A DNA stretch of 64,000 nt from Lepidodermella squamata (lineage: Eukaryota; Animalia; Gastrotricha). Each line of letters opens with the position of its first letter. Position 1 is the stretch's first letter. This document shows, one piece after another, positions 1 to 64,000 of the stretch. The stretch is from assembly GCA_047495785.1 (NCBI GenBank), contig JBLDXI010000003.1, forward strand, positions 806,001-870,000, read 5' to 3'. A program made the translations under genes and the position numbers. The notes beneath the pieces were generated by a model. That model was not told the origin of the DNA. It did not search any database and worked only from the letters and a program-made list of their open reading frames with translations.

Positions 1-3000
1 GCTGCAGCGTTGCGTCCGAGGTGTATAAATAGATTAAAATACGCGCTAGAGTGAAGAGGCTCTCGATTTCTTGGCGAATCAGCGCAGGCCGCTGCCGCCC
101 GCCGTAGCCCAGCCGCCACAATTCAATACGCAGCGTAGAATTAGCGTTAAACTTACGCGCCGAACTGTGCGAGGCCATCAGCGAGTCGCAGATTACAAAC
201 AACTCGTTCGCGCCTAGCGACGAGTAGACGAGTTGCGTGTCCAGTTGGAACTGGTCTGGCGGCTCGTTGTCGCGCTGGTTCTTCTCGGCATTCGGCCGCG
301 GGACCAGCATAGATTCGATGGTGCGAACCAGCTCGAGATGCGCAACTGCTCGAACGACGAGCGGCCAGTACCGGTTGTCGTCCTCCGACCAGCAGCGCGG
401 GTCGGTTAGGTCGCCGTTTATCACACTGTCGGGCGACAGTCGGCTGATGCTTGTCGTCCGTCTCGCTCGCGTGATTGCCGATTTGTCGTGCGGCGAGTTG
501 GTTAGGCTCGAGTCGTTCAGCGCGTGCATTGCCTCGTCGACTTTCATGGCGTGCAGCGCAGCGTCTGGCGTTGTTGCGTTGAACATGGCGACAACGCAGC
601 GGCAGACGGCTGTCCATTCGGCTTGCGTGAAATTTGGCCCGTTTTGCAGCACGAGCGATTCAAAGCAGTTGACGCTCGATCGGGCCAGCTGATCGCTGTC
701 TTGCTGGATGCACCAGATGAGTTGCTGCAGCACGTCGTTGAAGACAACGTTGCGCAGGACGGTGAAGTATTCTGTGAATACGTCGATGATGGCGTACAGC
801 GCGTGGTTGCACGTCGTCGACAGCCACTCGAATTTCTAAGAAAAACGAAAAATATGAAAATATAAGCAGGCTTATGTATTCCGTTTCATCTCCACAAATG
901 CTAATCTATATCGGCTTTTTAGCAGAGAATCAGGCCGCCTGCGCCTTGAGCGAGGGCCCTTGTGGCCCATTGTACACTCCTATTTGTCCTATTCGTCCAC
1001 TACACTTCCGCCGAATGCTGTTTTCGGGACTTTCTGGAATCAAGATTCGAAATGATTTGGTGGAATTGGCAGAGCTGCTCCTATCTGCGATCATGTTGCT
1101 GATCACCGGCCTGGCTTTTCTCATCGGCGCCATCGCCGCGGTCAAGGCCTGGTGGGACGGGCGACGAGCGGCGGGGCAGCTCGTTGCTGCGGCTACGTCT
1201 TCGGCCGTTCAAGCGGCAGAAGCAGTTCAGCCTCTTATAATAGCCCCGGTCGAGGCGATTATTGCTGCGCTGCGAGCGACTGCTGGCCACGCAGCCGCAA
1301 TTTGATAATTGCAGAGGCAGCAAAGACTCGATCGCGTACTGAGCCACGTCGAAAGTAATTCAGCGGGCGAAAACTCTCATAGCCCAATATAAACGTGGCG
1401 GGTAACAACTTTCGTATCAGGAATTTTATTCAGTTTTCTAACCTATTACACCTAACATATTTCATCAAAGAAATTTCGAAGCTGAAAAAGCTTGAGGCCC
1501 TGATTAGAAAATTTATTAACGATTCGGCTATTCACGAAGTACCCAACCCGGCGAAACCGGAAGAAGGTCCAGGGAACATCGTATAAGATCTCCGATGTGT
1601 TGCTGAGGGTCCTGACATTTACTCGGTTCGTAAAATGATAGCGCGTAGTGAGGGTCTGCTGTCTAATGACGTTGCAAGCGTTGGCAATCTGACATGTCTC
1701 GACGGCGAAGAACAAATCTTGCTTCATCATCCTGCAGATCGTTCGAAGTTTTTCTCATTCGTCCTGATGACGTAATGGCAACTGCAGCAAGAAGTTCCAT
1801 GATATGTCTTTCATGGACGCAACCTATTCGAGCGTAACCGATTTTACACACTTCTCGGCATCAATATCGATAGTAACAAGTCTTTTTTGGTCAAGAAACA
1901 TTCGGGAACACCTCGAGGTGGTCCGGGACCGCTGCCGTTCACACGTGATGTTCGACAAGGACCACAAATTACAAAACGCTATTTAAGGTGTACTGGTGAT
2001 AATCTGTTACTTTCATGTTTTGCAAGCCGTCATTCGCACTTTAGGTGGTTGAGCACTTTAGGGACATTTACATGTCTCTTGAACTCAATATTCAATTACT
2101 ATATCAGGCAGTTTTGAAACTTGTGCGCTTGCTTTCTAACAGTAATTGTTTGATAGGCTTCTGAAGACATCGATGTTCAGCTGGTATCACAGGACTAATT
2201 GCGACTCCTCGTAGCTTTTCAATCTAACTCTAGACAGAAAGAGATACCAGTCTTGAAGCTGTAGCCAGCTTCAACTGCTATTCAAAACTGTTTTAACTCT
2301 CAGCGCTTTGCTGCCGCAGCAAACTGGTGCCAGCACTGCTTCTGCAATACCTCAATACCTTCTGCAATACAGCCACGGACTACCCTATCGCCTATCGCCG
2401 GAATCGCACTTGCAGCTATCTAACTGCTCAAAACTCAAAACTTTTTTCAAGGAATCTGCCGGTTACTCCGAAGGCTCATTCGCTTCTACCTATCGGTGAC
2501 TAAATTTTGCAAGAAACCTCAAACGAGGCATGCAGAATGATGCTGAAGGCTTACATTTTAAAGTAAATTTTGAAAAATTCACAAATTTCCAGACAATACA
2601 AAATTGTAATTTTTAGGAATTAGATCGTTTTGGTCGGAAATGTAACAATTTTGAAAGATATATCCAAATTATACCTCATGGAAGTCTTCGGACAACTTGA
2701 AAGTATCGAACAGGCGTAGGATGACTTGAAACAAATCGTGCCACCAGTGCGGCAGCAGCATATTGCCATAAGACTTGAGAATCGCGAAAAAGACCGTCAG
2801 CGCACTGAAGTAAAAAAAAAACAAAAAATTAGAATTCACAAAAATCACGGAAAAACTCATTCAAAAAATCACACGAGCTGGTAAAATGTTGAGCGTGCAG
2901 ACAGGTAATGATTACAGTCTCAAATTTTAAATTTATAGCGCGATAGAAGGAAAAGCCAATTGATTGCTTCAATTTCAGTCCGGAATGATGAAAGAAGGCA

Positions 3001-6000
3001 AGGCTTTTCAACGCGATTTTCTATCTAGAAAAAACCGCCACCAGCGCCATAAATGAGATACACAAGTTATAAGTATTAGTTAATTATAGACAATACTATA
3101 AAATTATTCACGTGCCCAGGTGCAAAGCTAATTAGGCCTAGTTATAGACCATTTCATTGAATTGATAAAACGCATCACGGCCACATTATTTTTTGTTTCA
3201 AGAATTAACCTCTCACGAATCAGGTCGAAGTGAAGCTTCGGGTCATCTAAAATTTCACCCGCCGGCGCCGATAGATGAGGTCGAACTGTACGGGGCAAGT
3301 TGTCTCTGTTATACATTCACACACACAAAATGCGACACCCAAAACTTGATTAAAATAACCCAAAATAAATTGAAAATTTCAATCAAACGAACCTTGTTCT
3401 AACGTCGAGTTTGCACCTCGTGATGATGCAAGTCAGCTCGAATAGAATTGGGAACCAGCCTCTGACCCACACGCGGTCTTCCTCGGGTATATTCGCCACT
3501 TCTTCACCGCCGTGTTCGCCGAATATTTTCGGCTTCGAAGCGACGGCATCGGCGCATAGGCGAATCAGCCGAATCGCGTCGAGGGACACGTCTTGAAATT
3601 GCGAACTGCAGGCGAATTCTGATAGGCATTTCACAGCGTCTTGGAAGGCGTCGACAATCGACGATAGGTGCAGTGGAAAGACTTCAACTGTTCGAAAAAA
3701 CAAAAAACAGTACTTATTAGAACTAATGTCAAGTTTAACAGTGTATTTACTACACAACTATAAGACAATCACAATGAAAACAAACAGCAAATTGTGAACT
3801 ATAAGGTTTTTTGCTGCTTTTAGTTGTTACCAGCGAATTAGAAAGCTCTAAATTAAAAGCATAAATTATGGCATAAGAAACATAGATCAATACAATTTAT
3901 ACGACAAATGAGATCCTGCTAGTGCTGAGACTTTTGGCCTAATGCTGCCGTTTTCAAGCAAATTTCCCCTATGTTTATTAAAATATCGTCGAAAATGAGG
4001 CCGCCTCGAAATAACAATAAATTCAAGCTGAGCTCGGACAATTTTCAAGGAAATTTTTGGATTAAATTGAATTAAATTGAATGAAATTTGAAATTGGATT
4101 AAAAAGGTGAATATTTATTAATCTCGGCAAAGCTCATGCCTGCTCAATGCGTGATTGGCTGATATTCGCTCAAGGCCTACGACAAATATATTTTTATTAT
4201 TACTACTCCGTATAGTTCTAAATTAGCGCAAAATTGAAGACTTTAATATTATTTGGTTAGATGATATCGATATTGGCTTTTTTAACTAGACATTAGGATG
4301 TGATATTAGGACCAAAATTTAGGAATTACCTTTAGCTCCAAAATGCATAACTGAAAATTGATAATAAAAATGGTAATAACAAAATTATGTATTTTTTTAT
4401 CAGTTTAATTTCGATTGTTCCCAAAATATTTTGTAAAATTAAACACGATAAACGTTCTACAACAGAACTACAAGCCATTTTACAACAAAAAGCCATTGAA
4501 AATACGAAAAATTGCCGACTGAGACGAATACTACACAACATCTAGGTGTGAAACTTGCCATTATTAGCATCATTTTGATTTTCAGCCGATAATTCAGCTA
4601 TAAACCGTTCTTCAAAATTTCGCCAAATTTCTTGCGTCAAAGCCAAATTTCACAAAAATCAAAGCTTCAACTTTTACCGATAATTCGTTTCGTCGTATCA
4701 AAGGCCATTTCAACTAGTGCCACATCCGAATCAGCAGCCGCGATTTGAAAAACGGCGAAAATATTCTTCCAACCCGATCGAATGTTCTTCGACTGGGACG
4801 CCACCATTTGGTTCATGCACCGAACAACCAAATCACGAATCAACGGGCTACGATTCTTCTTCATAATATGCTCGAAAGGCCGGAGAAATTCCTTTTGAAA
4901 TCGGAAATTCGCCAATTCGCCCTTTTCGATAAACTTCATAGACAACTGGCGCAGGGAATCGACGGCGAATACGCACACGTCTTCGTTAGGCGAGCAGGAG
5001 ACGCGGTTGAAGTGCTCGCTCAACACCTCCCAAATGCGCGACCACTGCAAACGAATACGGCCCATGTTGTAGTAGCTGATTTCGACGATTTTCTGCAGCG
5101 AAAACATCCGCGGATGCTGCGCGCTCAGCAGTTCTTCATTCGACACAGTCACCAGAGCTCGCACGAACTCAACAATCGCATTCCCGTCGAGTTTAACCGA
5201 CCCGGTGAAAATGCGGTCCACTGCCACGACGATTGACTGCGAGGAGGTTTCGCCGAATGCTTCCTGCAGACGCTGCCGTTCGGCCATGTTCGTCGTTCGG
5301 GTGAAGGACATGAGCGCTTCTTGGCCGATTGAGCCGGCGGTTTGGCCGGGCGCGGACTGGCGGTGTGATTGAGGGGTCGAATGGCGGTGCGGCTCGTTCA
5401 TGTTCGGTTTCACGCCGTTTCCGACGAGCTGCGCCAATTCGAGTTGGGAAATGCATCTAGGACGAATGAAATAATTAATAATTATGAAATTTCATATATT
5501 TATGGGATATCGGTTCAATAAATCGAATAAAATGTGAGATTTGTAGCCGCTAAATCTCCTCTTTGATCGAACTATTTATTTTAAATCATTACAGCTATTA
5601 AAACTAAGTCCTTAATATATCGCCACACTCTGATATGATTTCGAAATAAATGACAAAGAGACAAAAAGCTGCCTATTCGGAGATAATTCGGAACAACAAG
5701 GTTGCAACTTGACCACGGCGTTGAACAAGTGCAGCAACCGCATCGACTGTTGCCTCCGCTGAGGCAAGAGACATCTCTGAACTCAACATTCTTTATTACG
5801 GGTCGCTTATAAAATCTCTTCTGAATGAATTCTTCTGTCCAATATATGGCTGAGACGGTCTCGATGTGAATTTAGGGCTCGGTTGCCGTTCAAATTTATG
5901 GTCAAAACAAGTTTTCCAACCGCTAACGTATATACCAAACGATTAGACTACAATTACCACACCTCTTCTAGTAATCAATTTCATTTGTTAAAATTCGGTC

Positions 6001-9000
6001 GGCTCATCATGCGTCTCATGGATGAACATCGTGTCCACTCAACTTTGCCTCAAAATTGAAAGCCTATTTCAAACGAATAGTTTTCTCAAAGCGAATCAGT
6101 TTTTGTTACGAGCTGGGCACAACTGCTAATCGTGCTAGTTTACTGCTGAGTGCGATCGGGGCTTCTCCGCTATGAATTTAATGTGGGATGACAAGCGTTC
6201 AAGCTTCAAGTCCAGGACAGTTGAAGGTAACGATTTAATGATTGATTTGAAATTGATGACTTTCACTTTTCTATACCCAGCAGTACTGATCATCAAATGT
6301 AATGGGCCAGAGCGCGACGACTTCGTCTGCGAAAAATATGTCACTAGTTGGCTCCGCAAGAAACGTCGCAGCGCCATCTCTCAAAATCGAAAGCCTAAGT
6401 TTACCGCGAAAACCCCGAAATTTTTTATCATGCGTTTTATTTGGAAGCGACGAGGTATCCCCAGTTAAAAAATCCTACTTCGCGCACTGGGGACGACTCT
6501 GAGTCAACATGGCACGGACATTAAACACGGAAAAGTCTAAGAGCTTAGGCCGCTACCCCCAATCAATGGTGACCAACTACTGCCTTCGTCATATTATCGG
6601 TTGAGACAAAGAGCGTTGGACATCCTTCGAAAACGGTGGGACGCACGAAAACTATAGTGGAGTCATGCATTTACTCATTTATTTTCAAGTGACGGATTTT
6701 AGCGCAAAACTTGACTTAGAATTCCTAAAGCCTGGGCATCCGGAAGCTGAGAACATCACGATTCAACCCTAGGAGCTATTCACAAGTCGAACGATCCCAC
6801 GGGGTAGGGTTCTCGTAGAAAATATTAAAATTTCGGCTCAAAATCACTGTTTTGTGAAATCGATATTTTTCATGCACAAAAATTCAATTTTTCAAGGAAG
6901 ACTTTAACCTCGTAAAAAATATATTTTAGGAAATTTCGAGAAATTCGCGAAATTAAACTTTAATAATAAACCATCAATACAGGATGATAAGGCTCACCTT
7001 AAAATATCCAGCCACGACCTGCCCAAGTAGTTGCCGTCAGTTTGCGCCACTGAAATCAGCGTTTTAATCGTATCGATATTCTTCGCCTTCATTTCCGACG
7101 CCGGCGCCGAGGCAGTAAGCAGCGTGAATCGACTCAACGCCTGCATGAACGCATCCCGTTCAGTCTCCAGCTGGAAAATACACGCAATTCGAATGGCATA
7201 TCGAATGCCCTCGAGGCAAAACCCGGCAAATTCCTCATCGTCCGAATCTTGCAAGCCGATAGAAAACGCTGCGAGAAACGGCGTCCAAACCACCTTGAAC
7301 ATAGGCCGCACGTGGTCGTAGTGCGATGCGCTCAGAAACGAAGCCTGAACATGCGAAACTGACTCCATGAGCGCCTTCGCTGTATGGGCCATTTGTTCAG
7401 ATTGCGTGTTGAACATTTCTCGCCGTTTCTGCTCCGAGGCTAGCATCATAACTTTAGCAGACGACGTGTTTGTCTTCAACGCGGCAGATGTCGGTTTCAT
7501 TTTAATCTCATTCTCTGAGATTTCGTCGAAAATCGCCGATAAATACTCGCTGGGTAAGTCCTTCGAGTCGTTGATACCGCGATTCATTTTAATATACTGC
7601 TCTTTTGTCATGTGATTTTTGATTTGCGGCGAGTGTAAATCCGTGGTTAGCATGATGATGGAAAACGCGAGGACATAGGCTGTATCAGCACTCGCGAATA
7701 GCCCTTCATCCGGGTTGCAGACGACATAACGCCCGGCGAATTTCTCCATCAATCGATCGATTTTTTGCGCCTCGCCCGGCAGCCGGAAGCCGCCGAGGAA
7801 TTTGCGGAGTGCGGGCACGAATTCCATCCCGGCAAAGTCCATTTGGTCGATGAAGGTGTACATAACGTCGATGCAGAACTTGTCCGGGTCGCCGAGGTAG
7901 TCGCCGAGGGCGGTGCGGTCGAGGCGGTCTTCGCGGTGGAAGAATTCGGCCACTTCTGGCACGGTTGTGCCGACGAATTTGTGCTCTTGGAAGAATTTCA
8001 GGCCTTTGCGCGGGTGTTTTGCGAACAGCTCGAGGCCAGTTTCCATAATTCCCTAAAATAATGAAAAATCACAAGTTTCAAAATAATCAATTTAATCAAA
8101 AAATCAAGGCTAAATCTTACGCTATTTTACGCTAACTTTTTTCCAAATTAAGAAGTTTGATCTCAATTTTCAGAATTTCAGTAAAAACTTTGATTGTCCC
8201 TGTCCGAAAAACGAAATTTCGAGCAATGGCGAAATGATATCCACGCGTATTTCGTTTCGCGAGATGCGCTGGACATCATCCTGTATCAAGTTGAACCGCA
8301 GACCACGCCCGGAACGAGCGCGGAAGAGCGAGCGGCTTACGAAGCTTGGTGCAAACTTAACTGCGAACCAAGGTACGCTATATATAATTCCGTGGATGAA
8401 AAATTGTGCTATTTAGTTAATGATGAATTTGACTCTCGATCTTGTTATCTGGCGCTGTCTGCCGAGTTATCGAAAGCGGACGCGGAGAACCAGGTCGACG
8501 CGCTGGTTGCCTTTCGAAACTGTGCCACGTTTGCTCCCGGCAGCTCGCCCGATGCGCATATTCCGAACTTCCACCGTTCTAAAAGACGATCTGATCGATA
8601 TTGGCCGCTCTACTAGGAACCAGGGCGACCCAAATTAAGTCGCCTTGATGCTACTACGAGGCGTTTTGAATTTACATCACGTGCGAAAATTCTTTTTACT
8701 TGAATGTTCTGTATGTCATTGGTTTAGAGATCGCCCAGAGATCTCCGCGCCTTCTCTTTCTCGACGCTGCCACGCCATCTTACAGAGGCAAATCAAGGGC
8801 TTCTAGAAGAGTCAGAAGAATCAGAATCTGAAGAGGAATCCGAATCAGAAGAAGAGTCGTCCTCAGGGCTTGCTCAGGCTGGTGCCTGAATATCGCATGT
8901 TCGAGAAATCTTGTTTAAAGACAACCCTGAGCCATTTATTGCCAATCTATTTTCTCGTTTCAGGGCGGAGTTCGGCCAGAACGCTGCTGTTGCGACTCCA

Positions 9001-12000
9001 AACGCTGTGCTTGTCGTCGGAGTCTCGCCTGCCGAGACAGTTGTTGCCCGTTGTGGACACGCCGCCACGAGCCACGAGCAACGCTCAACCACCCGAGCAT
9101 CGGTTGGCTTACAAATGTCATATTAAGCGTGGCATTCTTCAGCCAGGTGTCGATTCTGCATTATGGGATCCTAATTACGCAAGGAAAGATTTCAACGAAC
9201 GTTGGCGGCTATTCACCCAAAAGCAGTTGCAGTTGCCGAGGAATATTACGACTCAAAGCTGCAACCCGGGGCGACAGAGCGCTTCAATATTCGGCCTCCT
9301 GAGCTGCTAATATTTGACAACTTGGAACTTTTGCATCGAGTAAACTGCGGAGCAGCCACCCCACCCCGTAAACCCCTCCCGGCGGGTATCACGATAAGGA
9401 ACTTATGCGGAAAATACTTTTTAAATGATTTTCTAATGTTTGATTTCGATTCTCCTCCTTATAATGCCGCGATGGCTGAGACCCTGCAGTTCCTTTCCCG
9501 TGAATTTGACACGGCTGGCTTGGGGGTCTTTCCCGAATTCGACGCGCTCTGTGGATTTGCGAAACATTAGACTTGAGGCAGAATAAGTCGAAAAAACATT
9601 GTTCCACTGCCAGAAGACAATCTGAGGAATAAGACACTCATGCAAGCAATGCACTCAATTCTCGGCTTTGCAGACTTGCTCCTCACTAAGGCCTTGTTTG
9701 AAAAGAAATGCGCCATAGGTCAACCATACAGGAGCTGTTTCCTGACCGGTTTTAGGTGACCCAGGGTTTTTAAAACTAATCTGAAAGGATCCATAGATGC
9801 GGCTTGTACTTTTTCCGAGGGTAGGGCGTCCCGTTCCCCTTGCTAATGGGAACTTGAGGAGGTTGCAGATTTCTGTAAACGCGATACATCGAACTGACTG
9901 AGGCGGCACCGGGCCTACTGGTGCCCCGTTTTACATATTACGTTTTACATATTACGTTTTACTGGATAGGCAAGACAAGGTAGTATTTTATAACTTTTGT
10001 AATTTTGTAACTTATGTAAAGTCCTGATCTTCTTTCTCAGTTTCTCTTAAAAAATAACTCCATTCGCCTTATATGACCTATCTGTGACCTCTTTTAGGCG
10101 ATAATTGCAAGACATTATAAAAATAAATAAATCGAAAAATCCAAACTGACCTTCTGCTGTTTCATATTTTCAAAAGTCTGCGGATTGTCCGCGTTTTTCG
10201 ACTGTTTCGAATCGGTCCCAGCGTGGTTCGCATCCCCACCATCCGTCAACACGTGCTCCGTGCCCAAATTCGACTGCTGGTTCGGATTAACGTACAACTC
10301 CTTCGTCCACTCGACCATGCACTTCAAAATCGAAACGATGCACTCGAGGCCTTTTTTACGCATAGCCCGCTCCTGGTCAGGCTTGCAACCCAGCTCAATC
10401 GCCTGCCGACCCTGGGCTATTTTCGCTAGATCGATAACGAGGCGTTCGAACACATTGGCCAGCGACAAATCGCAGTCGTAGTTGAGAAACAGATCAACAA
10501 CGCACTGCGCATCGGCGCAAATTTTCGTCAACGCATGAATGACCTTCCATTTGTGTTCGAACGACGACGTCGGCGATTCGAGGATGAACAAGAAAATATC
10601 CTTGAAAAACACTTCAATCTGCATTTTCAGATGAACCTTGAAATTTTCGAGGAGTAACAGGAAAATTGCGAGCGACCGCTCGAACACCTCAGGATCGCCT
10701 GAGACGCCGTTTTTCGACAACGCAACGCACAAATATTGGCGGACGGCTGATATGAAAACAGGGCTAGATCGGAAAACCGGCCCGGCGTTTTGAAGTATGG
10801 CGAGCAGCAACTCGAGGGAGAGCAATTTCGACCTCAACTCGTAGTTCGCTGAATCTTGCGCCGATTGGCCGCTGCCACTGGTTGGCGCCAGGGTTTTCAT
10901 CGATAGTTTGCACAGGCTGTGGAAGACCATCAAAGCGTCTTTTTGGTAGATATTCGGGAAAATCGCGTCTGCGGCTTGGCTTGAATCCACTGAGACTGTG
11001 TCGGCGTTTGCGTGATTGCCATTCGCCGTGGATGTGGTCGATTCGGATTTTGCTGCACTGCCGTTTTCGACGGTGGATTCCGAGGCGGTGGGGCTGGTTG
11101 GGGCGGTGACTTGGTCGAGGGCGGATGACACGATTTCCGAGACAATGCTGCTGCATATCGCATCAGACGTCGCTTCAGCAGTTTCACCGCCATTAGACAC
11201 GACTAGAACATATGAAAAATACATAATAAATTCCAAGCTGAAGCAAACTAAATCGCAATTCAATATTCAATGTAAAATTTTGCCATTCAAGAAGCAAAAA
11301 CGAGAAATAACGGCTCTTGGTGTGTGGTTATCGAAACATCTTAATTGGCAACGTCACATTGATCATGTTCGTGGGCTGTCAAAGCAGCGCCTAGATGCTC
11401 TTCATAGGGCTCGGGCTACTATCCCCCCTAAGATCGGTTTGTTGGTTGATAAGGCGTTGATCAGGCCGATGGCCGAGTTCGGCTGCCTGGCCTTCATCAA
11501 CATGCACGAGCGACAAGATCGTCAACTGATTGCTATCGACAAACGTGCCTGAAGAAGGTGCTTGGCTTGCCGCCTTGGATTCATGATGCCGATTATAACA
11601 AATCTCAATCAGATTCTTGGACTGAATCTGAATCTTAGCTACACTCCCCAGTCTGACAACTACTGTGTGTGCCTCCTCTCTGCGTCATGGGTACACTGCC
11701 TCAGACAAGCGCCACTAACTAGATTGCTCGAGCCTTGAAACAGTTAAAAAGACTGGCTTTTCTAGGACAAATAAAAAATTTTTCGTCCTTTCGTTAAGCT
11801 TCTGACCTTTGTCAAAGCTTCAGAATGGTCAATCTATGAGACATTTTCGCTATTGAAGCTTAAAATAAGTCAGAAAAGTCATTATCAAAACCTTTTGAAT
11901 TGGTTCCCAGATCTAAGAAATACAATTTCGAATTTCCAAAATAATCCAGAAAATTCAAGTTTGAAGGTTCATGAAACTTGAATCCCTAACTTCTAACTTG

Positions 12001-15000
12001 AGCTTTAATGGACGGATGGGAATTACTCGTCCACTAGGTACACTTTTTTCAGCGCGAATTCCACGCTGTATCACGAATGCGACCTAAGTAAACTTCTAAA
12101 TCCGGAGTTCAACGAAGCGAATCTGGAACCTCTTCATTCTTGAAATATGTTAAATGTACTGCTGACTTGGAAAAATTCAAGATTTCTGTGGTGAGGCGCC
12201 ATGATTTAACGTATTGTTAATTCCTAATTGCTAAATGTTGAAAGACAAATTGCAAAATAAAACAGTATCAAGTATCAGTAAGTAAGATTAGACGAATTTA
12301 AAGAACGAATGCCAAAATGTATCCAAGAGTTAGATGTTTCACATTTGTCAGTACTTGAGCCTTTGTGAAAAGGTCTAAAACACATGCGAAGAAAGATTCG
12401 ATGCGCAATGGAAACGAAAATCAAGCCAAGTCAACTAAATTATGAGAAGCTCGGAAATCACAACATTTCAAAGCCAAGTCACATTGCTCAAATGAAAAGA
12501 AGTCAGACGCAATATGCTTACTCTCAACATCGTAAATTGAGCCTTACAAATTGCATTTTTCATCAATTTTACAATAAAAATGCGGAATTTCGAGTCGACT
12601 CACTGTCTTCACTTCCGACCTCGGAGAGTGTCCTAGATTCGGACGCGAGGCTGATCGCACTCGACCGTTCAGCCGGGGTCGCAACGTCTTGTTGCGTCTG
12701 AACAACCGCTGACGGGTCGACCTGGCCCTGAGGCAGAGGGGTGCTCGCCAGAGACGTTCCACTGATCGACCGGCCGCCCATATCGCCGGGCGCGTAGTCT
12801 TCCATGCGCCGGAAAATCACGTTCAGCATTTGCGTCAGGGTGGCTCGGGCGGTTTTCTGGTTGACCAAACTGCGACTGGCCATATAGATGTTGTAACAGG
12901 TCCGAACGGCTTCGAGCAGAGTGCGTTCATGGACTTGACACTGATGGGATGTCGCAATGGTCAGCAGGGCTTTTATGACCTATGGGAGAAAAAATATGCA
13001 TTTAAAAGCTTGAGATTTTAAAAATGCTACTTTAGCAAAAAAGTCTGATTGTATTTGCACGAGCTTCACAAGTTTAACAGCCCCTCTAAGCGATTCCTTT
13101 TCTGGTTCTGATTGAAAGTCTTTTTTTCGGTCTTCAGCGTTAGGTCGCATGCTACCAATTGGTAGCCCGGTGTCAAGCCGTAATATTCGACCATTCTGTG
13201 ACAGCTGAAGTAACAATTGGCGAGGTTTTGTGTTTCTTTTACGTTGAAGCTGGTGAGGTTTCTGCCTTGTTTGAGAATTAGAACATCTTGCAGACCGATG
13301 CAATGCTTAATCGCGTGATGCAGTTTTGAAATAAATTGTATTTTTTATGTTCCTTTTTTCAGTCTTTCATGAACCTTTCACGCATCAGATTTAAATGACG
13401 ATGAATACTTCGTTTCGACTGGTCTGACGCGTGCTCAATTCGATGACTTGGAAACAAAGCTGCCATCATACCTTCGAAATTCGTCAAACAGAACTATTCC
13501 GGCAAGCTTCTCGTGAAAATTCGAACAGGAATGAGCCATCGCCTCATGGCCACTATTTTTGGCACGAATGACGATGACGTGAAACGCGCTGTGAGGAAAA
13601 TTCGCCAAGCTTTAATCTCCGATGTTGTGCCCTCTCACTTGGGTGTGGGGTGTGTTTTTTCTAGAGACGATGTGATTCAATTTCACACTCGTCCTCTGGC
13701 GAAGGAGTTATTTTTTGAAGGCACGGAGCGCTTGATTCTTGTCACTGATGGCACTTACAATTATATTCAAAAAAGTGGCAATTACGAGCTGCAACGTCGC
13801 AGTTATCATCTAAATGGCGTCTTGAATTTAGCCGAAGAAACTCGACTGTAATTGAAACTTGGTACAATCGAAAATTTCAATTTCTAAAACACTCCGAAAT
13901 TTTTCAAAACTTCACAATTGAGAACTCTCCATTAGATTGGGCAGTAAGTGCTGCTACGTCTGTTCCCTTGCAACCCATGAGGAGTTTATCGAATGCGGAA
14001 CGATTGAAGATGAACATGACTACGATCATCCAGCGAACGAGATTGCGTCAACGCCAGTGATTAAGATATTTAAAATCTGATGACTTTCAGGTTTCACAGT
14101 CGATCAAACTGCGGCGGCCTGACTCTTTCTCAGAGATAAGGCACTTTTTCAGCATTTCTACGTATCCCGATGTCGCCCGAAAAGCGGCTCAATTCTACAA
14201 AAAGCTTGCACGAGACGTCCCGAACCATCTAATTTCCAGTAATATCTTCAGTCCATTGACGCACTCCCCCAACTCACTACTTTTCTACATTTTTCTTCCC
14301 TTTCTTTCCGTTCAAGTGTTCTTAATATTTTTTCAGCCTTGTTTATTGAAAATTTGAAGATTTCCGAGAAATTTCTCACCTGAAGTTGAACGTCTTCGTC
14401 AGTTTGTGGGCCTTGGAAGCAGCAGCAGATGGTATCGACGAGGCGGTCGATAACGCGGCGTTTCGGATTCGTCGGGTCCGGCCCGTTGCCCGACAAATGG
14501 CCGTAGGCGATGAGTTTTTGAATGCAGTCGAGCGCCGTGACGATGACGCGCGGCGACTTGGTGCCGCACGCCAGCTCGAACGGCACCAGGTACCGCTCGG
14601 CGTCGACTGTGCTCTGAGCGGCGCCGGAGATGCGCGGCGTCGGCACGGGGCTGATATTGGTGCTTGAAAGCTCTTCTTTGCTTATACATTGTTTGATATC
14701 CTCTGAAAAAATGAACATATTATGATAGTAATATACTTATTAATATTTTAAAATATATTATAATACTAATATTTATATATTTTAATATTTTCAATTTCAA
14801 CTAATTAAATTTTCAATTTTTAACGAATTTTTGCAAACTTCATTGAAGAACAATTAATATTTCTCGGCCTAACGTCTAAACAATGTTTCGTCAATTGCCT
14901 ATATTTGAAGACAGATACTATAGGGTCGGATTGCTGCGGAGAACCGGAACATTTTGAGACGCGATTGCCCAGAAAACAGCACGCGACCAAGACTAAACGG

Positions 15001-16933
15001 CTCACAGCTAAGAAAAGCCTTCTTTGGTCAACAATTTCCCAAGATGAATTACGGAATACAGGGTGGATGGGGCGGACAGTTCCGCTGTCCCAGCTCAAGT
15101 TATTTGGTAATATTGTGAAACATTATCGGAGTTTGAAAATCCGAAGATTAAACTAATTCAACTAATTCGCTGAAAATCCAACAGCAGCACGGCTTGGAAC
15201 CAATTCTATCGCGGTTGCCTCGATCCGACGCGTCTCTTGAAGGTTGGCACCGCGCGCTTCAATATTCAATTGGTATTCACCCTGCCATTTTCGCGTTCGT
15301 TGAATTGCTCAGAAATGAGAACTATTGGGCGCAACAAACGATGACACTGTTCGAAAGCGGGCGACCTGTAGGCCACTTTCACCCGATCACTACTACATTC
15401 TGCGCGTTGAAGGAGACAATGTCGACACAGCCATCGAAAACTATTGACGTCACAAAAGATGATTCCTCGCTATCAAACCTCGATGAAACTACAACCCTGA
15501 ATTTTGAGACGATCGTAACAGCAAAAGTTCCAGATATTCCTCGGTTATCAAAGTGCGATATTGCTGTCAAAACCAGCTTAACGCAAGACAAGGTAGCAGC
15601 GCAGGAAAATGTAAGCACTGGTGACAATACTGTCGCCATCGAACGATGCAAAAGCTTCTCGAAAGGTCGCATCTAAAATACCTGGAATTGATTTTTCCGC
15701 ATCTATTCATTTACGTCATGGGCGGGTTATCGGAGAAGAGGTGTTGGAGATATTCAAATCGCCAATTACAAATACTTCCCACGGCGACAAATATTTCCGA
15801 TTCTACGCGTTTGACATGCTGGAAACGAGCGCCGTTATGACCGTTACAAAGGTCGTATCAATAAATCTGAAAGCAATTCCAGCGCCGATACGATTATTAA
15901 TGCCATTCGCACATCTGCATGCAAAATGAACGGTAGCAATGAACAGCGCGATTCATACCGAAAAAACTCGACGCCGTAATTATTTAGTACGGCTGGCCAT
16001 CCCTGTTTACGCCCAATCCAAATGGCAGCCTTAGGATTTATCATGGACGGGCGAAGCAATCCATGGCATGCCCGCAAATTTTTACATCGATGAACGTGGT
16101 CTTGAGAACAAGCAATCGCCAAGTTATACTACTGAAATCGTCGCGAAAATTCCGTTAGCTCAAGCGAAGTTCTATTGCAGACATTTATTGGTTTTCGTAG
16201 TAAATTTGCGTGGGCCACCCTCGCCACGCCGTGTACGAACAGCTCGACGCTGCGCTGCAACGTCTTGTCGAGCGGTACGAAATGGACGGCGGCTATTTCG
16301 GAGAAAATCTGCTCTAATACCTTCGCGCCTGTTCGCGCTGCTTCAGACTGGAGGACCTCTTCGACGCAGAGGACAGAGGATGAACAGGAAGACTGCCTCA
16401 AAAGACTAACTGATTCTCAAAAATCCAATTTTTCTCATTTTACTCAGTTCCAGAACCGGATGCTTGATTGAACTGCCGTCACGGTGTATGTTATAGCTGT
16501 TTTAAGCCTAATGATGACCTCTGTGAGGTCGAAACGTTGCTACTACAGGCAATGCGTGCTGTTTGATCCAAGCTTCTTCAAATAAACTACTTTAAATCTT
16601 TCAAAGCCTCATCACAACTTTCGTAGCAAATTCAACGGAATTCGCAGAAAATGGCTCCAAGCTTAGATGATTTTCCGGAAATTTTCATCTATTTTCAGAA
16701 TTTGGAAATTTCCCAACTCGAATGATTTTTCTTTACCTTTTCGTTCGTTGCTTTCAACTATATTTAATTTAGGCTTAAAATAAAGAAGTCTTACCTAAAG
16801 CGGCATCACAGGCCTTTTTGAGCTGCGGATTGTTCTTCTTGACCTCTTTTTCCGAGGCGATTTTTTCGAGCGCTCGCAGGATGAACATATGTGCTGGTTC
16901 TTTCGTAGCAACGGGCGATTTAGCGTTTAGCAT
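1..16933 (-). CDS. ARFGEF1: Brefeldin A-inhibited Arf GEF (BIG1/BIG2, Sec71-like), 3'-partial. Exons: 16933-16795, 14702-14380, 12979-12604, 11202-10151, 8052-6998, 5456-4678, 3687-3393, 2804-2675, 835-<1
   Basis: N-terminus MLNAKS...[18 protein letters not shown]; DCB domain ([23 protein letters not shown]); HUS box [18 protein letters not shown]; Sec7 catalytic [18 protein letters not shown] and [17 protein letters not shown]; HDS motifs [50 protein letters not shown]. All eight introns are GT-AG and phase-consistent. Exon 9 is open to the window edge. ARFGEF1 versus ARFGEF2 cannot be distinguished. Confidence 0.95.
6030..6400 (+). mobile_element. hAT-superfamily transposase C-terminal (dimerization) fragment, decayed, with a 54-nt GT-AG intron (6227-6280)
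   Basis: [13 protein letters not shown]...KRSSF...VE|[10 protein letters not shown]...KYVTSWL resembles the hAT dimerization consensus (CERGFS.MN...R..L). Lies in BIG intron 5. Confidence 0.7.
8194..8616 (+). mobile_element. Ty1/copia gag fragment
   Basis: NFEQW...[12 protein letters not shown]...AAYEAW...[10 protein letters not shown]...CYLALS resembles copia gag N-terminal (Retrotran_gag_2-type) pattern. Frameshifted or truncated downstream. Confidence 0.7.
11300..11620 (+). mobile_element. Non-LTR retrotransposon (LINE) ORF2 post-RT fragment
   Basis: [16 protein letters not shown]...[12 protein letters not shown] matches the LGV..D..L.W..HI / Y.A.IRP.LEY motif of Jockey/CR1-type ORF2. 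Followed by a stop. Confidence 0.75.
13370..13851 (+). mobile_element. ISL2EU/PIF-Harbinger-type DDE transposase fragment
   Basis: [57 protein letters not shown] is a typical DDE_Tnp_4/ISL2EU string. Frameshift near 13510. Confidence 0.8.
15194..15375 (+). mobile_element. MULE (Mutator-like) transposase C-terminal fragment
   Basis: [15 protein letters not shown]...[14 protein letters not shown] resembles the MULE motif PRTNN.LEGWH...HP.I..FI..L..E. Confidence 0.7.
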
Positions 16934-17317
16934 CGAGCGAAACTTGTTGACTTGACACTAACGAAACAGGACTAACAGGAGACGTAGGGTGACCAAAACC
17001 AGCCGTACAGGTGAATTGCATGGGATTATATAGGCGAATCGGTTATATAAATAGCTTTTTTCTCAACGGAAAAAATTCGGATAAATTAACGGAATTATTT
17101 CACGAAATAAAATCGATCAACACATCTTTTTTAATAAAAACCTATATCAAATCGAAAAAAATTATATTAAAAATTGTCATGATTTTTTGGCAATAAAAGC
17201 GATGAATAATATCAATAATTCAGCGAGTAAAAATATTGTCAGCACAACTATTAGTAGCAAGAGAAAGCCTTTTTGCATTAAAATTGCTGAATAAATATTA
17301 GAAAAAATTCCGTGTCA

Positions 17318-20300
17318 TCATTTATCAGCAGGTAGCGCCATCAAATTTTTGCGTTTCGGCGGCACAGGCGGTGGAATTCGCGGTTTTGGAGTCGATAAAT
17401 TGTCCTCACTCGGTGCCACTTTTTCAACCGGTACGTCTACATACGTCTCCTCACTTTTCCGCTCAGTTAAAACCGGCGATGCGTCAGTTATCGCTGATTC
17501 TGTCCTCGTTCGAGACCGCTCATATGCTAGGTTAACGTTGAGTTGAGGCGGATTCGACCCGGCTACAGTCATTCTACGGCCTATCGCCGGCTCCTGGGTG
17601 GCTAAAACCGGCTTCCAAGCTGCAATTTCAGCGATTACTTGGTTATATTTCGCCTGTTGTACCTCCATAAATTCGTATAAACCCTTCAAATCCGGTACAT
17701 TAACACACATCACTTTCCGCAGCAATTTCATGCCCTCAGTCGCTAGGGAGTGTTGTAATAAAATCGCATCATGCAGCTGTTTCAACGCGGCGCAGCTCGA
17801 TAGAGTTTCATCGGCGAAAAACGGCTTATACATAAAAATTCCGCCGCCAATCGGCGCGTCTACCACCCCTTTCACGCCCCGCTGCAGGTCTTGCTGCGTG
17901 TTTTTCGCATCGTCTTTTGTCGATTGGTATGCATCCAACGACCGCCTTAATTCGATATTTTTCTTCGAAACGTCGTAGAGGGCTAATTGAACAGCGTCCA
18001 AGTCGCGTTTTACAACTTTTTCGAGTTTCACGTCGGTCCACTCGAGGACATGAGGCAGCGCGTCGCAGCAGTCTAGCTCAAAATTTTCGCCACGTAAAGA
18101 CCCGTCTTGCGATTTTTTCGTGCGAACGTGCGAAAAACGAAGAATTTCATTGAATCGATAATAGCAAACAACTCTTTCGGGTACTTTTTGGCTGAATTTT
18201 CGCGAAATTTCGTCATTCGAATCCGGCTCGACTGTTAGAATGTAAATCGAGGCCGGTAGGTCAGAATTTCTCAGATCCAACGGCGGCGGTTCGTGCTTAA
18301 TCGGAACATCAGGGAAAGCACTCTTAAAACCGTGAACAAATTCCGACATCATTTGGTGCGATGGGGCTCGAAATACGTAGGAAGTGTTGCGTAGGCATGG
18401 CAAAATCGATTTGTGGTTGCCGATGAAAGTGACCCAGAAAAACTTGGGCGGTTGCCTCAAATTGTTGGCTATCATTCGCGTTAACGAGGCAAGATTTTCG
18501 TAGACAGACGCCAGTTTTTCATAGTCATGCGTGTAGTTCAGATGTTGGTCCATCAACTCGCGGTAGAGCGCAACAGATCGTTCATATAGCGCTGTTTCTT
18601 CGAACAGCTCAGCCGCTTTGTCGTACAACGCCTCTTTGAACGACCTCTGCGTGCCCTGGTTTTGGACAATCGGTAAATTGTGGAGTACTGCGGGTAGCGG
18701 TTCGTCAGTCCATGAGACGAGATTTGAAAATTCCTGCAATGCCGCAGCGGCTTCGGCAAACATTTGCCGCCCCAATTGCCGGTGGTACAGGGTGGATAAA
18801 TGCGTGACATACGGCACTGTTAGCTCTTTTTTGTGGTAGAAGAGTATCATGCGGCGCAGGCAGGTCAGCTCAACGACCGGGCTTGTTGATTTCGTGCAGG
18901 CTGCGATGTAATCGTCGAGGAAAAGCAGTTGATTTGCGACTGTTTCGAGTAAGAGCGCGATTTGCCGGTCGATGTAATCGTTGCTGGTTGAATTCTGTTG
19001 GTCGGACGAGAAAACACTGACGAAATCGGCGTGGAATTGCTTCGTTCGATGCGGCCATTTTATCACCAGAAAATCCAGACCTAAAATTTTAAATCCGAAA
19101 ATTTAATCAAATTACAAAAAACATGACAGCTATTTTTAAAATTTGAAAAATCCAATAAAAGATGGATTTGAGATTTGAATGTTTTTTGCGAAACACAAAA
19201 TTCTGCCAGTTGTATTAATAAAAATAATACCTTGTAGGAAAAGCGAAATGCAGCCCTGTGTTTCCAAAACCAGCGACATCGAAGTGGACCGTCGTTTCGT
19301 AGCCAACGCGCTTTCAAATTCCAGCTTCAAAATGTCCTTTAGAATCAAACAAGCCGTCGTTCTCAGCTCAGGCAAACACGAAAGGGCCAACTGCACTAAA
19401 CTCGCATCGGATTGAAATAAAATCTTCGAACATTGGGCCTTCATTTGTTTCGATAAATCGTTCCAAAATTCGAGTAGAATTTCAGCAGCCCTCAGCCGTA
19501 AATCGCCTAAATGATGGGCGAAACGCTGCGATTGAAAATTTTCCGGGTGACGCTCAACTTCCATGGCTCGTTGCAGTAAGAATGCCAAATTCGAGTGCAA
19601 AAATTGGCGAAGGCAGTGAACAACGTGGAGCGAGTTCATTTTCGCGACATTTTTCGCAATAAATCGGCCAAATTCAGCCAGAATAAAATTGGCGAAAATC
19701 GAATTTCGCATGTAAATGAATGAGGCGAGGCTTTTTAGATCAGCATCGTTCGATACCAATTTTTCAATCGACATTAGACACTCGTTGAAAAAATCAACAA
19801 CTTCAAGCGGATGGCCGAAATTCGGAGTAGAAAAATATTTCTGCAGTGAATTCGGGTTGATCAATTTCGCGCAAGATAGAGCGATATTTATCGCCAGCCA
19901 ATGCGAATCGTTAGTCGTATTTAGAAGGCAAGCGACTCTTAGGCATATTCGAAGCGTTGCGATGAATAGCTGGTTTTGCGGGTTCAGCTCGACGTTGGAA
20001 TTCAGCGTTTCTTGTAGGACCATCAGAGCCATGTAAGCGACTTGAAATTCTGAGCTGTATGAATTTACGTTTGAGCTAAAGGAGAACGCTTCGAGGACTG
20101 CGTGGCATTTTGTGAGAATTAGTGGCAGCAAAATTTGACGACCTTCTTGGCTGTTAAGGTGGCTTTTAGCGAGGACTCGGAAGAAATCCAGCACTTCTTT
20201 ATCGCTCGAATTCGGACTCAGAATTTCGGTGGCAATCACCTAGAAAATTCGAAAATATATTTCACAGTGGAAAAGACAAGTGTAGATTTAATTAAAAAAA

Positions 20301-23300
20301 TTATTTAGAAAAATCCCTGATGAAATGAACTTGGCCTGAAATGTTGAGCGATATTACATAAAATATCGTAATAAAAAATCAATTTATTTTTGCATAAAAA
20401 TCCCATTACACTAACAAGTATAAGCGCATGAAATAAAAAGTTAAGGTATAGGTATTTTAATAATTTTTTACCCTTTCACAAACCCATTTTTAACAAACAA
20501 ATTTCAGAATATTTCTTTCCATTATAGTCTCAAGTTTAATTTCTTCAAAAATTTCTAAAATTAATGACACAAATTGAGAATTTTTCAAAATTTACCTGAT
20601 AAAGCTGTAATCGATCGCAAAAATCGTGAGAAATCAGCTCGATAACATCTGGCAGGCACTTTTGACGCAGCATAGGATCTTTCACCGACAAATCGGCCAA
20701 CTTTTTGAAAATCTCGTTCAATTTGATCGAAAAATTCATCAAAACATCGCCAGGCACGGCTCGTTGCAACGACGCATTCAACTGGACATACTGGCGGTAA
20801 CTCGCAATTGCGAATTTAACGCACGTAACAATAACTTCGACAGGATTTGGCAAATTTGTTTTTGTAAGAACTCGGCAAAGGGCTTCAGACAGCGGCATAA
20901 AACAATTCGGGGCGCAAAAAGCGGTCTGAAGGTATTTCAGTGGCAATTGCGTATTTCGACCCTCATTCGCCTTGGAACGTTGCAGAGTTTTCAAAATACT
21001 CAAAAGGCTTTTCTGGAATATGCAATCCAACAGATCTTGATTATGAGTTTTACCGGCATAGGTCACCAATTCGAAAACTTTGTCGAAACATGGAAAAATG
21101 AGTCGAACCCACAATTCCGTATCCAGCTCCATGAAAACGCTGGCAAGTGACGAAATTTTTGCGATCTGATCATTTTCAGGGCGAAAATTGAGAAACTGCG
21201 CCAATTTTTCCGACTGAGCGATTTGATAAGAAAACAATTGGACTCCGATATTTATACAATTTCTCGAACAGAATTCAATTCCTTCACCGCACGAAACTGT
21301 TTTCGCAGTCGCCCCGGGGCTGAATGGCGATAACGCACTGAATTTTGACGTTAACGAACTGGCTGATTTCTGCGTACTCAACTGTTCACTCGAAGCAGAA
21401 TTTTGCAAAGTTCCGCCATATTTTCGAGAAATTTCTTCGTATTTCCATGGCTGGTTTAGATACAAAGCCGGGTTTGGCAATTGCCCGATATCTTTACCGT
21501 GATAAGGCTGGCGAAAAATGGCAAGGCTGACCGAAGTTTCGTCTTCAGTCGCGACTAAAACTTCACTTTTCAACTGCGTCAGTGGCAAAAACGAAAAAAT
21601 ACGCTCCCGTTCCGATTTTTTATCCGACTCAACTTTCGACGACCTCATTCGGATTGAAAATAGCAAATGCGTAGAAATCGTAGGATCGTCATCGATATCA
21701 ACCATAAAATGCTCGTTCCACATTGGCTTTTCGCAGGCATCATGAACCGTCGAGCAGTACAGCGGCAGAATTTCAGGTTTATTCGTGCCCGAATTTCGAT
21801 TTTTATCACTCGAAATTTTGATGACATAGACCGATATTTCAGCATTCGTTTTTCGACTCGAGCTCAATCGACCCAGAACTCCGTCCAATAGATTAACGTA
21901 AAACCTCGATAAAAAGCCTTTAGCGATAGACGGGTTTGAAAAGCCAGATGGTTCTATCAAAATCGGCGAGATTTTCAAACTTTTCAGGGCAGAATTTGTG
22001 CATATCAACGGTGGACTTGTTGTAAGACTCAATTTCAGATCTACTTGGCAAGAAACGAGCGGAATAGCGTTCGATCCTGAGCTTGGAATCGCATCTGAGG
22101 CCAATTCTTGCAACGTTCCCTGACCATTTAGGAAAATCAACGTGAAACTAGCACCATTAGGGTCTTGCCAGGACAATAAATTACTCGGCTCCTCAAAAGT
22201 TGCGTTATCTTGAAGGCCTGAATGGGAAGGACGCCTAGTTTTACGCATCGATTGAAACTTCGTTTCGTTTCGTATAGGCGTGCTTGGAAATAGATCCAGC
22301 ACCGCGATTCCAACCGGTCTTTTCAAATTCGGCGTTAATTGTTCGTTCATAGACGGTAATGGTGTCGAAACTTTCTGAGTAAGTTGATTTTGTGACGTTG
22401 AATTCGAAGGTTCTTCGCTCATTGTAGCCGACCTCATCGTTCCGATTCGATAGGCCACAGCTATCAGGTACATTTTGTGAGAAGCGGGCGTTCCGGACCA
22501 GTGAAAGTGGGTCAAATCGAACACTGCGGATTGTTTGGGATTCCATGTTTGATCTTGGTTTGTATTTCGGTCCCAAGTCAAAGGAAAAATCTCTGAAAGA
22601 TATGAACACAGCATTCTAAATTCAGTTTCCCAGAGAAATAATGCGATACGATTAGCAATATTGAAAATATTACATATGACTCACCTGTTTTCTCACAACA
22701 TCCAACCACTCCACTAGGCGAAATTTTGACATCAGCATTTTGACCAGGCATGAAAATGAAAAATTGAAGATGAAGTCGTGAAGTCACGGAAGATGGCAGC
22801 AGCTCCATCGGTAATTTGATATTCAAAATATCGACAACGGCAAATAAAGGATTGCTTTGGTGTTTCGGGCCTGGTGTCGTCGTTGATTCTTGGGCGACTT
22901 CTCGCTGCTTTGAAATGACAATATTTGGCGATTGGACATGAGGTAGCAGGACTGCACCGTCGTTTGGATCGCGAATAACACAGTCGAGGCCGAGTTGCCG
23001 ACTGACAGCGTCGATTTTGTTTGCCAAAACGCGACTGCAGTCTTGCATATCCCGAAACGACCCCTTTTTCGAGGCAAGCATACTTCGAAGAGTGAGGACA
23101 TCGGTTATGTTCGAGGGGATGCCTTTCGACAGGAATGCAACTTCTTGGGGTTTCACAGTCGGATCCTGGAAATGGAGTATTAAAAACTGGAGTTGAAATA
23201 GGTAACGCGAGTGTAACTCACTGAAATTCTTCGCTTTGCCTGTGATAGCCATACTTTGACAGTGTCAGATACATCTAGAGAGATGGCTTCGTAGTCATCT

Positions 23301-23326
23301 TTTGAAGCAGCATTGGAAACAGTCAT
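17318..23326 (-). CDS. Dedicator of cytokinesis (DOCK-A/B-like) Rac GEF, divergent, about 1784 aa. Exons: 23326-23222, 23165-22685, 22592-20596, 20239-19231, 19080-17318
   Basis: DOCK_N-like LKRPVGIAVLD; C2/DHR-1 region (FYVNLLDG, YCSTV...PMWNEHF, HLLFSI); ARM region GDLRLRAA; DHR-2 (YVTHLSTLY, FAEAAAAL, KEALY, YDYEKL-like, FFWVTFIG, YYRFNEILRF, GVVDAPIGGG); C-terminal PPPVPPK. Introns are GT-AG and phase-consistent. Start codon uncertain because an upstream acceptor at about 23363 is possible. Confidence 0.85.
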
Positions 23327-23812
23327 GGCCAAGTGGTCACAACACAGTAAACTTAACCATGCCTAAGATGAATTAGTAATTGTTCACAGCATTGGTAATA
23401 ATTAAAAAATAATCAGCAGATAATGTGCAGTAAAAGGTGTGGAGTTTCTATTCAGTCAGCAGTGCCCGCGTGCCACTGCATGGTGGAGACGACTTTGTCT
23501 AAATCTGACCTAATTTGCTTGTCAAAACGCCCGAAAATATGCCGCAGATCTGTGTGTATTCCGGCTCAATATTAAATCATATCCGACTTAGTCAAAGTTA
23601 ACATTTAACATGAGCGCACGGCTCAATGCGCGGGCAGCAGCGGCGGACTCATGCGAGTCGAAAATTCGTCATCACCGAGAAAGCCGGCGGAATTGGGGCG
23701 CCAACATTGGAGAAACCAACAGATTTTTGATTTTCACATTATATTTTGTAAATTACTCACAATATTATTGTAATTACTAATTTTTGAATAAATGAAATTT
23801 GTATTTTTGCAT

Positions 23813-23826
23813 GCGTCTATAACAAC
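23813..23826 (+). promoter_or_regulatory. Candidate RFX X-box upstream of CFAP54
   Basis: GCGTCTATAACAAC has one mismatch to RYYNYY-WW-RRNRAC and lies about 72 bp upstream of the CFAP54 ATG. RFX control of ciliary genes is established. Confidence 0.5.
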
Positions 23827-23897
23827 GCCGGTAAATGCTGCAATTTCAAAATCCAACATTTCCAGTTATCTTTTTGATTAACGATTAACGATGAACG

Positions 23898-26800
23898 ATG
23901 GCTGAAGCGTTAGAGAATCAATCTCAAGGAAAGACGGTGGGTCTTACCCACCTCTCTCGCTATGAGAAGGAGGTTGTCGAAATAAAAGGATTCCTGCGAA
24001 AGATGCTGAAGCAAAATCTACCGCAATGTGAAATGGAAACTCAGCTGTAAGTGAAAGTATTGTCTTCTTGTAATTTTGCTAATCATGCACCTTTAGATCG
24101 GCGGCGATATTCAATGTTACCAACAAATATCTTAAGCTGATCGAACCTGTTAAATTTTGGGCAAAAATCTTTGAATTGGCTCTTTTCCTAATTGAAGTCG
24201 GAGTAAGTTTTGAAGATTCACTAATCGATATGAAGAATTCGAGAAACATGTTGTCCTTTAGGAAAGAGAAATATCTCTCAGTCAATGCATCAACCCATAC
24301 ATATCCACCAAGATATCTGTGGAATCACTCACTAAGTTTCAGAAGCTCGAGGATTTTCTTGAGGCTCTTGGCGACGAACCTGAGAATTTATTTCTGGAAG
24401 CATTAATGGAGTTCATAAAATGCTCCTACCAAATTGTGATTGCTCGAGATCCCAAGCTTATCGATTTGCAATCTTCAGAATCGCTGAACAAGTATCTTCA
24501 CCTGCTACGCATTGTGATGCAATTGCTAGTGAAAAGAGAACAGCTGTATTGGCTTCTCTACAACGGAACAGTTATGATGTATGACATATGTCGTCGATAC
24601 TTGACTTTGTCTCAAAATAAGCCGATCGCACTCGAGTTTCTGCTATGGGCAGCTATGTGCGTTGAGCATTCACCTCCTCTAGTGACTCTAAACTACCTTC
24701 AATGGCGAACAACATGCTATTTAGCTGTTAGTCAAGCCTACATTGAAATGGGAGGTTACAAGCAAGCTGAGGAGTTCACCCGTCGAGCTTTGACGAAAAT
24801 AATGCAACTAAAGCATATCGAACAGGCCGCAGAGTCAAAATTCACCCCAGAACAGCAAAATAAACTCTTTTCTGAGGCGGCTCTCAGACTAAGCTGCATG
24901 CTATTTCGAATTTTGATATTCACGGCACGAAATCGAGTGAAGATGGTGTTAAAACCGCGAACTCGTCTGAACTTTCGTGATTTGCAATGGGTTAGTTATT
25001 GCGCGACGAATGATTTATTTGTTAAAATTATTGATTTTAGCAACCTTGGCCTCGGACTCAAGTTGAGAGATTGCTGGCTGAAATGTTTCCGACTAGTTCG
25101 GCTCAACTTCTCGCGATTACAACAGCCCTGTCCGAAAATTCGAAACGAATCCTAGCTTCATCTCCACTGACTCCCGAGGGAGAAAACAACCCAGATTATT
25201 CCGACATTTATTTGGAGCTGGTATTGGCGGCTTTCGAGATTTTTGCTGGCGGTGGGGGCCATTGCGAATACACCGCTAAAGGAAACTGTAGCCAAATCAA
25301 TTTGAACGGCCAAATGAAGCTGAGACATGATCTAATGACAGTTGAAGGCTCGATAATGCAACTGGCTTGCGCCGGGAAAGCTGGCACAACCCTGTCAGCT
25401 TTAGTAAGCCTGGTGAAAACAGCGTATTCTAATGAAATGTGGGACTTTTATCGCCTGCTATCTAATGCGGCGAAAGATTTCATGCAATCTCACCCAAATC
25501 TAAGTGGAACGCAAATGTGGTTCACGATTGAGCTGATTATGGCCTATGACGCGGCTCGCAGTAGCAAAAAGAAATATTTTGCAAGCGGTACTCAGGAAGA
25601 TACTACCCATCAGAAGCATCAACAACCAGCGGCTGGAGCCAGCGAAAATACGGACGAAAATGCTGCTCAAAATGCCGTAGCAACAAAAGATACAAAATTA
25701 ACTCGTTTAACGAAACTGGCAAACATTCTCGATACCATTATCGCGAAATTGAAACCGGCGGATTTTGACTGCGACATGATTGTTGACGCGTCGATGTACC
25801 TCTGGAAGAAATGCAAATCAGTCCTCTCCTCAGCCTCAGTTGCTGATCTAAAAATCGACGATCTGCTCACAGTAAATTCATTTTCTTATTATATATTTTT
25901 CAGGTTTTCTAATTTGTCTTGAATTTAGTGGCGAGATATGATTTTAACAGTCTATCGAGCTTTGGGTTGGGTTTCCGCGCTTCAAACCGACGCGCTAATG
26001 GCGGCCGAACTTGCGATTCGGTTGTGCCAAATCAGCGACGCCTTCGGCCAAAAAGCCGGCAGTTACAACCACCCGATCGTCGATGACACCCTGAAAATTG
26101 TCGGCGAAGCTTTGAGCATTCTAACGGTTGTTCGAGGCAGTGATGTGACGGATACGATTTGGTGTAAGGATTTGCACCCGAAAATTTACGCTCCATTCCC
26201 GGCGGCTGATTTCGACGGCGGGTTGATACTGCAGAACTACAGCGAGCCGGATCATGGCGATGGTAGCTATGAATCAAGCCCGGGCTGGGCTGCTTCTGTG
26301 TTGGCTCGAGATCTTCACACGGAGCTTTACTCCCTTTACTACCAACTGTTACTGAAAACAAGTAAGTTTTACTCGAAATAATATCAAATTTAATAGCAAA
26401 ATCAATTAATTTGGGAGTAGATTTGCGAAAATGGCTAGGTAAAATAAGGTACTACAAAAGAACAAAATTACGAAAAACGAGAAATCAACAATTACGTAAA
26501 ATCGGCAATAGATTGTTTTCGATAGTTTAATCTTCTCTTCTGCGATTTTAGGGTTCAGAGTGATAAAGGAACACATAGCCGTTGAGTAGATTGCACAAGC
26601 CATTTGAATGATGGTTTGTCCAAACATGAAATAAGTCGCTATGATAGGTTGGCTGGTTTTAGGTAGATTCGACAGCATATCAGATTGAAGTACAAACATT
26701 GCTAGCATGATAGTCGACGCGAATGATGCCCGATCTGGGCATTCAGCTGGTACCAGGAAACTGCAGAGGCTTAGAATGGTTAGAATGAAACTTGGCGCGA

Positions 26801-29800
26801 ATAAATTTGTCACAAAATAACTAGGATCTCGTTGAAAATTGAAGCAAAACTCGCCAGTTACGTTATCACCGATGTAGCGCCTAGCTTTTTGCGAAATCAA
26901 GTGCCAAACCGAGCCTTCAGGTACAAATTTCGGGTCAACTACCTCGCCGTATCGGAAGAGAATTTGCCCTATTTCGGCGTATTTGTAAAAAGCGATCAGG
27001 CTAAGGCGAACGCAACATTCTTGGCTGTCGTAGGGAAATCGCCTAAATTGCATCGAGCAGTATGATGCGAATGGGCCGATGATTTGGTTGACGAAACTAC
27101 CCTCAGTTATGTTGATCATTACTGATCGCCGAATTTCGTCTCCATCCATAGCCGGGTTATTGAAACTGTTCCGGTGAACGAAATTAGGCCACCAAATTGC
27201 GTCGTTTCCGTGGAAAAGTAGAACAGCGTCGACATTGCCGGATGCATTTTTTAAATATTCAGCATTTTTAGCCGTACATTCATCCGTCCAAATGAAACCA
27301 AGCCCAGCCGTCAGTGACATGGTCTCTTCGACATCGTCTATTTTCAGCAGACGATCGTTTTCGAAAATTAGACTAATCTGAGTGGAAAAGTGGCAGTTAG
27401 GGCAATTTAGCAAGTTTTTTCAGCTCAATGTGAGAAAAATGCTAATCATAAATTTTTTTTCAAAATTAATTTATTTAAAATTTTTTGAAATTTTTAAAAT
27501 TAGGCAGATTCAGCAATTTGGGATATTTGCGTAGTAAAATGGGAAATTTGAATGATTTATAAGCGTACTTGGGTTGCTCGACCGGTAAGTTCACTGGGTG
27601 AGTTGACTCTCGGGTCCAAGTGGCAAGTTGATAGCAGAAGGTCAATTAGCGCTACAGCTCCGTTCGGCATCGTTTTTTCAACTAGTTAGGGATAAAAAGC
27701 TGTAAATTCTACGCTTGTCGGATGATTTATGCAAACAATTCATTGTGCATGGACCTGTTTGGTCGAGTTTTTTAAATGAAGAAATCAATATTTCATCATT
27801 GAAATATTCATAAAATGTTCCCTCTTGGGTGCATTTTTGTTCAACCATCGATCGCTAGAATTAATCATGTTGTTGAATCACTCAACTTCAGAGCTTCAGA
27901 GATTTGAAATTCAGGTAGATTGCCGTATTTATTTATTCTTTCACCTCTCATACAACATCAAAGGCTTTATGACTCGCTATAGTGCAAAACGCTGAAAGAT
28001 TACCGTAAATTCCGAAATACAAGCCCAGGCGGCGCCCTTTGTCGGCACTTTGATGTTCTTTGTAGTGCCGCCTGGGCTTGTATTTGAATATTTACGGTAT
28101 GTCTGGTGGCGATGAATCATGTTGAAAGGAGGGTTGCAAAAATGGCTGAATAAAACAGAACACCGCAAATTATGAAAATTCCAAAAAACATAGAATCCAC
28201 AACAAGGTGAAGCCTGCAATAGATCGATTTCGTCAGCCTAACCTTCCCAGCTGCAAGACTAGGACAAATAGAGATAAAAGAACACATTGCTGCGGAATAA
28301 ACAGCGCAAGCCATTTGAAACAAGACTTGGCCTAACATGAAATAGGTTGCTAAAATCGGCTGACTAGTTTTGGGTAAATTCGACAACATATCAGATTGAA
28401 GTACGAACATCGCTAGCATGATGGTCGAAGCGAATGAAGCTCGATCTGGGAATTGGGCTGGTACGAAAAAGCTAAACAAGCTTAGGATGGTCAGAATGAA
28501 ACTAGGTGCGAATAAATTTGTGACAACATAACTTGAATCGCGTTCGAATTTATAACAAAAAGCTGCAGTGGTGTTATCGTCAAAGAGTGAAACGTATTGT
28601 GAAGTTACTCACCAAACTGAACCTTCAGGCATGAACCTGATTTCACTCGGGTCAACTTTGAATACAAGTTTGCCGATTTTCGCGTACATCGGCGTTGCCA
28701 TCAGCGCGATGTTCACGCAACATGTTTGGCTATCGTAAGGAAATCGCCAAAATTGCATGGAGCAGTAAGACGTTAATGGGCCGACGATTTGGTTCATAAA
28801 TGCGCCTTCTGTTATGTTCATCGCTACAGATCGGCTAATTTCATCGCCGTTCAGCGCCGGGTTGTTCAAGCTGTTGCGGTGGATTACATTAGGACACCAA
28901 ATTTCGTCGTTTCCTTTGAATAGAATGAGGGAATCCACGCCTCCGGAAGCGTTTTTGATGGTTTCGCTGTTCAACGCTGTACATTCGTCGCCCCAGAAGA
29001 GGCCTAGCCCAGCGAATAGTGTCATGGACTCTTCAACATCGTCGATTTTCAGCATTCGATCGCTTTGGAGAACAAATTGTACCTTGCAACGGTTGGAAAA
29101 TAAATTTCGTCAAAGTCAAAAGAGTTGTTAATGTTTCATGCGATGCATTTTAATTCAGAGCCTCACTATCGCATCCTGCTGAAAAACTTCATAAGTGGCT
29201 CTTGCAAGACTTTCCAAGATTTTGAATGGACCAGTGTACGATGTACAAGGAAGAATGGGATGTATCCTAACTACCCAGTTCGAGAATACCCGAGAGAAAC
29301 ACAGCCCCTAGTTCGAGGATGCTTCTCCTTACACTAAAATGGAACCTTTTGCAAATACCTTGCATCTACCCGGCAAAGCTTAATTTAGTATAGAATCTAG
29401 TTCCAGGACGCTTCAAATCAGGGCGAGTATTTAGACCCTCAAAAATCTTGATAGCGGTAGCTTAAGTTGGAAACGCGAAGGTTCAGTCGAAGCAGTGTTT
29501 AACTTCATGATGATATAATGTTCAAAGAAACGAACGCGGGCTTACTAGCGGGCTTACTTCAGTTGGCTGGCCGGTTAGTTCGCTTGGTGAGTTAACACGT
29601 GGATCCAAGTGGCATGTCGATAGCAAAAGATCAAGAAGCGCAATAGCTCCTTTCGTCATTCGCACGTTTCTTGCCTACAAAAGTACGATTTGCCACAAGT
29701 TCAGCTCTACTGCTTATTTCGTGCCTATATTTCAAGTTTTGCAAACAAAATCAGTGTACTTGCCTTTCTACACAGTCCCGATGGGTAATTATCATTGCAT

Positions 29801-32800
29801 TAACAATGCTGTTTTTGAACAAGCATATTCGTCTACACTCAATTAATCAGCAGGAAGCCAAGCCGAGATTACACTTTGAATTGCAGCTGATATTCCCGGT
29901 GGAAATGACTAGAGTTGCGGAATTTTTCATCTCTTAATTAGGTGAAATGATGAATGTCTTCGATTTAACACCATAGCTGCAGCTAAAAAACAGCCTGAGA
30001 GACCCTAATTCGAACAGGCACTTTACTTGAAACTTTAAGGTCGCCATTAGATATTTAAATGAATAAATATATAATATAATTAAGGCCGTTTCCAAGCAGA
30101 AAGTAGGCATTTAACTTGAAAGCAAAGTTGCGAAAATTTTTGCGTAAAAGATGACACCAGACGTCAGAAAAATGATGAAAAACAATACATCTAAGAGAAG
30201 ATACAAGCGACAAGATAAACAGTTTCCGAACTTCAGCTTCTGCTCGGATTTCGCGGGGAAAAATGCGATGTAGGAACACATAGCGGCTGAGTAGATTGCA
30301 CAGGCCATTTGAAAAACGGTCTGACCAAACATGAAATAAGTTGCTAGGATGGGCTCGCTGGTTTTGGGCAGATTTGATAACATGTCGGATTGAAGTACGA
30401 ACATTGCTAACATGATAGTAGACGCGAATGAAGCCCGATCTGGACATTCGGCTGGTATGAGGAAACTGCATAGGCTTAGGATGGTAAGGATGAAACTTGG
30501 CGCAAATAAATTTGTCACATAATAACTAGGATCACGCCTGAATAAATAGCAGAACATTGCAGTTGTGTTTTCGTCATAAAATCTTGTCTGTTTTGTAACC
30601 AGATGCCAAACTGAACCTTCGGATATGAATATATTGTCACTTGTTTCGTTCCCAAAAGTCAAATTTCCAAACATCGTATAAGTTTCATTTCCGATTAGAG
30701 TGATGTGAACGCAACATTCTTGACTGTCATAAGGAAACCGCCAAAACCGCATCGAACAGTAAGACGTGAGAGGTCCCAATATTTGATTGGAAAACGTGGC
30801 CTGCCCTAAATCAATCGTCACAGATCGACTAAATCCGTCACCTGTCATCGCTGGGTTGTTCAAACTGTTCCGGTGAATGACATTTGGCCACCAAATGTCC
30901 TCATTTCCCTTAAAAAGTGTGACACTGCTGACGTCTGAGGATTGATTTAAGATGATGTCGCGGTTCTGCATCGTGCATTCATCTCCCCAAGCTAGCCAAA
31001 AGCCGGCAAATACTGTCATTGTCTCCGCAACATCGTCAATGTTCAGCAATCTATCGCTTTGAAAGCCAATGGTGATCTGTGGAAGATCAAATTCTTTTAA
31101 ATATTGGATCAGAATAGCCCTGACAATAAGGAAAGATCACATTCTTAACATGGTATCAATATTGGAGAGTCCTGCTTATAATTTGGTAGAATGATAGTCT
31201 CCAAATACGCTGAATTCTCCTGTGTGAACACCGAGAAAGGTGTTCCAAATCCGATTTGAATTTCTAGACATTGTTCAAAACATGGTTACAATCAAGAGCT
31301 AACCACAGTAGGTTGACCAGTCAATTCACTTGGCGAGTTGACTCGTGGGTCGAGGTGGCACGTTGCTAATAGGAGTTCAAGTAGGGCAATAGCTCCTTTC
31401 GCCATTTTGTTTTCCAGCTGTTTTCCGATTGAAAGCAGCAATAAGAGTGCGTGACTCAGCCTGTTTTTACATCAGAGAATTGCAATCGGTCTGCGGAGAT
31501 TTAGGGAGGGCAAACAGGAAATCGATTATCAGGAACACTGCGGGCATCACGTGTTTCATCAGTATTACATAATTCATACTGGCGCGCCCAGTTTTATTTC
31601 CCAAACTGAATTGACAATGGCTCAAAAACGGAAATTGCAATTGTTCATATTTGCCAAATGCGCGGAGGCTAGGAGACAACTTATGGCGACGATATGCCAG
31701 CCAATCAACTGCCGTGTTGTTGAAAGAGCCAACAAATTTACTGTTTTTATTTATTAATTCATTTTCACTACTTATTTACTGGATTTGAGCTAATAATTAC
31801 CAAGAAATTTGCTCAGTTTTCCAGAGCCGTTCGCCCTACGTCGAGGTGACATGTGGCCAATAGAAGTTCAATAAAAGCGATAGTCCCTTTCGCCATCTAG
31901 TTTTCCAGCTGTTTTCCGATGGCAGTAAAATGAGATAGAGAGTATGACTGGTATTTTATTTACAATAATACCTTTTGGAATACGTTTGCGATCGGTCTAC
32001 CGAGACCTTGGTTGACATTAAATCGATTATCAGGAAAGGTTCACTGCCGGCATCCCGTGTTTTATTAGTATTAAATATTTCACAACGGCTCTCCTGAGTT
32101 GTTTGCAAACTGAATTTACTAATAAAAGTAATAAAACGGATTACAAAACAGATATTGCTCTTTTTCATGTTTGCCAAATATTCGGAGGTTGGGAGATGAG
32201 CGATGACATGCCAGGTTCAGCTTTCAAGCCAACAAAGCTTTATTGTATTCACTCGATTTACGTTGGAAATAATTAAGGTATAAAATTTTGCCCGACTCAG
32301 AACTGTTTTTCTTGCTTTTCATTTTGCGAAGACCTTACCCTTAATCGGAAAGACGCGAATATAACTGAATTTGGCAAAACATGCCATATCCATTTGGTCA
32401 TCTTATGGAAACCTAAAGTGACATACATTTATCGACCAGTTGTTCCGATATGGTATGATATTTCTTAACTGAGAGAAGTCTTATAACTGTTGAGTTAAGT
32501 CGCGAAAATCGCCAAATAAGAAAACAATACCGTCGAAGAATGTTGGGGGAACAAACAACCGCGGCCAGTGAAATTGAAAATGTTATTGCGGAAATCTTCA
32601 TCAGGTTTCATCGTTAAATAAACTGAAATTTACAATTAGGGCTTTGAGTTAACACTTCAGAAACTGCATGAATATTGGCGACGAAAAGCTACCTACACTT
32701 CAAGAAAATAAAATTTAATTAAAGATTTATTTGAAAATTTTTTAGATCAATTCTCGCACCTGTTGAAAAAATCGCAGCAATCGCCCCGCGCTGGTTCAAG

Positions 32801-35800
32801 CCCGCAACAAGATCCCGTCGGGCCGCTGTCAGCCAACGAAATACCAGCCGGCAAAAACATTTTACTGCGCGCTTTGTTCTACCAACAGCAATCTCTCTTC
32901 GCCTCATCAGCCAATGAACGAGACCAGCTACTCGCCGAATCCCACCGATTGATCATGAAATACGAAAAGCACCAGCGTGATTTATACATCCTAATGACGA
33001 AACCAATGACAGTCGCCCACGGAAAGGTCCCGCCAGCGCCGATTTTAGTTCGGTTTAAAAACAACACCGCAATTTTGAAGGTCCCGGACTTTGAACCTTC
33101 GAATGGCGATAAAGTTTTTTGGTACGCAGTCCATGCCAGGGCTGTGACAGGGAAAGATCTGAAGGCTCGCTTAAACGACCGAAATCTAGTTGGAACCGGG
33201 GTTTTCATCCTAAACAGGCCTGAAATCGAGTTCAGTGTCGGTGGGTTACAGCCTTATCAGAACTACGTATTCGCCTTGGCTGCCTATACAGCTGAGGGAA
33301 AGCTGATTGGGGAATCTATCGGAGCTTCGACGCACCCAATACCTTTCACCCCGTCCTTCAGCGTGATGATAGCTAGGTTATTACTCGCACAGAAGGCGTT
33401 CCAAGCAGGATGTTACAACAGCTCTTACTGCAGCGGGGTAATAAACCTATTCTTAGCAGAACGGGATCAAAAGCTCGAAGATCGAGTCGTTGAAGATTGC
33501 AAAACAAAATCCTGCATTGAACACAAACAACTGAACGCCAGGCTACTGCGAGCTTCATCCCCAGTTGCGATTCGTTATTTAATGACCAGTTTGTTCATCG
33601 AGGTTTCGGAACAGGTTACGACCAATCGGTTGTTTTGCACGAGGTTATCGGACCCTGGTCGACAGGTTACGGTTCAAAGTGCTAGGATTCAGTTGTCAGC
33701 TTCGTTGCTGCTTCTAATCGACCTAGCTAGTTGGTGCAACGACCAGTCGTACATTTTGCAGGCAGTAACAGCGATCTACGGCCTGCTAGTGCCGATTTTA
33801 TTCCATAAATTGCAAACAACCGATATTTTGCTGCTACTCGAGCGATGTTTAGCGGCGTTACAGGAGGTTGAATCGGCGATTTTGAAGCAAAAACGCGCGT
33901 TGCCGTCAATTCAACACATGATTGCGGTGATCACGTTTCATACTGCAAAAATCCTAAGGCAACGGGGTGATCGGTCGTCGGCGAATCAGGCGTTAGAGGC
34001 TGGCCGCGCTTTGCTGAGGATTGATCGGATCAAGGGTAAGAACCAGGTTGCGTCGAACCCTAACCAGGATGCAGATGAGAATACTTGGTTACGCGAGGAC
34101 GCGTCCTCAGCTATGTCTATTGCTGATTTGAAGAAGAGGTATGCGGCAGAGGCGGATGCTACTGCGAATATGGGTTCGGGGGAGGATGGCGATTCGGGTG
34201 ATATGAGTGCGCGGCAAACGCAGGGCGACCAGAGTGAGGGTGACCAACAGCAGGCGGCCGGTCAAGCGAATCCGGCGCAGGTTCAACCGACGACTGGGTT
34301 CAATCCGAATCTGAGGGCTATTGAGACGCAGTTGGCAAAAAATGCTAGAAAAGTTACTGATCGGATGATGGAATTGACTGGCCATGAAGATCCCATGATA
34401 TTGGTAAGCTTTGTTAGATTCCTTGTTACTTATTGTATCGACATGTGGTCGTATCTTAGAATGCCTACATTGCTTACATGCCAGCGCGCCAGGCCTACAA
34501 AGAGGTCTACAAATTTCGACGCCGCCCAGCTTATTTCGAATACATTGTCCAAGTTATTGACAAAGCTCTCTCTGAGGACAATGCAGCGCTAGCTTTGGAA
34601 TGGAGCAACGAAGCTGAAGATTGGTTCGAAAAGTAAGAAAAATATTTCTTTATCCGAATGTGGTTATATAACTTGCATTGAATCTTTGACATCTGTGACA
34701 TTTTCCTCGTTATCCTACTAATTTTTTAATGCGTAAAAATTAGCGGCAGACAAACAGTTACAGGCCACCGCAGTGATCGAAGTTCCAGAATATCAAAGAA
34801 ATCTCTCACATCGTAAGAAATGATTTCAGTACATCTAGACTGTCCCTGTGTCCTCTACAATTGTTGCCGGCTAAACCTATGAATTACCTAGTAGATCCTC
34901 GCCGTAAAACTTATATTTTGAGTTCATTTTTCAATGCTCCTAAAATCGATTTCTAGAATCGATTTTGTCTGTTCTATGGCGTCTGGAAATTCATGGTTTT
35001 AATAAATTATTTTCATATTTTCCAGGCGAGATGACCAATTCAAAGTTGCTCAGGGTGGAAGGAAAACATTAGTCCTTCAGGTTGCAGCTGGCCGTTTACT
35101 GGACGCCCTTAGAATGAGCACCTCGGGAATAAGTCTTGTCGACGTTGTTTTCTTTCCAATACGTAAATTTCCATTTTTTGGAATATTTTCACATTTTACG
35201 ATTTTTCTCAATCTAGCTAATCCGTTGCCTGGGATGGATAAAAATCTGCAAAAAGTCAAGATCAAGTTGCGCAAGAAGCCGGTGTTTTTCAGCGATGAGG
35301 AACAGAATGCTTACGAGGATTTGAAGCGGAAAGTTGGTCGATATTTGGCACAGGCTATCGGCGAGAAGTTCCGACGAAAAACAAGGCTTGCAAAGTTGCG
35401 AAAAACCTGCCTCAACGAATTCCCCTTCCGAGTCCAGGTACCTTATTTTTCTCTAAAGATTGACGCTAAAATTTTTCAAGAAATATCTTGTGAAAAATTG
35501 GTGTAGAAAGGAGGACATTTATTTTTATTTTCATTCCCCCTTTTCAGGGGGTGAGCCGAATCCCGGAGGCACTGCAATACCGGGCCGACTCGTGGGCAGG
35601 GTCCAGCAAGCTGGCGTCACCTGCCCGGCTAGCCAAAAATCGGGCTAATATCGTAGGCCCCACATGGAGGCCGTTGTAGATATTAAACTACAAAGAACAG
35701 ATACTACACTTTGATCATAGCCAAAAAGGCCGAGAAGCGATAAAGAAGGGAAGGGCTAAAAATTAGCTGGAGGCATTCTAGGATAGGCTGATTTGCTAAC

Positions 35801-38800
35801 TGTTCGCTTCCTTACATATTAAGAACATATTTTATAAGAAAAACATAATTAATAATTATCAAGAAATAAAAATATAAGGTGGCTCCGACTTGAGTCGAAC
35901 TCGGGTCAAGAAAAAACTTGATCACAAGTGCGACCAAAAATCAATTCTTCATTCAATTTTTTTCATTTTGCTTTATAGTTGAACACCTTGGCTGCAACAG
36001 CGGCTACTCAAAACCTGGTCGACCGGCTCAGAATCGGCAGTTTGAGCTTCCGCCAAGCTTCAACTCAAATTCTAACCGATTGGACCGAGTTCGAAGTTAG
36101 CTGTTGCATGATCCTGAAACCAGCTGCATCCCGCAACGATTCAGCTGCTTCAAGTGAGAACAACCGTGACGACCGGCATCCTGGTCTCAAGCTGGCCGCT
36201 GAACTGCTGGCTAGCAACCCTTTCGCATCTCGAGAAGCTGCGCGGCGGCCTGTTTTCGGAGCTGGAAATACAACAGCGAGCAATCTACCAGCCCTGGGTG
36301 GTGGGAATGCGAATGCAACTGTTCCGGATTCGAGGGAGCAAATGCAGATTGTTGTCAAGATTTTGGACAACTACAAACGGGCGTGTGTTGTTGCGAGGAG
36401 AGGAAATCTGTGGACGCTACTGACCAATGTTGCTCAGCAGTTTTACGATACTGTTCACCTGTTGGGTAAGTATCTAAACAATTCTGGGATCAAAGGCGAT
36501 TGAAAATTTGACATACCTTTCGAATGCTCATAGCTACACAAAGTTAGTACCGCTAACTTTTAGCATAGTACCCTATTCCGGGAAAAGGAAAAATCTTTCG
36601 GCTTCCGAATGCCAATTTTGGAAAGTATTCCTAAATGTCCTTGAACGTACTTTATTTTGCATTTTTCATGTTTTAACCAAAATAATAATCTTCTAACTCA
36701 TGTTATCTTGAATCATTTTATTTTATGAAAAGCAAGCAATCGCAATTCGCAAAGATTTCAATCAATTTTTATATCATACGGTTATGGTAATCATCGTCCT
36801 CTATTTAGGAAAAATAAAGCTCTAGTTGATCGCGAGCTTCAGCACTATCAAAGCTGCTACATAGATGGCCTGAAGGTCGAATAAGTGAGCGAATCCTGTC
36901 GACCGGTTAGTTGTTGTTGGCATCAGGGTAGTAGTGGTCTTGGCAGCTTTTCTGGTTAACGCATAACAATGAACTTGTCCGTAAGGAGTAGCTGAGTAAA
37001 AGTAGCCATCATAGTATACCAGCTCGTTCGGTGTCCCCAGGTGGTCTGCTATGAACGTGCGTAATTTGCCTTTCCTATCGAACAGCTGCATTACGTTCTC
37101 CGTACGCAGCATGACCGCGTCATTGAAGATAATCGCAGTAGAAGTTGACGATGACCCATCTATGCGTAATGTATACCTAGTCAGCTTCAACCCAGATGCT
37201 AGTTCATATTCAGAGAACGCTGTCGTTCCGTTCCAGACTCTAAACGCTGACACGCCATCGGTAGCTGCAAAGTAAACAAGTGTGCCTAGGGTTGGATCGC
37301 GCGACCAGGTAGGTTGTTGTGTTGCCAAGTCCAAGGCAGTTAGTTCGTCGTTGACATTCAACAGAGCTGTGCCATTCGAAACTGCCGGGGCAGTGTAGAT
37401 TAGACTTGATCCTGGGAACGATTTCTGCCATAGAATCGCGCCCGTTACGGCATCGATGTTGTACACAGTGTCATCTCGACTGATGCCTACAATTTGCGTA
37501 TTATCATCGTACAGGGTCAAAAATGAGGGCGCATTATCGGCTTGCGAGAAAACGACGCCGGATCCGAAGTTGATATCGCGCGTGCCCCATCCCAAGTTGA
37601 AGGCATACAGTCCCCACGTGGATTCACCTGGTGCAATACATATAAAGGAGCAATTTAGCAGTGCTGTGTTATTGAAAATTGCAAAATTAGGTGGATATTT
37701 GTTGAACCTTATTACAGCTTTTAATATCTGAGCCCGTGCGCTACACGAGGGTTTCCATTAAAAATGCCTAATCTACGGATCCGTTATAACAGGCAAGATT
37801 ACCTTGGAGCTGGCCCGCTGTGATGACACGGCCTGTACGCTTATTTAGAACAGCTTGATCCGCCGTGATATTCACGGACCAAAAAATTTCAGGTGTACTG
37901 TCTTTGACGTATATTCCGTGCATAGTAGAACAGGACCGTGATAAGATGACCATAATGCCTGATCTCGGCTCAATCACCGGCGAATGCGGGATGCATTCTT
38001 CACTGCCGTACACCACACTAGCAAGTGGAGTTCCAGTTTTGGCGTCTAGGACATACAGCTTTTCGCCGCTTGCGTAGAAAATTTTGCCGGAATAAGCCAG
38101 CACCCGCTCTGTGTAGTGAATTGGAGGGTTGCTGTAGCCGAAGTTCCACTCCGCCATTATGCCGCTGACCGTTTCGATGTCAAGACTGGTGCCTGTGTAC
38201 CATGTATGGTTAAAATTACCGCCAGCGTCGATCCAGTTGCCTGCTGCTGCGGCGAAAGCAAGCGTTACTAAGAAGTATCGAAACATCTCGTTTTCTGTTC
38301 AAGGTTTTCTGTACAAAACTTGGTATTTCGGGCCCCTTTTGTACTCCTCCTTATCTTACCCAATATGCGATAAAGATGTATAAAACGGACCCTGAAAATC
38401 ACCGGATTAATCACAATGCTTTGCTATACATTGTCACCGGACTTGGTCCGGTGTGCGCTTATCAATAGATAAATAAACTGCTAAAGGACAGGGCTACGAA
38501 ACGCCTACCGTACGAAACCCCTTCTAGTCAAAGGCTTGAGGGAAATCAATGGCAGATCGATGGCGGAAAGATGAATTTTGACCTGATGCTTGAATTCATC
38601 CTATCCGTGGCCATGTGCTTGTTCTCATTCCATTTTCGAACTTCAACCAGTTGAAATACTTATCTCTATTACGCAGCAGCCAGGTATAGTAGCTCAAATT
38701 AGACGACATTTTTTTATTTGAGGTCCAAAAGAGTATCATGCATTGTCGGCATTGTGCAGGAGAGACTATGCACCTTACACTGGTTTTCAGCTGACCACTT

Positions 38801-41800
38801 GGAACACCTTCATTTGTCAGGGCGTGACCATTACCTAGTCAAGCTCAAAAAGATGATTAATCGCAGTCATGGACAAATCCTTATCACCGCTGGTAAAAAT
38901 AGCTGTACCTGACGAAATGATTTATCAAACTAGAGGGGCACTAACTGTAAACTGCGCGAAAAAAGTCGGGTACGCCCTTGGTCACTTTGCGCGGGAAATC
39001 TGTGGTGATTTTGGACCAATCAAGGTTTTTATTATTTTGTATACAAAATTATTATAAGGCAGACCCTGAATTGAGGGAGGGGTTAAAGGTCGTTTGAAAA
39101 ATAGAAGACAGTGCCTGATAATTCGGTATCTTCGGAATTTCGTATTTCATTTTTCTATGGCTCTATCATCTTGGGGTGTCAGATTATTCAATAGGTATTC
39201 CTTGTCAAAAAAAACCATTCGCTTATCAAAAAAAACCATACATTTGAATCATGTTTTATTTGATGAACGAATCAACCAAGAATCACGAACATTTGATACG
39301 CGAGATTTCGAGCATTTAATCAAATTGAATCATCTTTCTATTACATTTTTAATGGATGTGGCTATGTGAACACAGGAAAAGTGTATCGCCCAATGGCACA
39401 CATTGCGTGACACACAGCCAAAGTTAAGCGCGCACTGTGTTCAAGTAGCCAATCACGCACACACAATGTGTACGCATAGCCATTGGGCGATACCATAGAG
39501 ATCAGATTAATCAGGTTAATCTGATCTCTATGGGCGACACACAATCCTGTGTTCACATAGCCATGACCATTTTTAATTGATCCAGATCTTCAGCATGATT
39601 AAGGCTACTAAATAGATTAGCTGAAAGTCGAATAAGCGAGCGAATCCCGTCGTCAGGTTAGGAGGCTGAGCGGTCGTTGTCGGTGCGTCCTGTCTGATAA
39701 TTTTGTAGCACATGATTTTCCCAGAAGGTCCATGCGAGTAAAGGTAGCCTTCATAGTATGCTGACTCGTACCAGGTATCGAGCGTGTCTGTTACAGACGC
39801 GCGAGCTTTACCATTTCTATCGAATATTTGCATAGCGCTCTTTGTCCGCAGCACAACCGCATCGTCGAAGATGATCAAAGTCGAGGTTACATTTGGGTTA
39901 AAAAAGCTGGAAGCGTAATTATTTAGCTCCAATCCAGACCCAAATCTATATTCATAGAAAGTCTTCATTTCTTTCCCGATTCTAAACGCCGAAATGCCAT
40001 CTGTAGCTGCGAAGTAAACGCTGCTGTTGCCTTCGGTTTGATCTCGTGACCAAATAGAAATTTGTGTCGCTATATGCAGAGCGGTTAGTCTATCGTTAAT
40101 ATTCAACAGAGCGACGCCATTCTCAACAGCCGGTGGGGTGTAGATTTGGCTTGATCCAGGGTACGATCTGCGCCATAGAATTTCGCCGTTTATGGCGTCG
40201 ATGCTATACACAGTGTCAAGCCGGCTGATGCCCATCAATAGCGTGTCCTGGTAGAGGGTCAAAAACGAGGGTGTCTCATCAGCCTGTGCGAAGTCAACGC
40301 CGGGTCCGAAGTTAACAATGCGCTCGCCAGTTATCAAATTGAAGGCATGCATTCGCCACGAGGCTTCGCCTGTTGGAATAGACAATGTAAAGCATGCAAA
40401 TCATCAGCGATGGCTCTTTGCCATAATGGCACCTGAATTCCGATGATAAATTAGGAGGCCTGATCTGATGGTCTGAATAGCACAGTTCAAGAGCATTTCA
40501 AATGAAATCGATTTTCAAAGCTTCAATAGTCTGGCATAACGTGGTGGATTAGTACAAAAATACAGGAAATTTCTAGCGGAGAAACCAGAAACCAGTTTTC
40601 GAAGTAGGTTCCGAGCCTTAGGATCCTAGCTTTGGGTACTTGGGGTATTTTCGGTCCTGAAGGCCAAAGGTTCCCTCCCCCTTGGGTTTTTTCGGGTTTT
40701 CCTGCCTGTACCACTCAAGCGATGCAGGCAACCTCTGTACCCTCCTGAGGGGTTTTTTTTTATTCGCAACAGAAAATACAGCTACAGCTACAGTTTGTTG
40801 CATTCAAAAAGTCGCTACAGAAATTCTGTATTTCTCCTGTATTTTCTACGGATTCGAATAAAAAATACAGAAAATACAGCCCTATTTTTCATACAAAAAA
40901 TACAGCCAAAAAAAGTGTGCAAAGTGTAGAAATGGGGCTGCTTGTGCGCATAAAAAGTGCCGGGGCAAAAATAAGAAGAAAAAAATGGCTTGACCCCGCG
41001 AGGAGTCGAACCCTCCACATCGATTTCGCCTAATAAACAAAGTCACATTTGCGAATGGCGTATAATTTCTGCATTTTGCACAGATTCAAAAATCAAGTGC
41101 TGGAAAAATACACTTAATACTGTATAAAATATAGCGAATTTACGAACGCGTGGAAATTATTGCATTTTTTGCAGAAAGTGTCATTTTCGAACGACAATAC
41201 ACCAAATACAGTATATACTGTTCGAAGTGTTGCGAATAAAAAAAAAACCCTCAGGAGGGTACACTGTCAGAAACGTGCCCAGAAAGCAGATGTAAGAGAA
41301 AATCAACGGGGTAGAAAGAACTAGAAGAAATGTGCCAAAACCGCATGAAAACAGCGTTGTGCATAGGTTGTTCATATGTTCCCTGGAATTTCAACTTCAC
41401 CCATGGAATTTTTAATCAATTTCTCTCATAGGCAAGTAAAATAATAGAAAATATTCAAAAGAGTGCTGGGCGGAAGTGGGGTCTGTTTAGTAGTCTGCTT
41501 ACCTTGAAGCTGGCCTGCAGTTATGACATAGCGTGTTAAAGGATTTATAACAGCTTGATCCGCCGAGATCTTTACGGACCATAGAACGACGGGTGGATTA
41601 AGTGTCACGTTTATCGCATGCATTGTACCACATGACCTTGAAAGAATTATCAAAATGCCTGAATTCGGCTCGATCATAGGCGAATGTGGAGTGCATTCGA
41701 CGCTGTTATACACCACACTGCCGATTAGATTCCCAGATTTTGCGCCAAATGTATACAGCTTGTCGCCACTGACGAAGAAAAGCGTGTCGGAGTAAACTAG

Positions 41801-44800
41801 CACCCTCTCTGCGAACTTGTTGTTGGTGAAGATGTAATACTCCCACTGTCGTGCAATGCTGCCGACAGTTTCGATGCCAAGACTAACGCCTGTGTACCAC
41901 GTGTGGCCAGCATTTCCGCCAGCGTCGATCCAGTCGCCTGATGCCGTAGCGATAGCAAATGCTACTAAGAAGAATTGAAGCATCATGTCTTATTAGAGTG
42001 GTTCTGCAGAGCTAAATGTTATGCTCGTGGTTGAAATCTTCAGGATAAACCAATTTTTTGCTGTTCAAGTTTTGCTATCTTGTTTTGGTGCGCGATAAAA
42101 CGCAATCTTTCTAGGTTGCCGTTGTGATTTCCTTCGAGTTCGACAGGATAGTCGTGTGATTAGTCATAAGTTTAATCTGTAGCATAGTGGACGATTTTCT
42201 GGTTCAAACCGCCTGTATAGATACGGTTACTCCACGCAACATTTCATAAACCTTTTTATCTTCCGTATGCTTGTTATTTTATCAATCTGCATTGCCGTTC
42301 ACGGGGATGCTCATGCACAAGTTAAGCGAAATAGAAATTTTTATCCATCAAAGCGAGGTGGTTCTTTTGATTGCAAAACCTTTCGTTTCTTATAGAGGAC
42401 ATTTAGATTTGGATTATTCGGCTTGAATAAGCATTCCGTGAGGTATCGTGAAGAACCATGAAAGGGAGAATTAGTTTACATCACCAAAACGACCATTTAC
42501 CATTTAGACTAAGTTTATATCACTAGAAGTCATTTTGCAACACCAAGCAATTAAATTCTTCCCGCTCCCCTGTTGAATCTGTGGGGGATAGCGTGTACGA
42601 TCTATTTTACGATACTGCTTTGAAAATTATATGGTTGAAAAGGGCGTGAGCTACTGCCTTGTTTGACAACGGCACCACTATATGGTGAGGGTATGGTGAG
42701 GGCTAAAATTTATAAATTTCATTGAAATTATGCGTAAGGTGAACCTTTTAAATTGAAAATTCGAAGAATTTCGGCAGTATGGCAAGAGTGTTCATGTCTT
42801 TTAGATAACAATATCCATAGATATAATTCAGTAATATAGGTATAATTCAGTAATTATATCTATGACAATATCAGTTAACAAAATGATAGGACATCTGGAA
42901 TTGTTGGCAGGTACCCGTTGAGGTCGAAGTTCAAAGTCAGAGGACAATATTTTGAAACACTATCTTCTGGTATCCTTTGCTGCCTAATTTTTCGGACTTC
43001 TTAGAAGTGCTGAACGAGAAACTCTTGCTATTTTTGAAATAAATAAGAAAAACTGGAGGATTCATAAGGTGAATGTCCTTACAAGACATTTTTTTCATGT
43101 TTCAGTTCGTCAAATGTGGAATCATTTTATTTGAAATACAAGCAATCGCGAAAAGATAATGAGTGGGATTTCCAGCAATTTTATATCTTACAGTTATGAT
43201 AATCATTTTCCTTAATTGAGAGGAATCAAATTTCTAATTGATCGCGAGCTTCAGCATTAACAAAGCTGCGAAATAGATAGCCTGAAAGTCGAATAAGTGA
43301 GCGAACCCTGTCGACTGATTAGTCGTTGTCGGAATAAAGGCAGTAGTGGCTGGTTCAGCTGATCTAGTTAGCTTGTAACAATGAACTTGTCCGGAAGGAG
43401 TAGCTGAGTAGAAGTAGCCATCATAGTATGCCAGCTCGTTCGGGGTCCCAAGAGAGTCACCTATAAACGTGCGTAATTTGCCTGTCCTATCGAATATCTG
43501 TACTGCTTCCTCCGTCCGCAGCGCGACCGCGTCATTGAAGATGATCGCTGTTGAAGTTGATGCTGGCCCAATTACGCCAAATAAGTACGTCTTCTGGTTC
43601 GACCCAGACGCTAGTTCATATTCAGAGAACGCTTTTGTTCCGTTCCAGACTCTAAACGCCGACAAGCCATCTGTCGCTGCGAAGTAAAGGTTGTTACCTT
43701 CGACTTTATCTTGCCCCCAGATTGCTGTTTTTTGGTATACATCCAGGGCAGTTAGTCTACCTTCGAAATTAAATAGAGCGATGCCTTCATTAAACGGCGG
43801 TGGGGTGTAGATTTGGCTTGATCCCGTGTACAATCTCTGCCATCGAATTGAGCCATCTACGGCGTCGATGATGTACATTAGATCAAGTCGACTGATGCCT
43901 AACATTTGCTCGAAATCGACAATGGTTAAAAATGACGGTATGTCGTCGGCCTTCGTGAATTGTACTCCGGATCCGAAGTTAACATCGCGCTCGCCCGTTT
44001 CCAAATTGAAGGCATACAGCCCCCACGTGGATTCGCCTGGCGGTAAGAAAAAAAGGGAAAATTATTAGCGGCTCCCTATTTACACGGTTGCATTGGAAAA
44101 TGCTGTACTTATTTGTTGAACCTTATCATAGTAGCTCTTTTAACGCAGTGAATACTACTAGAAACGTGGCTAGCTTACCTTGGAGCTGGCCTGCCGTAGC
44201 GACACGGCGTTTGTAAGGAGTTATAACAGCTTGATCTGCCGTAATCTTCACGGACCAAAGAACGACGGGCGGATTAGCTGTGACGTTTATCGCGTGCATA
44301 GTAGAACAGGACCGTGAGAGGATGACCATAATGCCTGATCTCGGCTCAATCATCGGCGAGTGCGGGATGCATTCCTCGCTGTTGTACACTAAGCTAGCGA
44401 GTGGAGTTCCAGCTTTGGCGTCTAGGACATACAGCTTTTCGCCGCTTGCGTAGAAAATTTTGCCGGCATAACCCAGCACCCGCTCTGTGTAGTGAACTGG
44501 AGGGTTGCCGTAGCCGAAGTTCCACTCGGGCGCTATGCTGCTAACGGATTCGATGCCGAGACTGGTGCCTGTGTACCACGTATGGCCTTCATTACCGCCA
44601 GCGTCGATCCAGTCGCCTGATGCTGCGGCGATGAAAGCAAACGTTACTAAGAAGAATCGAAACATCGTTTTCTGTTCAAAACTTGGTATTTCTGTGCAAG
44701 GCTTTCTGTAAAAAACTCGGTATTTCGGGCCCCTTTTGTACTCCCCCTTATCTTAGCACATTATGCGATAAAACATACCCTGTAAGTCACTTGAGTGACT

Positions 44801-47800
44801 ACGGATTAATCACAGTCTGCGGCGTGTGGGTGTGGGTGTATCCGCATATGAATTGACTTTAACTCACTGTGTAACCATTATGGATTCCATGCCACTTGCG
44901 CAAGCTGATCGGCCAATCGATCGTTAGCACGGCCAATATCAATATGGGGCTATGAAACCTTTACTGTATTCCAGCTAACCGCTGGAAATACCTTTAATTT
45001 TGACGGAATGTTGACCATTAGTCATGCTCCAGAGGTGATTAAGCGCAGCCGCAGACATAACCTTATCTTCGCTGGCAAAAATAGCTACACTCGACGAAGT
45101 GTTTTATCACCACCTAGACAGAGCACTTGCTTATCACTCTGCGCTAATTCAAAAAAAAACACGCCCTATTACGTTCGTGGCGCGGAAGAACCAGCACTTA
45201 GGGCAAAAAAACTCGTGTACACAGGAGTAGTGTATTTTTACTTTGTACATTCGGGTACAGCTTTGCTGGCCGTAAAAATAAGTATGGCCCACTCGGCTGC
45301 AGAGCGAGTACAGGTGATCCGCCGACTGTATACTTATGAGATGTACAGTGTTCTCATACTGTAGCATTGGGTACAGCTCATTGAACTGTAGTCCAAGTAC
45401 AGTCGAATGCACCGTACTTGTTGAGTAAAGGAATGGCTGCCGTAATGACTGTGTACGGTTCGTCCAAACCATACACGAAAGTACAGCAATTCCCCATGTT
45501 TTATAACGTCGCACAGCGCACAGAGATTCTCGTACTGGAGGTCGCCGAGTCAGCCGCGGGTCATCTAATGATTTTATTGAAACTTCAAAATTGCGGAGAT
45601 ACGGTATATTTCTGGTCACCCATCTAGAAAAATATACAAAAATAGCGTTAGCTCAGAGAGCGAAGTGCCGCTAGGGATGGTAGGGATAATCCTGTCCAGT
45701 TTCATCACTCAGTCAAAAATCAAAGGGAGGCCCTTACTTCGATTTTCCTTATCCTTATACCAGTTCCGCTGAAACTTGTCGCTAATGACTGCGTTAAAGT
45801 TAAAGTTCTCGCTGAAAACAGACTAAAAATGCCCTCCAGAGCTCAACAGACTGGAAATTATAAGAAAAATATATTTTTTAGCTTGGACGCAGAATTTCGA
45901 AATTCTGAGCATCATTGCCACCCTGAAGAAAATTGAAAAACCGCAAGCTAGAAAGAATTTTGATTTTAGCTTCCCCACGCCCCACGGCGTATTAGGTCAG
46001 AGTTGTTCCACGCGTCTAAACATAAAGGCCCGCTCCGTCCTGTCGTTAAACATTTACAAATACGGATCGGCTCGGCCCAACCAAAATATCATCTCCTGTA
46101 CTTGAAGTACAGCATCTCTCCTGTACTGTAAGTACGGTAACATTGGGCCGTACGTATGTGTACAGCCCGATTTCTGACCGTACACAGCAGTACGGTCAGG
46201 CGTGCTGTACTGGGCTCTACAGCATTTTCCAGCTGTACAGCTAGTACAGGGCGTCGGCCGTACTTGATGTTACAGTCCGTTTGAACTGTACTGCTGTTTT
46301 ACAGAGCCATGGACTGTACCATTCAGTACTGCTGAAAAAATAGGCCTATTGCTCGACTTCTCATTTATTGATCTTGAACGCGGCATCAAAGCGTCATGAT
46401 ATCGAAAGTTTCGTCAAACCCCACTTTTTACATTAAAGCCTAATGGCAGCTATTTCGACCCTCCTTTATATGTAAAAAAAAATAATATGTATTAGGGTGA
46501 CTACCTACAACCTCAGGGTGTCTAAAAGGCATATTTCCGCGCTAGTAAATCGTTTGATTTCAGTGAAAACGGCTAAATGACCAGTGTCTTGTATGCTTGG
46601 TGATGAGCTAGGGCTAGTTTATTGGGACTGTCACCAAGCTGTCATCAAAATCGATTATGCGCGAAGTATCACCTGTGACCCAACGGAATGCATTTCTAGG
46701 TAGATCTCATCATGCTGATAAACTTTTTCTTTGAGAGCGGCTTCCTAGCTATCGCCATTCTCGAGATAACTGCCCAGGTGTGACACCAGGTAAGGTCACG
46801 TGACCAACTTGACACTGGTATTTCTCCGCGACCGTAAGTGATAAAAATATGGGGATTTCGAATTCTTTCTCCTCAATTGTTTCTCTATCGGAATAGCTCG
46901 GGTCAATAGGGAAAGAAAAATAAAATATTTCTTTCAAAAACATTTTGGGTTTTAATATAGGGTCAAATGGTCGAATGCCGAAATTTTAAAACAATCCTTA
47001 CTTCAGAACCATTTACTAACTCATTGTTTCAAAGAGGATTAGAGCTAAAATAGCACTGTAAATGTTCAAAAAGGCAGAGGAATTTTTTCTAGCTGTTTGT
47101 GAAAAATCGTTATCACTCTGCGATAGAGGGTCATTGTTTTTCACACTCATCTCTTCCATGATCAGCATCTCAGGCTCGTCGACGTGCAGCCGGTAGCAAA
47201 TCACCTGTTTTGCATTGCCAGCCGTGTAAAAATTGCCGTCGTAGAACGACAGCTGTTTCGCGTGGTGCAATTTATCGAAAATCGCCGCGAGTAACTTGCC
47301 GTTTTCTCTCGAAAAAATCTGAATGCCCGCTTTTGTTCGAACAGCAACAGCGTCGTTGAAAATCAGCGCACTGGTGACGGCGAAATCTTTAGCCTTTTCG
47401 AACCTGTAAATTCGCATGACGCTCCCTGTTGAAAAATCGAGTTCTGTCATAAAATCCGAGTCAGTGTACACGCGAAACACAGATTTGCCATCGGTTGAAT
47501 CGTAGTAATGAGCTGGATGGGCGTTTTCTCGATCGGCGTCTTCTGACCAAATTACAGAGTTTGAATTGATATCAAGTGCAGTTACCTGTAAATCCGTGAA
47601 AAACCGGAAGAATTAAAAAAAATCCGTTGATTACGGCCTAATTATAAAAATGGATAGAAATGCATTTAAAATGAAGGAAACATGGGAACTCAAAATTTCA
47701 ATTAAATTGAAAATTTATTTTAGATAATTTATTTTAAAATTGAAAAAATGTTAAATTAAAATTGTTAACTTTTTTATCATTAATTTTTTAATTGTTTAAA

Positions 47801-50800
47801 TTAAAAAAATTAAACCACCATTTCTTACCTTATTATTCGAATTCGTGATAAAGACACCTCCGAAAATTGGAGGGCCCTCCATAATGAAGCTGGATCCTGG
47901 TAGAGATTGGTTCCAGATTGGAACCCCGGTGCCAGCGTTGATACTGAAAACTGTATCGCTCAGGGTCACCCCAAGTAACCTCTTATCATCATATAGCGTG
48001 AAAAAATACGGAAAATCAATGTAGCCGGTTCCGTAATTTGGGATCCTGTGCCCATTTATCAAATCAAGTGCCACCAATTCTCGACTGGATTCAGGCGAGT
48101 AGGTACCAACTGTGATTACCAATTTAGAACTAGCGGCAAATTGCGGGTTTAAATCGTCGAAATACGCGCTCCATCGAAGTATTGGGGGGTTGGCTTCGAT
48201 GTTGATAGCCGTTAAAATGTTGCAATTGTTCGAAACCAGCAAAGTTTCAGATTTTGGCTCGATTAAAGCCGAGTATATAATGCAATCGTTTTCACGGCTG
48301 TAGACTAGACTAGACAGCAGTCGGCCCTTTTTCGGGTCGATTACGAATAATTTGCCATCGCCTGGGTAGAAAAGCTTGTCCTGGTAGATGAGAATTCGGT
48401 CGGAATAGCGAATATCAAAGTCCTTAGGCGTGAAGGTCCATTTTCGCTTGATTTTTGTGATTGGGCCAAGATTTTCGTCGACATAGCTTGTATGGGCGAA
48501 ATTCCCACCAAAGTCAAGCCATTCAGCTGAGATTAGATCAATAAATAGGCTTAGTATAAGAATTTTTGTTATTATTGGCCTCATTTTTAGCAAGAGGCAA
48601 TTGTGTGAACTCTCATGATGAAGTTCGGAAAAATCTCAATTTTCACAAAAATTTTATATGGAAATCTCGGCCGGGGACAAAAACATTGTTTGTTTGTTTA
48701 TTGCGCTGAGTAAATTATCATAATATAATCGATAATATGTCATGCGTATCTTCCCGGACCTACTATTTGCCTAATTTTGTGATCGCCAAACAATTAATTC
48801 GGATCGATAATGAAGAACACTCGGCATCATTGATTTTCAGCTTGAAAATTATGATTGTCCCACCAAAAAAATTGAACGCATGGATTTTGCGCTTGTTGGA
48901 CAAAAGAAAGTCAGCCGTGTTCATGCGTACGATAAGCTCGGTGGAGCTCCTTTTTTAATCGGAAAAATGAAACTAAAATGTTGCGAAAACTGCTAAAAAT
49001 ACCGGGTAAAATTTTAAAAATTCGCAATAAATTGAATGAAAATTCAAGCACTTATGTGGAAATTCTCATTTTTTCCCGTGAAAAATTAAAACAAATTGTG
49101 TTACTTTATATTGGATTTTAAAATTCCTGACCTCGAAATATTTTTTAAATTGCATTTAAAATGTCAAAAATGACTCGAAATTTTAACGGGTCCAAATTTT
49201 GTACGTTTAAAATTTTCCAATTTTTTACCATTTCGGCTTTTTCATTTATTTTATTGATATTATTGCAACCAATAACCGTTGGATTTTTCATATTTTAGAT
49301 ACCTGGTACCATCAAATAGGTAGAAAAACTGTTTTAATTTATCGGAAAAATCACTGATTTGTGAAATCGATAATTTGAATCGTTATCGGCCCTGCAGGCC
49401 AAACAAAAACCGTAAACTGAAAGTATTGAAACTCGAAAGCTATATTTTAGGGAAATCTTGTTTCTAGCTTGAAATTCTATGCTTGAAGTTCCCAAATTTG
49501 TGAAAAAATGTCATTATTTATGTTTTCAAGGTGCAATTGGCCAGCGGTATCCAGTAATTCAAGAGGCTCTAGCCCAACGCCTGCCGCTCACCGCCTACAT
49601 GGCAGCCGATTCCATGCTGGACATGATGCAGCAGTTCCGCGAATCTAACCAACTCGCCTTCCCCGAGGCGCTACCCGGCGGCCACGCGCTGACCTTCACG
49701 CCGGCGCTGGACGACGTCGCGGCCGTGAATCGCCCATTCGCCATTCGCCTGTCAATGTTCGCCATTTATTTGCTGTACAAAACGCAGAAATGGGAAAAGG
49801 CGATTGATTTAATGCTACGCTTGATTGCGTTGACCAACTACCAGTTGACGGATGTTATTGGGCCGATGTTGGTTGCGTGCCAGCGGAAACTGACCGAGCG
49901 AATTCGCACGGCGAATGGAACTATCCCGCAGGCCCATTTCGCCCAACTAGGATTCGTTTCGCCGGATGATTATTTGACCCTGCAAATTCGGTAAGAAAAT
50001 AAAATCGGATTTATTCATAATTTTATTGTAATTTTAAAAACCTCGGTCTTATTGAATTTTAATGCTATTTACTTACTCTCAATCTGTCAGCTATCCGACT
50101 CATAATGTCAAGAGAACTCGGTTAATTTATTTTTCAATTTTCAATTCTAATTTCAATTTGATTTTTAGCTGGAAGTGGATTGCGCTTTCGAGATTCTGTT
50201 CGATTTTTTTTACATTTGAATTTAGTAGACAATTCGTTTTAATTGAATCAAATGCGAGCTGCTGAGTAAAATCCTAAATTTGAGAAAAATTTCAAAATTT
50301 TGGAAAAGTGATCACTTGATTTTTGATTAGTTTCATTGATTTTACTTTATTTCAGGTCTTTGTAAAATTTGAATTTTTCACCTGGAATGACGTTATTTTA
50401 ATTATTAATTATTAATCATGTTTACACCAAAATGATGTGGCCATCGCGCAATATTTGAGAACATTTAAATAAAAAATGGCCTGATTTTCGTTGATTCCGC
50501 TTGGACGTCACGATTGCGAGTAATTCAACCATCGTAAAACCATATGAATGAGGTCGCATGGCGCATTTACTGAAGGTCTATGCGCATGAAGTCTATTAGC
50601 AATATACGTTACAGAATCAAGTAATAATACGACGAAGCATCGGTTTTTAGCTAGCTATCAACAACAGCCCTCTAATTGCCTTTTATCTGCATAAAAACTA
50701 GGATATTCGAGGCGAACTTATGTCATGTGCAGCAATTTGCAGAGAAAAGAGCCGGCCATAGAGAATCGAACGGGCTATCAGCGATTTAACCACATGAAGC

Positions 50801-53800
50801 CCGGCAAATGCGCAAAGTTTGCCAGAATATGCTATTCTGTTATGCGTAATTCTGGCTAGATTCGCGACCTCCGTCGAGCATAACATAGGACATGAAAAGG
50901 CTGTCAGTTATTGCGGTCTTTTTCGATTTTTATATTTCCCAACATGAAAGAAATACAATTTTTGAGTTTTTTGAGGAAAAATACCGAAAAAGTACCGCGG
51001 GAATCGGCATCAAAATTCATCCCTCTAGACTGTTCTAATATCGTGAAACCTGTCTAAAGCTCTGCTTTTAAATGCGATTTCGGCTCCGGCCTTGGGACCA
51101 GTTCCCAACCAAAAACTATCGCAGCAGTCTTTGAAAAAATCGGTTGATTGCCAACCGAAAAACAGGAAAAAACCTGAGTTCCAAGGTATTTTCATGAGGA
51201 ATCTTTAGGCCTCGTCGTTACGTTTGACTTATTAGAATTATTCTAAATGGCTCTTTTGAAATTTGCCAAGTCTTCAATTTCCATCCCTCAACTTTGGCAA
51301 ATATGATTCCCTTGAACGATATTCAGGAAAATTTGAGGTAAAAAATTACTAGGAAGATAATTAAAAATAGGGTCGCTTAACTTGTCCGTTCGAGAAACCC
51401 TAGCCAAACTCAATCGACTACTGTTTTTTGGTTTCGCCAAAAAAAATTCGCCAAAGATGACCCTCAAAATAATGAGCATAACAACTCGCAAATCCTATGG
51501 CGTAGTAATGTGTGGCGCAATAATTAGGCAAAATAAAAGCATTGTGTGCTACATCGTTCTTGCAAAAATTTTCATTACGCAGTTTGATCGCTTCGGAATC
51601 ATTTCGCATTTTCATATGTTTGACAATAGACGCAGCTTTTAAATGGTAATTTTTCAAACTTCAATATTTTGCTAATTTTTATTCAGCAGAAAAATTATTA
51701 GAATTAGCTTTTAAATTAATTCAATTTCCAATTTATTGCCTTTGTAAAAAATTGAATTTTTGCTATTTTTCCATCAGATTCAAGCCTACTTTGAAAAGCA
51801 ACCCAATCGACCCAACCAGCCGCCTGGATCCGGCCCTGGTGCGCCAGATGCTGAACGACGGCTCGTCGCTAATGGCGTCCAGCGTGCCGCACGACGCCGA
51901 AGCAACGGCCCAATTCCTGCGCAGCGTCCTGCCCCGAATGCGATACACCTCAATGGCGCTGCGGTACTCGCGCGGCCTATTCGCCCGACTCATCACGTCC
52001 AACAACGCCAACCCAATATCGAGTAAGGAGTCGAAAAATTCAGTCGAAAAATCAACCCCGGCCCGGGTTCAACCGCCGACGGCTAGCGTGATTTTCGACG
52101 AGAAGCTGAACCCGGTCGAGAGTGGCCCGATCCGGGACTGGCAAATCGTGGCTGAAAGTTATGAAAAAACTATTGAGCTACTAACCGGGGAGAACTCGAA
52201 TGACGTAGCCAGTCAAGCGTATCGCGAGCTAGGCTTCGTTTTCCTGATGTCCGGCAACAAAAAGGCTTGCCTCCACGCCTGGTCGCTCGCGTTCGATCTC
52301 ATTGTCCGGAATATGTTTGTCGATAAGGTGACTAATGCCCTGGATTTGCTGGATCAGTTGTTCGTGAGCCGAGGTGGGGGGTCGAATAATTATAAGCTGG
52401 AGCAGGATTTGTTGAATTCGCTCGGCGCGTGGGGCGTGGCCTATGCTGCGGTGTTGCTTGTTGATTGCTCGCAGTTGATGGTTGCGTTGGATTCGTCGGC
52501 GTCTGTTGAGGATAAACGGCGGCTGTGCCTTCACACGGCTGGACATATGCTGCGGGCGTTGCTTCGCGGGTCGATTGTCCACCCGAAGGAGGACAACGAG
52601 TATGCGAATTACGAGATTGGCAAGGCGGATTCTTTGGTCCTAATTCCAGGTAATCATTTTTTACACGTTTAGAATTATTCTCCAATTTTAAATTTTTAAA
52701 TTTGCCTTTAAATTATGTTCAAATTAATCTTTTAATGTTGAATTTCAACGATCGTAATTTTTATAATTTTAAATTTATTTTACGAAGTGTTCCTTCTCAA
52801 ATGTAAAATTTTTTATCCTTTCGACAATTCAACCTTCCATGTAGATTTATGTATAAATTTGTAACCTTTCACTCATATTTTCATAAATAAAAATGAATTA
52901 GCAAAACGATGATCAATGGTTAGGGCTGTGGGGTTAGGGTTATGGGATTAGGTTTGGGTTTAGGATGCGTTTCGGGTTTTGGCGAAGTTTGATTTTTTGC
53001 CTCTAGCAGTTCATCAAAAACAGTTTTCAAACCGAAAAAATATGGGTGTGCTAAGTACGCACCCTAAATTTAGGGTTCCGGCACCAAAATTCTCCAAACT
53101 TTGGACTCCAGCACTAGATTTCCCCTAAATATGTTTTTTTCGGATTTCTAGTCTTAACTAGAATCTCAAATTTTTTGTTATCATGCCTAACCAATAGAGC
53201 TTCATATTACGCGTATTTCGCGTTATGAGCGGTCAGTTTACGCATTATACTTCCTCCTATTGAGCCGATATCAATTCCAAGTATCGATTTCACAAATCAA
53301 AGATTTTGCCGATATCGGCCGTCTTGGAACCCAATATTGATATTTTTTCTACGTAGCCTAGGGCACCATGTAGCTAAAATAAAAAATCCCAGGACACACC
53401 GAAATCTCAAAGAATCTGTAAAATTTAGTGCTGGAACCTCATTTTCAGTGGTGGAAATATGTAGACCCAAAAAAATGAAGTTTCAAGGATCGTAGATAAT
53501 GAGCTCTAAACTGTATTTTATTTTATTTTAGTTCTAATTTTGTCTAAAAATGCTTTTTAAATATTTTCGGGAATTGTTAAATGAATTTTGAAAAAATTCA
53601 AATAAATCACCCTATTATCATAAAATTCAGGGTGATTTCAATAAAATTTGAGCACCACTTTGAGAACACGGCTTGATCTTAATCTATCGTAATTCATTGA
53701 AAAAAATGATCCTTGGTAATAATGTAGCCAGAATAACTTTGGCTTAGCTTTTCAACACCGAACAATAAAATCACAGGAATTTTATTATTGCGTAAATCCT

Positions 53801-56800
53801 GAGCGTTAGAATGGCGTAAGGTGATTGGACCCAATACTTGCTTTTTAAGAAACATTCTGAGTCTCCTCATTTTCCAAGAATTTATCCGTGATTTTTCATC
53901 GGAGCGAGAAAAATTTCTCATGAATTGAGGTTTAGATAGTTTTTTTGGATGCCGTAGTCGGATCGAAGTTTTTAAAGGTTGTAGTAGTTACAGGGCCTCG
54001 GTATACAAACTCCGATGGCTTCATTTATTTGTTCGAACAGTTTACCGCCTTTCCGAGTATCTTTCATCTTGAATGCCTCATTGATACGTTTGACAGGTGG
54101 CCTGGGAGGAGGTTCCTCTTCGCGTTCACTTTCAGTGTGTTCCATGGTCCCATACGCACTACTTTGAATTTGTGGCCGCCGAGATATTTTGTCGTGCGGG
54201 TTTCTACGTCAAGGTGGTTTGATGTCGATTGCCCGCTTGCGCTATCCATGATTTGAAACAATTTGAAAATGGGATGTTTGAAATGACAACATTTTTGATG
54301 GTTATTGCATGCGTTTGGATCAGCTTTCCGAATTCGGTAACGTCGCGTCCCACCGGTAAGAGGAGTAACCATCCACATTCGCCATCGGTTTGTTCTTCGT
54401 TGATCTGATTTGTTGAGCCATTTTTCGAAATGTTACGAGAATGTGTATTGGTTTGACAAAACTCCATTTCCATTGGCCCTATATATACTTAATGCTAGTC
54501 TGATTCTGTTGCGAAAAATTCGAGCTAAATTGAAGTTGGAATAGAAAGGACTAGAATTGAGATCACCCCGGGATAAAACTGGATCAGCGAATATTGGAAT
54601 TTATAGTCGAGAGCTAAGAGAAGCTTTCAGCTCTCCATTTTCCGAGAAATTATCCGCGATCTTTTATCGGACTAACGGGCAAGATTTCCCATAACTTGAT
54701 CTTTAGATTGTTTTTGGGGTGCCGTAGTCGGATCGAAGTTTTTCAAAGCTGTAATAGTTACAGACAGGGCTCAAAATGCAGAATATGGAGGATTCCCCAG
54801 CTGGTTTCATTTTCCAGAAATTCAAAATGGGATTTGAGCAGTATTTTTTATGACCCGTGCCACCTTTTAGAAAAAGATTCTTGTCATTTGCATACACCAG
54901 AGTGTATCAACATAAATTGAGGGTTCAGTCATATGCTCATAATCTTCGGCCACTGCGCCTTTTACAGCCATCTTTCATTGAAGATTGAAGTGCAGATTGA
55001 AGATTTAGCTCTGACTGTGCCGCGCGAAATGATGTTTCGTTCTTATGAAATTGGGACCGTACAAGGAAACGAGACTATCGACATAACGGTGAACGAAAAA
55101 CCAATAATTGGACCAAATCATTTTCGAAACAAACGGCGAAAACAGATAACCACCCAATCGGAAGCCTGACAGGAACCCTCACCAGTGTTTTGATTTGAAG
55201 ATTTTCGCTTCGATTTCGACGATAATACCGGGACGACCGAGGATAACAGGGTTAGTAATAAAATGCTCGGCGCGGATTTCCCTAGCGAAATGTTGCCTGT
55301 CAACGATTGTGCGAGTCGATTTCATGTTGCATTTGCGAGAGAGCGATTCCTGGTTTTGCATGTTCTGCGGCCCCATGTACAGTTGAGACAGCACGTCAGC
55401 AATTTCGAAATGTGATTTGCTAAAATAACTACCCGCACGGATGTAATAATAACATTGTGAGAAGAAGATCTGACTGAAGACAACTTGGAAACAACTATCG
55501 TAACAAATCCATGTCAAATTCGAGTCCAAGGGCTTATGCCCTCGTGTTTCGCCAGGCTATCCAAGTGGAAATTTTTTATCTGAGTGTTAAATTCGGCGAG
55601 ATTCAGTCTGTAGATGTGCTTCAACATTTCTAAAAGCATCAGTAAATTGTAGTGGAAAATTCCTTCGCAAACGTCAAGTAGCAGATCTGAAAGTAGGCAA
55701 CTCGGAAACAGTTCTCGTAGCAAATTCATGCCGAGAAATGCGCATCGTCATTCCAGTCTCGGTTTGCCTTGTGACTAGAAATGTTACAAATTCGAATTTC
55801 TCGGAGCCAATAATTCGCTAAAATTCAAGTTTGAAAAATAACAGTAGCAAATGTGTGGCGCCACAATTCATGATTGCCGTTGTAAAGCTCGGAAACCTCG
55901 TCCCAAATGGGCTCTGTGTAGCTCTTTTTGCGGCAATTGGATCTGTTAACGCTTTTCCGAATTTAGAGAAATATAATGAAACTGCGGCTAATATCCTTTC
56001 GATGACCAGGGATGTGATTGAAAGAAAAGTGCAAACTTTGAGTCTTGAAAACTTTCGAATGGGTGATCATGGCGGGCCAAATTTTCTACCACAGGTAGCT
56101 CTTAGGTATGGCTAACACCAGTTAAAATTTGGCTGTTATTGCTGTTTGGCGGGTAGTTCATTGTTGCGTAACAAAAATTGCAAATTTACACATTTCTTTC
56201 GATCACATCCCTAGACATCTGATTTTTTTAAATAAATTAAATAATTATTAAATTAATTATTAAAATTATATTCAAAATTTATATTTAAAATTTAAAATTT
56301 TAAAATTTTTTTAGGCATCCAATTGTCGAATGCTGGCGATCCGTACCGTTTCTGCGCGCAACAAGTGATAACCGCGTTCGAATCCGTCGTCGATTTCCTA
56401 CTCGACGAAAAGTACCTGCTCTTCTCGCTGCCCATCCTCAGCCTGTACCAATACTTCGCCACAAATCTAACGCGATCAATCGAACACGCAGTCCGCGCCC
56501 GCCTATGCAAAGTCCGCGTGCTGACCGACCTGCGATTCTTCAACCGAGCCCACGCGCAACTGCTACGCCTGCTCGGCGGCACCGACCTACCCGTCATGTG
56601 CTCGCCCCACTACCGCCAGCTGTCCGAAACCAAGGTCACAGTACCCGAACTCGACCTGTCCCGAGCGCTGAATGACGTGCGGAATGTCCCAGCGATCGAA
56701 GCCCTGCTATCTCGCCGCCTATCAGTCGCTGTCGCGTCGGAAATCGGCGCGTTTCTATCGTGCGAAATCTCGCTAGCCCAGGCGCATCTTATGATATCGA

Positions 56801-59800
56801 TTTCAAAATGCGTCCCTGGTATCCCGGATTTCGGCGATTTGAGCCAGGTTCAGAACAGGTATACGCAGCGTACGTTTTCGAACAAACGCGCCAAGGCGAT
56901 TGAGAAGGAATTTGCGTTTTTCTACAACGCGGCTGACAAGTTCAATGGACCGAAACGGCAGCGGGTTCGTAATGCCAATGAGTTGTTTGATTTAATGCGG
57001 CAGTTGGCGCTTGGCGGCACGGTTTCGGCGCAGTCGAATGATAACGGTCCGGTCACGGCTGCGGTGCCTGGGCAGCAGAACCAGCAGGAGAAGCGGTGGT
57101 TGCCGGATGCGGCGCTGCGGAGTGCGAATAAGTTGAAGGGCTGTGTGTTGCAGGTTGCGGAGCAGATTTTGGCGGTGACTTCGGAGCTGCTGCTCGATGC
57201 CGGCTGTTTCACGCCCGGTGGCATCGAGAATCTGGGCTGGCAGGAGGCGAATATGATTGTTTCGGCTAGGAAAGGTACATTTCTCTGATTCTGTACCTGA
57301 TTGATTTTGTATTCGAAATTTTGAAAATTGAATATTGAATTTTTTTAATGTTGTCTTCATTTTCATTTTCATTTTCATTTTATAAAATCATAATCAATTT
57401 TCAAAAAATCAACTGATTTTTTTATTCTCGAATTTTTTCGCACACGCTAAATAAAAAATCACCTGGACCCAGAATCAGAAAATGGGTCGGAAAGCCGTAG
57501 ATCATAGATAATAATAGAGAACTTACGAACCTCGCGTAGTTTAAAATTGCTTCAGATGGTCCGTGATGTGCGAGAGGGCTTTCGCAAGATTGCCTTGTAA
57601 AATAGGCCGATTTCGATGATCGATTTTGAAATCGATTGCGCGTTCGAGCTGCGGTTTTATTTCCAGTCCGAAATTCAGGAAATCGCTTTTCTTTAAAATT
57701 ATTGAAGCGATCGAAACTGAAATGAACGAGCTGGTGGGAGTGAGGCGACCTGCCTTCAGCCTGCTCTACGCCACCGAGTAGATTTGGCTTGGACAGCGTA
57801 GAATTTCGCCTGTCGCATGTAGTTTATGTCACCGATGGCGCTTTGGCCGATCAGAAAATGACCACTGATTAAGACAGTCCAATAAGCCATAAGCACGGCA
57901 CTACAACTCATTTCCTTCCGAGTCCTTAAATTTTGAATATCTCAATTCTCGTAATGTTTTCAAGCGTTGGCAACACTCGCACTAAAAATCTGAACAGCAA
58001 GATTGACTTTCATTGACCATGTGACTTCCATGTGACGACCATGTGATTTCATTGACCCAGTTTATGTGATGTGTCTTGAACAGTGAAAGAATAACTGAAA
58101 CGAATAGAAATAGTCGATACGTTTTGAAGAGAATAATCGGTTAAAACCAGTCTTTTGATTTAAGCAATGCGTCTCCAGTTATGTAGCCGGCGTTTGGCTC
58201 GAAGCCGAATTCCCGAAGAATAACCGTTGAAGGGCATAGCCGTATCCCGGAAAGTATAATAATGGGAAGAGTTGTGCATTTTGAAAATTCAACGTTTAAA
58301 TTCGAAATTCAGGTCGACAATTTTAAAGTTAGAATTTAGAATTTAAATTGATTGGCAAAAACTTGGTTGTTTAATAATATCAGGTGGCGGATAATGTAGA
58401 ATCGAGGAAGATAGTTGTCACCGAACCCCGACATGTATATGGCATATTTTGTAGAATAACCAAAACAGGCCTTGATATTTGCGACGACAACAGGCTTTTT
58501 TTCTCCCCCAGACACGCGATCGGTGATTCGAGTTACAAGTCTGAAACGAGTTTTGATTTGACGTTATAGGGGTCGGTGGTGAATTAAACAGTACAATGAA
58601 CCGATTTGCCTGAGAGCAAAAGAACAATATTGACTCAGCAACGGAGTCTTTGGATCCGTGAATCGGCTTCTTTAGCAGTCCATCGCCAGTGGTTTTCGCT
58701 GATTTTTGCCGGTTTTCTGTTGAAAGTTCGTTGAACTTCGCGACAGGAAACCTTTGAGGATTCGTTACAGCAAATTTAAAATGGAACAAATGAAATAAAA
58801 TTTAATCTATCAAGGGCAGTTCAGTGTCGTCGCTTGCCGGCAGGCACGTCTTCTCTAAATCCACCAGGATGACGGTGGTGTTGGGCTTGCCAGTCAGCTT
58901 GAACTGCCACTTGTGTTCAGTGGGGACGAGGTCTCTCACTTGAACCCCATAGTAACGTTTCCAATCCGCCGCGTCATCAGCCAGCATGGCAAAGACGGGA
59001 TGCCCCGGGATGGGAATAGGGCGATCAGCTGCGCTGCTCGACGCTGCGTTGCCGGGATGACTTCGGTTCGAAATCGGGCGATCAGCTGGGCTGCTCGACG
59101 TGTTGCCAACTTGTTGCTTACTCATTGTAGGAATTATACGTATGCAGTAATAATGTAGTAATGTAGAGGAAAGGATTCAGATGACATTTGTGGATTTCAG
59201 CAGCCTTCTCTCGTGAAATGCGTTTTACAATAGTTCGAAGGCCGATGATTGGAAAGACCTTTTCAAATGAAGAGTTGTCCAGATCAGGAAGTTCTTTTAT
59301 TGTGAGGCGACATTCTGGAATGCAGCAGTCGTTAAAAGTACTTCTTTCAAATAAAAGGAATTTGAAAACAAAAAATCAAATCTAAAAATTAGAAAATTAG
59401 AAAATAAAAAAATCCGATATTCAATAAAACAAGCAAGCAGCTAAGTCTTGGATAGAAAATTTCAAGTCTGAGCCAGACTCAAACCTGAACATCTGAATTT
59501 TAAAATTTTAAACCGTGTGGTTTTAATTTGAAACTCAGAAATTTTCAAACTAGAAATTACAATTAAAAAACCAGCATAATTGCCTGTTTCGTTCAGCATA
59601 GCGAGGCAACTAGGTAAAACTCGGCTGGCGGTCGCGTTGGATTTCACGGGTAGCGCCAATATTGTACGGTGAAGTCGAAGTTTAAACCAGTTACGAAGAA
59701 AATTTGAAATTTTTAAAAAAATGTTGAATGTTTGAAATTTCCTAAAGATTAAAAATTAAAAAATTTAATCATTTCACAAAATTTGAAATTTTTTGATAAT

Positions 59801-62800
59801 TAAAATTTCTCAATTTTAGAACAAGCCCGCATTTCGCGTCAAAGACAACATGGATTTCTAGCCGCTCGAACGGCCTTGGACGGGCTCGATTTCCTGACCC
59901 AATGGCGGGGCGGTGAGTCCGACGCCCAGACCAAACGCGGCGTAGGACCCCAGGCGTGGGCTGAACTGCGCCTGGGCCTGATCCGCGGCCTCGCGATGCG
60001 CATCACCGGCATCGGGAAATTCACGGAAATCAACGTCGAACGCGATTTCGCCTCGCCGCTCGAGTACTGCGACGAGGGCATAGACGAGGCGAGAAAATTC
60101 CGCCTGCCGCTGGTCGAGGCGAAATTCCACTGGACGCGGGCGAAATTGCTGCTCCTCGACTCGGCGGCTGATTTGCATTTGGTTGTCGAAAGCCTCGATC
60201 GGGCTATTGCGTTGACGAGCAGTGCGAATTGCCGATCCGAGGCGGCTCATTTGTTGCGGGCCAAGGCGCAGATTTTACGGCTCGATATTCTAGCCACCCT
60301 ACCGCCACCACCGCCAGCTGTCAAAAGCTCCAAGTCTTCGAAACAGGTGCGTGAAAATAACCTTGCATACATTTTTTTAATTAATTTTTCTAATTAATTT
60401 CTAATTAATTTTTTTAATTCAATTTTTTAATTAATTAATTAATTTTTATTTATTAGGAATTGAGGTTAGGTTGGGGTTAGGTGTCAGAGTTTTGTTCAGG
60501 GTTCGGGTTTTAGCTCGAGTTGGGGTTTTTACCAAGTTCAATTTCAGGGTTCTTGCACTTCACAATGAACATTTTCAGCGGAAAAATTGACTATGTTATC
60601 GAAATCCTGTTTTTTATTATATAAACCGATAACAAGTTACCTACACAGGAAAACAGGAATGAATTCAGTTTACAAACCCATTAAAATCAGCACGCGACAT
60701 GAATTTGGGGGAAAAATCGAGCCCTAACCTGGATTCATGAAATATGTACAAGGACTTTTGAGACCCGAATTCACGTTTTTTCATGAAAGCTTGTAAAAAC
60801 ATGGGCATATCTCATGCCAATTTGATGAGAGAAAAGCGTTGCTGTTAATAATTTAAACCGCTGAAATCAGCCCCAGCCGCAATCGGTTTAATACAACTCG
60901 GCGTGCAATAGACATTAACGAAAAAATAGGCCGCTTCATTATCGTGTTGGGCTTGCCAGTCAGCTTGGGGCCAGTCAGCCAGTCAGAACTGCCACTTGCG
61001 TTCAGTGGGGACGAGGTCTCTCACTTGAACCCCATAGTAGCGTTTCCAATCCGCAGCGTCATCAGCCAGCATGGCTAAGCCGGGATGCCCCGGGATGGGA
61101 ATAGGGCGATCAGCTTCGCTGCTCGACGCTGCGTTGCCGGGATGACTTGGGTTCGAAATCGGGCGATTTCGGGGGTTTGTGGATGTAGTTCTTTCTGAAG
61201 TAGTCATACAACTTTTCGAGGAGTCATGACCTTCAAATGCAGTCTCCTCCACTCGACAGCCGCATTGTGCAAAACGCTTGATGAAGAAATTAAAAATTGT
61301 GAGTATTGCCTCAGAACTGATGCCAGGTTTACACAACTCAACAGAGCCAGGGTACCCAGTCAAAAGTCCTTGGGCCCATGGTAGGCCTTGGTGCCCACTA
61401 TAGGCCCAAGGCAGGAAGTCAATGGGCCCATGGTAGGCCCACGCTAGTTGCTAGGCCCGTTATAGGCCTAAAATTTGTTAGGCCCATTATTGGCCCAAGT
61501 GCCGATGTCTAAAGCCGATTCTTGATCGGGCCCAAAATAGGCCCAATCGAAAGCTTAATATAAGCCCGTGCCTTGCTGGGCTGGCAGCGTGGGCTCACTG
61601 AGAAAATCGCGTGGACGTCGTTGCGTAACTCCTCATCTTCATCGATTAGTCTATAGGCAAATTGTAGAAATCCAGTTTTATGTGGCAACAGGTATCTTTC
61701 ATCGATAAAACTGGCGGGGCCGTTGAGAAATAAGTCGAACAGTTTTTCCCCATCTTCGTGCTCAAGGCAGATGCCTACTGTTTAACAGGCACAACAGTAG
61801 AATTTTGTAGGGGCTTGGCAAGAATTTGTCGATGATCAACGTTTTTGAGATGTTTATGACGAATTCAAAACCAGTGCAGGAGAAGTGAACGTTCGAAACT
61901 TGTGAAACATCATGGTCCATGTTGTTTCTGTCGACTTGGCCATCGGTCTCTTGCCAAACTTAGTTGGCAACGCTTCTGTCGCGCTAGTAGTAGAAAGTTT
62001 CTGTGTGAACGCTCAGTTTTCGATGGAATAGCATTTCTATGATAGGCGTTTGAGGCAGCGTGAGGACCTTCATCATGCCCACGCCAAATATTATGCATTT
62101 CGGAATCGGCTGAAGAATCGCGTGGGTAGTAAACGTTTTCCCCAATCGAAATACCACGAATGGTACAGTAAGGACAGGCGAAATAACCACCCGCGTGCGT
62201 GCAAAGCATCACATCAGCCTTAGCAGGGGTAGCGCAGACAATTTTGACCTAAAATGTGGCACTGAAGTAGCAGCAGGCACATGGACATCAATCAGCGTGA
62301 CTATAACCGATAGATTTAGGCGCTAATTAACTGACTTTTACTCGGGTTTATAGGACCCTGGGAGCCTCCTATTTTAGCGTAAAATTTTAAATTAAAGCTT
62401 TTAATTGTCAAGAAATGAAATTCGAGGCGATAAATACCAAGTTTTAGGTAAAAAGCACGAAAATGCCGATTTTCTTAGCAATCTCGTGGACATTCAAAAC
62501 GAGATTTTCTGGCGGGAAAACGACGGCCCGGCGGTCGAATTATTGATTGTCTTTCATAGAATTGAATTTGTCACGATATTGCTGATTGATACTACCCAGA
62601 GCGGAATGCAGTAGTTCCTTTTCGAATGCGAAAAATCAATAGCAATTCATGAAAAATAATTAATAATTATTAATATTAATTAATATAATTCATGAAAATT
62701 AATACCTATTTGTTTCAATTTTTAGAAATCTGAAGAATCTGACCAGTTCCCGCACCCGAAATCGCTGGAAGCCGTGCTGGACGCGTACCCGGACGTGTTC

Positions 62801-64000
62801 ACCGGCCTGCTGACCGTCATCAACCGCTTCGGCTACCCGATCGAAGTCAACCGCCGCTCGCTCATGTACTCGACCCTGGCGCCGCAAAAGCCCGGCCAGC
62901 TCAACGCCTACTTCACCCCGCTGTGCCTCATCCCCGAAATCAAATACCGCTACACGTGCTGGCTGATCCAACAACAACTAGGCCTGAAAAACAACGCGAT
63001 TATCGAACCGAAAATTGTTGCGGAATCGATTTCTCACCTGACTACAGCGATTTCGCTATCCCACGCGCTTGCAGGCCACGATTTTTACCTCGAGGCGGAG
63101 ATGACCTACTTACTAGCGTGTCTGAAACGGGTTACTTTATCCTACTCGAATCGGGCGTATCAATTGCCGTTAGACGACGTGATTTCCACGTATTTGAAGA
63201 GTGTCGAACTTGGCAAGGGGTCGATTCACGATTTATCGCTGATAAAATCGTGTTTCCTCGACATTTCCAACGTTGCTCTGAGTTATCTACACCCCAGCAA
63301 TCAGCCTTCATCCGGGGCCAATACCCCTCTACCAATCGATGTACCGCACTCGGCTTCGTCCAAAAAATCGAGCGCCTCAACTCAATCAGCGTTGAAAAAA
63401 ACGAATTCAAGTGGCCATAAAAGCACATCAGGCCATTCGAAGGACCATAAAGATAGTAGCAAGGACAGTAGTAAGGATCCTGGGGTTGATTTGCCGTTTG
63501 CGTTGAAGGAATGCGCGGCGTATGGCGTTGTTCTAGCGTCGAAAGCGGCTGCCGCCCAGCGGGCTAGGCTGGCCCTGCCGGCGGAACGCGTGGTGTCTGA
63601 GCGGCGGTTCGGCACGCCGCAGGAGTCGGCCCGCTTGCCCGACTACGTCACGCTTGATTTGTTTGCATTGCATACGGTCGCGCGGCGCCAGTTCCGCGAT
63701 TGGGTTGAGGAGGAGCTGGCGGAGTTGGATGACCAAATCAGCGCGAATCGGCCAGAGTCATACGATGTGCAAATGGAGAAGACGCGAGTTGCGGCTGAGA
63801 AGTAAGCTTTAAGTAATTTCAATATTTTAAAATTCCCCTTAAATTTTAGACAATTGGCTGCCGTTCATCTGCTGAACTACGAATCCGTACTCGACCGGCT
63901 TTGCAGCTTCAGCGCGATGGTAGCCGCCCGGGCGCCCACCTCCGGCCGCGCTTCATTGATTCTCCGAAAGCCCCTCCTATCGCGACCATGGTCCGACCGG
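23898..64000 (+). CDS. CFAP54: Cilia- and flagella-associated protein 54, 3'-partial. Exons: 23898-24046, 24097-24202, 24262-24990, 25041-25871, 25929-26361, 32746-34403, 34460-34632, 35026-35162, 35217-35437, 35979-36465, 49531-49990, 51778-52649, 56315-57274, 59820-60346, 62726-63801, 63850->64000
   Basis: CFAP54 hallmarks LYWLLYNGTVMMYDICR, LEFLLWAAMCVE.SPPL...YLQWRTTCY, WPRTQVERLL.EMF; FN3-like VPPAPIL...YVFALAAY..EGKLIG.SIG; KRACVVARRG.LWTLL; QKWEKAID; LFSLPILSLYQY. All 15 introns are GT-AG with matching phases. About 2990 codons in view, close to the known ~3000-aa size. Confidence 0.9.
26406..27670 (-). CDS. Atypical Cys-loop ligand-gated ion channel subunit A (nAChR/5-HT3-like), nested in CFAP54 intron 5. 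Exons 27670-27569, 27377-26406, about 357 aa
   Basis: IWWPN (loop A), Cys-loop CSMQFRRFPYDSQEC (C-x13-C), pre-M1 R, M1 NLFAPS, M2 DRASFASTIMLAMFV, LPKTS, M3, M4 D..F. 102-bp first exon is conserved in all copies. An upstream exon cannot be excluded. Confidence 0.88.
28117..29659 (-). pseudogene. Cys-loop channel subunit B with one in-frame TGA (28611-28609). Exons 29659-29558, 29082-28117
   Basis: Collinear with copies A and C. SVW*VTSQ... aligns to SVWHLVTK... of copy C with no indel, and the frame stays open through M4. Confidence 0.75.
30111..31405 (-). CDS. Atypical Cys-loop ligand-gated ion channel subunit C. Exons 31405-31304, 31076-30111, about 355 aa
   Basis: Same motifs as copy A (YCSMRFWRFPYDSQECC, PAECPDRASF, four TM segments). 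Intact ORF and GT-AG intron. Confidence 0.88.
31835..32200 (-). pseudogene. Truncated fourth Cys-loop channel copy (5' region and part of exon 1 only)
   Basis: MAKGTIAFIELLLATCHLD at 31896-31840, then homology is lost. Upstream sequence is similar to 31410-31680. No exon 2 found. Confidence 0.7.
36822..38286 (-). CDS. Secreted PQQ-like beta-propeller protein P1, predicted GPI anchor, nested in CFAP54 intron 10. Exons 38286-37803, 37627-36822, about 429 aa
   Basis: Signal peptide MFRYFLVTLAFAAAAG; WIDAGGNFNHTWY; PQQ-type repeats LYVLDAKTG, IDAVTGAILWQ, LTALDLATQQPTW; Thr-rich linker; hydrophobic C-terminus with no cytosolic tail. Confidence 0.8.
39359..39563. mobile_element. MITE/foldback element with 19-bp TIR and nested internal palindromes, in the P2 3' UTR
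   Basis: TGGCTATGTGAACACAGGA (39359-39377) is the exact reverse complement of 39545-39563. Internal inverted pairs GTATCGCCCAATGGC/GCCATTGGGCGATAC and CATAGAGATCAGATTAA/TTAATCTGATCTCTATG. Confidence 0.85.
39573..41986 (-). CDS. Secreted PQQ-like beta-propeller protein P2, predicted GPI anchor. Exons 41986-41503, 40369-39573, about 426 aa
   Basis: Paralog of P1 with signal peptide, WIDAGGNAGHTWY, IDAINGEILWR, the same phase-1 intron after QLQ, and a TTT linker plus hydrophobic tail. Confidence 0.8.
40740..41259. mobile_element. Non-autonomous DNA transposon (MITE) with ~32-bp TIRs and TA target duplication, in the P2 intron
   Basis: ta|CCCTCCTGAGGG(G)T-run-ATTCGCAACA ... TGTTGCGAAT-A-run-CCCTCAGGAGGG|ta. 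Confidence 0.85.
43234..44665 (-). CDS. Secreted PQQ-like beta-propeller protein P3, predicted GPI anchor. Exons 44665-44179, 44036-43234, about 429 aa
   Basis: Close paralog of P1 with the same intron, signal peptide, repeats and tail. Confidence 0.8.
45240..45490. repeat. Array of about 9 degenerate short palindromes CYGTA-N7-13-TACRG
   Basis: For example ctgtagcattgggtacag (45359), ctgtagtccaagtacag (45386), ccgtaatgactgtgtacgg (45440). Period about 27-30 bp. Confidence 0.75.
46096..46331. repeat. Array of 9 short palindromes CYGTA-N7-9-TACRG with unique loops and spacers
   Basis: Units start at 46096, 46121, 46148, 46178, 46205, 46233, 46258, 46286 and 46314. Confidence 0.85.
47016..48584 (-). 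CDS. Divergent secreted PQQ-like beta-propeller protein P4. Exons 48584-47829, 47585-47016, about 441 aa
   Basis: Signal peptide MRPIITKILILSLFIDLISA; WLDFGGNFAHTSY; LFVIDPKKG, LVALDLING, INAGTGVPIWN; phase-0 intron NNK|VTALD; hydrophobic C-terminus. Confidence 0.8.
49280..49390 (+). repeat. Dispersed repeat family copy (inverted copy at 53264-53390; short copy at about 6815-6870)
   Basis: Shared core ...GTAGAAAA...TATCGG(A/C)AAAATC..TGATTTGTGAAATCGATA...TATCGGC. Confidence 0.6.
52918..52965 (+). repeat. Degenerate (TTAGGG)-like tract (similar tract at about 60461-60530)
   Basis: ggttagggctgtggggttagggttatgggattaggtttgggtttagg. Confidence 0.55.
53264..53390 (-). repeat. Dispersed repeat family copy (reverse complement of 49280-49390)
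   Basis: GCCGATA...TATCGATTTCACAAATCA...TTTTCTAC...CTAAAAT.AAAAATCC. Confidence 0.6.
55180..55740 (-). mobile_element. CACTA/EnSpm-like transposase fragment, decayed
   Basis: DLLLDVCEGIFHYNL..LL..L....L.L..FN.QIKNF resembles the D.MHD..EGV..Y.L motif of animal EnSpm transposases. Downstream KSHF...MGP resembles PK.HF...GPL. Frameshifted. Confidence 0.55.
58878..59083 (-). repeat. About 205-bp coding-like segment duplicated at 60944-61168 (probable TE ORF fragment)
   Basis: Both copies encode RPIPIPGHP..AMLADDAADWKRYYGVQVRDLVPTE.KWQF with near-identical DNA. Confidence 0.85.
60944..61168 (-). repeat. Second copy of the 58878-59083 segment, with a small internal insertion
   Basis: Direct sequence identity; extra ggggccagtcagccagtca at about 60967-60985. 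Confidence 0.85.
61355..61580. mobile_element. CCCAG...CTGGG-terminated MITE with internal GGGCCCA-N3-TAGGCC palindromic array
   Basis: ta|CCCAG at 61355 and CTGGG at 61576-61580, with about 6 units such as tgggcccatggtaggccc. Confidence 0.7.
62085..62250 (-). mobile_element. CACTA/EnSpm-like transposase fragment
   Basis: IVCATPAKADVMLCTHAGGYFACPYCTIRG...VYYP matches D.PA.A....H.GY..C..C...G....YP. Confidence 0.7.

Follow-up and report, generated by a model that had tools for sequence, protein, structure and literature searches.

The closest known counterparts of the four gastrotrich proteins considered here, P1 to P4, are the PQQ-binding-like propellers of prokaryotes (PF13360), which are single propellers of about 380-440 aa; P0139, P0002, P0075 (metagenomic) and the Fretibacterium MAG protein P0165 are examples. 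They are similar in length to P1-P4 and align with them collinearly, both groups have a W...(H/R)T motif immediately behind a leader, and the blade turn A-x-D-x-x-T-G-x-x-x-W is common to the two. Some of them, P0139 and P0002 for example, likewise have a linker and a C-terminal hydrophobic anchor. That said, P1-P4 have a degenerate motif in five of their eight blades, their genes carry spliceosomal introns, their tails lack basic cytosolic residues, and the motif form G-G-N-x-x-H-T-(W/S)-Y was found in no relative among the prokaryotic genomes and metagenomes scanned.

BamB (YfgL), a lipoprotein of the machine that assembles beta-barrels in the bacterial outer membrane, is an eight-bladed PQQ-like propeller similar in size to P1-P4. 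It is the best PDB family by sequence (E 2e-4) and ranks with the best by structure (Z 11.9). The likeness lies in fold and not in function. P1-P4 have no lipobox, an animal has neither an outer membrane nor a BamA partner, and identity with BamB was rejected at 24 bits against a cut-off of 285 for the TIGR03300 equivalog. YxaL of Bacillus velezensis (PDB 7eq5) is a secreted, non-enzymatic eight-bladed PQQ-like propeller, as is proposed for P1-P4, but this bacterial protein is soluble and lacks the stalk and anchor predicted for the latter. No other structural match is as close in sequence (18% identity, Z 11.1, over model residues 14-252), and this is too low for a shared ligand to be inferred.

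Among animal proteins, the EMC1 N-terminal domain, FAM234A/B and ACSF4/AASDH (PF25293, PF23727 and PF13570) fall in the same Pfam beta-propeller superfamily as P1-P4, though these are large multi-domain or transmembrane proteins and do not combine signal peptide, propeller and GPI signal. Hedgehog-interacting protein (HHIP) and the propeller lectins of invertebrates, the tectonins and the tachylectins, are extracellular or membrane-tethered animal propellers that serve as binding modules, and the propeller of HHIP is similar to the PQQ-dependent sugar dehydrogenases of bacteria. HHIP is of the six-bladed GSDH type and the tectonins and tachylectins are of the five- or six-bladed tectonin type, families other than that of P1-P4, and none of the searches run found a sequence relationship between any of them and P1-P4.

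The window analyzed here is a 64,000-nucleotide stretch of the Lepidodermella squamata genome (contig JBLDXI010000003.1). Between positions 36822 and 48584 its minus strand bears four paralogous genes, arranged head-to-tail and with two exons each (Table 1), an array that a sequence-only reading had delimited in the same way and with matching protein lengths of 426-441 aa (P1, 429; P2, 426; P3, 429; P4, 441). The paralogy is far past chance (tblastn E 1e-14 to 1e-113, identity 32-78%), and all of the reading frames are open, intact and collinear.

Table 1. Features of the propeller array and its host gene, in window positions; a slash marks an exon-intron boundary.
Feature	Position	Strand	Size	Content or basis
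CFAP54_N exons	24319-25919	+		same host gene
CFAP54 upstream flanking exon	32763-34589	+		phmmer vs PDB 9ijj_H residues 846-1241, E 1.6e-47
P1 exon 2	36822-37627	-		rest of blade 3 to blade 8, Thr-rich linker, GPI-like tail
P1 exon 2, in-frame reference	36825-37625	-	267 aa	
P1 intron	37628-37802	-	175 nt	GT...AG, phase 1, AAG/GTAA...CAG/G
P1 exon 1	37803-38286	-		signal peptide, motif, blades 1-2, first half of blade 3; ORF, alignment
P1 exon 1, in-frame reference	37804-38286	-	161 aa	
P1 5'-flank element	38292-38358	-	67 nt	conserved
P2 exon 2	39573-40369	-	264 aa in frame	blades 3b-8, linker, tail
P2 intron	40370-41502	-	1133 nt	
P2 exon 1	41503-41986	-	161 aa in frame	ORF, alignment
P3 exon 2	43234-44036	-	266 aa in frame	ORF, alignment
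P3 intron	44037-44178	-	142 nt	position and phase as in P1, P2
P3 exon 1	44179-44665	-	162 aa in frame	ORF, alignment
P4 exon 2	47016-47585	-	189 aa	blades 5-8, acidic/Ser-rich linker, hydrophobic tail
P4 intron	47586-47828	-	243 nt	AAG/GTAAGA...TTTACAG/G, phase 0
P4 exon 1	47829-48584	-	252 aa	signal peptide, N-terminal motif, blade 1 to part of blade 5
CFAP54 downstream flanking exon	49479-49991	+		phmmer vs 9ijj_H residues 1724-1808, E 9.1e-9

The intron position is common to P1, P2 and P3, the donor (CAAG/GTAA) and the acceptor are conserved among the three, and the P1 intron places an in-frame stop 11 codons past its donor. Exon 1 of P4 is uninterrupted where the other genes have their intron, whereas the P4 intron site is intronless in P1-P3, and the exon ends of P4 meet without gap or overlap in the paralogue alignment. 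The introns of P4 and of P1-P3 thus lie at differing sites, each gene without the intron of the other type, which is consistent with an intronless ancestor. Splicing and expression of the four genes are predicted from the conserved splice sites and frames.

The array lies antisense within the animal cilia gene CFAP54, between exons of that plus-strand gene on a single contig, which also bears Sec7-ARFGEF, DOCK and Cys-loop channel genes. Its GC content is host-like, and a GC3 of 0.52, compared with 0.54 in host genes, indicates that no foreign compositional signature is left. The dN/dS of P1-P4 is 0.40-0.55; the four genes are intact and selectively maintained, and the paralogues appear to diverge moderately fast.

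Each protein begins with a hydrophobic leader, followed directly by the invariant motif W-x-D-x-G-G-N-x-x-H-T-x-Y (W-I-D-A-G-G-N-F-N-H-T-W-Y in P1), which is the predicted mature N-terminus. This motif, I-E-P-x-S and T-D-G-x-S are invariant in all four paralogues. The A/I-x-D-x-x-x-G-x-x-x-W turns are canonical in about three blades. Behind the propeller comes a linker, Thr/Pro-rich in P1-P3 and not in P4, where it is acidic and Ser-rich, and then a tail of 14-15 hydrophobic residues that runs to the very end, with zero cytosolic residues after it. The sequon beside the predicted omega site is conserved, and the P1-P3 tail is among the best-conserved segments (62% invariant positions), the P4 tail being weaker. 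Leader, motif, blade repeats, Thr-rich linker in P1-P3 and GPI-like hydrophobic tail had all been read from the DNA beforehand, and all are present as sequence features.

Assignment to the PQQ-binding-like family begins with Pfam PQQ_2 (PF13360), which matches P1 exon 2 at 36.5 bits against a cut-off of 27.6, as well as P2 exon 2 (30.6 bits) and P4 exon 1 (28.0 bits). P3 exon 2 falls below the cut-off at 14.6 bits, so the membership of P3 rests on its 66% identity to P1. In a PDB sequence search with P1 exon 2, BamB was the sole family matched, besides a chance-level hit to DBF4 (E 0.22), and the nearest ESM Atlas clusters were almost all PQQ_2, save one unnamed and one SMP-30/gluconolactonase-like. 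Profile comparison by hhalign with seven prokaryotic single propellers gave an alignment that is collinear from N- to C-terminus: the N-terminal half aligned starting at the W...HT motif (probability 98.4, E 8e-15), and the C-terminal half matched the final five blades, nearly to the C-terminus (probability 97.7, E 1.6e-12). AlphaFold2 models of single exons, of low confidence (pLDDT 62.7 for P4 exon 1 and 54.7 for P1 exon 2), are all-beta with four-strand units, and Foldseek and VIA-align matched these partial models to propellers only, BamB and YxaL among them. Together with a reading of the blade motifs, the partial models add up to a putative eight blades plus an N-terminal closing strand. 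The PQQ-binding-like or BamB-type propeller fold that had been proposed is thus upheld by profile and by partial structure, and on balance we consider it fairly likely that P1-P4 are a lineage-specific secretory-pathway family, each consisting of one eight-bladed PQQ-like (PQQ_2, BamB-type) propeller.

With the exons as separate queries, neither an exhaustive search of 1.84 billion representative proteins nor two word searches of a 5.8-billion-cluster index turned up a close relative, and DNA-pattern scans of 185,579 prokaryotic genomes and of JGI metagenome contigs yielded none either. The best single-propeller matches reach at most 59 bits in the word searches and up to about 79 bits in the exhaustive search, with 23-40% identity across 21-65% of the query. 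The top matches of the exhaustive search score high through many repeats. The likeness to prokaryotic proteins is of a generic family level; those weak matches that have a name or context are all prokaryotic. Annotated animal proteins were absent from every search run, in keeping with the earlier remark that no characterized animal family with such an architecture was recognized; the EMC1_N and FAM234 models gave no match, and ACSF4 gave 16.7 bits against a cut-off of 133. The family appears lineage-restricted, in that no close relative was found.

How these proteins might work can be sketched from sequence rules. Transcription of each gene would start at a promoter of its own and run antisense inside CFAP54, and one GT-AG intron would be removed. 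The leader would direct the product to the ER and be cleaved after A-x-G or A-x-A, and the new N-terminus would contribute the ring-closing strand alongside blade 8, a role suggested by the collinearity of the profile alignment to prokaryotic propellers and by strand counts in the partial models. The last 25 or so residues would then be exchanged for a GPI anchor, the predicted signal being a small omega residue within N-x-S/T-T-G-F-A that a short spacer separates from the hydrophobic run, a layout judged by eye. In P1-P3 a Thr/Pro stalk, probably O-glycosylated, would lift the propeller above the outer membrane leaflet, where it may bind a protein or glycan ligand without catalysis, for example a microbe, a food particle or a component of the cuticle or matrix.

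GPI anchoring is probable, since the tail has just 14-15 hydrophobic residues and no cytosolic extension, small residues (S, T, G, A) stand 6-8 positions upstream of it, and a flexible Thr/Pro linker ahead of these completes the classical layout of a GPI signal. The tail could instead hold the protein in the membrane as a genuine anchor or serve as a peptide for interaction or retention, or secretion could simply release the proteins into the cuticle or medium. We regard this as unlikely, though it would account for a P1-P3 tail more conserved than most blades, which a cleaved signal need not be; the hydrophobic run is also short and has a Lys, and P0139 and P0002 share the layout with a real C-terminal transmembrane anchor. 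A catalytic propeller, acting as an ectoenzyme in the manner of quinoprotein dehydrogenases or tetrathionate hydrolase, seems highly improbable. Foldseek matches do include tetrathionate hydrolase and the methylamine dehydrogenase heavy chain, and the three invariant motifs might be read as catalytic, but structural matches of this sort are common to propellers of every kind, and WD40 proteins rank just as high. Identity as a quinoprotein dehydrogenase was rejected, there being no match to PF01011 or any dehydrogenase model and a propeller of about 385 aa, smaller than the roughly 550-700 aa of PQQ dehydrogenases. A binding function for P1-P4 is inferred from sequence.

The sequence-only reading had held the genes to be host-integrated, with spliceosomal-type introns in an animal gene, and the CFAP54 exons on either side of the array agree. 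The contrary notion, that the four genes stem from bacterial contamination or misassembly or are dead pseudogenes, draws its sole support from the prokaryote-like family assignment, and exons of a single animal gene on both sides within the same contig, GT-AG introns with internal stops, four open frames with dN/dS below 1, and host-matched GC and GC3 make it exceedingly improbable. To go further and read the bacterial-type signature as horizontal acquisition is not supported as it stands, as the searches gave no close relative from any domain of life, composition is host-like, and eight-bladed propellers of the PQQ type reportedly occur widely among eukaryotes (bioRxiv 10.64898/2026.07.14.738520). 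That preprint lists 4,651 eukaryotic PQQ-8-beta hits, with a clade across plants, fungi and metazoans whose placement relative to bacteria is unresolved. On the alternative of a vertical origin, an old eukaryotic PQQ-like propeller gene would have diverged fast, through tandem expansion under relaxed constraint and with no transfer, until the generic blade motif was the only thing still recognizable. The eukaryotic clade, the lack of a donor-like close relative, the host-like composition, the introns and a dN/dS indicative of fast evolution all suit such a descent. It nonetheless seems somewhat doubtful: the animal PQQ-like propeller models (EMC1_N, FAM234, ACSF4) are all below threshold, no search returned an annotated animal protein, the named weak matches are prokaryotic, the N-terminal motif directly behind the leader aligns with the prokaryotic one, and unlike intron positions between paralogues are expected from an intronless start. 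The single most likely origin, held tentatively and at a little short of even chances, is an ancient transfer from a bacterium or archaeon. As no tree could be built, transfer from a prokaryote is plausible as a hypothesis and is not a finding. Were it true, intron gain, compositional adaptation and tandem expansion would have followed the transfer.

Some noncoding parts of the array are also alike. The P1 5'-flank element is 93% identical to a counterpart upstream of P3 (44689-44755), which exceeds the identity of the coding sequences, and may represent a promoter, a 5'UTR or an acceptor region. Part of the P3 intron is 78% identical to the P1 intron. The P2 intron, larger than those of P1 and P3, contains a pair of 36-nt inverted repeats (40736-40771 and 41228-41263).

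The propeller array consists of four genes (P1 to P4, numbered by their order in the window) arranged head-to-tail on the minus strand, and both its position and the sizes of the encoded proteins agree exactly with the sequence-only reading, whose observation as a whole is borne out here. The gene models are predictions that rest chiefly on the way in which, for each gene, alignment to the uninterrupted paralogue brings the exon ends together with neither gap nor overlap; the joined frames were examined for openness and codon counts only. P1, P2 and P3 share one intron site, at which a CAAG/GTAA donor and a CAG/G acceptor are kept at the same codon. P4 is uninterrupted at this site and carries its single intron about 90 codons downstream, where P1 to P3 are continuous. 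Identity between paralogous pieces ranges from 32 to 78% (tblastn E values of 1e-14 to 1e-113), with P3 exon 2 being 66% identical to P1, and tblastn found no fifth copy or fragment in the window.

Predicted exons of the propeller genes and recognised exons of the surrounding cilia gene CFAP54 (window positions)
Feature	Position	Strand	Intron	Product or match
P1	exon 1 38286-37803; exon 2 37627-36822	-	175 nt, phase 1	429 aa
P2	exon 1 41986-41503; exon 2 40369-39573	-	1133 nt, phase 1	426 aa
P3	exon 1 44665-44179; exon 2 44036-43234	-	142 nt, phase 1	429 aa
P4	exon 1 48584-47829; exon 2 47585-47016	-	243 nt, phase 0	441 aa
CFAP54_N exons	24319-25919	+		CFAP54_N match
CFAP54 exon	32763-34589	+		residues 846-1241 of solved mouse CFAP54 chain, E 1.6e-47
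CFAP54 exon	49479-49991	+		residues 1724-1808 of solved mouse CFAP54 chain, E 9e-9

All four genes lie antisense within CFAP54, whose recognised exons flank the stretch of about 13 kb that contains the array. In a PDB search, none of three plus-strand open reading frames (45008-45361, 35114-35503 and 35979-36500) matched CFAP54. The contig also carries a Sec7-type ARF-GEF, a DOCK protein and nested Cys-loop channel genes, and the propeller genes have a GC content of 0.47 and a GC3 of 0.52 against 0.48 and 0.54 in their neighbours, values that we take as equal. The nesting within CFAP54, the animal genes on the same contig and the matching GC and GC3 together exclude contamination. The window as a whole has a GC content of about 43%, the same as that of the published genome. 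With their GT-AG introns and their location between CFAP54 exons, the propeller genes are stably integrated in the host genome and have a host-type structure.

CFAP54 (plus strand, 24319-64000) is in fact host to two separate antisense tandem families, one being the propeller array (36822-48584) and the other a set of minus-strand Cys-loop channel genes at 26406-31049, recognised by matches to Neur_chan_LBD and Neur_chan_memb.

By HMM score, P1, P2 and P4 belong to the Pfam family PQQ_2 (PF13360; gathering threshold 27.6 bits), with P1 exon 2 scoring 36.5 bits, P2 exon 2 30.6 bits and P4 exon 1 28.0 bits; P3 exon 2, at 14.6 bits, falls under the threshold and is placed here by its identity to P1. 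The sole solved family matched by sequence was BamB, a bacterial propeller lipoprotein (E 2e-4), beside a chance-level DBF4 line (E 0.22). Neighbours in the ESM Atlas were nearly all PQQ_2 clusters, bacterial wherever the taxon is known. Seven prokaryotic single propellers were aligned for a profile comparison with the two halves of the protein. The N-terminal half, in an alignment bridged with short pieces, matches over a stretch that begins at W...HT and includes blade 2 (probability 98.4, E 8e-15), and the C-terminal half (probability 97.7, E 1.6e-12) matches over the last five blades, stopping just short of the C-terminus. The similarity is therefore full-length and collinear, taking in the N-terminal closing strand and going beyond a resemblance of blade to blade.

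Structure models were built for single exons, namely P4 exon 1 (pLDDT 62.7) and, from P1 exon 2, the part that encodes the propeller (pLDDT 54.7); both are all-beta and composed of four-strand units. When the models are mapped onto the alignment and combined with the blade motifs, the predicted count comes to eight blades and the additional N-terminal strand. In Foldseek and VIA-align comparisons these partial models matched propellers only, among them BamB (Z 11.9) and YxaL, a protein secreted by Bacillus (Z 11.1, 18% identity), with WD40 proteins ranking equally. The all-beta models and the propeller-only matches thus support the beta-propeller fold claimed in the sequence-only reading, at the level of modelling; the finer family assignment comes from sequence.

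The putative propeller is set within a recurrent architecture. Each of the four proteins opens with a hydrophobic leader, 16-20 residues long, in which small residues occupy -3 and -1, as judged by inspection; this predicts an ER signal peptide. Directly after the leader, all four paralogues carry the invariant motif W-x-D-x-G-G-N-x-x-H-T-x-Y. About three blades clearly show the PQQ-type turn in its canonical form, A/I-x-D-x-x-x-G-x-x-x-W, which is degenerate in the others, and conserved cysteines occur in blade 2 (two) and in the last blade (one). The linker that follows the propeller is Thr/Pro-rich in P1 to P3 and acidic/Ser-rich in P4. At the C-terminus, a conserved sequon, N-x-S/T-T-G-F-A, stands beside small residues and is followed by a short spacer and 14-15 hydrophobic residues that run to the end. 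This layout of S/T-G-F-A, spacer and hydrophobic tail recurs in all four genes, if more weakly in P4, and has the textbook form of a predicted GPI-attachment signal, for which we looked for small omega and omega+2 residues, a spacer of 5-10 residues, a terminal hydrophobic run and no cytosolic tail.

The best-conserved segments of P1 to P3 are the N-terminal motif (80% invariant) and the tail (62%), as compared with 41-64% for the blades. The tail, T-G-F-A-x-L-F-D-x-Q-x-I-Y-x-x-A-L-I-x-L-K-x-x-I-N (36825-36899, 39576-39650 and 43237-43311), is thus more conserved than most blades, a pattern seldom seen in a signal that should be cleaved off. It may stem from gene conversion or from a role that depends on the sequence itself.

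Several better-known identities were considered and rejected. Membership of the BamB equivalogs is excluded by best scores of 24.4 and 17.9 bits against cut-offs of 285 and 423 (TIGR03300 and NF008351, respectively), and BamB matches, far below threshold, were all that an NCBIfam search returned. Nor is there a BamB-like lipoprotein signal: the leaders close with A-A-G, A-S-G or I-S-A, next to which come N/D/E and then W, and they lack a lipobox Cys. In PQQ-dependent dehydrogenases the catalytic domain is about 550-700 aa long and has PF01011 repeats as well as PQQ and Ca/Ln ligands. The propeller of P1 to P4, at about 385 aa, is too small for such a quinoprotein, and no PF01011 match was found at E values up to 1. 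The animal PQQ-like propeller models EMC1_N, FAM234 and ACSF4 gave no significant match.

Database searches placed the family at a distance from everything in the collections covered. An exhaustive search of 1.84 billion representative proteins with an exon-2-level profile returned 7,581 matches, none of them close. The top matches are proteins of 900-4,300 aa in which 7-22 separate repeats each match, mostly on profile positions 48-110, and single propellers of about 400 aa score at most 79 bits. Word-index searches yielded 2 and 13 matches of at most 59 bits, all of the prokaryotic "PQQ-binding-like repeat protein" type, one of which is named and comes from a Fretibacterium MAG. Cluster members of the exhaustive-search matches are metagenomic entries only, and the two contigs with relatives that were inspected have prokaryote-type gene packing. 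Pattern searches for relatives bearing the N-terminal motif gave 62 matches in 185,579 prokaryotic species genomes and 332 in JGI metagenome contigs, none of which encodes a relative. All told, the similarity is of a generic kind, at the level of family and blade. Since no close relative appeared among the 1.84 billion representative proteins, the members of the family are, as far as sequence goes, true orphans; no description of the family was found in the literature searched, the Lepidodermella squamata genome paper included.

Recognisable relatives are all prokaryotic, the post-leader motif is common to them, and intron positions differ between the paralogues, all of which favours a prokaryotic origin by an old transfer. 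The same is true of the layout of leader, propeller, linker and hydrophobic tail, which recurs in some metagenomic prokaryotic single propellers (P0139 and P0002). P0139 parallels the animal proteins in layout, with a leader, the sequence W-W-P-M-F-H-H-D-P-K-H-T-S-Y, numerous N-x-T sequons and, at the C-terminus, a membrane anchor. Neither the word-index searches nor the best 150 of the 7,581 exhaustive matches, which are unlabelled, included an animal or other eukaryotic match, although these collections may lack genomes of close relatives such as other gastrotrichs; orthologues across Metazoa, which would speak against the sequence-only reading, were accordingly not found.

Despite this, the similarity to prokaryotic proteins is at the family level only and the composition is wholly host-like, both of which weaken the case for transfer. 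So does a 2026 preprint describing thousands of eukaryotic PQQ-type eight-bladed propellers, whose relation to bacteria is left unresolved there (bioRxiv 10.64898/2026.07.14.738520). Such propellers give a foothold to vertical descent with runaway divergence, which we hold to be possible but somewhat doubtful; the uniformly prokaryotic affinities of the recognisable relatives tell against it. Transfer from a prokaryote we would put at a little short of an even chance. The sequence-only proposal of a possibly horizontally acquired family therefore stands in part, for the propeller family and the motif shared with prokaryotes hold up, and the family-level similarity and host-like composition count against it. 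A fuller scenario is a speculative one and, taken as a whole, rather unlikely: an ancient bacterial or archaeal surface propeller gene, already equipped with a leader and a C-terminal anchor, would have entered an invertebrate (probably gastrotrich) ancestor, where the anchor came to serve as a GPI signal, different paralogues acquired introns separately, and a large animal-specific repertoire of GPI-anchored receptors arose. If true, this would represent a new kind of animal recognition-receptor family on a prokaryotic scaffold.

The contig that carries P0139 (prokaryotic, from a metagenome) has, at 347-2970, a pair of neighbouring PQQ_2 propeller genes (438 and 436 aa) that overlap at stop and start.

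Values of dN/dS among P1 to P3 are 0.40-0.55, and selection on these genes is therefore purifying but relaxed, as is common for surface families. As to function, in the most likely mechanism the protein would enter the ER, where its new N-terminus would close the propeller ring, and would then be held by a GPI anchor, with a glycosylated stalk carrying a propeller that presents a non-catalytic binding face. Obvious candidate roles are recognising microbes or food and assembling cuticle or matrix. What appears to be new is a PQQ_2 propeller in an animal architecture of signal peptide, propeller, stalk and predicted GPI anchor, tandemly expanded. Should this reading be right, a propeller type that is elsewhere almost confined to prokaryotic cell surfaces would serve a little-studied animal phylum as the scaffold of an expanded lipid-anchored surface family, adding a new family to the binding modules of the animal extracellular repertoire. 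It would also provide a defined case of a foreign or orphan gene gaining introns and signals for secretion and GPI attachment, followed by tandem expansion.

Noncoding sequence around the genes has features of its own. Just ahead of their start codons, P1 and P3 carry a 67-nt element (38292-38358 and 44689-44755) that is 93% identical between the two, above the roughly 80% DNA identity of their coding sequences, and that may act as a promoter or 5'UTR element common to both. The two genes are also alike in the 3'UTR (82%) and intron (78%), although P2 lies between them. P1, P2 and P3 each have an AG following a pyrimidine-rich run, at 8, 18 and 6 nt upstream of the ATG, respectively (38287-38300, 41987-42010 and 44666-44680), a pattern that would fit spliced-leader acceptor sites; P4 has no obvious counterpart. 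The P2 intron, enlarged to 1133 nt as against 142-175 nt in P1 and P3, contains a pair of 36-nt inverted repeats (40736-40771 and 41228-41263), 97% complementary and about 490 nt apart, which may mark a small foldback or MITE-like insertion. Finally, a short dispersed repeat of 30-51 nt (49340-49390, 53264-53314 and 6840-6869; 86-93% identity) occurs in both orientations, near exons of CFAP54 and the ARF-GEF.
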